A stretch of 63,390 bases of DNA, the filler included, from Phoronis australis (taxonomy: Eukaryota > Animalia > Phoronida), in the NCBI GenBank assembly GCA_002633005.1. It is 5 parts of 5 records of this genome, joined end to end, with 100 filler letters (N's around TTAATTAATTAA, not from the genome) between each part and the next. Parts side by side here need not be neighbours in the genome. Positions count along the whole stretch, not along the records: positions 35,036 to 51,879 come from NMRA01000116.1; 4 more parts are not named here. One strand, 5' to 3'. Each line of letters begins with the position of its first letter. Within the stretch, counting starts at the first letter, position 1. This document shows positions 1-63,390 of this stretch, in pieces. Position numbers and translations under genes: made by a program. Below the pieces are notes generated by a model. The model saw nothing but the letters and a program-made list of their open reading frames with translations, had not been told where the DNA came from and did not search any database.

Positions 1-1031
1 CCCCCCCCCCCCCTAAATCCGCCACAGCGAGCTACACGTAAATCCCACTGCGTGCCTCACAAATTTGAAATAAATTAACAAGCTAATTTTACCGGGGATG
101 TTATAATTTTAAAGGTACATTTCGCCCGGTTGTTGCAAGCGTCAATATTTGAATTCTCAAGTGTAATCCACCATTTACCAATTTTTATTAGGAAAATAAG
201 ATTTTTTTACTTTCGTTTTGAGCCTGTTGAACCTGGCGAAATTCATCCTTGAACTGGACTTCTAAAATTGCCTTCAAATGTGGAATATTTGCATGATGGA
301 AGATTGGACGTCCAACCATGCTTGGGTCAGCTGATGTTAGTTTCGTAGACGCAAGAGTGACACTCTAAAAGAATCTAGTGTTGTGATCAGGTAATGCATG
401 GATATATCTTGCGAGGTCTTGCTTACCGGTAATCTTGAATTTCTAGCGTCTACGGAACGCATGCTGGTCACGCGTAATTCACAAGGGCGTCCCATCTATC
501 AAACCGGTCGGTACTAGCTAGACGTGCAACAACCAAGGGGACTGAGACATAGCCTAATTCAAATTTTGGCTGATCAGCTGTGTTTGAGTTGACCAGGGTC
601 GGATAATACGAAGGCATACCAGCCGTTTGACGTGAGTTCACAATGAGACTATGTATATTGTTGGGTTCCATAAGGGATCATCACTCAATTTTTTTTTCAA
701 CGTTCACAATGGTTTTTCGGGCGGTGGATCATCCGTCCGTCCGACTGGAAGGCAGCTCGGAAGCCATATGGCTTGCATTATGAGAGCATTCTCAGTGTTG
801 GAGATGACCTGTGACTTTATGGAATAGACAAATTTTTAATGAGTTGGTCAGTCTGTATTGTTCTGAAGATTCGCAATCGCTCTCAAAGTTTGAATCCTTT
901 AAGGCTCCCAGCGAAAGGGGAACTTATGGCCGGGGGTGCCGGATTTTAGTGATATGCGATCTGTTTTTGGTTTCGTTTTTTTCGGACAGGTAACAGGAGG
1001 TCACATTATGGACAAGTAAAATGATTTTATG

Positions 1032-1087
1032 AGGTCAGCCCCAGCGCAGGATCGAACTCGCAACCTCAGCGATCGCAGTCCAACACA
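1032..1087 (-). mobile_element. Possible tRNA-derived SINE head fragment
   Basis: Minus strand reads ...GGTTGCGAGTTCGATCCTGCGCTGGGG, a Pol III B-box in a tRNA T-arm-like context; no complete cloverleaf or CCA end seen. Confidence 0.3.
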
Positions 1088-1699
1088 AAGTCACTACTTG
1101 CCTTTGTTACCGATGGCCACGTTTATTTTTTAAAATAAAAATGTTAAAATATATTTTGGAACATTGATTGTCAGTGTGTAAAATCACATATTTTTCGAAT
1201 CTTTGATAATCAGGGAAGTCGATAATGTTAACAAAAAGGCTTCTCGAACGTTTGTAATCACGTTACCACTTATTTTTCGTAAAAATCACTATTTTCCATA
1301 GAGACCGCCATATTTTCTACAGGTCTCATTTTTTCCTAAAAGGGCAGTAAATTCTGTCTATTTGTCTATTAGCTCCAGAACGGTGTCTAGGATTTCATGT
1401 GAGGCCTTTGACCACGAGATATCGACTGTCAAACTCAAGACCTCGACTTTCCGGCAGTGACGGAGTTCTGTCATATAAAATCACTGGTATTGGGATGAAT
1501 CAATGAATGACCGACCAAACGCCGGCGAGAATTGGCGATTCAAAACTAAAATCAGGCACTGTCCCCTTAGTAAGCACTCTTTTGAAATTGTGTGTTCATG
1601 CAACTACAATCTTTTGGGTGGGTTTTCTTTCGTAAGGAATGACCAGCTAAAATACGGAGATACTAAATCACCTTGTTGAGCCTGGTGAGGCAGAGAAAC

Positions 1700-1900
1700 A
1701 CTAAGAAGACATATCGTACCCCCTTTGGACTACACACGGCGCGAGAATCCTAATAAAAAATGCTCACCCATCGTTGTGGCAGAGAATCAAAGGCTTTCTC
1801 GAAATCGACTGCAACAGAAGGCCATGAATATTGTTGTTGGTTTTTTTCTCTCGAAATCGACTGCAACAGAAGGCCAGGAATATTGTTATTGTTTTTTTTT
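1700..1900 (-). mobile_element. Decayed non-LTR retrotransposon reverse transcriptase fragment
   Basis: ORF 1750-1983(-) contains SVAVDFEKAFDSL, matching the LINE RT motif xDFxKAFDxx; an approximately 50-bp local tandem duplication (CTCGAAATCGACTGCAACAGAAGGCCA twice) overlaps it. Confidence 0.5.
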
Positions 1901-4808
1901 CTACGTGCTACGTAACACTTGTTGCATTTTCTCCAGTAAACTTTCCACTGTGAAGGCCTCTGCGGTAAAATTACACCTTTCATCTATAATAATCCCAGAG
2001 TTTTTTGAATTTCTCAGCATTGCTGGTAATAAAAATAAACAAATAATTGTCCAGCTAAATAAATACATATTAAGCCGGCGGTAAGCGAACTATTAATAGC
2101 AAAACCTGGATTTATCTTGACTTACTACTTGTTATTTCTGAGCATAGTATTAGCATTGTATTTGAACTATCTGCATTCGACAATTCATCACGTCTGAATA
2201 CATCTAACGATTGCTGGCCGCAGCTTCACGTATTCGAGAGTGCCAAGGCGTCTCAACTGGCCCATGACGGTAGCTGTAATGAGCCAGGTGACACTGTGGT
2301 ATTTTGTCTACTTCAAATAGGCTATGCAGTAACTGAAAACAAGTTCCAAGTACATGACATCATTCTTTCCTGCTCGGTAAGTTGTCAAAGTGCCACTTTT
2401 GCGACAAACATACCTAAACATAACACAGAAATTGACACCATTCACAGAATAAAATAGAAGCAACATATAAAAGAAAACATTGTTACAATGTTCATGTATT
2501 ATATAATGTTCCATGGAGAGTTTGTCGACTGTACGGCAGAGAAACGCATCTTGTTATTGTTGTTAGATGGGATAGAGTCCTTGAAGTTATTAGCATCATG
2601 TCTATAATCTATGTTAGCATCGACCCGGCAAAGACATAAAACAATGAATCCATTTTATTGGTGTTTGCTAGACTCGCTGAAATCTGCAAATCCGGTGTCA
2701 CGTTTAAATGCACGTTGGATTTCATTCGGCAGCTGTTACCAGTGGCGGATTTAGAGGGGACCAAGGGGCCATGGTCCCCCTAAAATTCTCCCAGATTACA
2801 TTTGGCAGTTCGGAGGTGCGAATGTCTGACGGGAAAAATCCCGACTAATACTCTGTCCGCCCCTGGTTACTGTGGAGCTATTGGGTTCGATTCCGCGCTA
2901 TTCGTCGTTTTCGTAAATTTAATTTTCTCGCCGCGAATGTCCATTTAAAAGTTTCAATACAGAATGCGTGAAATTCACGTCATCAGTAGGTCTGATGCCA
3001 AACGCAAGTGTTTCGCACTCATGACAAAAGTATGACGTCGTCGTTTGTTCTTTTCAAACCTTGACGAATTCGTTCTCAGGCACTGAGAGAGAGAGAATAA
3101 TTCAGAGTCAGTCTTTGGTCTGTACATCGAAGATAATTGCAAAATGTTCCATCAGTTTCAGCCTCCGATTCCGCAAGTTCACGGTCCATTTATAAACGTA
3201 TGTTAGTTTAATCTGATTCTCATGAACTGTCATTTAATTGTAAAATTTGAACGTAGTGGGGCATCGTATAACTAGAGAAGTACATATGTAGTGGTGGAGC
3301 GTGCACAGGGTTCAATAACTACAACTTTCTCGGTATCAAAAGTTCACCTTTCGCTTATATCAATCTATTGTAAAAATGGAAATGCTTTGAAGCTCGTCAG
3401 CCTTAGCAACTGACTGTTGACGTCATTCGAATTGCGTGATGCACTGAAACGTGCGACGAACTTATGATTTAGATCATTTACCACATACCCTATCCCCCGC
3501 TTCTCATTTCTATTGTATTGAATTTAGACATGTACTGAAAAGTTGGACGTAGTTGACAAATGTCGCAATCATTCACATTTTTTTTATTCTTTAATGATCT
3601 AATTACTTAAGACTTTTACTGTTAATAGAGAACACTGAATTTATTCATGATATTATTGTAATAACTTTACTAGAACGTTGCTTTTTTAAGCGCGTTCGAA
3701 GTGGTTTTAGGCATATTGCTGAATTTTTAATGAGAAATGTTACTTACTTTTGATTTTTTTTCGCACAATCGACATAGAGAGGCCATATCACGCTTGATCA
3801 CTTCAGTTGAACACAGCGCTATAGGCTTACGACGTTCGCGAAGAAAGTTCGTAAATCAATATTTATGATGTTGGTTTCAGACAATATCACTAAGATGAAA
3901 TTGACAACGACGTTTGTACTTTATAATCAACCAGGTTGCCATTATCAATTTCAGATTATATCGATGATAAACATGAAAAACGTGAAAAAATGTCCCAACT
4001 ACATTTACAGGCACACAGACGTGGCGGTGGCGACGCTTTTCAAGATTTTGTCCAGGCAGCTCAGGTTCATGGTGTCGGCCATCTCATGCATATGCTCCCT
4101 GTTCCCCTGGCGACCATTCTTGATCAGGTTGNAATACACCCTCACAATACCTGGTTAGGAAAAAAAAACGTAAAAGATAATCTTTTAAAAACAGCTGCCA
4201 ACAAAAGAGCCTGTAAAGGGTCAATGGATTGACATAAATCCGATCACACTGTCTCAGTGGTCGCGGTCTCAACGGGAAAGCCTGGGTACTCCTACTTACG
4301 GTGCACATTTAGAGTGCCCCCGTGTCAGTTAGGTCAGAGGTCTCGAGAATATCTATTCTGGAACCGTGGACCTAGACATGTGAGGGGATGGGGGTTTCTA
4401 GAGGCCCTCTCCCAGCCTGCATAGTCCAAAGTGTACTGCGTTTGACACTGATGGGCGGCGCAGCACTGAAATAAGTGGGGGCCCCCTATGGTGGGCGTCG
4501 CCCATGTTTGATTAATTTAGCTTTGAGTAGTCATGATGTCGATTGTATATCAATGGCATAATCACTAACCTCGTTAGTTGAGACTGTAAGCCAGCCTAAA
4601 TCGTAAAATCTACTTTTGAATTGCTCTTTCTGTCCACCAGGTGGCAGAACATACCAGGGATTACGAAACCAAAGTTCCACCGTGGAGGAATCGACGTGAA
4701 CCGATATTCATTCAGTGATAGATAAAATGTCAAACACTGTGCCTCCAACTCATTTAGTAGACCTGGTAAATCGCTGAGTACTGTTCGACTGGGGCCTTGC
4801 AACTAGCC

Positions 4809-4857
4809 ATGGGTAACGTTTTTAAGAGAAAGAAGGAATGCCGGATACTCTTTATGG
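4809..4857 (+). CDS. Arf-family small GTPase, coding exon 1 (MGNVFKRKKECRILFM/G)
   Basis: GCCATGG start, Gly2 myristoylation site, KKExRIL beta-1 motif of Arfs, phase-1 donor G|GTAAAT in frame with the exon at 8814. Confidence 0.85.
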
Positions 4858-4885
4858 GTAAATGTTTTATGACTTTGAATAGGCC

Positions 4886-4942
4886 TACTAGTAGTACTAG
4901 TAGTAGTACTACTAGTAGTAGTACTGCTACTAGTAGTACTAT
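4886..4942. repeat. (TAG/TAC)n trinucleotide microsatellite
   Basis: Alternating TAG and TAC tracts just inside Arf intron 1. Confidence 0.8.
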
Positions 4943-5418
4943 TAGCTAATACTTTACGTTGGACCACAGGCACCTTTAAGTAGCCCTCTACAATATAACA
5001 TTTCTTTATTATGTTATATTGTAGAGGGCTACTTAAAGGTGCCTGTGGCTGGACGATCCAATAGATCACTGAGATGTTTGCCTGTGTAAGTTTCTTGAAG
5101 TGCACATTTGGCTATAGCTGTTGTCTCGGGAGTCTTTGGACTTGTCTGTACTGGCCCAGCTCAGAGAATGGTACTGTTGTGTTAGTTGGACTGTGATTGG
5201 TATTAGACCCTTTTGCTCCAAATTGCTGGTTCATGATTTTGAGAACTTAAGTTTCATCCACTCAACAGGCAACATTCATCAAATAATTGTTATTCAGTGG
5301 TTGTCTGGTAGTTCTCAAAGTCAGTGACCCACGGAATCAAAAGCCTGGGAAATGTCTGTAGTAGAGTGCTGAATGTCATTGATATATATGATTCAATTTG
5401 ACTTTAGAGTAGACAGTA

Positions 5419-5561
5419 TATAGGAGTCAGAAACAGAATTAGAAGAAGTGAATAAAGTACTGTATTGGTCGGAAACAGACACTTGATTTTGTAATAACTG
5501 AAAACGAGGCTAAACTACAGTGACTTAACAAATCGTTATAACTGATAGGTGGCACTCCACA
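5419..5561 (-). repeat. 3' LTR of the Gypsy element
   Basis: Aligns by eye to 7951-8085; starts TGTGGAG on the minus strand right after the PPT. Confidence 0.88.
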
Positions 5562-5798
5562 ATACCCCCCCTCCAAGCGGAGGACTAAGTCAAATCCGAA
5601 GTGGGTGGAGAATCATGAAAATGCACTGGCAAGCCTGAGTGCGAAACTCAACCAGAACGAGTAATGAGTATGAGAAGGTTGGTCTGCAGCAACAGATGTC
5701 GACGGCACAGGTTGCTCGGTGGAGTCAAGGATAGCGGCCGGCGTGGGAGGCACAGGTCGGTCGGTGGAGTCAAGAAGAACCACCGGCATGGGGAGCAC

Positions 5799-7905
5799 TT
5801 ATGGCGTAGTGGCATTGCAGGGACACGGTGTGGAGGTGTCATATGAAGTCATGAACTGGGTGACATAAGCGGCTTTGAGACGAACAACAGATACCGTCTG
5901 CTCGCAACCCTTAATGTCAAAGGTGTAGAACTTGGCATTTGTGTTGATTATGTGATATGGGCCATTGTAGGGGCGCTGGAGCAGATGACGATAAGCACGA
6001 ATGACATGAAGTGGTGAAGACCACGGTGAATTGGATTGACGTAATATACCCATCTTTTCCATTACTGTCATCAGTAGTCCAGGATTCAAATGTCGGGCAC
6101 GTGGGTTATGATATGATGCTCAACACCGTGTTTTTTTCGCCGTGGAATCAAAACACGGAGTAAACAGCTACAAAAACTGTTGTAACAAGTGTGAGTACTC
6201 ATCAAGGGGATGAAGGGAGAGGCCCGCGAGGGTCAGCAAGATGGTGTTGTTTCGTAGAAAAATAGAGGCATTACTAATAGACAAAAGGTGCTTGCCTTCA
6301 AGATCAATAACGAAGCCGTGGGTGATGAAAAAATCAGCTCCTAGAAGAGGGCGAGTAACAGAATTTTACATAATTAGCAAGACAAAATTCATGAGCATAC
6401 CGCTGCTTAGGACTGAGCACCACTGAGAGGATGCGGGTGCCCCATGTGTTTATGGAAGTTCCATTAGCAGCGGAGAGAGGTGCGTAAGGTGGATGTGTCT
6501 TGCGGTCTGTTGCAGAGACAGGATAAACAGAAATGTCAGCGCCAGTATCTAAATTAAAAAGTATACTACCAGTGTATTGGTCCACAATGGAGAACGTGTT
6601 TGGAGGTGGAAACGCCGGCCGCTACCATGTGACGTTTCCCTGGTTGTTGGTCATGGGTATTAGTGACGCAAACTTGAAGCCAGGCTGACAGCAATGAGCC
6701 TCAGGCCCAAATTTCATATGGTTGAAGCATACGGTGGAAGAACCTGTAAGGGGGCCGGCGTCACCATGCTAGGGATGGGAACGGTGTCGGAAGCGCTTAA
6801 AGACAGAAATCATGTCTACGGAAACAGACGTGGACTTTGGCGTTATCATCATAAAAACTAGATAACGTTTGACTGGCTGTAGGCATGGAGACTTGTTGTA
6901 CCTCGGCAGTACGTGCCGCCCAGATACTGTGTGCGGTTTTAGCAAGTTTTTCTATGTTAGCAATACTGTGTCTCACCAGGATAGTGCGAACGCCAGCGGG
7001 TAGGTTTGTCAGAAAAAAAGCACGTTTTAAAGTTTGGGGGTCGGGATGAGAGCTGTGGGACGTTTGTCACCAAGGCCGTTAACGCTCAAAAGCTCAGAGT
7101 CCTTCTACCAGTGTGTTGGTCCACAATGCAGAACGTGTTGGAGGTGGAAATGCCGGCCGCTACCACATTCAACGACCGGCTGTGGCGTTTCCCTGATTGT
7201 TTGTCTCGGGTATCAGTGACACAAACTTGCAGCCAGGCTGACAGCGACGAGCCTGGGGCCCAAAGTTTATATGGTTGAAGCATACGGTGGAAGAGCCTGT
7301 AAGGGGGCCAGCAGTACCCCTGCAGTACGTGGTTCGACTTGCTGTAGACATGGAGACTTGTTGTACCCCAACAGTACGTGCCGCCCAGATACTGTCTGCG
7401 GTCTTAGCAAGGTCATCTATGTTAGCAATGCTGTGTCCTGCCAGGATAGTGCGAATGTCAGCAAGCAGGTTTGTCAGAAACAAAGTACGCTTTAAAGTTT
7501 TGAAGTCGTTGTTAAGGGCATTGATACGTCGCATGAGAGCAGTGGGACATTTGTCACCAAGGCCATTAAGGTTCAAAAGCTCAAGAGTCCTCAGCCTGGG
7601 ACTTTCCAAAAGCGTTAATTAGAGCGGACTTCAATGCGCTATACTTGTTTGTGAGCGGTGGGTGGAGGTGAATAGCCTGAACTTCGTCGACTGTGTTAAC
7701 ATCAAGGCCACTCACCACATAATCATATTTCGTTTGGTCCTGTATAACCTCTTTGGTTCCAAACTGAGCCTCGACTTTGGTGAACCAAACTTCGGGCGAT
7801 TTTGTCTAAAAGTCCGTCAACTGATGTACACTGCGTTCGCCTAAGTTGTTTGCATTGCAAGCGTCTGAAGTGTTGAGCCAAGGTCAGTAACAAGCTTTGT
7901 GTCAC
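5799..7905 (-). pseudogene. Gypsy gag (3' half duplicated), protease and residual RT/integrase; frameshifted
   Basis: ORFs 7169-7609 (Gag), 6334-6585 (protease) and 5799-6089 (RT N-terminal piece joined to integrase C-terminal piece). Confidence 0.85.
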
Positions 7906-7950
7906 TATGTCCCTCTGCTATTTTAAGTGTTCAATGTTCGAGGTCACCAA

Positions 7951-8085
7951 TGTAGGAATCATAAACACACAATTATAAGTGAATAAAATACTATATTGAA
8001 GCAGACACTTGATGTTGGAATAACTGAAAACGAGACTAAACTACAGTGACTTAACAAATTGTTATAACTGATAGGTGTCTCCACA
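7951..8085 (-). repeat. 5' LTR of the Gypsy element
   Basis: TG...CA termini, followed on the minus strand by the PBS. Confidence 0.9.
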
Positions 8086-8728
8086 AGTACAACCCGGCGT
8101 CTCTACTACCAGTTGAGACGGTGGGGCACCCACTTACTGACTGTTAACGATCTAGCTGTGTTAACCAATCTCTGAAGTGACGTCAACTTAATCCTTTTAA
8201 ACCTGTTGAAATAGTTGTTCTCATTTTTGTTGATCTTCATTGTTATACAGTGACATAATATGCTGGAGAGAGTGTTGTCACTTAAACCAAGTAGAAGAAG
8301 AAGAAGAGGTGGTACTGTCTAGATTAACCATAAATAGATTATATTTGTATTATAAGTCTGTCAGTGACTGAGATCTTGAGCAATTATTATGTACATGCAC
8401 ACTTAAATTCTTCCAGATTTAATTGAAAGTTGATTCGTTAATCAACATGAAAGCTGATCAACTATTATGTTATTTGAAATGCTCAATTCAACGACTAGCC
8501 CTGAACTTGTTTTACTAAAATCTAAAATTGGAACTCAACAATTCAGTTGATTAGAAGCCTCCATGTATAGGACATTTTATAGACTACTCATTGAGCCAGT
8601 AATTCGACAGACCTAGTCTGATGTCACCTGAAAAATGCTTGCGCGTTTTAACAGAACTTGAAGCTTGTAATCATTGACTTGCTCTGAGGATACATCTGAT
8701 TGGGTGGGATTTCTAGGTGTCATTATAA

Positions 8729-8899
<171 letters not shown>

Positions 8900-9217
8900 T
8901 AACTGGATATTCTCAGTCGTCTAGGTGGTGCTAAGGATTTGTAAAGATCGCTTTTAACACCTGAATATATGTAGCGTGTAAATTAATCAACACACCAGAG
9001 AAAAATTTCTCAAAAAATCATCTCTAACTCGTAATAGTGCTCATCCAAAATGGTGGTGAACTATTCAACATGGACGGCAAATACTGTACAGTGTTACAGC
9101 AAACAGGTGGGCGGGAAGGATGGACCCATTGTGACCCATAGCCATCCATATGCCTGTTGCTACGTCTCATTGATGACTGCCTTGCAAATGACCAGTGTAT
9201 ATTTTTCATTTTGTGAG

Positions 9218-9291
9218 GTTTCAATGTAGAGACGGTCACCCACAAGAACTTGACTTTGACGTGCTGGGATATTGGGGGAAGGGACAAAATG
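9218..9291 (+). CDS. Arf-family GTPase exon 3 ([25 protein letters not shown])
   Basis: GFNVE and WDxGG motifs; GTAAGT donor; the acceptor is the rarer GAG. Confidence 0.93.
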
Positions 9292-10676
9292 GTAAGTGGT
9301 GTGAGGGGCAGTAACTGATGCATACTGCCCCGGTCAGTTTCCTTTCAAAGATTGCTTTGTAAATTTGGCCCGTTTCATGGCACGTTGTTCTTCGTTAGTA
9401 AATTTGTTCAAGAACCGCGAGCACCGTCAGCCCTCAGTATCTTTTATGTCAAGTAGAGCTATTGACAATACATTCTAGGCAATACAAAAACATTGGCTGA
9501 AACGCTGTGAAGGTAACAAGCGTGCAAGTTCTTTTGTCCCACGAAAAATTACGGCAATGCTTACTGGCTATGTAAGACCCTAGATCAGAATATCGTTTCC
9601 TGGAAGTGGCTGATTGGATTCATGAAACTTTCAGACGCTATGCTTTGTGCTTTGTCTTCCAAATCAGTCGAGTCACATTTTAGAATACTTCACTTTTCCA
9701 TTAGGGGCTATCAAAAATATGACCTTTTTGATTTTTACAAAATCTCAAAAGTTGCATGAAACAAAGTTATGATTTGTAACAGGGTTTTTGAGATGTTATT
9801 TTGAACATCTAAATCAAACGAAATTTGGTCCATGTTATTGATGCACACATCTGGTACAAAGTGTACCAGTCTGCCTTCAATCATTTTTATTATTTTTTAT
9901 ATTTGTATTTTTACTAAACACCTCAAAAATGGTTGGTGTTCCCTTTTACAATGAACTAGATTGGCATTTAGATTCGGAAATCTCTGTTGTCTAGGGTTGA
10001 CTCTTCACGATCATAAGACAGAGAGTTAGTTATGAGCTGAGCTTACTGCCTCAAGTGACTGACAGCTCACATCAAGGTGTGAAAATTCAATTATTAGCAA
10101 TTGGATGAACTAGCTGGTAGTTCATTCAGTTGTTCTTGTCTTGATGTAAGCTGCCATCTCGGGTGTGTTCTCTTGCGGCAGCTTGCTCAGCCCACAGTTC
10201 TCCATCTGCGCTGGCATCAAACATGAAATATTGGCATACAGTGCAGAAGTCACACTTTTAATGTGGTAGGCAACTCAAGAAAGAAAGTCGACATGCCATC
10301 CAAGATGACAAGACTGATGTGGAAAACTTAAAAATTGCCATAAACTTACCAAATAATGTTTTTAGACCACTTTTTCTGATTTAACAGATCTGAATGTTTT
10401 TCTTACTCATGAAAGTGATTTTCTGTCTGGAATGACCTGACATCCTGTTTATGCTCGAGTTCAGCTGGCTTAATAATTTACTAAGTGCGCTGTTTTGTGC
10501 ACCGAGCTTAGTCTCATGCAATAACAAAGTATCAAATCTTACCAAGCTTAGAAACTAATTCACAGTTGAATAAGGAGCAGGTTGAGACCAGTCTTGTAAT
10601 AGTACTTGCCTGTGGTCCAAGCACTGGTGTAACACAGGTCTAAAGCAGCCTTAAGATTGACGTCTTGTTTTTGCAG

Positions 10677-10790
10677 AGGCCGCTGTATAGACATTACTTT
10701 CCCAACACGGATGCTATTATATTTGTTGTGGACAGTTCTGATTATGAGAGGATGCCTGATGTAAAGGAGGAAATTCACCGCACAGTTTCT
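10677..10790 (+). CDS. Arf-family GTPase exon 4 ([38 protein letters not shown])
   Basis: Switch II and IFVVDSSD motif; TTGCAG acceptor, GTAAGT donor, phase 0/0. Confidence 0.95.
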
Positions 10791-11120
10791 GTAAGTGTGA
10801 ATAAATTGTTATGTATTTGGATAACTCCTGGCTGTGTAACATCGACAAAATATATCTGGGCTCGTTCAGATAGTATACCGAATGCCGAAAAGGTGATCCA
10901 CTTATTTTGTTAGTTTGAGGTCACCAACTTTTGGCTGTCTGATACTGCTTGGTAATTCCACTCCAATTAGTTAAACAATTCACCATTATATTAGCTTTTT
11001 AAATCCTAGGACTATGTGTTTACATGAATGTTGATGCTCTATAAGTGTTCATACAATTCTGTCATTGGTAAGTAGGACAAGTGGGTTTATAAGGGTTGCG
11101 CTCATATTTGCTAATTTCAG

Positions 11121-11241
11121 GAGGTTGAATTACAAGATGTAATTGTGGCTGTTTTCGCCAATAAGCGAGATTTGGACAATGTCATGGGTATACAAGAGAT
11201 GAGTACTGTGCTGGAACTTGACAAGATTAAACAAAACTGGG
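11121..11241 (+). CDS. Arf-family GTPase exon 5 (EVELQDVIVAVFANKRDLDNVMGIQEMSTVLELDKIKQNW)
   Basis: G4 motif FANKxD; TTTCAG acceptor, G|GTAGG donor; terminal exon with G5 not found. Confidence 0.92.
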
Positions 11242-11898
11242 GTAGGTTTTCCTGTCATGTTAAGTGCAATTTAAGTTTGTTCTGCTAGAGAAACGAGATA
11301 CTTTAGATTTCAATCGGTGATGTGTCAGGGATGATTTTAAGAGCATAAATTCCATGTCGTTGGCAAATAAGTGTTTTCTTTTACGCACTGTGATTGCTTA
11401 ACTCTGGATACCGGGTCCATTAAAATTGGAAGCAAAAAAAGACAAAAACTAACATGGCCCGAATGTTCTCAAAACTGGCACATAAACTTGAGGCCATGTG
11501 GATCAACTCACCAATATCGGCATTTTTCTGAGACGATCCTTGTGTAAACATAATTGGCTCGTGACATATATGTTGATACCGAGTTATCCTGAATAAATGT
11601 TGTACTTTGCTGTTATCCTATCGTGATTTCTGGGTTTTACTGAATAAAAATTACAGTCTTGGTTCATTTATCACGAAAATACTTTTCTGTGATTTTCTAC
11701 CGAGTACCAGTTCGTTACTAATTGTACTCACTTTCTGCCACTTAAGTTCTATTGGTGTGTGCTATGTACAATAAAATCATGCCAATTTAGGACACACTAT
11801 GGTGGCAGTCTTCTTATATTTAATTTTCTTTAATATTTTTTCATAAAAAAGTAGCATCAAACCTAATGAATACCTAGGATTCTGAAGTTATAAACCAT

Positions 11899-12152
11899 GG
11901 GCCCATTCCAAGAAACTGACTTAAGTTCATTTTTGACTCAAGTCTAAAATTTGTCTCAACTTCCAAACTTTGAAACTTCCACATTTGGCAAGATAGATAA
12001 AATTAAGATAACACTTTTATCAAAAAACTTAATTTAAAATCAATATCTCTTTTTTAAAATGGTCTTGAGACAAATTTATGTTTTATCTTAAAATTTACTA
12101 AAATATAAGATTTGTCTTAGCTATTAAAGTCAGTTTTGTTAGAATGGGCCCC
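11899..12152. mobile_element. MITE of about 250 bp
   Basis: Imperfect TIRs GGGCCCATTCCAAGAAACTGACTT ... AAGTCAGTTTTGTTAGAATGGGCCC around an AT-rich interior. Confidence 0.6.
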
Positions 12153-12811
12153 AGATCTAGCATCGTACTACAATTTTTGCAAAACAATGTCAGAAGCCTT
12201 TCAATATAAATAGGGCGTAATTTTTGGAATTGGTTTGTCCTAAACTGGTGATATTTTGTTGTTGGCTTTAGTTTCCAATGTCATTTAGTGAGGCACTGTT
12301 GTTTGTTTTGAGTGGTATCGTGGGACAAAGAAATATCTCGTTTCCCTTAAAAACTTACAGATTAAGGGCAAATGTCCGTCATTCTCCTTTTTAGGTCGAC
12401 GGAATTACTGACCTTGACCTTCAAATTTCAGAAGAAAACATGGCAGAAAGAATTTTGATTGTCAAACTTCAAAATGATTAACAAAGATATAATGAGAAAG
12501 TTTTGCTTCTTTCTTTATTTATTTATTATTGTAATATATACTATGAGGGTAGCCCCGTAGGTGCACACTGTTTTCTATGGGTGCCCTCGGTAAAAACATA
12601 CAAAGACAGCAAGACAAAAGAAGTACAAAATGAAAGGCAAGATTTAGATAATCAATGATGAACAAGAAACTAACATGGAAAGATTGTTATCATAATTTGT
12701 TTAACATTTGTGGGAAGGGTTTTTTATAATTTGTCACTAATTGTCATTACAATTGGGGAGTGAGGATCAAGTACCACTAGGATTCATTATTTTTGTATCG
12801 GCTTGTAAACA

Positions 12812-12911
12812 NNNNNNNNNNNNNNNNNNNNNNNNNNNNNNNNNNNNNNNNNNNNTTAATTAATTAANNNNNNNNNNNNNNNNNNNNNNNNNNNNNNNNN
12901 NNNNNNNNNNN
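12812..12911. other. Scaffold gap with artificial TTAATTAATTAA spacer (also 34936-35035, 51880-51979, 58760-58859)
   Basis: The same 100-nt N / TTAATTAATTAA / N block occurs four times. Confidence 0.95.
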
Positions 12912-13830
12912 CCCACAATTGCACCGCATACGGTATCCTTCTAGGGTTGTTTATTGGTACCATAAAGTGGCCAGTAGAGGGCATACTTTGCAAAATGGAA
13001 AGGCATGGTCATTGTCTCCTCAATAGGCTAGGGGCAAAATGTGAGTAATCTTCATAATACAAGCACATCCTATACACCAGTTGCTTAAAGCACCACAGAA
13101 ACATAGAATTAAAAACAAATTTACCAACATACGAGATTAGCACAGCATTAGAATGCCAGAAACAAATTTCTACTTGGAACTTTTCCTTCATAGTCACGAA
13201 GTAACACAAAGTATACACCTGAAGACCTATGAAAATACAGAGGTCAATGTAAAATACTAAAATTGCCACTAGAGGCAAATACTAAAATTGCCACTAGAGG
13301 CATACCGGTACTCAGAATCATCCTAAAGTCGTCATCGTCCGTTGTTAACATCATATAAATATACTTACACAATTTCGTAAAGATCCTGCGAACGGTTTAG
13401 AAGATACAGCCATAGGCGCAAAAAAAACAAAACTGCCACTAGGAGGCGCCACAGTAGTCGAAATCTTCGGAAAATCATAGTCAACCGTCCTCTACATAGT
13501 AAGCATATACATGCCAATTTTCACAATCATTCTCTGAGCGGTTTGGTTGATAGAGGGGTGGATGCTCAAAAACAGACTCAAAAACACTAAAAATGGCCAC
13601 TAGGTGGCGCAAACTATGTCAAATCCATCTGAACACGGGAGGATAGTGTCATCTCACTAATAGGTGCCTACATACCAAATTTCATGAAAATCCGTTAAGG
13701 ACTTGTGAAGATACAAAGGTAAGCGTAAAAAAATTAAAGTTGCCACTAGGGGACACACCGGTAGTCGGATCCGTCCAAAAGTCGTCATCTTCCGTTGTTA
13801 ACATCATATAAATATACTTACACAATTTCA
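12912..13830 (-). mobile_element. Partial second copy of the Helentron-associated (HINE-like) element
   Basis: Near-identical by eye to 17632-18520, including the approximately 150-bp internal repeats; one end lies in the gap, the other is truncated. Confidence 0.8.
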
Positions 13831-13959
13831 CCATTCACGGTGTCCTGTTCCGGCGACTTCGTAAGAAATTCGCAGTCAAAGAACAAAAATGTTCACAAAA
13901 AAACCCGCGCACGTCCATCGGTTGCCGCTCGAGGTCAAGGACGGTACGAAAATTGCCGG

Positions 13960-15370
13960 TGAGTTACGGAAGTACCTAACGTGAAATCATGCAACCGACT
14001 TTCGTGTTGAGGAAGGTCACTTACTGCACCGTCTTGTGACCATACGACTGTGGAATCAATTGTCACTATTTTCCAAGCTTAATGATGTTTAGCCTTTCAT
14101 CTCAAGGTGTCCCATTTCAGAAAGAACCCTCTCTCGGTGGAGCAGAAATGTCTCTTTGTCCTCTATACATGTAAATCGAACACTGCCAAGTAGGCCCATT
14201 CACGAGGGAGGTGAGATTCCAAATTCATCAAAAAACACAAAACATTCGTGCAAAGTACAGCAGTATCAAGACATTCCACCCAAACAACCAAAAATCTGAA
14301 AAAATATAGTAGGATTGACTGCCATCGAAAGGGTGTTTTGAACGTTGCCGAACCGCTATTTGTTAATTACACAAAAAGGACTATATCCGATGGTTAGTTT
14401 TAGAATAACGTTACTGTTTCCCATATCACAAGAATAGTATCTCTTTTGAAAACGGTTACTCTGAGTTGTTGTAAGGATTTCCCACATGTGCAAAACACAA
14501 CTGCCAAGGCTACCATTGGGGGTGACGTGTACATGTCGAACGAGTGTACTCAAATACTCGCAATAATAAACAAATATTTCACCACTTTTTGAGCTCAACT
14601 TCAACTCGTGATCCGTTATATAGGTACCTCAGAAATGAGGTAAAATACACCTTAATGTGAATGCCCAGTCTCCCATTTTCCCCAGGTTCGTCAAAAATCT
14701 GCGAGCATGCGGAAAATGCTTATAAAATTCCGTTTTGATCGACAAATTCGTTGGTTTCTGATTTACATGTTTGTTTATCTACGAAAACCGACAAGTTAAT
14801 AGATGACTTTTGGCAATAACAAGCTAATCTTTTAAGAAATTATTACTATTCGGGAATTAAGTTGAAGCCTGAATATGGAAAAACTCTGTAATCCGATCCC
14901 CAAATAGTAAATTGCACTTGGACGCTTTTTGCCTATCTAAATTAACTCTCAAAAACATTGACGAAATTTGGAAACTTCCCGAATGTTTACTAACAATTCA
15001 AATGACAATAAATGCAATGCTTTCTGATTTACATGTTTATGTATCTACGAAAGTGGACTGATTGAGAGATGTTTTTTGACAATTAGAAGCTAAATCTTGT
15101 AAGAAATGACAATGCTTCAATGTACTTAGTTGCAGACCGACGTTAGGAAAATTCGACATCAGATCCCCAAATATAAAAGTACTCTAAACGAGATTTGTCT
15201 ATCTGAAATAAGTCTGAAAGAAATTGAGGAATTTAGTACAGCACAACAAAGTGTACCAAAATGTTCTCACACTATCAAATGACAAGAAATTGTTTATTGG
15301 CTTAGGAACTAGATTACTGGGTTTAAGTTTACAAACTGTACATAGAAAAAGAAGTTTAAGTACTTAAACA
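13960..15370. repeat. Interspersed repeat, homologous to 28290-29260
   Basis: Shared blocks such as CAACCGACTTTC.TGTTGA, GAGATTCCAAATTCATCAAAAAA and ATCCGATCCCCAAATAGTAAA; an internal subunit is duplicated (about 14750-14990 vs 15020-15240). Confidence 0.7.
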
Positions 15371-16299
15371 AATAAAATCTAACTCATAGACCCAATTCAT
15401 GCCGACAGGAGGCGCGTTCCAAAAGGAGGCTCGCTACAATAGCCAGCAGTGCTGTAGTGGTTGAAAATTTGAGGTAAGTAGGCACCCAGAGACCAGAGCC
15501 CACCGCATCACCTTGAGCACTGAATGTAACTTGCGGTGCGTAGCCGGGCGCTACGTTCAAATGCCAAAAGGTGGTTGGCTGCGCCTACATGCACCTACGC
15601 CCCACTGCAGTACTGCCCGACTCACAAAAATGTAGGCCTATATTGGGCTCAGGAGTGGGTGTTTAGATTATGTATTAGCTGATCTAGGATGTGGAGATAG
15701 GGGGTCCAACCGCTCATATTCGAAGCCAAAAGTAACGCCTAGAAATGATATTTGGTGGCGATTTTTAGTCGCTCGTGGGGGTGTGTCCTCGAATATTTCG
15801 ATCTCCCTTTATCCACCAATGGTGTGACGCTATAAATGTTACTTTATCTTGAAGTATTAATGAAAAAATTCATTACTCGGCGAGATTATGTTACTCTGTA
15901 CGCTTCATTACACGAACACGATGTTACACCGCCGCACTGATATTTTAATGAGCTGAACACTATGTACAATGTGCACACGTGCATGTGTTAATGTGTAATG
16001 CCCAAATTTGAAGTGTTGGTTTCTTGCAAGCAACTGTTCTTATTTTTTAAAGTTAGCAAAATACTAGGTACTAGTGACTGTCGTGTATTGAGTTTCTCCC
16101 AGATGTTTATTAGTTCCGGTATGACGTTTCTCCTTAACGTGTACAAATAGTTTTCTTGCATGTGTTTTAGTCACTTGGATGTCGTTTGCTTTAATGCTGA
16201 ATACTTTGATAATATATTTCTTATATCATTCAATTGGTTTTATATAAGTCGTACGCCAACGACGCTACAGTGATCAGTCCAAAGATAGACTGATTATAG

Positions 16300-19200
16300 T
16301 TACAGAATCCTCCACAAACTTATTTTATCGCCAGTTTTGTTCTTTTCCAAGTCACATGATCTCGATATAGAACTATCAACAGTTCTGAGTTGTGAAATCC
16401 ACGTTTCGGCATAAGGTTGTGGGTCAAACATGGAAAGCGGTGGACCATTGTCAAACAGCAAGCTGGAAGTGGTTTCTAATAGCGAACAAGAGCGAAAGCC
16501 TGTTACTATCCGATTCATTCAAATTCAGCTATACTGCAAGGAAGAATCTAATACAGAGGTCCAGTTATCGCAGAGCACTTGGTAGCTTGTTTACTCTAAC
16601 CGTTTCCTCCATTTCTATAAACTCGCGCATTCCCCTGATTGCTGATGTGACAATCAGCCCAAACCGTTCTCAAATACGCCTGACTTCATGCTCGTCATGT
16701 CTTATCCCGGATCCCATCGTCCATGTTTTGGGGTCCAAGATGCCCAGACAAGAGCAAAATGACTGCTCATCATTGTCAAGAAAACGCTGTTCCAGGTTCA
16801 AAACAACACTTTGAAAAAACTGACCAGGGCGCATGGTCAGGGTAGTTCCTTTAAGGGTTTCCATCAGCTCCAGTGACCCACTCAAACCTCTTCTCTTTGA
16901 TGCATTTCAGTGCAGTGGCGAATGCCTACACGGGATTATCAACCATAGACTTGAGGACGCGTAGTGTCCTACGAATAAGCTTGTCTGCTTGCGGTATTGT
17001 TGTGGTTCTGCATTGTGCATCTGCGCAAGATTCTGAATGAAAGTGGGACTTTCCAAGTATTGCAGTAATCCCAAAAACACACTCCAATCACTTGAATGAC
17101 GGTTTCTGTCTTCACTGCCTAACTGGAAATCTTGATGTAGTGCCCTCAATGATCTCCACGTACCTTCACCGTTCTGAAACTGCTTGCCACTCCAACGAAC
17201 GTCAAGCACGCGACCTATTCGAACAAACTGGCACTCAAGATCAGAAGCTGCAGCTTTCAGCTCGGCTTGATTTTTGGGTGATCCGATGTAAAGTGAATAG
17301 AGTTTGTCCATAAATACTCTGAAATGAACACACCCAGTCACCTCTGCCCCGGTATCCCCAACTGCCAACTCAAGTCTGTGGTTTAAGCAGTGCCAAGTCA
17401 AAAGTCTAGGGAAGCGTTCGCCTAATCTTGTTGCAGCTCTAGAACGTTTTCCTGTCAAGACACTGGCGCCGTCACTTGAAAATGCAACGAGATGCTCTTG
17501 TAAATATTCCATAGTAAAACGGCATTCTTGCAGACTGTTGAGAAGGACGTTTCAATGGATTCGGAAGTTTGCTAATCAAGCTCGACAAGGTCAATCATTA
17601 TAACAAGAGCAACGCAGAGCGTTGAAATGCGCCCACAATTGCGCCGTATACGGTATCCTTCTAGGGTTGTTTATTGGTACCATAAAGTGGCCAGTAGAGG
17701 GCATATATGTAGTATGTTGTACTTTGCAAAATGGAAAGGCATGGTCATTGTCTCCTCAATAGGCTTGGGGCAAAATGTGAGTGATCTTCATAATACAAGC
17801 ACATCCTATGCATCAGTTGCTTAAAGCACCACAGAAACATAGAATTAAAAACAAATTTACCAACATACGAGATTAGCACAGCATTAGAATGCCAGAAACA
17901 AATTTCTACTTGGAACTTTTCCTTCATAGTCACGAAGTAACACAAAGTATACACCTTAAGACCTATGAAAATACAGAGGTCAATGTAAAATATTTAAATT
18001 GCCACTAGAAGCATACCGGTAGTCAGAATCATCCTAAAGTAGTCATCGTCCGTTGTCAACATCACATAAATACACTTGCTAAATTTAGTAAAGATCCTGC
18101 AAACAGTTTGGGAGATACAGCCATGGGCGCAAAAAAAAACTGCCACAAGGAGGCGCCACAGTAATCAGTCATGGGAAATTCAGCGTCAACCGTCCTCTTC
18201 ATAGTAAGGACATACATGCCAATTTTCACAATCATACTTAGAGCGGTTTGGTTGATAGAGGGGTGGACGCCAAAAACAGACTCAAAAACAGTAAAAATGG
18301 CCACTGGGTGTCGCAAACTAGGTCGAATCCATCGGAAAACGTTAGGATAGCGTCATCACACTAATAGGTGCCTACATACCAAATTTCATGAAAATCCGTT
18401 AAGGACTTTTAAAGATACAGACGTAAAAAAATAAAATTGCCACTAGGGGGCACACTGGTCGTCGGATCCGTCCAAAAGTCGTCATCGTCTGTTGTTAACA
18501 TCATATAAATACACTTATTAAATATCGTAAAGATCCTGCGAACGGTTTAGGAGATACATGTACAGCCATAGGCGCAAAAAAAACAAAACTGCCACTAGGA
18601 GGCGCCACAGTGGTCCAAATCGTCTGAAAATCATTGTCAGCTGTCTTCTTTATAGTAAGCACATACATGCCAATTTTCACAATCATCCTTTGAGCGGTTT
18701 GGTTGATAGAGGGGTGGACGCACAAAAACAGACTCGAAAACTCTAAAAATGGCCACTAGGTGGCGCAAACTATATTGAATCCATCTGAAAACGGGAGGAT
18801 AGCGTCATCTGACTAATAGGTGCCTACATACCAAATTTGATGAAAATCCGTTCAGGACATTTGAAGATACAAAGGTAAGCGTAAAAAACTAAAATTGCCA
18901 CTAGGGGGCACACCGGTAGTCGGATCCGTCCGAAAGTTCGCACATGCCGTCCCATTCATGAATGGAACATATGTGCCAAATGTCATGAACGTATGTCAAA
19001 GGCTTTTGGAGATAGAGCAGCGGACGCCGCACGCCGGACGGACGCCGCCCGTACGGATGGACGGACGGACGGGGATGACGGCATAATGCGTCCACATATA
19101 AATATGTGGGCGCATAAAAAGTGGATCGCTACCACCAATAGATGCTCTTATGGACATGCTCAGTGCGCTTAATTTGCTTACCGTTGTCGCTTCATCGACT

Positions 19201-19880
19201 AACACAGTTATCTTGCTATTTTCAGCCATAACTATAATGACGATTTTTTGCGCATTTGCTTGCTTATGTGCTTGATTTTGGACGTTGCACTGAAACGAGA
19301 ATGGAGCGTAACACCCAAATTCAAACCATTCAGTTTTTGAAGATTTATGACATGCTCGTGATCGGTGAACGGATGATTCATTTGAACAAGTGAATAAGCT
19401 GTTCTGAAGACTTTTTCTGTTGTAGTCTGCTCATAAGCTACAACTTTAACCAATGTATTTTCAATGGTTCTCTTAATTTTAATTTCGTCAATACTTTGAG
19501 AAATGCTGTGGACTTTAGAGCTCATATAACGACTGATTTTATTCCTGAGCGACTTAAGTTTAGCTAGTCGGGAATCTCCAGCTGCTTCTATCAGAAACTG
19601 TGTCCACTCCGAAGATTTTGATACGCCACTTCCTAGTACATTAATGCAAGAAACGCAACTCAGTTTTCCATCCTTGTGTTCCAACCAGGGATACTTTTTC
19701 TTGAATTCCATCCACTGATCGTAATTCCACACGCGTGGTCACAGTGACAAGTCATTATTTGGAACACCTGCAGATATTTACGTTTCATACGTGAAGTGAT
19801 CCGTTTCCGCAATACTAGTTTCAGCAAATGAGTCACTTTCAGCAGAAAGATTTGGTCCCGTGCTTTCTGATCTCGGCATC
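16300..19880 (-). pseudogene. hAT transposase, frameshifted and interrupted
   Basis: Motifs LVDEATTVSK, FSSDGASVLTG, WHCLNHRLELAV and VLDVRW across ORFs 19232-19732, 18996-19229, 16907-17512, 16670-16885 and 16300-16518; GGSDPLF rejoins IMIDLVEL once 17602-19118 is removed. Confidence 0.88.
17602..19118 (-). mobile_element. Helentron-associated non-autonomous element (HINE/DINE-1-like) with internal tandem repeats
   Basis: Subterminal inverted repeats ATGCGCCCACA (17627-17637) / TGTGGGCGCAT (19105-19115); terminal hairpin CAACGC-AGA-GCGTTG (17610-17624); (GGAC)n microsatellite at about 19021-19072; inserted in a T-run with no TSD; central repeats of about 150 bp. Confidence 0.82.
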
Positions 19881-20205
19881 TTCTTAAAATATTTTAGTAC
19901 CGATTGGCAACCAGTTGACAGTTTCATAGCAGCACAAAATTTAAAAGCCCTCAATTAAACTTATAATTCGACAGCAATGGGTTCGTCTCGTTTGGACGAG
20001 TAACTTGATTGCAATGACCAGCTGCAGGAACCGCGTGCACTCCAAACAGCAAAGTAAGACTGATGCTGTTATTGATGTTTGCCAATACCTCATCGAAGCA
20101 TGCCTGGTGGTCGCGCTCGCCGAAATGTTCGGCAACAATGCTGTCGTGAGCGTAAGAACGTATTGATGCCCTAAGCTAATCGTTTCAACACTACGCCCCA
20201 CTTAA

Positions 20206-21251
20206 AGGCGAAGGCAATCCTTTTTCATGTCTTTTTTAGCAAAAATAACGTTCGTTGGTTATCCCAGACAAATTTTCCACTTAATTACAGCTTTTTGTAA
20301 TTTAATTAATTATTCGTTCTCTACTCTGGAAGTGACGTTTTGGGAGGCAAGCATTTCGCGCCAATTTCTTTTCTGTGAGAGCTGCCGAGTCCATCATTGT
20401 TCTATCTCGGTTGTGATAAGTTCGGTCGTCGTTTGCTATTGTTTACGAGTCAGTCAACGTGCCACACTGTTGCTGCGTACTGGGATGTAGGCCTACTCAT
20501 TATTGTCTCACGGACAGAGGAACAACTGTCCCATTTGCCCGAGTGTACCGCGACACACTCCCACCGGATAGTGACCTGAGCACACAAACTGCTTACACCC
20601 CCGTGTGACTCCCTCGCCAGACACCTGGCACCTTCTAAATAGCTCCAATACTTTAAACAAGTCCACAATAAACTTATCAAAGTTTGGCTCACCGAACTGT
20701 TCATTGAACGACGAACTGTACTCTTCACTGACTGGACCTGGCGTGCGTTCAGTAGACGCTAGGACCTACGCTAGGACCTAGCCAAAAGCTAGTCAAGGTC
20801 ACGTGCTCTTATTTAAAATACACGGCAATATCTCGCGTAATCTCGCAAAGTCTTGCTTTTAAGCTAGGTCCTAGCGTTACTGAACGGGAGGCTGTATTCA
20901 CTCCCACTACTCAACATCGCAGCAGGGCTGCTTACAGGCTTTGAGCCATAATGAGTACATCCCGGTACGCAGCAACGGTGTGGCATGTTGACTGACTCGT
21001 AAACAAAAGCAAATGATGACCGAACTTATCACAACGGAGGTAGATCAATGACTGACGCGACAGCTCTCATAGTCAGACAATATGAAAATAAATTGGCGGG
21101 AAATGCTTGCCTCCCAAAACGTCACTTCAGGAGTAGAGAACGAATATTTAGTTAAATTACGAAAAGCTGTAATTAAGTTGAAAATATGTCTGGGATAACC
21201 AACGAACCTAATTTTTGCTAAAAATGACATGAAGAAAGGTTGCCTTCGCCT
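20206..21251. mobile_element. Non-autonomous Kolobok-type element (two left ends), nested in the hAT
   Basis: TTAA TSD on both sides (20202-20205, 21252-21255); termini AGGCGAAGGCAA...TTGCCTTCGCCT; same family as 31567-33239 and 59943-61272. Confidence 0.88.
20740..20892. mobile_element. Small hairpin/MITE insertion inside the Kolobok copy
   Basis: Inverted arms CGTTCAGTAGACGCTAGGACCTA / TAGGTCCTAGCGTTACTGAACG; absent from the sister copy at about 60480. Confidence 0.6.
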
Positions 21252-21345
21252 TTAAACATCACGTACGGCGCGTTTAGCCGCTACCTTATAGTGTAGAAAG
21301 GTGGTTGGCTGCGCCTACGTGCGCCTACGCCCAACTACAGCACTG

Positions 21346-22755
21346 ACGATAGCTGTGTTAGCTTATCGGCTTAGTACGTGGTGTAGGGCCGCGTTACTCG
21401 AACGGCTAGAAAAATACGGACACTCAACTGTCTGCTTTACAGTCCCTAAGGACGTTGAGATTCGGAAGCGTTGGGTCGTTGCCATACGCTGCGACGAAGG
21501 AAGATGTGTCTGTGTAAAATTTATAAATGTTTTCGAAAAGTTTAGATCAGTTGTCTGATCTCGGTTGCCAAGCATCGATAGCAACGGCCGGAGAATCTTC
21601 GGCCAGCCAGGCTCATGACTACGGGTTGAAACATGAAGCAATTTTCTTTCCAAAGCTGACAGGACCCTCAATCCCTCGATTTTGGGGCCGAGTGTCGGCC
21701 CTATTTCCCTCTCTCAAAAATAATGCAAAGTCACGCGAAATTACCCCGCGAGGCCTAAAAATTCCCCTATCGCCAAGTTCAAATCACCTGTAACCACACA
21801 CGCGACAATTTGAAAGAGCACAAAATGCTACTTTAAATTGAGACAAAGCCTATGAGAGCTTGCAATCGGCGGAGGTGCTATTGATGGTGATCGGGAGGTA
21901 GATTTTCCCCTCATTCAGCGAAAAAATCTCTCAGAAGGCACAGGCACCTTTCCGCGGCCTCGGATGAACGAGGCGCCTGGAAACATTTTAGCTATGATTG
22001 CTCGATTCAGTTAACTGAATCGAGTTCTAAAACAAGTTTATGCTTTGGACGGACGAATTAGCCGATTTGATTTTAAAGTTCAACCCGATATTTGAAACTT
22101 AACGCATGAAGGTGTCGTAAGAATTATTAAAACCAAGAAAGCAGAATTGATGGTCAAATAATTTTTATTTTCATTGATGAGCCTGGTTTTTTATTTTAAT
22201 TAAATATATATTTAATAACATCAAGTATTCTTTCAGATCAATGACAAATCAACTGTAAGTCGCAGTAGTCCCCACCTCACCAGGATCAGTCTATGCGGCG
22301 TCATGTTAATATTCTTGATCAACAAATTAAACCAGGTGGGACTACTTGCACTTGACAGCAAAATGCGATGAGTCACCACTGTCGAATATATCTTCAACTC
22401 GTCAACAATACGAGCAGATGACCTGGTTCGTGTAGAAAGCATTTTATCAACAATTTATGCGTAACCCTGCGTTCAGCATAATCCCTAATCCGTGACACTA
22501 CGATCGCCGCAATTTGGTCATATTTACTTTTCATGTTTCGAAAATAGTTTTCCAAAACAATTATTAACCCTTTAGTCAGACAACTCTTGGACCATTGAAA
22601 TGTTTTCTAATCTATTTTCCGATGTCTCTGTGTTTATTTGTAGACACATTCCAGGTTGGACTCGAAAGACCGGACATTTAACTCACGCAATGTCAACTTT
22701 CGCTTTTAAGTTGTTTATCGCAGTGAGCCTCGCTTTGGATTTTAATGTCCGCTGC
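21346..22755 (+). repeat. Interspersed repeat with a THAP-domain relic, homologous to 37820-38445
   Basis: Both copies encode FTxPKDVEIRKRWVVxIxCDE; shared downstream blocks from CGTCAACAATACGAGCAGATGACCTGG to GAGCCTCGCTTTGGATTTTAATGTCCGC. Confidence 0.7.
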
Positions 22756-25700
22756 GTGAATTAGGTCGCACTCCCTTGATGTTTTTAGTTTCCAGTAGTA
22801 TTACGCAATGAATTATTGTTCTTAAAAACTGAATCGTTTGCTTGCATTTCCCGCGCATACTACACACACACACGCTATGCAGGCACCCAGTCTAAAATAT
22901 GAGGCCTCGAATTTTTTAGGATGTGGACATGATTTCACTAAAAAAAGGAATACGGGGCTCGTTCAGGGCTATGAATTGTGCATACGCCGAATTCCTGCCT
23001 TAGAGGACTTTCGTCTCGTTTTTCTCGGACTTTCTGTTTCTTTGAGGCGGACCTTTCTGCCCATATATGGGGGGCTCTTTCGCGCTCCCCCCCCCCCACC
23101 CCTGGGTGCATGGCACACCCACGTTAAAAATAAGGTGTAACCAAGCTGTAGACCTGAGTATAATCTCAGCTACCCATGGGAACTGAATTTGAACTCCAGA
23201 CGTTGAAGTGTGTACATTTTTGGAACACACATTTCCCCCACCAACCAAAAATTGGACTACCGACTGTGTTTCATCTAGGAATTCTGCAAAGCACACTGCA
23301 CAAAGGCAAACATGACAGGCACCTTGGGACCTCACCTTTCCAGAAAATTACTTCAAAGAATGGCCATAATAACAAGAGAAGAGGACACCTGTTGGAACCC
23401 AAATATAGTTACTTCAGGCAGCTCCCAGCTACCCGTCAGTGCATTCTTACTCTCCGTGAAACTTTGTTGGTTCACGGTTACTCAAACCTTGATGGCTGCA
23501 TCCCCGGTATTACCCCGCCCACCTTTGGCGGACGTGAGGGGTTCGGCCGGGTAGGCTACAAATGGTGACATCCAGAGAACGCGGGAGGTGAGGTGGCGAT
23601 AGCAAGGGGGTAGGTTGGCGTAGTCAAATTATTTGGTTTGTGCCCCCTCCCCCCCCCCCTCAATATTTTTTCCTTCCTACGGTCCTGGCCCTGGGCGGAG
23701 ATTAGGGCGTTGTTGTATTCTTACTTTGTTATTTTCATCAGTAGGAGTCTATAGCCGTAGGCAGCAACAAGGAGGTATAAACATGTACCATGCAGGGCTT
23801 GAGCACCTTCATGTGATTGACTCAAATGTTGTGGGAAAGGAAAATGTTGTATTACTGCACAGGTTCACTAGTTGTGCCTCAGAGAGTACTTACAATGCAC
23901 GGTCAATCTGTACGGCTGAATTTCTCGAAGGTCCAGATTTGATAGGCAAATTTCCCGGGCTTGGCGATGTATTTATAGTGCTTCCATCCGGGGAAACTGT
24001 CACACGGACAAATCACAGGACAGCACAACCAAGGGCAAGGACGAATGACTCGCTGGTTCCCTTTGTGCCGCTAGGTGGTTAGTGCAAAGACCATGACGTC
24101 ATATTGGAGAGTGCTACTAGTCACGTGACACGGCTAATTGCCATGTAAACAAACGTGGTCAATTGTCCTTTTCAAAGCGCGATATCTAACAAATAAAGAG
24201 GCCAAAGAGTGTGGCTATTCCAGAAACAAACTAAAACATGTGATGTAGCACTTACATGCGTTTTTTAAAGAGTTAATCAGTCGATAGGGAAAATATCATT
24301 CTATTAGAAAATCGCAACCAGTGGCAGATTTTCAAGTGGCCTGAGCGGCTGCACGTCTGTCAATCCACTGCGGGCTTTCTATTTTTCCGTTTTTCTCAAG
24401 AGAAACCGCTAAGATCACGCAAATTTATCATTTAATTCATGTGGCTCCGCGATGCATATACATTATATCGAGGAGACGTGCCGCTCACTCAGAACGTACT
24501 TTCTCATTGATGCCGTAATTAGGAGCCTTTTCACTGATTGCTGAACAATAACCCCGGATAACTTTTTAAAATTAAAATATGCCCCGGGTCGCTTTTAATG
24601 GGGTCTAAATTTAATGTTAACTACTGAGGAAAATGATCTCATTGGGGCTCTTACACAAAATGGCAGGTTTTCAACGTTCCGATTGGGGCGTTCTCCCGTT
24701 CTGTACAATGAGTTGTGTGCCGTGTGATAAGCTCTAACTGGCGAGCATAGTCTTTGTCTGGTAGGACGACATGCAGATAAATTATGTACCATGCTTATAA
24801 CCGATCACATGTGAACACAGTACATGGCATGTTCAGACAGAATAGATTGTCTTAACTTCGACTGTAGTTGGGCGATTTTGGTGATTCAAAAACTATAGGC
24901 CTAGGCTTGATCACTATTGGATGGCCAATTCAGGAATGTCATTGGTTTATGTTCAAACATTTTATAACTCAACTTATTTTAACAGCACAGCCCAGTGAGG
25001 ATATAACATACGATCTTATCGGAGATAAGTGCAATTATCGAACAATCCGAGAGCTGACCCTCCACACCTAATAATTGCCAGAATGGACTTTATCAGTCGT
25101 CAGCGTATTATAAGATATTGGCGACAGCGGTCATCCGCTCAACTTTAGTTAGGCTCAATGGGAGAACGCCGCAATGTAAAAACAAAGAACAGAGACTCGG
25201 TTCCTTTCCTCTGCATGGCTCGGAGTTGCCAACGTACAAATACTCTTCTCTCACGCACGGTATTCCTCACTCACGGATCTGAAGTCCCCTCGGACAAGCA
25301 GCAGGCACTTGTTGGCGTTTTGTAGTATCCCCACACCGTGTAATTGTGTCCTCACATAGATCAATCTCGCTCACACACATTATTTCGGACCATTCCTACC
25401 CACCTCCGCCCTTAATCTGATATATGTACTGCGCGACCCTCAGAGCCTAGAAATTTAAAATAAATTCTTCTCGCACGTACGCTGCCTACTCATGCCAACC
25501 CCCTGTTGCGGGGGAACCGTTGAATAATGACGGGACAGGTTTTCACGGACGTGGGGTCATTTTTTTGCTGGCTGAAAATTCTTCACATTAAATTTAGAAT
25601 CTGTCAAAAAACTAACCGAAGTCATTTTTCACGGGGTCATAATTAATGCCACAACGGCTCGGTTGGGTACATTTCCATTCGGTTTTGAGTGGGAAATTTT

Positions 25701-26539
25701 GTATTTTGGGTGAAGGTTGGATGCGTAATTCAGTGGTACAGGTTTGTTATTTGGGTTACGATGCACTTCACTTTTTTGTGCAAGTTTCGTCACAAAACGG
25801 AAAGCTCGTAAGCAAGCAGTGCAAACCTAAAAAAATTCTAATATCAACTTCGACAAAGTACAGATTTTGCAGGGATTTGTTTGTTTTGATACACCAGAAA
25901 ACACCTGATTTTGGAATACATAGGAAGAAATGAGTTTTTAAAGCAGTACATATTTCAATAGAGAATATACTATACACTTAGATGTACTGATTTCGATGCT
26001 CCGGCTGGCGAGTAAGTTTGGGGATGTTAGTTTTCAGTACAAGTAAAAATACATATGATTGTCATTAATACTAAATATTTGCTTAAATATAATTAGCAAA
26101 CAGCTTTGGATAACATCATATGCTGGTCAATAATTAACTTTTTAATTCATCTATGGTCTCAATCACCAAGAGTGATGTCGCTCCGCTTAAACTATGTTGG
26201 CAGAACATAAAAATCTAGTTGCAGCAGCACTAAACTCCTGAATCGCAGCGGTGATATTTTCAGACCCCATTTGTGGCAACTTGTCCTGAAAAAATACGTA
26301 AACAGAGTTTAAACATTTTTGACGGTACATGCGGAAATGAGCGCTTCCGACGCGGCAAACCGTAACGTTGTTTTTTTTCATACCAGAAGTCGGTTTGGCT
26401 ACGGCAGAGTTTTTTATCAACAAGCCACTGAAAACAAATTTCTTTGTCTGCACTACTCGGGGTACCACTCGGGTAAATGCCGCAAGGACGTTGCTCTCCC
26501 AGGAAGAAATGTCCACTCAAACATGCCACATTTAACGCT

Positions 26540-26870
26540 CACGCTAAAATTCTGAGTTATGTTTTCTTTTCAACAAATACGGGAAAGTGTAGGTGTTCGT
26601 GTGAAATGAAACTCACCTTGAACGGTTTGTTCACCCCGACATCCAGCGGTTCGGCTTTCGGCGTACAACCTCCAGGGATCATCGACACTGTCACGTTGTT
26701 TTTTTTTTTCAAAGCCGTCGCCACGTTGTCGCATCTGTGGGCTGAGAAACTATTCATGACCAATAAACTAGGTCGGAGCCCAGTAAGGGCGGAGGATGAG
26801 TCTGACCCAGTCTTCCATCAAGTTAGCGTTCATCCAGCCTTTTTCATTTGCGATCGCTACCCAACCGTCA
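26540..26870 (-). pseudogene. pogo/Tigger-type DDE transposase fragment
   Basis: LVMNSFSAH...MIPGGCTPKAEPLDVGVNKPFK matches the DDE_1 motif IPxGxTxxxQPLDVxVNKPFK. Confidence 0.8.
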
Positions 26871-28239
26871 GGTAACTGGATTTCGGGTTACCGTTTGCCT
26901 GCAGAAATGGAAACACAACAACTACTTTAACAATGACAATGATAGGAAAATAAGGACACAACCACCGTATAACGAAAGCTCTTTTTCTTTCTACAGTAGA
27001 TAGTGATATAAACGTGTCCAAATTAAGCTGCAACTTTAAAACAAATAAACGGATGAGTAATGAAAGAAACAAATTAAATACCGACTCAAGAAAAGCCGAA
27101 AAACTAGCAGCGGTTAAACACAAATTTGACACACGTAAATATTCCGCTCCATGGATGACAAATAATTGGAAATTGCAAATATACACTCTATATAGGTCCA
27201 TAATCGCAAACGCACTGTCATTTTATTTAGATATGTAACATATTTGTAGACTTGAATTATTTACAGAGCTTATTGGATAGCCTTAAACTGATACGATTTA
27301 AAAATCGTTTCTATCTTAATAGGTACATGTATTAACACATCAGTTTCATTTTCAGAGACTATGAGCGTGCAAATTTATGGGTGTAAGATACATCTAATAA
27401 TCTGTATGCTTTGTCAGTTAAGTTACCCTTGAAACTTACCAGGGCGCCTAGTTTAGTGTCATCAGCCGCGATACATAGGACTACAGAAGGGACGCGGGAA
27501 GCGAGGGTGCACGGGCCCCAAAAAAATTTTCAGGACTCATGGATAAACTGTGGCAACCGACCTAGGTGTGGGACCGGGGACAGGCGAGAAAAGAAAGATT
27601 GTGAAATTCGGATAAGAGAGAAAATTCAAGAGAACATTATTTAGTAACGTTATTTATTAGTGTTTGGTTTACCTTTTGAGAACCCTGACCAGGACATTGT
27701 CGTTAAAGTGTAAATTGCAAGGTCTAAGTATGTTAAATTGTAATTATATTTTCAAGATATTGTTAGTTGGATATATCTTNTAGTGTTTGGTTTACCTTTT
27801 GAGAACCCTGACCAGGACATTGTCGTTAAGGTCTCCGCTTTTGCAGCGCAGGTCGTCTAAACGCACTTGAAAACGTGCACGAAATCAATCATACATATAT
27901 TTCGAAAAATCGAGAAAATTTGTAAAGAGAAGCTTTTGCGGAGCATACTAATTAACTGGATTTTTAAATTTAGTAAGTCAATTTTGCAAATGCAAAACTA
28001 TATTTTTCTAGATGCCCTTCTTTGACAAGGGATAAAGGAGACAGCTTTCGCTTTACTTTTCTCTCGAAACTGTATAATACTTGAGAAAAGTTGATGACCT
28101 GACAGATAACATCAATTGCTGCGCACGATTTTCTGATATTTGAAAATATAGATATTTTCATATTTAGGGGACCTGCCCTTGAAGGAGGCCATTGATGACT
28201 TTCAACTGGCCACCTTTTTGTATTATTACTGATAAATTC

Positions 28240-29260
28240 TTAAGGTGCCGCTCATGGAGAAAGCGCCCAATGTTGGAATCCATTACCTCTATTTTCCTGT
28301 TCAACCGACTTTCATGTTGAACGAGGTCACTCCCTACATACGACGGTGGAATGCACTGTCACACTTTTTTCCAAGTATAAAGATGTTTAGCCTTTCATCT
28401 TACGATGTCCCATTTCAGACGGTAGCCTCTCTCGGTGTAGCAGTACGGGGAAATGTATCTTTGTCCATCTATACATATAAATCCGACACTGCCAAGTGTT
28501 CACGATGAAAGTTGAGATTCCAAATTCATCAAAAAAACACAAAACATTAGTGCACAGCTATTCAACTGTTTGTTAACTACACAAATGGACTATTTCCGAT
28601 GGTTAGTTATAAAATAATGTTACAGTTCCCCGTAGTATCACAAGAATATTATCTTTTATGAGTTGTTTGTAAGGAATTCCCACATGTGGAAAACACTTCT
28701 GTCTAGATTACTATTTGTGGTGACCATGTCCTACATATCGAAAAGGGGGCACTCAAAGAACTCTCGCAATCACTTTAATAAACAGAGATTTCAGCGTTTT
28801 TTGCCAGTGGAGTTCATATTTACCTCGTGAACCGTTATAGGTACGTCTGAAATGAGCAAAAATATAATTTAATACGAATGCCCATTCTGCAATATTCCCC
28901 CGGTTACCCGTCAAAAGTCTGCAAGCATGCGTGCGGAAATTGCTTGTAACATTCGGTTTTGATAAACAAATTTGTTGGAGTCTGATTTAGTTGTGTATGT
29001 ATCTACGAAAATCGATACATTCACAGATGATTTTTGACAATTTTAAGCTAATCTTGTAAGAATTGATGATTTTTCAGTGAACGTAATTAAAGCCTGAATC
29101 GGGAAAAACTTAATCCGATCCCCAAATAGTAAAGTACACCTACAGGCAATTTTTGCATATATAAAATAACTCTCAAAGACATTGATGAAATTCGTAATCA
29201 CAAATCGTAAATAGAAAAAACGTTTTAAAAATCCCCAAATAAATAAAATTAAACTCATGG
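28240..29260. repeat. Interspersed repeat, homologous to 13960-15370
   Basis: See the partner entry; begins TTAA-GGTGCCG, suggesting a TTAA-type DNA element end. Confidence 0.65.
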
Positions 29261-29739
29261 CTTGGAAAGGTTATCTTTGCACTTCCCTGTGTTTTTAGTT
29301 TTCAGTAGTATTGGGTAATTTTTGTTCTTCAAAAATGAATTGATTGCTTGTCTTGATTTGCTTGCACGTCATGACTGACGTCACCACATTACAAATAAGA
29401 TGTAACCCTGCAGTAGGCCCGGTGCGCAAAATCTCAGTGATTCACGGGAACTGAATTTGAACTCCTGGGCCCTGTTGCATGAAACAGTCCCAAATAGAGA
29501 CTCAACTTAGTTCCCTAAATCTATTGCTTATTTGTGGACTTACGAAAACACCGATTGTCTTTTCTTATGGTGTTTTAGTTTCATTACAAAGTCAACTTTT
29601 GGTTTTGATACAAATGGGGAGTGAACTCGATGTTGAATTCTCAATATTATCGAAAATGTATAGGGATCTTTTCATGCAACGCTCCTAACTTTGGGACTAC
29701 ATGTAAGTCCCTACTTATTTCCATTGAACCCAGGGCTCA

Positions 29740-30645
29740 GTTTTCAGTCATATTATAAAAAAATGTCATCATTTTCCTACGCTAGCTTCACAATGGCGTC
29801 AAGGTTTTTTGTGTGGGATGCATGTCCGTCGAGTTAAATAAGCACTTTATTTTCAACTGACGCATTCACTGATCGGATAAAAAGACGATGAAAACTATAG
29901 AATCAATCCATCCTTAATTAGTGCAGGGAAAAATTGTACCAGTGGGTGCATCAACTTTCAAGGCATCACACAGTCTTTTCCTCCTGAAAATGAGCATGGG
30001 GGGTATGTATTGGCCAATGGCAGAATGACAGTGGACACCAGTAGTATTTGTTCCTCGTTCAGTGGTTGTTGCTGCTCCAACTTGACGGTTCCCTTTCGTT
30101 GAGATAACTTTCGATGGCCTTTGCACGTAGAATGTCCAGTTTCATCCATATTAAACACTGTGTCAGCAGTAAATCCGTGTAATATTTATCGAAGAAATCT
30201 GAAACAGCTCGGCGGTTGAAACCTTTCATGCGACCAGTAGATGTAGCTTCTGGGGTGCGCAGACTGAGTTCTAGATGTTGTCTCATAAAGCTGTAGTACC
30301 AGGTTTTATTGGTAGACTGTTTTGTTTCGCTAAATTTATGGATGTCATGGAATTTTGCCAATTGATATGCAAGTTTCATAAGATCTTTTGGTGTGATACT
30401 AAAAAAAGATCGTCAAGACCTTTTATGTGTTCTACCAAATCAGGTTCTATTTCTGTAGGCAAAACTTTTGGGCCTCCGCGTAACTTGATATGTTTTGCGT
30501 ACTTATTCAAACCCATGCGGTGACGGCGAATAGTTGGCTTTGGGATACCAAATAGCTTAGAAGCAGCGTTAAATCCCAATCCTTCATCCATAGCTTTGAG
30601 ACAGTTCTGCATATCCTCCGATGTCCATGACGACGGCGATGGCAT
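29740..30645 (-). pseudogene. pogo-family transposase relic (HTH_psq + CENP-B HTH + DDE_1)
   Basis: WTSEDMQ...AASKLFGIPKPTIRR, WYYSFMRQHLELSLRTPEATS, FNMDETG, GQYIPPMLIFRRKR and LDGHASH in several frames, with stops. Confidence 0.88.
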
Positions 30646-31831
30646 TTTCCTGAAAGTAAAAAAATAGTACTAAAAAGCAAGAAAAACAACACATTACCTA
30701 GTCGTATCACGTTTTGGGTATCGTACCTCCTGGTTACATGTATCGTACCCCGGGTACCATACCCGTGACCTGTAGTGGTACGACACTCGTGACACTGACC
30801 TATTTTCAAACACGTGGGCTGAAAATATTTGGCACGCGATTTGGCAACCAGAAATTACATGTACACCATACAAAGAGATGAGAATGAGCTATCAGATGGC
30901 ACATCGGTTCACTCATTTGCTATACTTGTTGTTGTCTTATCACACTATTCATGGGAGCTAAAATTTACATCAACATGTCAAAAAAGTGGAAAATGCTCAC
31001 CGTTTTTCACCGGGTTGTCTGCTCGACATTTTGCTTGGTTTTCTGTTGTCGCCGTCTGAGGTCGCTGGCAAGCATACGTAGTTTGGCGGGAAAATACGTG
31101 GTACGATAATGATATCTGGTACGGAACCGGTAACTTTCCCCTACTTGGTGCCAGGCTTTGTTTTTCCCTTTGGTGTTCGTCCACGTCTCCTTCTCCGAGG
31201 CGGTGTATCTATATTTGTTTGTAATGGCCTCGGGCCTTCTCGTCCGGGCGTTCGTCATCAATGTGTTGCTCTAACTCAGGAGACATGGTCTTCACAGATA
31301 ACTTCTACCTCGGGCTGATCTTTCCGTGGCCGTCTAACAGCCCGCTTTTCAGGTTTTTTTGTCAATGGTTTATACCACCAAGACTGGGGAACGGTACTTG
31401 AATGAGTGTTAACAACAGCAGCTTCTTAAAAATAGTTCGTGATGGAGTTCATGATTACTGAATGAGCACAAATACTTCCTAGGCTTTAGACGGCGAAATT
31501 TATTTGTGACGCTTAGGAATTAAATGAGAATGCCACCCGATTTAATTAGTCTTTTTACAGCCTTAAAGGCGAAGGCAACCTTTTTCCATGTCATTTTGAG
31601 CTAAAATAAGGTTGGTTGGTTATCCTAGACATATTTTCCACTAAATTACTGCTTTTCGTAATTTTATTAATTACTCGTGCGCTACTCCGGAAGTGACGAT
31701 TTAGGAGGAAAGCATTTCGCGCCAATTTCTTTTCATATAGTCTGACTGTGAGAGCTGCCGAGTCAGTCATTGTTCTACTTCGGTTGTGTTAAGTTCCGTC
31801 GTCGTTTGCTTTCATTTACTAGTCAGTCAAC

Positions 31832-32610
31832 ATGCCACACTGTTGCTACGTACCAGGATGTACTAATTATCGGCTCACGCGCGCATTGGGAGTACCTTTG
31901 CATCGCTTTCCTATGGATGACACACTTCGGCGTACTTGGCTCTTTCGTGTGAAGAACCCGTCCACGCAACGTACAAAGCAGTGGAGAATTACCGTGTGTG
32001 TGGCAAGCACTTTCTGCCGTCCTATTAGGAAAGGGATTTGTACGCTGAACTGATGAAGGTCCCTGCGAAACAACGTCTGAAGAAGGATGCCATTCCGTCT
32101 GTGTTGATTCCCGGCAGTACCCCGTCGCCACCCCGAGAAGTGCGTTTTTGAAGCGAGAAGCCTCGCGAGCTGTGGCCAGTACAGTGACTGGAGCCAGTGG
32201 AGGCACTTCATCTACTGTCACCCGTGCCTCCGAACGTACCCCAGATCGTGCAATTCCTGGAACCAGTAGTGATTCGCCCTGTGCTGTTTTGTCCAGCCCA
32301 GAGCCTCTAAGCAGCCCTGCAGCGATATTGAGTAGTGGGAGTGATTACAGGCTCAGTTCGACACCAAGTGAAGAGAACAGTTTGTCGTCCTGTGAACATA
32401 TCGGTGAGTCAAACTTTGATAAGTTTATTGTGGACTTGTCTAAAGTGTTGAAGCTATTTAGAAGATGCCAGGTGTGTGGCGAGGGAGTCACACGACACGA
32501 TGTAAGCAGTTTGGGTGCTCAGGTTACCATCCAGTGGGAATGTATCGCGGGACACTCTGGCAAGTGGCCGGGACAGTTGTTCCTCTGTCCGTGGTATGCC
32601 GGAGGTCCAC
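31832..32610 (+). pseudogene. Kolobok transposase N-terminus (THAP zinc finger), frameshifted and truncated
   Basis: MPHCCYVPGC...LHRFPMDDTLRRTW...VCGKHF...LKKDAIPSV, then KFIVDLSKVLKLFRRCQVCG...WECIAGHSGKW. Confidence 0.85.
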
Positions 32611-32619
32611 TTAACCATG

Positions 32620-32905
32620 TCCAGTAGTGGCTTGGCCTCGAACTCTGAACAGCACAAGCATTCCATTGAGGTAGGCATAACAACGCACACAGTGCATTTG
32701 CACCAAGATGTGTCACCACGTCTGTCCTCAGTAGCCGCCTCGTTTTTCTCTGTGCCTGTGCGTACTCTGCCTCGTTATACTCGGCTTCAAACATGTACCC
32801 ACCCACTGAATGTCCGTGAAAAAATTCCTCGTCACCACTGTTGTGAAGAAGGTCTCCGTCACTCACACTACTGTCACTGTGATACGGGTCACCGACTCCA
32901 GCCAT
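32620..32905 (-). pseudogene. KolX-like accessory gene N-terminus (P2X7 ballast-like Cys cluster)
   Basis: GYMFEAEY followed, after one frameshift, by DTSWCKCTVCVVMPTSMECLCCSE. Confidence 0.75.
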
Positions 32906-35384
32906 TTTCAGCTTACAACACACTAAACAATCCCTAAATCCAACGTAGTTGAGTTCTCTACTAACCTATCTTGCCGCAGAATACTCGCCTATGGAAAGTG
33001 GTGGCGACAATTGTTGAAAAACAGCACAAAACGAAAGTAGAATAGAAAAGATTCGCACGGTAAAGTCAACGCAAAACCAAGTGGCGGGAAACGCTTGCCT
33101 CCTAAAACGTCACTTCCGGAGTAGCGGACGAGTAATTTTTAAAATTACTAAAAGCTGTAATTAACTGGAAAATATGTCTAGGATAACCAACCAACCTTGT
33201 TTTAGCTCAAAATGACATGAAAAAAGGTTGCCTTCGCCTTTAAAGTCCTGGTCTCAAAATGCCCATGTGGTTCCAGTATCCGAAAATACTTACTGAATAA
33301 AATCTTATTTTTGAACCCTTTCTTTATATTTTTTTCGCCTTTCTGGCCTAAAGCGATTTTTAACAGTATTCGACCCTTCTCTGTGAGCGTATAATTACCC
33401 GCTGTCATCGGTTATTTCCGTACCCACATTTCCGGCTTGTCAGTTCAGGAACTTGTCCTGAACGCCGCCATCGCTATCGCTTGCTCGAAAAGTCTTCGTT
33501 ATTTTGTTTTATTAGTAATATCTCGTGATTCGTTTGCATATGTAGTATATTTATAATTTGTAGTTAGTGGTCGTTGAATATTTTTGGAATATTACGCGTA
33601 CTTATTATTTTAAAATAGCATTGGTGTTTAGTTCCTCACGTAGGGCGGTCGAAGCTATGAGACGAACCAATTTTTTCGTTTTGATTTTTTTTTCTCAATT
33701 TGAAAAAGTACCTTGCTATCATCGGGAAAGGTAGTGCATTCTACTCAGTAAAAATAGAAAATATATCAAAATCGGGGCAAGCAATGTAAAGTTATTGCAA
33801 TTTTTGTGGCGAAATTTGGGTCACTTTGTTTGGATCGCGTCGGCCATGTTGTAGGACAGCGGGATAAGATACGAGTTTACAACTTTGTGTAAATTGTTTT
33901 CTCCAACATTTAACGGTGAAATTTAGTGAGACATATCTTTACTTACATGTACTATTCTGCACGATTCAACAGTTTTCACCAAATTTCAGCCTCGCAGATG
34001 TTACTTATTAAGTGATAAATATGCTCACAATTCCCGTTGGACTTCGTCTCATTTCTGGCGACTTTTGCTGAAAACTGCACTTAATGACCCCAAAGTTGCA
34101 CCTAGTGAACCCAAAGCTCATAACTGAATTTCCTTTATGAATGGTAACCATATGCGTGATTATGAAAGGTTTACCTCAAAAATCACTTTTGCACTTAATG
34201 ACCTTTGACCCGGAAACTGGGTTCCCTTGATCCGATTGGAAATCCAAGTAAATTTCGGATGCAGATCTCTAGTGCCTACTTGTTAACAAAATTCGAAGAG
34301 TCTATCTAAAAAACTGTAGAAGAAGCATTTTGACAAAATGCACTCCTTAACCCGTTTCAGGTCATCCTAATGTATATAAATCCCTTAAGTATCGTATCAA
34401 TCACAGTGAATATTATTGTTCTAAATGAATGAATGTAGGAGTAATAAGAAAATAAAAAGGAAGGAAAAAGAAGAATAAGAACAAGAAGATAAAATACGTA
34501 GAACAGTAAAACTCTGCGCTTGAACCCGCAGGGTAACTAGAAAGATTATTGTCACAGCGTGACAATAATGGACTCTGCGCGTGTGTATTAAACGAATTGT
34601 TATGGTAAGTTACTGACAGCAACCCCTTAACCAATTTGAAAAGGAATTCTTTTAAATTGTAGAAAAAATAACATGTTAATACTTTGATGACCTTTCCACT
34701 AATTGACCTCTTTCGGTGCATTATGAGCTCGGATGAGGGAATAATAATAAATAATAATAATTGTAAACTAGATTAAAAGTGTGGTTAATGCTAAGAATCA
34801 CAAATGTTTTACTTTAAGCACTTTAGAATACAACATGGATGAATTGGTCAAACTTTCAGAAGAAAACTGCAGCTAATTACCCCATGGGTGCACCAAATGA
34901 CCAGATAATGTAAAATTCAAACTCAATCACATTTANNNNNNNNNNNNNNNNNNNNNNNNNNNNNNNNNNNNNNNNNNNNTTAATTAATTAANNNNNNNNN
35001 NNNNNNNNNNNNNNNNNNNNNNNNNNNNNNNNNNNCCCCCCCCCCCCCACGAGGACTTTTGCTTGTAACGACTGGTGGCCATCATGCTCCAGTAACATGC
35101 TGGGTGTTTTCCAAATTCTAATTACAAAAAGCACCCAGCTCGTTTCATGTCCACCCAACATTTTTAATGTGCTCCCATTGAATACGCCAGGCTGCTACCC
35201 GTGCAGTAGGCGTACCACAACGCTGTATTCCATTCTGATGCTCCCTCATATATAATTGATAACAAAATATCTGCAGAAGGCAGAGTGTAGCCTTTGCAGT
35301 AGATGACTACACTGCAGACGACATCGTGAACAGAGCACATAAAATGAAAGACTGTCTATCATATCTTTAAATAACAGATAATCA

Positions 35385-35485
35385 TTATTTTCTGGATCCT
35401 TAGGAAACGCAAAAAATGACACGACTGGGATTTTCATGTATGAACTAGTGCGATTTATTGCACTGTAAAATGCGCCCTTCCCCAT
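35385..35485 (-). pseudogene. THAP-domain N-terminal relic
   Basis: MGKGAFYSAINRT...VSFFAFPKDPE resembles a THAP start with its cysteines lost. Confidence 0.4.
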
Positions 35486-35861
35486 TGTTCTTACACTTCC
35501 TACTTGACCGTTGCTTATTCACCACTTGGCGGCGCCAGTAGTAGCGATAATAGCGAACTCACAAGTGAACTCTCCTACATATACTACACTTCTTGGTTGA
35601 ACCGTGACGCTTAACTAACTGTATGCGAAGGACCTACGAGCAATATTGTATTGACACGTCTGTGAGCAGATTACGAGTGAAGGTAATTTATTATTGAACT
35701 AAAACAAATAATTTAAAATCCGCAATAAACTCAGTTCCCAGGAAGAAGACAATTTATCGCAATGAAATTGGTATTAATTTGTTCTTTACACACAAATCAC
35801 TAAGGAACAAACGAGGCCAATTTCATAACGGTTAATTGTCTAAATCACAAGGTGTTTTTGG

Positions 35862-36019
35862 CTACAGATTTATCGGCCCTTTAAGCTGACATTTGCCACA
35901 AACTCCGCACGACTTTTCACAGTAATACAGCATGTATGCTGGATTCTTCTCGCACTCTGATGGATACCATATCAGCGCCCAATCGGGACACATCTCATCC
36001 TTATCAACGCAGTTGGCGA
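35862..36019 (-). CDS. Terminal exon, ShK toxin-like domain 2 of an astacin-ShK gene
   Basis: TTTCAG acceptor, phase 1; ANCVDKDEMCPDWALIWYPSECEKNPAYMLYYCEKSCGVCGKCQLKGPINL*; six-Cys ShK pattern; AATAAA at 35687-35692(-). Confidence 0.85.
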
Positions 36020-36497
36020 CTGAAATCGAAAACGAGGTAATGTAGTGTGTACTACTGTTTCACGCGGTTTACATGAATGTAATCGGGGAAACGCTAGAGC
36101 CCTTTTTCAGTGGCGAAAATGAATCGTTCCGTATACAGTATCTTGAGAAAATCAAGACTTCACTAGACCTCGAAACATCACACCAGTAAAAGGCGGGTGT
36201 TTAACACTGCTCGGAATTTTACTCCGCAGCGTACCACGTACTAAGTGATTAGACGGCGGTGAGCTTAGAGTGCTCAGTTATGGTTTGTGGTGCGATAATT
36301 GAGGATGTTTCGCTGCAACTTCAAGCTTATGTCTTGCGGTCTACGAAGCTCAATCGAACTTACAAAACATAGTGCTTTGATGACTCGAACTCCCAGCAAA
36401 AATGATACAATTATTTGCATTGCCTGTTTTTTAACAGGTTTGAGATTCACCGTAATGTAAGTGATACCGAGAGCGGTTGCATTGCAAACGTAGATAC

Positions 36498-36615
36498 ATT
36501 TGATACAGGTTTTACACGACTTCTTGCAATAGTTCAACATATAGGCAGGGTTAACATCACATTCGTTCGGGCTGCGATTGGCCCACGACTCGCATTTTGC
36601 GTTATCGTGAATGCC
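36498..36615 (-). CDS. ShK domain 1 exon (first Cys missing, splice phase doubtful)
   Basis: GIHDNAKCESWANRSPNECDVNPAYMLNYCKKSCKTC; boundaries approximate. Confidence 0.7.
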
Positions 36616-36738
36616 CTGAACCGTAAAATAGTGTGAAAATATCGTAATAAAAGATCGTACTACGATTTGTAAAGCACTGAAATGGGGATTGTACATGTAT
36701 TTTATGAAGTTGTCGTATGGTGTTTTGATATTGAATAC

Positions 36739-36972
36739 CTGTTCGTTTATTTGTAGGATTGCCACACTTGTACATAGCGTTTAGTTTGAACACTTCTGTT
36801 TCCGTCATCTTATGCTGGTTTCCAAGAATCTTAAGGTCAACACCATTTTTAGGCGTGATGGTGTTTTCGCCCATTTCTGCTAAAATAAAAAACTCTCGCA
36901 TCATAATGCTGTAGTCATACTTGGCTCCGTAGGGGATCGTAGTCATCCACACTTCAAAGTTGTGCTTCATGT
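36739..36972 (-). CDS. Astacin (M12A) metalloprotease C-terminal exon, degenerate Met-turn
   Basis: MKHNF...YGAKYDYSIMM...TITPK...LGNQHKMTETEVFKLNAMYKC; TTCCAG acceptor, G|GTATT donor; upstream HExxH exon not found. Confidence 0.78.
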
Positions 36973-37819
36973 CTGGAAAATTAAAGGTTAGTGGAATTTT
37001 GATCGTTAATTTATGTGTACGTGGTTAAGCCTAGTCGGGAAGTGAACATTTTGACCATGACTACGTGTTGACTGAACGAAGCGTTGGTTTTGGAAACATG
37101 CCATTACCGAGTTTTCTGAGACCTGGCGAATATACAACGTGCTGTCAATTACAGGCTTCCGTCACTGAAACTAACTTTTGATTTACAACACCGTCATGAT
37201 AATATGTTTTTCAGTAAAATTAGAAGTGACTGACTGCTTTGGAAAGTGAGAACGTGAGAGTTCGTTGCTAAAGACCAAGTTCTACATTTTGTTTTGTCTT
37301 AGCATGAAAATTAAACTGTTGTTCGCCGAGCGTGGTGGCAATCATAAACGAATTGAGGCTCTTTTCGTAGACTAAGAAATCACGCCTCATGTGAGTCACA
37401 AAGAAGATGAGACTAGCTGCTTATCGACTAATGATCGAACTCAATTTTCGACGGAACGCTATCGTTTCCAAATATGCGAAATCACGTAATTTGTGTGTGA
37501 CAGGAGTAAAGTAATTATTTGTGGTGTAAAGTAACTTTTAATGTCGTAAATAATTAATTGAAGCGCACGGTAACTACCGCAAATAATTACTTTACGCGTC
37601 AAAGAATTACCTGACACCTCTAACAAAAATCAACTTACGCACGCATTTGGGCAACGATAGAACGTGGGTTTGTAACAGCTTTAACTATTTTCAGGAAATA
37701 CTACATTGATATTCTTTGTGGTTAGTAAAATAGCAAATATGAATTCAAAACACCAAGGGCTACCAAGTCTCATTGAACGCCAAACTGTTTTCATCACTCT
37801 CTAAATGGGCTAACTCACG

Positions 37820-38445
37820 CCGACAGGAGGCGCGTTCTAAAACGAGGCTCGCTACGATAGTTCTGTGGGCTTGTCGGCATATTTGTATTCCGCGTTGCTC
37901 GAACGGCTCGAAAAAATACGGACACTCAACTCTTTTACAATCCCTAAGGACGTTGAGATTCGGAAGCGTTGGGTCGTTGTCATACACTGTGACGAAGAAA
38001 AATATGTCCGTGTAAAATTTATAAAAGTTTTCCTTAAGTTAGATCGCATTATGTCGCATCTAGGTTAAATATATCGTCAAATCGTCAACAATACGAGCAG
38101 ATGACCTGGTTTGTGTAGAAAGCATTTTTATCAACAATTTACAAGAAGAAACGTAACCCTGCATTCAGCATAATACCTAATCCGTAACACCGATCGCCGC
38201 AATTTGGTCACATTCACTTTTCATGTTTCGAAACTAGTTTTCCGAAAAAAGCTTATACCCTTTCGTCAGACAACTCTTTGGTAAATAGCTTGTTCTGTAA
38301 TGTATTTTTCTACGTCTCTGTGGTTAATTATCCACACATTTTTAAGATTTAATGTCCTGTTTGGACTCCCGGCCATTTAACTCACCCAATGTCAACTTCC
38401 GCTTTGTTTATCGCAGTGAGCCTCGCTTTGGATTTTAATGTCCGC
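37820..38445 (+). repeat. Second copy of the THAP-relic repeat; empty site for the hAT insertion
   Basis: Continuous across the point where 15401-15443 and 21346 onward are split by the hAT. Confidence 0.75.
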
Positions 38446-39452
38446 GTTCGAAGGTCTATGGTGCCCCTGTGAGGCTGTGCACTTTTAACACTATTGACAA
38501 GAGAAGTCTATCTCCACTGACCAAAGTTTTTATTGGGTCTAGACCTACTTTTCCCAAAAATGTGAACGTGCTCGTTGGTGTCTTCTCAAAGCAAATAAAC
38601 ACGGTTATAGTTAAATTCTGGTTTTTGAGCAACGACGGAGGGCTGCCTGTAGTTGACTTAACGTCGGTTTCTACTGAATTTTACAGGACGGAAACGCACA
38701 CACGTGTATACGCATATATGTCAATCTACCAATTCACAATCGAATTGGAGACTGGATGAAAAACATACCTGTATTTGACCAACGATTTCAATTCCAAATT
38801 TGAAAACGCTTGCCCTTTGCCGTACTATGCTAGAAAACAATATCAGATAACAAACCTATTTTCTGCTGTTTTGTTTCTTGGTCGATTTTAAGGAATTCAC
38901 ACGCACTGTGACTTTTTGAAGCTGTTTAGCGCCAAGTTAACCACTTGAGCGCCACCCTCCATGCCCATCCCACTACTACTGGAAATAAAAGATTGATTCA
39001 GTTGATTGTTCTCTGAATGCTGCTATGATTTTGGCTGACGAACAGTATTTGGGCGTTGACGGAATATTTTGTTCGTCCCACACTTAGGCCAATGATCGAC
39101 CAGATGACATGTTGCAAATCTAAGTTGAAGTAGAATTCCCTGGATTATACTGTGGTACTCCTTACCAGATGGAACAGATGTTTGTGAAAACTCAAGGTTT
39201 TGTTCTGCCCGGTCATACTTCATCAAACACTAAAATTAAACTTATGTTTTTAAAAAATGCATATCTACCCAACAGAGGGAGCTGGTTGTTTTATTACGAT
39301 GTAATTTCTTTCTGAAGTGCGCTGTTTAAACTTAATGCACGTGTTGGCTTCAAAAGCCTTGAAAGCTTCAGCCAGTCTACCCCTTTCCTTCGAACCTTCA
39401 AAAGATTAAAACCTTGAAAATACAATTTGATTAAAATCGTCATATATCAATG

Positions 39453-39560
39453 TATGCGCGCGCGCGCGCGCGTGTGTGTGTGTGCGTGTGTGTGTGCGTG
39501 TGTGTGTGTGCGTGTTCGTGTAAACGTATGCGTTTGTGCATGCATGTATGTATGCATGGT
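39453..39560. repeat. (CG)n(TG)n/(TATG)n compound microsatellite
   Basis: Direct reading of an alternating purine-pyrimidine tract. Confidence 0.9.
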
Positions 39561-42500
39561 ATGTATATATTTGTGTACGCTTCGACATATGTATACATTT
39601 GGTATGCAACGGTGCATGCTTTTAGACGCTTTTATAAAAACTTAATATCTGCTATTGTAATGGATACAATTCTAGTGACAGTGACTCTTCTAGAATTTCA
39701 AAACAAAACTTTACCACTACAGAGAAAAAACATTTATGGTAACTGAAGAGAAGGGAAAGCCGAGGCTTGACTTAATGCAGGCATTTGGTCTTAGGCCTCC
39801 ACTTTACATTTGCAGAATAAAGGTTTAGCAAAGTAATTATGAGCAATTAAATCACAGTCTAGAAATAATTTATAGAATTCATCTCAGTAATTAGAGGTTA
39901 TGTGCATATCCTCAGAGACTTTGAATTTTTGGTCAAGTAAGAATCAATTATTTTTCTCAAAGAATTATTTGAGGCCCAAGGATAAACTTCTGTCTCAAGT
40001 CCTAAGTCACTAGGTATACATGTAAATAAAGCAGCTCGGGTACCTAGGAGTCCTGTAGATACATATGGAAGATGTTTCAGTTTTCATCTGGCTCATTCAA
40101 AAATCCCTAATGCCTAATTCGTTTTCTGGTGCCATGTCTGTAACATTGAAAAACAATTATATGGAGTACAGCTGTAGCAAACTTGAAAATGGTTATTCAT
40201 GTTATGTCAAATGTGATGTTAGTTTTGTGATCACCATGGACCAGTGAAATGTAATGTCTGGTTCAAAGAAAACGCTGTTGAGCGGAAGGTTTGACGTCGC
40301 AAACAGCTGGACGGGAGAGAGAAGAAAGAAGTACACGGTTTACCAAGCAGGTTTCCCCTCCGTGCTATTGTAGCACTTTCTCAGGCAGTGCGGTGAGACC
40401 ATGTTTATACAAATGTCTACTTTACCAACACTGCTGTCGATTACGTATGGGACGACTCCTTTTGGCCATCTCCTGTTAGCGTGCAGTATACACCGTGGCG
40501 TTTCTACAATGGAAATTTAGTTTTTTTACTTCAAGAAACCGGATACTGTGCGTGCAATTAAACAGATGAAGAAACAAAAAAAAATCCCGACAAAGCAACA
40601 CACTTGGAACAACATCATTTTGTCAAGTAACAAAATCACTGTCTACTGGTTCATCACCGTACTTCATATCCACAACTGACGTGATTTGCAGGTCCTGAGG
40701 TACTTAATTGCTTCGCCCATTTCTCGCCAAACGTGAAATTGTTGGCGAAGGAAGCGCCGTGAAATAAGTGACAACCCGGCTGTGATCAAAAATAGGTGAC
40801 CAAACACAAAACTGAAACGAGGCTCTACGGGAGAAGATATTCTTTGCAACCAAGGGTTCATGGTCCCGTTTTGCCTTCCGCGGCTGCGCCGGTCGTCAGA
40901 ACTTGCTGACTAGAGATAGAACACTTGCTATACAATGTCACTTTTTCGTATTTCTGTGTTTTTTACTGTCAGATTAAATGGAAAGTTGCAGACGATATAG
41001 TATTCAGCAACTGAAAACCGAGACATAAGTGTCTTATAATTAACAGTTTTGATCCAGATTTTACGTTTAGGGCATGGTTGTACGTCGAGTGCAAGTTACG
41101 CTGTTGCAACTGTATTACTTTAAACTATACGGAAAGTTTGATGATCGGCTGAAGACGTCGAGTCGACGTTGACCTACTTTTTGAACTTTCCATGTCAGAG
41201 GTCGCTGTTGAAGTAGTGCGGGAGGTATTTCCCTCGACAGATTCAACACGCGTGGGATAAAAAACTATATATATTACTTTTATCATTGTAAGAACTACAC
41301 CAAAGTTGTGCATGTGTAATTATACGATTGGACTGCTATAACATCGTTAGAAATTGTGAAATCACAATCATGATGAACATCACGTGAAGAAAAAGCTATC
41401 AAATGACAAAAATACAAACGTGCTGACAAGAATTTCACAGAAAGTTTTTAAAAAAATAACACACAGATTAAACTGGCAGCAAAACGCAATTCGAAAACGT
41501 TAAGTTATATTTTCACCATTAACAGAACATTTTCTTGAATTTTTTCAGTCTTAAAGAGGATTTTACCTTCGCGGTACATTGCCGAGATGTACGGGCGCTC
41601 CTTGCCCTCTGAAAAGCGAAATCAAGCATCAGAGATTGGAATCGGTGCAGCTCAACACCACGATAAACATTGAAAATTCGATAAATTCATCAACAGTCTT
41701 ATTCCACCAGGTGTCCTTGTTGTAATTCTTCAAAGAAATGACGGACATTGTTCAGTCACTAGGTGGTTAGACCATCTCGCTTATGAGTCGGCTCACTAAA
41801 GCTGCCAAACGACATGTCTTGGAAATCGACGACAATTTGCGAGTCCACTCAAGAATAGTTCGACGAAGGGACAACTTACGAGAACGGGAAGCAGAAGGAG
41901 TTATCAAAAGCAGAAATGGCAACTTAATATTGCTTCCGAACCATGAGTCTCATGCCCAATATAATGAGAAAATGTCATGCGTTTTCTTCTGAAATCGCTA
42001 ATACTTCGTTTTTTATATTTGTAGATAATCCCACCAGATTTAAGTAAGGTAATGCGGTAATGTTGGCTTAGAAAGTAAATAGAACAGCGTTGAGTAACAC
42101 TTCTAAAAACAGTGTTCGATTTTGTGAGTTCTTTGCTATGAAATCGAAAGGTCTGACGAGCAAAATATTTTGCCATGAGATCTCGGCTAATCACCAGTTT
42201 CGAGTTGAATTTTTATATCAATTAGTTGCGTACAATAAATACATGTCTGGCCGATTTAACCGGTGCGGTGTTATTGACTTCATCTAACGTTGTCTCACGT
42301 CTTTGTTCTTCGTCGTCGTTGTTTTCTATAGCAGACGACAGTTTATCAATACCTTTCTCTAGTAAGATAATTGAGTTATTAATCAGGCTAAGTTGCATTT
42401 CTACACTTTATTCGTCACATGATGTGCTGAGAAGCTCTTTTGTTGCTTTGATTTTTTCTGTTGTCAGGGTAGCTTTCAATGTTTTCAGAGCCATTCTTGG

Positions 42501-43003
42501 TTCATTTCCGGGTTTCGGCACCAATTTATGTAGCCAGCCAGCTACATTTAGCTGTATGAAGACTGTCGTCAAAATACAGTTAAGTACCAATGTGTGTTTT
42601 TCTTCCATAGACCCCGAAATTCCACATAGCCAAAAGTGGTCTAAACAACGTAGAGCTTTCAAAAGGGCGGAACTTTCAGATCCGGGTAACACACAACATG
42701 GGTGAACTCGTTTACTTCAAACAATGAGCTATACCAGGTATAGCTCATTGCTTCAAACGACTTCAAAGAACTACTGACGAAATTTTGCTGCAGTCATTCC
42801 CCATTAAATCGACATACCGGTAATTGAAATCAGATGTGGACCGCTTCATTTTTTTCATTTTTGGCTATAGACCTCAATCTTTCCAAATAATCATTATCTT
42901 GGCCTAATTTCTGTCATACCTACACTGACTAGAACTCTCAATTGTCAGGAAAATTTACTTAAAAACAGTTTGTTGAAAAGAATAAGTTCCACAGCGTTCT
43001 TTA

Positions 43004-43328
43004 TTAATCAAGAAATAAGGTAATTTTGGCTACTCGATAGCTTAAATGAAGAACTGTACATACCCGACAAACAGTTCGACCAAAAAAGCTCCTCAGATTC
43101 AGCTCAACAACTACCTCTTCAAAGATTGTGCACGTCATTTCATCTATCTGGTCCGACAAATCAGCCACCTTGAAGAGCAAATCGCCCATTGTGTCAACCC
43201 ACGCGTCCGTCACTATGTCTTTACCAAGTCTTCTCAGAAGTCGTACCACTCTTGCTTTGAAGGCACTTCTTCGCAAAGATCGAACAATCCATTTCAACAC
43301 CGCCTTTGTTGCTTTTCTTACCCATCCC
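43004..43328 (-). CDS. Unknown secreted prepropeptide, copy A, terminal exon (107-aa cationic amphipathic mature region)
   Basis: TTTCAG acceptor, phase 2; GWVRKATKAVLKWIVRSLRRSAFKARVVRLLRRLGKDIVTDAW...VCRV...*; AATAAA at 43000-43005(-); paralogue at 50852-51131. Confidence 0.75.
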
Positions 43329-43387
43329 CTGAAATATGAAATAGCGAAGACTCTCATATTATGAATATTGAGGAAATCAATCCACTG

Positions 43388-45095
43388 CCCAAAAGTGGGG
43401 GGTATAGCCTCCCCCTTTGGTGCACCTAACATAGACCATGGGTGGCGCAGCACTGAAAAAATTTGGAGGGCTATAGCCACAGCCCCCTATGGTGTGACGC
43501 CCATCCACTGGCTATGCTAGGGCTAGACTTTTAAAGGTATTAGCCAAAATGGGTAAAGCATCTGAAAACTTTTAGCTATTAAAAAAAAATTATTAGCAAA
43601 ATACTGTCTCTTTTCCGAACCTTCACAAATGATAAAAATACAGTTACACGGAATATTTTTTTTTTTATTTTTCATGCACAGGTCCTTCTCATCAATGTAC
43701 TGTCAGAAAAGATTTTTGCTTTATGGAAAAGAAATGTTCAACATTCCAAAGTAATATAGGAAATAGTAAGTTAGAGAGGATGTCAGCCAACATGAAAGTT
43801 GGGCAGGGAACCCCCTTATCCCTGGGCTACGGCGGGGGTACATTTAGCATAACTTGTGACTCAAAACAAAGCTGGACTGTGCAGAGTAGTGAATAAAAAA
43901 CTCATTAAGAAACAAAATGACTTTTACTTTATATTGATTACTTTTGGCTGCCGTCGATATGCGAACGCATCCCAGTCTCTCAATAACTTTAGCGAGGCCC
44001 TCAATCCCTTGATTTTGTGGCCGAATATCGACTCCATTCTCCTTCAAAAATCATTGAAAAGTTATGCGAAATTTCCCTCATGGAGCCCACAAACTTCTCT
44101 CAAGTGATTGAAAAAATCCCTTAGAGGTACGAATCATTTGTAACTGACACAGGTCACAGTTTGAAAGAGCGCAAAATGTTACTTTTGGCTACTTGAGGCA
44201 AAGTTTGTGGGGGCTTGAATCATGGGGGATAGGGGTTGTAGTTGATGGGTTACAATTTCCCGTCACCTCAAAACATTCCCCTCTCAGAAGGCACTGGCAC
44301 CTTTCCTCTCGGTTTATCGGAGGCCCTGTCTAGGTATGACATTTGAAGTATTATGATTTAAAAATAGATAACAAACTCGTTCTTCCCTGCGTCGTCTGCG
44401 CCTTTTACTCCTTGAAAAGAAAACCTGTAACTGTCAAGTCTCGAATAGTATTTGACACGACAAATCGTTTGCTGAAAATTGGTAAAGTTGGTAATGAATT
44501 AGGAGAGATCCATGTAATATAAAAATAATATAGTTAAACCTTGAGTTCATATTGCATGTTTGAGGCAGCTCAACTCAGTTCAGTTTTATTTCCCGGGTAA
44601 TTTAATACATTCGTACCGGCTCACACCACGTTGCGAGTGTAAAAAAAGAGACTGGATCACGTTTGCCGCCGAAATAGTCTTCTATTCGTCGTTTTGACAT
44701 TGTTGCTTTCAGAAGACAAGCGGCATCTCGTACACAAGATCTTGCTGTGACGTGAGAAATTGTGAGAAAGCGCTGACCTCCCCCTACACAGTTGAACATT
44801 TCGTTGCGGTAAAGGTGGGATTTCAGGGAGGGGGGATTGCGGCAGACTTGAAATGGAACATTCGTTTGCTATTTTCAAGCTAGGACTCCTAATCGAAGTA
44901 AGAAAGTTGTTGGTGGCGCGTCTTGATTCGTGTTGCCTGTGAGTCAACAAGAAAGGCGTTTCCCGAAATGAATGTTTATTGTCAAGTTGCAAAAGCATTC
45001 GCCAACTTGGCGAATGGACTTAACTCTACCATCACCAGTACCTCTCAGAAATCGCCAAAAGCGAGCTGGCGAGCAGCTAGCTAGAATCTAGACCG
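43388..45095. mobile_element. Composite insertion of about 1.7 kb in the intron of copy A
   Basis: Absent from the paralogous intron (ATCCACTGGCAGCAGCAT is contiguous at about 51184); contains a short MITE (about 43438-43504, similar to 4450-4506) and a block similar to 21790-21960. Confidence 0.6.
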
Positions 45096-45649
45096 GCAGC
45101 AGCATATCGTCGTACTGTGAACTTTCAGTTCAGCTTGCTTGATAGGATATTAGTTGACATTTTTGGATTTCAAAACAAGCGTCGACTCTGGCCGAACACC
45201 TGTCTGCTTTATACCAAATAAAAAACCTTCAACGCACGGATTTGCTTGATTTTCTGTTTGAGAGCCAAGAATGATAGCTTAGTTCTCAGTTTTATCTTAA
45301 TATCTTTCGACAGCTTTTTCGGAAATTTAATAAACAATTGCAATCGTTTTAATTCCTCACCTAGAAAAATCGCACAAACGATTTTCCGTACGGCTATTTC
45401 CTAAAAATTGTCACCAAGCATATGCTTGAATGTACGAAGTGTTAATTTTGTAGTTCAGTGATGTCCAAAACTCATAAAACAAGTTTGTTTAAAGTTTTTA
45501 AAGAACTTTTTCACTAAAACATGCAATGTCCTAAACCCTATCTTAATACACAAAGTAGCAAAATTGTAAGTAGGCGGTCTGTTCACAAATTTGTTTAGTG
45601 TGCCAAACCTCTGTTAGGCAGAAAAAACTTTTTCATGACGTCACCCTAC

Positions 45650-45718
45650 CTTTTCTCACGATGCGATTCTTCTGACAAGGCAGTGACCACAACCAGCAAG
45701 CCCAACAAAGCCAAAACC
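45650..45718 (-). CDS. Unknown secreted prepropeptide, copy A, signal/propeptide exon (xVLALLGLLVVVTALSEESHREKR)
   Basis: TTGCAG acceptor and AG|GTAGGG donor, phase 2/2, splicing in frame to 43328 to give HREKR-GW; hydrophobic signal core; ATG exon not located. Confidence 0.72.
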
Positions 45719-46518
45719 CTGCAAACATAATGTTGAAACTGTTAAAGTACGAACCGCTGTTGGTACTACGCAATTTATTTAGTTTTAGTCCATATAACGA
45801 GAATTTTTACTCGAAATCTTGGCCTACAGACAATTCACAAGGGTTTTGAAGTTCTGAAAAGCTGGACATGAGAATTCCGCTTCATGGGCGCATATTGGCT
45901 TTTGCTGGAAAGACAGAAGACAGAGTCGAGTACAGAATTTTCCTAGATTTGTTTAGTTTAGACCATTTCGGACAATTCAAGCTTGGGGTCTCATGGACGA
46001 TTTGATAGCCATTGAAGACAAAGCGTCCAATGCGATAAGTAAGAATTATTAAGTCGTCTTTTCAAACTTAACTATAGGTCATGCGATGCGGAAAACATGC
46101 ATATGGTGTGTAGAAAGATTAATAATGTTGGCGTATGCCATATTATTAGTATTTACAACAGTAGGACGCTAGCGTGACACTGTTTGGTATGCTAAAGTGC
46201 ACTTGCTGATCAAATTTGTAGTCGAAGATGAACAGATACACAGCACTGATGATAAAGTCGCATCAAGGAACTTTTCGTTGCGTCTATATCAGTGCCTGCA
46301 GCTAAAGTTCATTTAAGGTGTACGTATTTTACTAATTTCAGAATACGCATCAGTTATGAACGTCATATTCCTTGCTCAACGAAATGAAAGTATTTTACTT
46401 GTTGACATTTGCTTGTGCATCACGTCGACAGCATTAATAACATAACTAATAAGAGTAAATATCAGTCTTTCAACCTTCATTTCAAAAGTTACATACCGGG
46501 TATTCAATTTTCGATCAT

Positions 46519-47465
46519 CGTCAATTTGGTTTTTTGCGAGGGAACAGCACCGTGGCACAACTTGTTGAAATAGTACATGAGATTCATTTACATTTTGAGA
46601 AGGGAGAGAGTGTCAGGTCCATTTTTCTAGATATAGCTTCTGCTTTCGACTGTGTCCCTCACGACCTTCTACTTCACAAACTTCGATCCTATGGCATTAC
46701 TGGTAATCTTTTAAACATGATCACCTCATATCTCTCCGAAAGAACATACAGTGTTCGTGTCGATGGCGTACTTTCAATTTTATCCCATCCTGGATTTGTA
46801 AACGCAGGTGTACCGCAGGGTAGCGTATTGGGCCCTCTTCTCTTCTTGGTTTATATTAATGACCTTCCTGATAACCTGTCATGTAGCACATACCTTTATG
46901 CAGATGACACGGCGCTTTTTTACCCNNNNNNNNNNNNNNNNNNNNNNNNNNNNNNNNNNNNNNNNNNNNNNNNNNNNNNNNNNNNNNNNNNNNNNNNNNN
47001 NNNNNNNNNNNNNNNNNNNNNNNNNNNNNNNNNNNNCTCACTCTTTCGTGCACTCAATGATAACCAATCAGTTGTTAACGCTCTCAATTCTTGTAATAAT
47101 ATCCCTACTAGAGTTACATTATTACTGAATGGTAGTCCTAACCTTGACTTTGTTCTTAACGAATTCCTCCTAAGCAACGTTAGCAAATTTTTATATACCG
47201 TTTATCAATATTGTTGCATCTGATTTCCCTACATGAATCTGTAAATATTTTTGTTTTTATATATCTGTAATAGCATGTCTAAGTATTGGAATACTTATTT
47301 TAGATACTACTTAATTGTATATATCTCTATGTATATAAGTTTCATTTATGAATTGTTTACAACCCAGATATAATGCTTCGCGGTTTCTGGGTTTGTTATT
47401 ATTTCTTTGTATGTTCTGTGTATCCTTCAATAAATATATATCACAGTAAAAAAAAAAAAAAAAAA
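46519..47465 (+). mobile_element. 5'-truncated LINE (CR1/L2-like) with a gap
   Basis: [43 protein letters not shown] and YADD RT motifs; 3' UTR with AATAAA and poly(A) at about 47448-47465. Confidence 0.9.
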
Positions 47466-48849
47466 TGAAGTATGCCCCAGAAGGAACAACATGCACCAAC
47501 TTAAGGAGGACTTCAGGTAACTTGTTGAGACGAAACTATATTTTTACTCAAGAATTTATGATGACCTATCGGCGATCGCGAGGCAGCGATGCATCAGTAG
47601 GCGAGTTTTCGCACTGGGATTTGCTGAAAATGCTCGTAATTTAATTAAACTTTGATAGCAGTGTACTGGCATTTTATAGAAACTCTGTCATAGCTTACAG
47701 ATGAGTCACCGTCAGAGCGTAAATTTGATGAGTTCTAGACCGGGTTTCAACAACTTTGGGCTATAATAAGCGCCCCCCTTCCTGAAGCGAATTTTTCTAA
47801 GCTCCCTGGGCGCTTATTAGGGCAAATACTGCAGCTAACGTTCATCGTTGTAAAATTGGTTCACTTTAACAAATTGGTAGTATAACACCACCATTTCGTG
47901 TGATTGCGCTATTTGCTGTGAGTCAAAGCGTCACTCAATTGGTAGCTAAACAACATTACATCGTCGTGATCATCCAGACGTGTCAATAAACTAATTCAAA
48001 CAAAGTATTTACTTTATTCAGACGTTTTTTTCGAAAGTTGGCGAAACGTGTTACTTTGAAACTATTGATTAAACGGACGATAACCAGGCCTTAGTTTGAG
48101 TTGGTAACATGTTTGGTGACCCCATTACCCCATTGGAATACTTTTTTGATAATCGCTGTGACAAACAGGGATACTGAATTGCAATATATTACGAAAGAAG
48201 AAAAGCAAAATGAGATTGTTAAAACTAAAAACCGTATATAGGTGGGACGTCTTTATCCTGAAACACAAATTGAGTTAATATAATCAGCGGGGTCTGATTG
48301 CATTTCAACACTTTCCAATCCATTCATAGGTGTCTTCAACCGTAAAAAATCTGCTACAAAAGTTGTACAATTTCTTGTAATTTTACCATGTTCATTGTGC
48401 CATTATTAATCAAACAATAGGTTGTCTTGGCCATTCTAAAAGGCTCATTTAAAGGAAGGTTGGTCACTAAAACAGACGAGTACACGCGTTTGAGAACATC
48501 TTTTCCACACAGCTGTACTCCTAGATAGCATAAACAAATTTTCTAGGTTTTTCAATTCAAAATAAGTCGTTTAAAGAGAATGTAAAGCTGCCGGTTTTAA
48601 TGGTGCCAGTAAAGACAATTAATTACAGCTTTGACCTAATTATTTCCCTCCTATTATTAATTTTCTATTTGTCATGAACCACTAATTAACTACTTCAAAT
48701 ATCAAAACCTAATGTTTTGGTTAATTACTATACTTATCAAACGAGAACAATTAGTGTTTTGATACCGTTTTGATGAAAACGTGACCACGCAAATACGTTC
48801 AACCTTTAATGCTATTGGCATGCCACACAGCGAGGGAGCGAAATGGAAC

Positions 48850-48906
48850 GGGAGGGAGAGAGAGGGTTTGGGAGGCAGGGAGGGAGGGAGGGAGGGAAGG
48901 AGGGCG
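48850..48906. repeat. (GGGA)n/(GA)n purine tract
   Basis: Direct reading. Confidence 0.75.
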
Positions 48907-50851
48907 GTAGGGTATGTTACATGTCTAATATAACAAAAGGAGGGTGACAGTAGAGTGTTTGGCGTTAGAAGTAATTTATTACAGTATAATTTCTGATAAT
49001 TATTTGTAGGCGTTTCTTGTAGGCCTGAACAAAAGCGTTGTTGGATCGAGGTCTATTTATAAATAATGCTAGATATGGAATATGCGTGTTTTATGAGTAA
49101 AGAAATGGTGCTTTACTAAGAACAAGTGTAACCCAAAAACCTTTTGGAAATTTATCAAACATAACATNGTTTGCCCTTGAAGACCCTTATATTCGTGCTA
49201 CAAACTCGAGTAAAAACTCGAAATTTCGAGTTCAAACTTGAACTTATTGCTTTAATATTGGGTTTACAAACTGTGAACTAAGGGCAATAAATTATCTACG
49301 TAAGTTATTGTGTACTCGAGCATAGAATAATAGACACTTATCTTGAGTTAGCCCAAAAGTAGAGTAGAAAATGCCAAACCTAATTTCGAGTTCCATTTCG
49401 AGTAAAAAGATTGGAGACCGGGCCCAGGATTGTCAAGCCGATGAAACGGCTACAGAGGGACATCATTTTAGGGGAAAGTATTCATGAAGATGCCGATTGG
49501 CAACTGAGTTGGTTTAGGAAATGTTATTGCTCCCAGGACCTGTTATTTAGTTTATATGCATTGTGCCAAACACATTATTTTTACTTCGCCTTTTTAGAGC
49601 TTACCCAAAAAAGCGCTCGTTCAAAGGAAGACATTTGCATGAACTGGATTTTAGAAAGGTTTTAATGAATGTTAAGAAAAATTTGCTCATTAAGCTGGAC
49701 TTCAAACTCAATCGTGCTTTTTACTCTATAATTTGAACTTTTAGTCTGAATTGTAACTTTTGCGTTTGAAAATGATTTTTTGGTTCAAAAATGTCACTGT
49801 TCATGCAGTGTTGTTTTTGTGTGTTGATAGAGTGACACTACATGTTGTAAACGTTAATGAAACATTGCTCCAGTGTCTTGCATACATTTATGCCATTCAA
49901 AGAAAAACTTGCTTCCAAATGAACGTCATTATTTCCATCAGCGGTTTTTCAGAAAAAACCCATTCACATTTGTCTTTCCTTCAGATTTTTTGAAAATTAA
50001 ACAGGTGTTGGTTTAAATGAAAATTTTTTATTAAAATAACTTAAAAACAAAAAGATCAGCTGATATTGTTTGCAAGATGAATAATCCAATAAACAGAGAT
50101 TATTTCACTAGAATTTATTACGCTCATCTAAGAACGACTTTTGGATTGTGAAGAAGTACATTTTTTCTAAAGCGAATAAGATTAAAAATTGTTATGCGTT
50201 TTCTTATCATTTAATGAAATTTGAACACTTTGGTATACTTTTTAACGCGACTAAGTCTGCAAGTTATAGTTAAAAGCTATAACTCGATTTGAATAAACCT
50301 TTCCTTCGGGTTGCTCTGATTAACACTCACACGCCGTTCCTTATTGGAGTGTCGTTGAGGAATCTCCTCCGAACACAAAAAATTTCCAACAACCCTTTCG
50401 CATATCCAAATGGCGGCGATCATAGCTCGTGTCTGAGACTATATTTGACTTCAGTGCCACCTATACATTAGAAGTATACCCGGGAGCGCGTGTGGGGAAT
50501 TTTCGATAGCGTGCGTTGGAATCAACATTTTCAAATCACTACTACTTCGTTAAGATATGTCATAGAACAAAAATGAGCACATTTTATGGAAAACTGGCCT
50601 GGTCTTCCTGATGGCGTAAATTATTTTCGAAAAATAGGAAAATATCGTCGATTTGCCCCTTGACTCTTACTGGTAATGCCTTAGTGCAAAAACGCACAAT
50701 ATGCCGAAATCATCCTCGATGGAGTTTCTATAGTGAATAAAAAAATTCAACAAAGCAATGGCATTTTGCCGGAGTGTATCCATTGGAAAAAACAAGTTCC
50801 GCAGCATTCTTTATTGTTCAAGGAATAAGGTAACATTGGCTCAGTGAGAGC

Positions 50852-51131
50852 TTACACCAAAATCAGCACGACTTGACAAACAGCGTGTCCAAAAGAGCTC
50901 GGCAGACCCATTTGAACAGCTGCGTTTTGAAATAGGGCACATGTCACTCTGTCTACGTAGTCCAACTTATTGGCCACATTGTACAGCAAGTCGCCCATTT
51001 TGTCAACCGTATTTGCTGCCCCACTGCCACCGTACTGTCTCAAAAGCCTGACCACTCTTGATCTGTAGGCAGGATTTCCCAAAGATCGAGCAACCCATTT
51101 CAACGCCGTCTTGGTTATTCCTGCCCATCCC
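50852..51131 (-). CDS. Unknown secreted prepropeptide, copy B, terminal exon (92-aa mature region)
   Basis: Same phase-2 TTTCAG acceptor as copy A; GWAGITKTALKWVARSLGNPAYRSRVVRLLRQYGG...TCALFQNAAVQMGLPSSFGHAVCQVVLILV*; AATAAA at 50810-50815(-); the signal exon would fall in the gap at 51880. Confidence 0.75.
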
Positions 51132-53279
51132 CTGAAATATCGTGAAATAGCGAGAACTCAATCACATGATGTTGAGGAAATCCATCCACTGGCAGCAGCA
51201 TTATTGGTGCGGTTAACAACTCGCGAAGATTGTCGTTGTGAGGATGTTCAATTTAGCTAGCTTTTTACAATAGTAGAAGACATTTTTGCATTTCAAAACA
51301 AGTGTCGACTCCTCTGAAAGCTTTCTAGCTACTCTGTAATAAATAAAATAATCCTTCAATGCACGGATTTGCTATTAAACTTGAGAGCCAGGAAAGATAA
51401 CATAGTTCTCAGTTGTCATCTTAAGATGTTTCGACAGCTTTCTCGGAAAGTTAGTAGACAACTAAATTCGTTTTTATTCCTAGAAAAAGGCCTACATGAT
51501 TTTCCGTAGGACTGTTTCCTGAAAATAGTCAATAAGCACAAATTACTATGAACAGGGCTGTAATCTAAGGAATGTAATCTGCTTCATTACTAGAAAAACG
51601 TTCATATGATTTTCCGTAAGTCTATTTCCTAAAAATTAAAGCACAAACTACTACATATAGGGCTTTCATGGACGAAATGTTCGTATTTCATTGATGTTCA
51701 CAACTCATGAAACAAGTTAAAGGGTGTCAACAATGTTATTTCACGAAAACATGCAATCGCCTGAGCAACATCCTAATATACGTAGCAACAAAATTGTGAG
51801 GATGCGACTTGTTCACAAATTTACATAGTGTAGCATGACTCTGTTAATAGGAAAATTTAAAACTTTTTTATATCAAATGNNNNNNNNNNNNNNNNNNNNN
51901 NNNNNNNNNNNNNNNNNNNNNNNTTAATTAATTAANNNNNNNNNNNNNNNNNNNNNNNNNNNNNNNNNNNNNNNNNNNNCTGCCAACATCAATGGTTGAC
52001 AGGCAGCATTTTCACAAAAAGAATTCTTTGTATCACTCGTATATCTCACCTGTCTCTATCAGTGGGGAGTGCAAGTCCCGGTTTTTCTGCAGCGCAAAAA
52101 GCTCCTCTGGTCCTCTTTTTAGGGACTGCAGCCGGCATATCTTGTTTTGAAGTTACTTGACACAGCACTACCCTGAGAGGTATTAAGTATGGGAAATCTA
52201 TATGAACTACATGATCAGATAAAATATCTTGTCTCTGTGACCACTGACCACGAGTATCAGCCATATTTCTTTTTTCCCACACACACCCGCTAGACGTCTC
52301 TACGGTCCATGGAACAACAATGGCCGCCAATGGCCGTTCAATAGGATTTCGCTAGGTGAAACGTCTCCCTCTCTACGGTCTCTGATCGTACCCAGAGTCA
52401 TGGTGTGTGTTGATTATAACTCCGTGTTCCTGTATATATATATATGGTTCATTTGGTTTTATTTACTGTATGTTGAAATGAGTAACTTTTTGTGGGGACG
52501 TAGGCTACTATCGGGCCGCCTGCGGCGTCCAGGGCGATGTAATAATTGCCTAACACGATATGTGAGCGTCCGGAGAAACTATTATGCACCACCCCGCACG
52601 TCAATTACGGATACTAAAACTTTTGCGTGCATCTAGCCCTCAGTTTCTTTGACAAAAATAGTATAGTTAATACAGGAACGTAACCCTTTGTTTCTTTGCA
52701 TTAACTGTGTCACGAATGTTGTTGTTTTTAGTTGACATAAGCGTCAGGCTTGCGCGGATGTGATGAGAGCGGCCTCAGTCAGTGAGCCTGCGCAAAAGTT
52801 AACAGATTGGGGACTTCTTCATTGTTCTTGAGGTATTTGGGATGTTACTCGTTTGTTTTTGTCAATGATTGTAATGTAGTGAAGTATTGAAGCCGCAGAT
52901 AAAATTTCTGATGTAAATCACCACCAGATTGTCCTTATTTAGGTTGTTCAGGAGACTGAAGCAAGTCACATGTTCACGGACTTGGCGTCCATCGCACTAG
53001 ACTCCGGCGTAGTGTGGGGAGGACAACGTTTTTTCTGTTTATAAGTAAAATTAACTTACTCAAAGACCGGGGATATAGAAGTTCGAACGTTTCGAACTGT
53101 GCTATACTGTTACAGTTCTTTGTCAAGGACTGGGAGGGGGCGGCCCATATTATCCTAGGCAATGACCGTCGCCTCTGTTGGTCCAACAGTAGAATAAAAT
53201 TTGGCACCGGTAACACAATTATATTGTCTCATTTTATTTTCACTGCAGTAATTGCCTAATATAATTACTTTGTTCTCAG

Positions 53280-53770
53280 TGCCAGAGATGGAGACAGAAA
53301 AGATATCCGACACCAACCCACGTCCTTGTAATGGTGAGAGCAACACACCAGGGAAAGACAAGCTGAGGGTGTTTCCAAAAAACCAACAAAGACCCTCGAC
53401 TCTGCACTGCCCTCCTATTCTATCCGGTACGTGTGTACTATGTGTGAAATGTCTTTCACAAACACGAGTGCCTGTGTGAAGCACATGAAGGCTCATACTG
53501 GAAAGATGCCATACAAGTGTGCCATCTGTGCCAGGCTCTGAATATGCATCACAGAAGGAACTGTCCAAACACAAACGCCAGAAACAATGCACTGACAGGT
53601 CTTTCCAATGCACTGTGTGTCATAAAAATTTCGCACGAGATGGCAACTTGCGTAGGCACGTGGAAATGCATACCAGTGACAGTTCATACAAGTGTTCCAT
53701 TTGTGAAGAGTCGTTTATTCAACACAGTGAACTTTCTTTTCATATGAAAAAACATAGCAAGAAAAAGGTA
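53280..53770 (+). pseudogene. C2H2 zinc-finger exon (4 fingers) with two frameshifts
   Basis: HMKAHTGKMPYKCAIC, FQCTVCHKNFARDGNLRRHVEMH and YKCSICEESFIQHSELSFHMKKH; the fingers fall in different frames; TCTCAG acceptor ending at 53279. Confidence 0.75.
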
Positions 53771-53772
53771 TA

Positions 53773-55797
53773 CCGTAATCGTTCGGGTTAACGCCCATGC
53801 TCAGTTAACCGCCCACCCCCTACTTTAGGTGGATTTTCGATTGAACCGCCCACTGCTCGGTTAAGCGCCCCCCTGTGATTTTTGAAGATTTCCAGTTAAG
53901 GCCCACCTCTCGGTTAAGCGCCCATCCCCGACTTTTAAAGAATGAAGATTTAGCGCCCAGTGCTAAGGATACGTGCGATTTCCCGACTTTTAGAAAAAGA
54001 TGGATGATCACTAAGAGCGCAACGACGCTGGGCTTCCGAAACGGTGGTTTAGCAATGTGAATTACAATTCAAGTAACGAGTTATTGTCTCGGGTCATGGA
54101 CTCACTTTAAAATGTAATACTTGAACGTTTTTGTCACTTTATTTTCTTCCCATGTTTGCAAAGTTTAAGAACGCCACCGGCGTCAAAACCTCCGCTTTCA
54201 GCGACTTTGTCTGCCGCGCCGAGTTTCCATCTGTAGTGCACTAGATAAAACATATATTCGAAAAAATCAGGCCAGAGAAATGTGACCATGGTTTTGCCAA
54301 CCCTCCAAATTCTATTAANNNNNNNNNNNNNNNNNNNNNNNNNNNNNNNNNNNNNNNNNNNNNNNNNNNNNNNNNNNNNNNNNNNNNNNNNNNNNNNNNN
54401 NNNNNNNNNNNNNNNNNNNNNNNNNNNNNNNNNNNNNNNNNNNNNNNNNNNNNNNNNNNNNNNNNNNNNNNNNNNNNNNNNNNNNNNNNNNNNNNNNNNN
54501 NNNNNNNNNNNNNNNNNNNNNNNNNNNNNNNNNNNNNNNNNNNNNNNNNNNNNNNNNNNNNNNNNNNNNNNNNNNNNNNNNNNNNNNNNNNNNNNNNNNN
54601 NNNNNNNNNNNNNNNNNNNNNNNNNNNNNNNNNNNNNNNNNNNNNNNNNNNNNNNNNNNNNNNNNNNNNNNNNNNNNNNNNNNNNNNNNNNNNNNNNNNN
54701 NNNNNNNNNNNNNNNNNNNNNNNNNNNNNNNNNNNNNNNNNNNNNNNNNNNNNNNNNNNNNNNNNNNNNNNNNNNNNNNNNNNNNNNNNNNNNNNNNNNN
54801 NNNNNNNNNNNNNNNNNNNNNNNNNNNNNNNNNNNNNNNNNNNNNNNNNNNNNNNNNNNNNNNNNNNNNNNNNNNNNNNNNNNNNNNNNNNNNNNNNNNN
54901 NNNNNNNNNNNNNNNNNNNNNNNNNNNNNNNNNNNNNNNNNNNNNNNNNNNNNNNNNNNNNNNNNNNNNNNNNNNNNNNNNNNNNNNNNNNNNNNNNNNN
55001 NNNNNNNNNNNNNNNNNNNNNNNNNNNNNNNNNNNNNNNNNNNNNNNNNNNNNNNNNNNNNNNNNNNNNNNNNNNNNNNNNNNNNNNNNNNNNNNNNNNN
55101 NNNNNNNNNNNNNNNNNNNNNNNNNNNNNNNNNNNNNNNNNNNNNNNNNNNNNNNNNNNNNNNNNNNNNNNNNNNNNNNNNNNNNNNNNNNNNNNNNNNN
55201 NNNNNNNNNNNNNNNNNNNNNNNNNNNNTAATTTTAAAACTGCTCTCTGACTATGAATTTGGCAGCTAGTACGAGACTGTAACCATAAATTTGATGTCTG
55301 CTAAGACCTCTGCAACAAGTGAAGCTTGCACGCGCGCACTTTAGCAAGGTCACGTGTTGAAATATTTGCAATCCAAGTAGAGGCTGCGTCGTCTGCGCTT
55401 CGCAGGGCAAAGTAACAAGACCGCAGGACGGCACGGGGCTATTACTCAGCAATTCTGTAAATTTAATAGAGTGACTAACTAATCTGAGGGCAAGAGAACC
55501 TTTGTTGGGATCATCCGCTGTTATGACATTTTCCCCGTCATGTGGCGACGTGACGATAACGCTCTTTGAAAAGTGCTACGCGTTCCGAGTGCGTGTGTGG
55601 TGTGGGGACAGATCACCAGGTAAGATTAACCGCCCAGGGCGGTTGCCTGTCGTAATAAGCGCCCATGTTCGGTTAATCGCCCCCCCTGGATTTCTTGAAA
55701 TTTCACGTTTAAGCGCCCATGTCTGGTTAACCGCCCACCCCCGATTTTTTGGGTTTGCCAATTTAACCGCCCAGGGCGTTAACCCGAACGATTACGG
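53773..55797. mobile_element. Tc1/mariner-pogo-type non-autonomous element with subterminal repeats (interior partly gap)
   Basis: Perfect 24-bp TIR CCGTAATCGTTCGGGTTAACGCCC, TA TSD (53771-53772, 55798-55799), multiple TTAA(C/G)CGCCC subterminal motifs at both ends. Confidence 0.85.
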
Positions 55798-57714
55798 TAT
55801 AACTGTTCAGTTTGTAGCAAACTTTTGTTTGACAATATCTTCAAACATGCAACTGTGGCTGTGAATAAGCAGCATTGCAAAGCTAATTTTGGTGGTCACT
55901 GACCACTGAGTTGAAACTAATAGGATTCTTGAATAGGAAATGAGTGATAACTAAAATCAAGGTATTTCTGAAGGTTTAGTTGGCTTTCATGGCATACTGT
56001 GTTTGAATCTTGTTTAGTTTAAATTGAATATTTTTGTAATAAATCAATCATGTCACAAGGCCAACATATCTATCGTCAGATTTGTTTTGTGGTATCGTCA
56101 GACCTTTCGTTTTGCGACGTCTTTGTTGTTCTCCAGCTTATAACTTTTCCCAACGGACCCAGAGTTCCAGAATCTTCCGAAAATATCTTGTCCTTCATAT
56201 TTTATAGTAAAAACCAGGCGTTTTACCCAATGTGAATCTTACTGCCGAAAGGAAGGATGGACATTCGATGGAAAGGATGTACACAAAAATGTTAAAGAAT
56301 GTCGTGAAATGGAAAAACGGAGTTGTAACTATGGTGTGGAGTATCTATGACCAAAGTAGCACCCTTTTAACTTGCAGTGTACACCAACGATGTCGACGTA
56401 GAGTGAGGGTTGAACCGTACATTTGCAGGAGGTGAATTTGTATTTACATAAAATTTGATGTTCCAGTTTATCGAGCAGGCGGACCTCTTTAGCAATGTGA
56501 CGGCAGAATGAGTATTTTAATCTTATCTCCCTGTTTGACACACGCACTTGGTGACGCAATCTGAGATCGCAAAATTAAGAAATGACCGTCTCCTGTTATA
56601 ACCATGCCCTTCCTGTTTCTCGACACTCCATTGTCGTGGTCCTGTCTTCCCACCAGCAGTCGATAAGGCCTGGGCAAGTTATTTGAAGGAAAACTAAAAC
56701 AAAACACATACTAAATTTCAATTCGTCAATCCTTAAATAACAACTTGCTCACCTGTCATTCGCGTATCGTTTACAGCATGACCAGCTAATATATAGCTGC
56801 CATTTTGACTGGAGTCGTTACGATATTAGATACTTTGCTACCGGCCACTGATAATTCAGTCCTCTGATTGGCTAGACCACAATACGTTTTCCATTGTGAT
56901 GTGATGTTGCCAGACCAGGTGACATTACTTTTCATCTCAAAGGCAGAGGACAAATTTGTCGTGAAACGTGGACGTGAAAACAAAACGAGTAGACGAAGGT
57001 CGCCAAGTCCCTTAGCGGACTTTAGGTGCTATTTGGGGTATGCGGGCATAATAAAAGCAATGAAACTTGTGAGACTGGAAGTTTTTGCCGTTTGTTTGTA
57101 AAACTACGTGGCGTGAAATCTGTGCATTTGTTGTCGGTAATGCCGCATTCCTTCACAAGTTGTCGACTTTGCGCTATTTGGAACAGACAAATTTCCAAAT
57201 AATATCTTCCCGTAGAGTCCACAGTTCGTCGTAATCTTTAACCCAGAAAGACATGTCCTTGGTGCTGGCCACCTGATCGAGCTCATCCTTGCTGACATCA
57301 TCGCCGACTCCTGTGAAGAAAAGAAGACTCAACTGATGTAAGCAGTGTACTACAGTAATAATACATCACATCATTCCTGTACATGCACTAGTTATTGTTT
57401 ACAAAGAGACAAACATTATTATGATATTTAAACATAGGCTAATAAGAGACATTTGACCACTTCTAATTTAGACTCTTAACAGCCGATTTCATAAAGTGGT
57501 TTAACGAAACCAGGTTTTTAGACTTAAAGTCATATGATCCGTTTGTAGACGTTTTAAAAACATCGTGAATCTGCATAAAAACCATTGAAACATACTCAGC
57601 ACAAGTTGAAAGTTAATAACTTTTTGAACTCCATGTCACACCAAAAAACCGGCTTAAACGGCGTTAAGAGGTTTCTTTCTTCTATAACTCGGACCATAGG
57701 CCTTTAAACCTGGT

Positions 57715-58611
57715 TGTTAAGTTGATGCCGTGTATCATTGCTGTTATTGGTTCTTGTGTTTCATTTACTTATCACGCTGTTTATTTTTGTTATAGGTCGC
57801 AGTATACATCTTTCGCCGCGGTGATTTGGTTTCTTTGAGTATGCCAGTTCTTTCCAGTGGCTACAATAGCATTTGCATAGTCTAATAGTAGCATGACCGG
57901 CCGGCTGTCATTAGCCTCTGTATGTTACGCGGGTTTTGGTGACTAGCGTTTCTCGTGTATAGCGGCACTCGTTGACAAGATCTGTAACACGAGTCCTGTG
58001 TTTTCCACGGATGCTGTAGTTTTTAGATTAAGCACAGACTGTCCGGTCGGCCAAACTGTTGTAAGTACTGAGTATTATGGCATAGCGTGTTGTACTCGTG
58101 TGTATCTACTAGCTGAGTTTAGAGCGTATATAGTTGTTGTTTAACGTATAGTTTCATTCGAGCTGCTTGTTTAGCGTATAAATGAAGTTGCGCGGAACCC
58201 GGTTCACAGGATAAATAGTTACGGGTCGCAGTTAGGCGTTGCTTGTGTATGATGATGGTTCCCAGTTGTAGAAAAGATAGTACGGGTTCCAGTTAATTGT
58301 GTATTGTTAGCGAGGTAGTATTTGTTCGTCCTCAGCTGTAACATAGTCATTGTCGCGAGTCTTTCTAAAGCTCTGATATATAGAGCTTGTTAATTAATTA
58401 CGCTTGCTTGTCGAGTACTCAGACTGTGTGTTTTTCTTTATTGCAGATAACCTCTTGTTCGGTTTCGCCTTTTCAATGCTTGTTCGGTTTCAACTTTCAA
58501 CTAACGCTTGTTCGGACACTTTTTTCATCGCCTGTAACTATATCGCTTGCCAATGCCGAACTGAATAAAGTTATATTTTAAAACTTATTCTTGTAGCCAG
58601 ACGCGGGTACA
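57715..58611 (+). mobile_element. Solo LTR of about 0.9 kb inserted in a MITE-like repeat
   Basis: TG...CA termini, 5-bp TSD CTGGT (57710-57714, 58612-58616), AATAAA at 58564-58569. Confidence 0.7.
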
Positions 58612-59942
58612 CTGGTCTAATATTAGACCTAACTTGCATTTCACCAACGTGGTTTAAAAGTCTGAAAGCCTGGTTTTGTTAGACCAGGGAGAGGGTCTAG
58701 AAAAACCAGGTTTAACACCCTACGGTGTCGATCTGGATTAACCCAACAAAGAAACTATTNNNNNNNNNNNNNNNNNNNNNNNNNNNNNNNNNNNNNNNNN
58801 NNNTTAATTAATTAANNNNNNNNNNNNNNNNNNNNNNNNNNNNNNNNNNNNNNNNNNNNGTGATTTTCCACAATCCATTACACAGACGATTTCAGATGCT
58901 ATTCATAAAAAGGTCAACAGATGGCATCTAGATGTGTGATTTCATTCAGTTGTGGGCACCTTTCAAAACACGGTAGCAAAGCTGATGAAAGCACAGTGCA
59001 GTTCTGCGGTCATTATTTCTTTCCGTCATTTTGGTCATTGCCAAGGCCTGTAGAGTAAAGGCTTCTTTCCACTCACTTAAACTCATTACTAGTGGCCCAT
59101 AGATATCAATAGTAACGTAAACTTGTGGTATGTCCATTGGCTGCAGTACTAAACCAACTGGTTATACTGAAGCCAGCATCAGTGGAGTGAGTGCCAGTTG
59201 GCACTACGATTTTATGTATGTGTGATTTTTAAACTATGAAGGGTAGAGTACATATTCAGAAAATGACTGAAATGAAATTCTTATACAAGTAAAATGGCAA
59301 ATATTTGAACAAAATAGTAGCAAAACTTTTACACAACTCATGCCGTTGTTGACAGCGACATCTAGCGTTGTTGACAGCGATATCTACTAAAGATAACATT
59401 CCCACTGTAACGATGCCCTAACACTGCAACACTGCTTACTTGGAAGAAAACTTGGGTCTTAAACTACAATCCAAGACCCAATTCAAGAGCTCCCACTGAC
59501 TGATGTCTCCTAAACACCGAAATGTCACCGTTAATGGGAAAGGTCCTTAAAAACAGAAGGTCGTAATATGAATAATTTTTAAAAGCTTGGGAGAACACTT
59601 CCATATTGCAACTAAATACCTAAAGTCATTTAATACATGAGCTGCAGAGTCAATAGACAAAAGCTTTGACAATCGCCTTCCTTATAATTACAGCCATTAA
59701 TAGCAGGCCATCTTCCATTGAACATACAGAATAGAGAATCCTTGAGGCGAAACCAGATGGAACTTTACCTCCATGTTTTACAACAATAACCTAAGAGCAA
59801 ATCTGTGTACTGTGAACTTGATCATAATCACATGGCCTATCACTAATTGTGTTGGACTGTCTCTCATTGTTAACATCTGAATGTTATTCTATGATTCAAT
59901 AGTTTACTTTGTGCCAAGTGTAACTGAGCCGATGTCACTTGA

Positions 59943-61272
59943 AGGCGAAAGCAACCTTTTTTCATGTCATTTTTAGCAAAAATAAGGTTCGTTGATTATC
60001 CCAAACATATTTTTCACTTATTTACTGCTTTTCGTAATTTAATTAATTACTCGTTGTCTACTCCGGAAGTGACGTTTTGGGAGGCATCAATTTCGCGCCA
60101 GTTTCTTTTCATATAGTCTGACTGTGAGAGCAGTCGAGTTGGTCATTGTTCTACCTCGGTTGTGATAAGTTCGGTCGTCGTTTGCTTTTGCTTACGAGTC
60201 AGTCAACATGCCACGCTGTTGCTGCGTACTGGGGTGTACTCATTATCGTCTCACGTACAGAGGAAGAACTGTCCCACTTGCCCGAGTGTCCCGTGACACA
60301 TTCCCACTGGAGGGTGATCTGAGCACCCAAACTGCTTACATCCCGCCGTGTGACCCCCTCGCCACACACCTGGCACCTTCCAAATAGCTCCAATACAAGT
60401 CCACCATAAACTTATCAAACTTAGGCTCACCGATCTGTTCATTGGATGACGAACTGTCCTCTTCACTGGGTGTCGAACTGGGCCTGTATTCACTCTCACT
60501 ACTCAACATCACTGCAGGGCTGCTTACAGGCTCTGGGGCTAGAGACAACAGCACAGGGTGAATCACTGCTAGTTCCTGGAATTGCACGCAATGGGGTACG
60601 TTTGGAGGCACGGGTGACAGTAGATGAAGTGCCTCCAGTCTGTATATAGTGGCCACAGCTCGCGAGGCTTCTCGCTTAAAAAACACACTTCTCGGGGTTG
60701 GCGACGGGGCACTGCCGGGAATCAACAGTGACGGTATGGTACCCTTCTTCAGGCGTTGTTTCGCAGGGACCTTCATCAATTCAGCGTACATATCTGTCAT
60801 AATCTGACGGCAGAAAATGCTTGCCACACACTTGGTAACCCTCCATTGCTTTGTACGTTGCCAGGACGGATAGCGCTGCGTTCTTCACATGAACGAGCTA
60901 GCCAAGTACGGCGAAGTGTGTCATCCTTCGGAAAGCGACGCAAGGTACTCAAAGCGTATGTGAGACGATAATGAGTACATCCCGGCACGCAGCAACAGCG
61001 TGGCATGTTTACTGACTAGTAAACAAAAGCAAACGACGACCGAACTTATCACAAACGAGGTAGAACAATGATTGACTCAACAGCTCTCACGGTCAGACTA
61101 TAATGAAAAGAAATTGACGCGAAACTCTTGCCTCCCAAAACGTCACTTCCGGAGTAGAGGACGAGAAATTAATCAAATTACGAAAAGCTGTAATTAAGTG
61201 AAAAATGTGTCTGGGATAATCAACGAACCTTATTTTTGCTAAAAGTGACATGAAAAAAGGTTGCCTTTGCCT
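59943..61272 (-). mobile_element. Non-autonomous Kolobok-type element (two left ends) with a THAP remnant
   Basis: Termini AGGCGAAAGCAACC...GGTTGCCTTTGCCT, degenerate TTAA flanks (TTGA/TTAC), THAP ORF 60797-61006(-) MPRCCCVPGC...FPKDDTLRRTW. Confidence 0.88.
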
Positions 61273-61306
61273 TTACAAACATTCAAGTTTACACATCTCT
61301 TTTCAG

Positions 61307-61550
61307 TTCTGGACACGGATGACTATCTTTCTTCTAGTAACCAGTCCAGCCAGTTCTAACAGTGATAATGATAGGCTTCGCAACGAAGTAGATACATCAT
61401 GTACGTCTGGGATGAAGTGCAGCTGTTTTCAAGGCCCGCCCGGTGCACCGGGTATCCCCGGGATACCAGGAGTATATGGTGAGAGAGGGACAGATGGCAA
61501 AGATGGCCTACAAGGGGCCAAAGGAGAAACAGGACCAACAGGTCCAAGAG
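61307..61550 (+). CDS. Collagen + C1q domain protein (C1q/TNF-related-like), signal/N-terminal/collagen exon
   Basis: TTTCAG acceptor; hydrophobic MTIFLLVTSPASS, CSC motif, then Gly-X-Y repeats; G|GTGAGC donor, phase 1. Confidence 0.88.
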
Positions 61551-62921
61551 GTGAGCATGGGTGATAAAAGAGAAGTATATCTACAAGAACTGAGCACCAA
61601 TCAAGGATCATGAAAAGGATATCAATACAGCTGCATTAAATAGCCATTTTTTGATATAGCGCAACACAGTGAAATACAAATTGTTGCTAGGTGATAGGGT
61701 AGTTAGAGGACAGCATTCTGTAAATTTGTGTAGACTTAATGTAGAGGGATATTTTGCAGCATTTTTGTAAATTCTTTGTGACCATTGTGCTGTCAAATTG
61801 CTAAATGTTGTGAGGCAGGATTTTTAAGCAATTCACATAAAAAGTCCAACGTCCAAAGAATATCCATGAATAAAAGAAATTGTGTTTCGGCCCAGTCAAC
61901 TCAGCTAGTCTTGCAATCCAGGATTAAGACATTGGGTCATGCGAACGATGCTTCTGTCCCCTCACAATGATAAAGAGGTGTACGTAGAATATCACCTAAT
62001 CCTGCATTACGTCAATGCAAGAGTGACCAAGATGAAAAACCTGTGGACACTGTCTCAATCGGTGCCAGTGAAGTGGACTTGATGTTATGATGGAAACGAG
62101 TTTGGTCGTCTGCTGCAGAAAGCCGACACTTTTCCTTCGACAATGTACGAGCCTAATCATGTCAATTAGAGGACGTGCAAATTATGCCACTTAGACTCTG
62201 ACTAAACCCGAGAAATGTGATCATTATCTATTGATTATTTTGAAATGGAAAAACTCAAAGTAATTGGATATCTACCAAAACTACATGCAGGTTCTAACCC
62301 CAGAATACCTAATATAGCCTATTGATAAATTTTATCTTAAAATACATCTGAACACGTTATGACATGTTCAGACAGACAAACAAGTATTTTATTCACTTTT
62401 CCTCATAAATAGCAGATAATTTCTGTTATGTGAAGAAAAGTACATCTCCCCTTTTATTTTAAACAGAGGAGAATATGGCACTACAGGGGAGATGGTTATT
62501 TCAATTCCCGTCCATTCCCCTAGCTTGAATGAGTTACCAGTCTCTATGTTATAATTAAATCAGTTTTTGGCCACAGTAAGATTAAAAACCGGACGATCGC
62601 CGCACAAATAAAAAGTTCATGTTCAATCAACGGTTCGTCTATTCATTAGACATCATCAGGATAATTATTTACAAAGGACAGCAAGTGCCAACATACAGTT
62701 CAGGTAGCATCCATAAAGTGAAGTGAGAGATACAGGGCATATAGTCAGTAGCTGGTCATCACCATAGTTGCAGGGTCACTGAGCTCTGCATGTTATTCAT
62801 AGAATCACAAGCATGTTATAAGTATACACGCTTCATTAATAACATTGACATTTCTGTTAGAAATATCAGCTATTTTTTCAGTCTGTTGTACTAAACTGGC
62901 GACACAATTAATTTTTAACAG

Positions 62922-63390
62922 GTCCTCCAGGAAGTACAGGGCGAGATGGTCGTGACGGGTCACGGGGAAAGAGAGGTATACCTGGCAGACCAGGAGAGCC
63001 TGGGATACCAGGCAAACCTGGCAGGAATGGTAAAGATGGGGACAGAGGCCAGAAAGGAAACTCCGTCATTCGTAACCCCAAAGTTGCCTTCTCTGTGGCG
63101 AGACGGGTAAAACTTGGACCCGTGGTCACTCACACGGCAATCACATATGACACGGTGTTTTTGAACGACGGTGACATGTTCGATGTCTACACATCCCATT
63201 TTGTTTGCAAACTGAACGGAACATACGTATTCATAGCTCACATTCTAGGACAAGAGAATAATGACGCGTACGCCTGGATTATGCTGAATGACAAGCATCA
63301 CGTGCCCATGCATGGCGACGGCCGTGCGGGCTATGGCTCAGGAAGTAACACAATCATCTTAAAACTCAAGGTGGATGATCACGTGTGGAT
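62922..63390 (+). CDS. Collagen + C1q domain protein, collagen/gC1q exon (runs off the window)
   Basis: AACAG acceptor, phase 1; Gly-X-Y repeats, then KVAFSVAR...ITYDTVFLNDGDMFDVYTSHFVCKLNGTYVF...SGSNTIILKLKVDDHVW, the gC1q signature. Confidence 0.93.

What the first reader, a model, noticed from the sequence alone, without database searches (positions are those of the whole stretch)
43004..51131. Tandem pair of unrecognised prepropeptide genes: candidate new antimicrobial or membrane-active protein family
Seen: a 69-nt exon (45650-45718), absent from the ORF track, encodes VLALLGLLVVVTALS-EESHREK and splices in phase 2 to 43328, creating REKR immediately before GWVRKATK. A diverged paralogue 7.8 kb away has the same acceptor, the same GW start, two conserved Cys and an AATAAA at the same place. 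Established: signal peptide + acidic pro-piece + RxKR furin site followed by GW is a typical layout for animal antimicrobial and venom peptide precursors. Inference: the 92-107 aa helical, Cys-poor product matches no animal AMP family I recognise (not defensin, big defensin, macin or saposin Cys spacing), so it may be undescribed.
Basis: partly seen in the sequence, partly recalled or inferred. Interest (0 to 1): 0.85.

Follow-up and report, generated by a model that had tools for sequence, protein, structure and literature searches.

The report
Highly expressed orphan five-helix secreted protein
This animal genome carries two related genes, one spliced and very highly expressed and one with no RNA in the runs examined, whose product is predicted to be a small secreted, positively charged five-helix protein that matched no named family or solved fold in our searches and likely attacks microbial membranes, which is untested.

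Summary
RNA reverses the emphasis. The 45650/43328 junction was not seen, and part of copy A's last exon had zero depth in 4 of 4 runs. Copy B (50852-51131) is spliced, polyadenylated and abundant (172-341 reads per million). Its own signal/REKR exon falls in the assembly gap at 51880-51979, and reads add a short ATG exon. Copy A differs from B by one base near its end and reads past B's stop, so the conserved mature length is 92 aa. One distant unnamed relative was found (128 aa, same layout, no Cys). AlphaFold gives B and that relative the same five-helix layout; no family, sequence or fold match was found (best Z about 5). The 'acidic pro-piece' is 8 residues with net charge 0; the acidic part is a middle helix. 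Best reading: a new family of secreted, convertase-activated, membrane-active host-defence proteins (about 45% as an intact fold, 60% in any form). Function is untested.

The parts
45650..45718 (-). Copy A exon 2: hydrophobic core and end of a predicted signal peptide, then an 8-residue pro-piece ending in REKR (last R made by the phase-2 join)
   Evidence: no read shown to come from this copy
43329..45649 (-). Copy A intron (GT..AG), 71-74% identical in two stretches to copy B's intron
43004..43328 (-). Copy A last exon, coding part: 107 aa from GW; one base longer than B near 43057-43060 and reads past the position of B's stop
   Evidence: depth 0 over 42813-43125 in 4 of 4 runs
43000..43005 (-). 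Copy A AATAAA, overlapping the stop codon
50852..51131 (-). Copy B last exon, coding part: 92-aa mature protein from GW, Cys64 and Cys85; the expressed copy
50797..50851 (-). Copy B 3' UTR with AATAAA at 50815-50810 and poly(A) site near 50797-50800
   Evidence: poly(T) loose ends at 50797 in runs X2 and X4, molecule ends at 50799-50800
51132..51879 (-). Copy B intron as far as the assembly gap
   Evidence: homology to copy A's intron runs to within about 10-15 nt of where A's donor lies
51880..51979 (-). Assembly gap inferred to hold copy B's signal/REKR exon
   Evidence: position from intron homology; the exon's sequence is seen in reads joined to 51131
46459..47223 (+). LINE reverse-transcriptase fragment upstream of copy A exon 2
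   Evidence: Pfam RVT_1 E 1.3e-20

Best explanation
Copy B is a spliced, polyadenylated, very highly expressed three-exon gene whose roughly 120-aa product is predicted to be secreted and cut after REKR, releasing a 92-aa cationic five-helix protein that likely kills microbes by acting on their membranes; copy A is likely a silent or decaying duplicate. Proposed mechanism (inferred throughout): the signal peptide and 8-residue pro-piece are removed in the secretory pathway. Helices 1-2 (net +7 to +12 over residues 1-35) bind anionic microbial surfaces. The acidic helix 3 (net -1 to -6) holds them partly neutralised in the folded, stored form. The uncharged, hydrophobic C-terminal helical hairpin (helices 4-5, probably stapled by Cys64-Cys85 in this lineage) then inserts into the bilayer. 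Shown: gene structure, splicing, expression, charge pattern, variation. Predicted: secretion, cleavage, fold. Inferred: target and mechanism.
For: Splice joint to 51131 in 1428, 2401 and 1792 reads, stranded. Loose ends translate to the pro-piece ending in REKR and to an upstream ATG exon. 2198 of 12.75 M, 3851 of 11.31 M and 3411 of 11.05 M records laid on B's last exon, roughly RPKM 500-1000. pI 9.8-10.0, net +6 to +7, and the same cationic/acidic/neutral thirds in A, B and the distant relative P0003. P0003 keeps signal + short pro-piece + KR + 93 aa (E 4.4e-5; alignment score 121 against a shuffle maximum of 49). Two AlphaFold models share a five-helix layout with a C-terminal hairpin (pLDDT 80/pTM 0.73; 83.5/0.79). 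Of 18 invariant positions, 11 lie in the acidic and hydrophobic part, which argues that this part is functional. Rapid change: dN/dS 0.68 between A and B, 0.98 over the cationic 32 codons; 18 of 24 listed coding-region variants in run X3 change an amino acid, no indels were listed and the stop is kept as a stop. Clustering, duplication and allelic polymorphism are described for AMP genes (PMC10608444, section 3 read).
Against: No activity data and no relative of known function. Tissue and condition of the runs are unknown, so no link to immune cells or induction. Amphipathic moment of the expressed copy is unremarkable (best 0.56; 225 of 2000 shuffles reach it), against 52-53 of 2000 for A and P0003. 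dN/dS below or near 1 is not positive selection, rests on 87 codons of two sequences, and A may be unconstrained. 18 of 24 is close to the neutral share, the rows were picked by the tool (40 of 78 shown, 24 of them in the coding region), and X3/X4 could be another population or a pool. The models rest on a 3-sequence alignment. The C-terminal hairpin is only moderately hydrophobic (best 19-residue KD 1.63 in B, 0.88 in A's first 90 aa). SignalP/ProP were not available.
Confidence: 0.45

Rival explanations
1. The active species is only the cationic N-terminal 30-35 residues, released from an anionic C-terminal pro-region as in tunicate linear antimicrobial peptide precursors.
For: Charge order cationic then anionic in 3 of 3 sequences matches the Ciona layout, where cleavage falls before an acidic residue without a basic motif (PMC7387483, passages). 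A Gly-rich linker follows helix 2 in B and P0003.
Against: Most invariant residues (11 of 18) lie after residue 35; both models fold as one compact unit; a further uncharged hairpin with a Cys pair follows the acidic helix; the precursor already has an N-terminal convertase site.
Confidence: 0.15
2. A secreted protein with a job other than defence: lipid carriage, a mucus or adhesive component, or a fast-evolving gamete-recognition protein.
For: High, similar expression in 3 of 3 raw-read runs of one study fits a constitutive secretory product; basic helical fast-evolving proteins are also known from sperm (recalled, no call); weak amphipathicity of B.
Against: No Pfam or fold match to such proteins (a missing match does not exclude them); no repeats or low-complexity sequence typical of structural mucus proteins; short pro-piece plus dibasic site is typical of bioactive secreted peptides (own knowledge).
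Confidence: 0.3
3. A cytolytic defence or prey-capture toxin aimed at animal cells rather than microbes.
For: Same precursor layout and membrane-active features; very high expression would suit a skin or gland secretion; a ShK-domain astacin gene is the neighbour, though such genes are common outside venoms.
Against: Strong net positive charge favours anionic microbial membranes (own knowledge); no match to any toxin family or structure above background.
Confidence: 0.1

Closest known systems
Tunicate linear cationic alpha-helical AMP precursors (Ci-MAM, Ci-PAP, styelins, clavanins; PMC7387483, passages seen)
   Same: Signal peptide, then a cationic amphipathic helical region, then an anionic helical region; several Ci-MAM peptides begin with W or GW-like residues.
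   Different: Here a short REKR pro-piece precedes the cationic part, a conserved uncharged helical hairpin follows the acidic part, Cys can be present, and the whole is predicted to be one folded domain; no sequence similarity was detected.
Saposin-like pore-forming proteins (NK-lysin, amoebapore, caenopores; PMC11542183, passages seen)
   Same: About 80-90 aa, four to five helices, cationic, secreted, membrane-active: the best functional analogue.
   Different: Two Cys (none in P0003) instead of three disulfides; no Pfam saposin hit and no saposin among the top 50 fold matches of either model.
Sea-urchin centrocins (PMC4805251, passages seen)
   Same: Precursor of about 120 aa, 20-aa signal, pro-piece, cationic N-terminal chain starting at Gly or Trp, a middle segment, and one disulfide.
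   Different: Centrocins have a 30-aa pro-piece, a disulfide between heavy and light chain, an excised 24-aa interchain and a terminal Gly-Arg. Here the pro-piece is 8 aa, both Cys lie in the last third, and the C-terminus is hydrophobic with no Gly-Arg.
Colicin pore-forming domain (colicins S4 and N)
   Same: Helical bundle with a C-terminal hydrophobic hairpin; both models align weakly to part of it (Z 4.0-4.5, rmsd 3.9-4.2, 73-78 residues).
   Different: Those scores are tied with unrelated proteins and are below the tool's background; the colicin domain is about twice as large. An analogy only.

Membership tests
Saposin-like proteins | Mostly three disulfide bonds (six Cys) | tested here: not met
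   2 Cys in B, 2 shared plus 1 in A's shifted tail, 0 in P0003; definition from PMC11542183
Saposin-like proteins | Four to five alpha-helices in the saposin fold | tested here: inconclusive
   Five main helices predicted; no saposin among listed fold matches, which does not exclude it
Centrocins | [quoted passage not shown] | tested here: not met
   No Cys in the cationic residues 1-35; both Cys at 64 and 85; definition from PMC4805251
Centrocins | 30-aa pro-piece and C-terminal Gly-Arg | tested here: not met
   8-aa pro-piece; C-terminus ends in hydrophobic residues
Big defensins | C-terminal C-X6-C-X3-C-X13(14)-C-X4-CC | tested here: not met
   Pattern from PMC10608444; absent from P0001, P0002, P0003
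Tunicate linear cationic helical AMPs | [quoted passage not shown] | tested here: met
   Charges by third in 3 of 3 sequences; signal judged from hydrophobicity only
Tunicate linear cationic helical AMPs | Anionic region is a terminal pro-region that is cut off; peptide is Cys-free | tested here: inconclusive
   A conserved hairpin with two Cys follows the acidic helix in A and B; cleavage itself could not be tested
Tunicate linear cationic helical AMPs | Family-specific conserved signal peptide | tested here: not met
   By eye against the two consensus signals printed in PMC7387483: no match to exon 2 or P0003
Anti-lipopolysaccharide factors | Disulfide-closed beta-hairpin with about 20 residues between two Cys (recalled, no call) | tested here: inconclusive
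   Spacing is C-x20-C in A and B, but the region is predicted as a helical hairpin, is uncharged, and Pfam and PDB sequence searches gave no hit
Antimicrobial proteins (functional class) | Kills or inhibits microbes | not testable with these tools
   No assay possible
Furin/prohormone-convertase substrates | R-X-K/R-R motif after a signal peptide | tested here: met
   REKR across the splice joint in 1418, 2454 and 1804 loose-end reads; P0003 has a KR site at the same place; cleavage not shown

The most novel reading that the evidence does not exclude
A previously undescribed family of disulfide-independent, five-helix, pore-forming host-defence proteins of invertebrates with a fold absent from the PDB, kept as a highly variable multi-copy locus, and possibly related to three unnamed Bacillota protein clusters (the same three came first for both B and P0003 in the Atlas), which would make it a bacteriocin-like gene shared between bacteria and animals.
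Probability: 0.25. Interest if true: 0.8.

Novelty: new variant of a known kind. Interest (0 to 1): 0.5.

Why it matters
New antimicrobial scaffolds from invertebrates are usually short linear helices or Cys-rich folds. A 92-aa helical protein that tolerates loss of its only disulfide, has no fold match, is among the abundant transcripts of its host and varies strongly between samples would be a new, easily expressed scaffold and a direct handle on this animal's innate immunity. The case also shows a highly expressed gene that annotation can miss because two of its three exons are absent from the assembled sequence. If it has no antimicrobial activity it remains an abundant orphan secreted protein of modest interest.

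Tried and rejected
Family scans: Pfam, NCBIfam, PHROGs: nothing below E 0.02 for the three proteins. Word-based protein search: no candidate for B (10); with the 3-sequence alignment 1 of 1467 candidates scored, P0003 itself; longer or shorter forms were not searched. Full HMMER scan of 1.84 billion representatives: 1 hit at E <= 0.001. PDB sequences: none below E 0.2. Fold searches: Foldseek PDB 0 matches at E <= 0.001 for both models, viral library 0, VIA-align best Z 4.9 and 5.1 of 48,161 chains; this shows neither a new fold nor absence of a relative. Bacterial origin: the Atlas listed the same three unnamed Bacillota clusters for B (0.88-0.90) and P0003 (0.79-0.83), with a recognition score below the tool's threshold. 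Follow-up found nothing: pattern scan of genome contigs 0 of 142 stretches confirmed; plasmids and phages only E >= 2; three sets of 401 Bacillota genomes gave 9, 6 and 6 weak hits. I inspected 7 of the 9 and 10 of the 12 (those without stops inside, bar one in a 2212-aa frame); they were parts of larger proteins or unrelated small proteins, recognised from memory as ribosomal S20 and PhoU in several cases. No RNA holder was listed by the index; the four runs came by species label. Exon 1 was not found in the assembled window, and the regions upstream of A and B share no similarity. No whole genome is held, so copy number is unknown. A search to place the organism from the astacin exon found nothing; the taxon was not determined. 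Rfam: 0 matches. A dimer prediction was not obtained. Not found in print in these searches: peptide words 0 papers; topic searches 0, 6, 0, 0 and 1 papers, none describing such a family by listing or abstract; subscription papers and supplements were not searched. Earlier scan findings: none by sequence or place; eight unrelated ones by words.
Full report
Setting. The window is from an animal, judged from spliced neighbours (astacin with ShK domains, collagen with C1q) and a LINE fragment. A marine invertebrate is my inference; the taxon was not determined (one search found nothing) and no whole genome is held.

Observation in the DNA. The 69-nt exon at 45650-45718 on the minus strand has a TTTGCAG acceptor and GTAGGG donor, encodes a hydrophobic stretch (mean KD 3.04 over 12 residues) and a short pro-piece, and leaves two bases that complete an Arg codon with the first base at 43328, giving REKR before GW. 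The paralogue begins at 51131 with a near-identical acceptor, is 46% identical over the mature region and about 71% identical in DNA, with 71-74% identity in intron stretches. That is too diverged for alleles in my judgement. Two Cys and the AATAAA are shared. The pro-piece has three acidic and three basic residues, net 0, so it cannot neutralise a cationic peptide.

RNA. Four runs with the same species label were offered: three raw-read sets from one study, of which about 18-19 in 100 letters were read, and one contig set. Laid on 42500-51870 at 88% likeness, copy B's last exon had a depth of 605-1093 in its main bin, all on the strand expected, while the bin 42813-43125 in copy A's last exon had depth 0 in 4 of 4 runs and the next bin at most 1.5 in the raw-read runs, with its listed differences in the intron. 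Reads do lie on 45650-45718, but nearly all differ from it at fixed places (1592 of 1592, 2761 of 2765, 2018 of 2024 at 45683) and join to 51131 in 1428, 2401 and 1792 reads. They come from B's own exon, which the assembly lacks: B's intron matches A's up to the gap at 51880-51979, just where the donor should lie. Loose ends beyond the exon give a further upstream exon with an ATG and 14 coding bases, in the phase needed. This exon is not in the assembled window for either copy. The precursor is thus about 120 aa: 20 of predicted signal, 8 of pro-piece, 92 mature. Poly(A) is seen at about 50797, some 13 nt after the AATAAA. On B's last exon 2198 of 12.75 M, 3851 of 11.31 M and 3411 of 11.05 M records were laid, 172-341 per million.

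Copy A. It has intact splice sites and an open frame, but no RNA in these runs, no identifiable first exon in the 5 kb upstream (one gap remains, inside a LINE fragment), and a one-base length difference near 43057-43060 that carries it past the position of B's stop. That B's stop position is the conserved one is supported by a read variant that swaps one stop codon for another and by P0003 ending at the same column. Without DNA reads I cannot tell a real change from an assembly error, and A may be expressed in a tissue or stage not sampled.

Variation. In runs X1 and X2, 2144 of 2198 and 3727 of 3851 reads are at least 99% identical to B. In X3 only 57 of 3411 are; five listed sites differ in essentially all reads and others in 29-76%, so several sequence classes are present, and an X4 contig differs at 30 of 194 letters. 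Of the 24 listed variants in the coding region and stop, 18 change an amino acid and none was at a Cys codon; 38 rows were not shown. This fits a variable multi-allele or multi-copy locus, but a different population or pooled animals would look the same, and I had no single-copy control. Between A and B, dN/dS is 0.68 over 87 codons and 0.98 over the cationic 32: fast change, not proof of positive selection.

Relatives and structure. One relative was found among 1.84 billion representatives, P0003 (E 4.4e-5), a 128-aa singleton from a Logan contig with no name. It has a signal-like start, a short pro-piece ending in KR and a 93-aa part 34-35% identical to B with no Cys. All three mature regions have pI 9.8-10.0 and the same thirds: +7 to +12, then -1 to -6, then 0 (A's full tail +1). 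AlphaFold on the 3-sequence alignment gives B a mean pLDDT of 80 and P0003 83.5, each with five main helices and a terminal helical hairpin. Cys64 and Cys85 sit on opposite arms of that hairpin, so a disulfide is plausible; I could not measure it. No fold match stood out: best Z 4.9 and 5.1, below the tool's usual best of 7-8 for unmatched models, and no Foldseek match at E <= 0.001. The Atlas put the same three unnamed Bacillota clusters first for both proteins, a lead that searches of three sets of 401 genomes, plasmids and phages did not confirm.

Mechanism. I favour an intact, convertase-activated, membrane-active defence protein (0.45). Cationic helices 1-2 would dock on anionic microbial surfaces, the acidic helix would shield them in storage, and the hydrophobic hairpin would insert. 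Conservation concentrated after residue 35 and a compact model favour the intact form over release of a linear N-terminal peptide (0.15). A non-defence secreted role (0.3) cannot be excluded, since the tissue is unknown and B's amphipathic moment is not above shuffles; a cytolytic toxin is less likely (0.1).

Comparison with known families. It fails the Cys tests for saposin-like proteins (PMC11542183, passages), big defensins (PMC10608444, outline and sections 2 and 3 read) and centrocins (PMC4805251, passages). It shares the charge order of tunicate linear AMP precursors (PMC7387483, passages and part of Table 1) but adds a front pro-piece and a conserved terminal hairpin. The C-x20-C spacing recalls anti-LPS factors (from memory), but the context is helical and uncharged. 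PMC13518417 was searched for taxon words and gave no passage. Other papers were seen as listings only. No paper with its peptide words was found; supplements and subscription papers were not searched, so an annotation as a hypothetical or venom-survey protein may exist.

Verdict. A real, abundant, previously unnamed gene family with a sound precursor model and possibly an unseen fold, whose antimicrobial function is a reasonable but untested inference. New variant of a known kind; interest 0.5.

Noticed in passing
window 35865-40516 (-): Multi-exon astacin metalloprotease with at least two ShK domains, directly downstream of copy A (Pfam Astacin E 2.7e-6, ShK E 4.2e-6 and 1.1e-3).
   Followed up: partly
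window 61220-63388 (+): Collagen-repeat plus C1q-domain gene running off the window end, a possible innate-immunity neighbour.
   Followed up: partly
window 53489-53791 (+): Short C2H2 zinc-finger open frame upstream of copy B, on the opposite strand; if B's first exon lies further up, it would sit in B's first intron.
   Followed up: no
window 49169-49428: A repeat with RNA depth of 200-400 on both strands and inverted joints in all runs, probably a high-copy miniature inverted-repeat element.
   Followed up: no
window 50797-51131: Read depth on copy B's last exon falls about threefold from its 5' end to the middle in X1 and X2; library bias or a shorter transcript, not resolved.
   Followed up: no
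window 60800-61015 (-), and similar frames near 20450-20758 and 31823-32965: THAP-domain fragment and repeated, decayed transposon-like frames that resemble one another.
   Followed up: no
window 12812-12911, 34936-35035, 51880-51979, 58760-58859: Four 100-nt gaps built as 44 N, a 12-nt spacer, 44 N: gaps of unknown true size, one of which hides a highly expressed exon.
   Followed up: partly
ESM Atlas, queries P0002 and P0003: The same three unnamed Bacillota clusters (100, 73 and 92 aa; 80, 205 and 84 members) ranked first for both queries; not confirmed by genome searches.
   Followed up: partly
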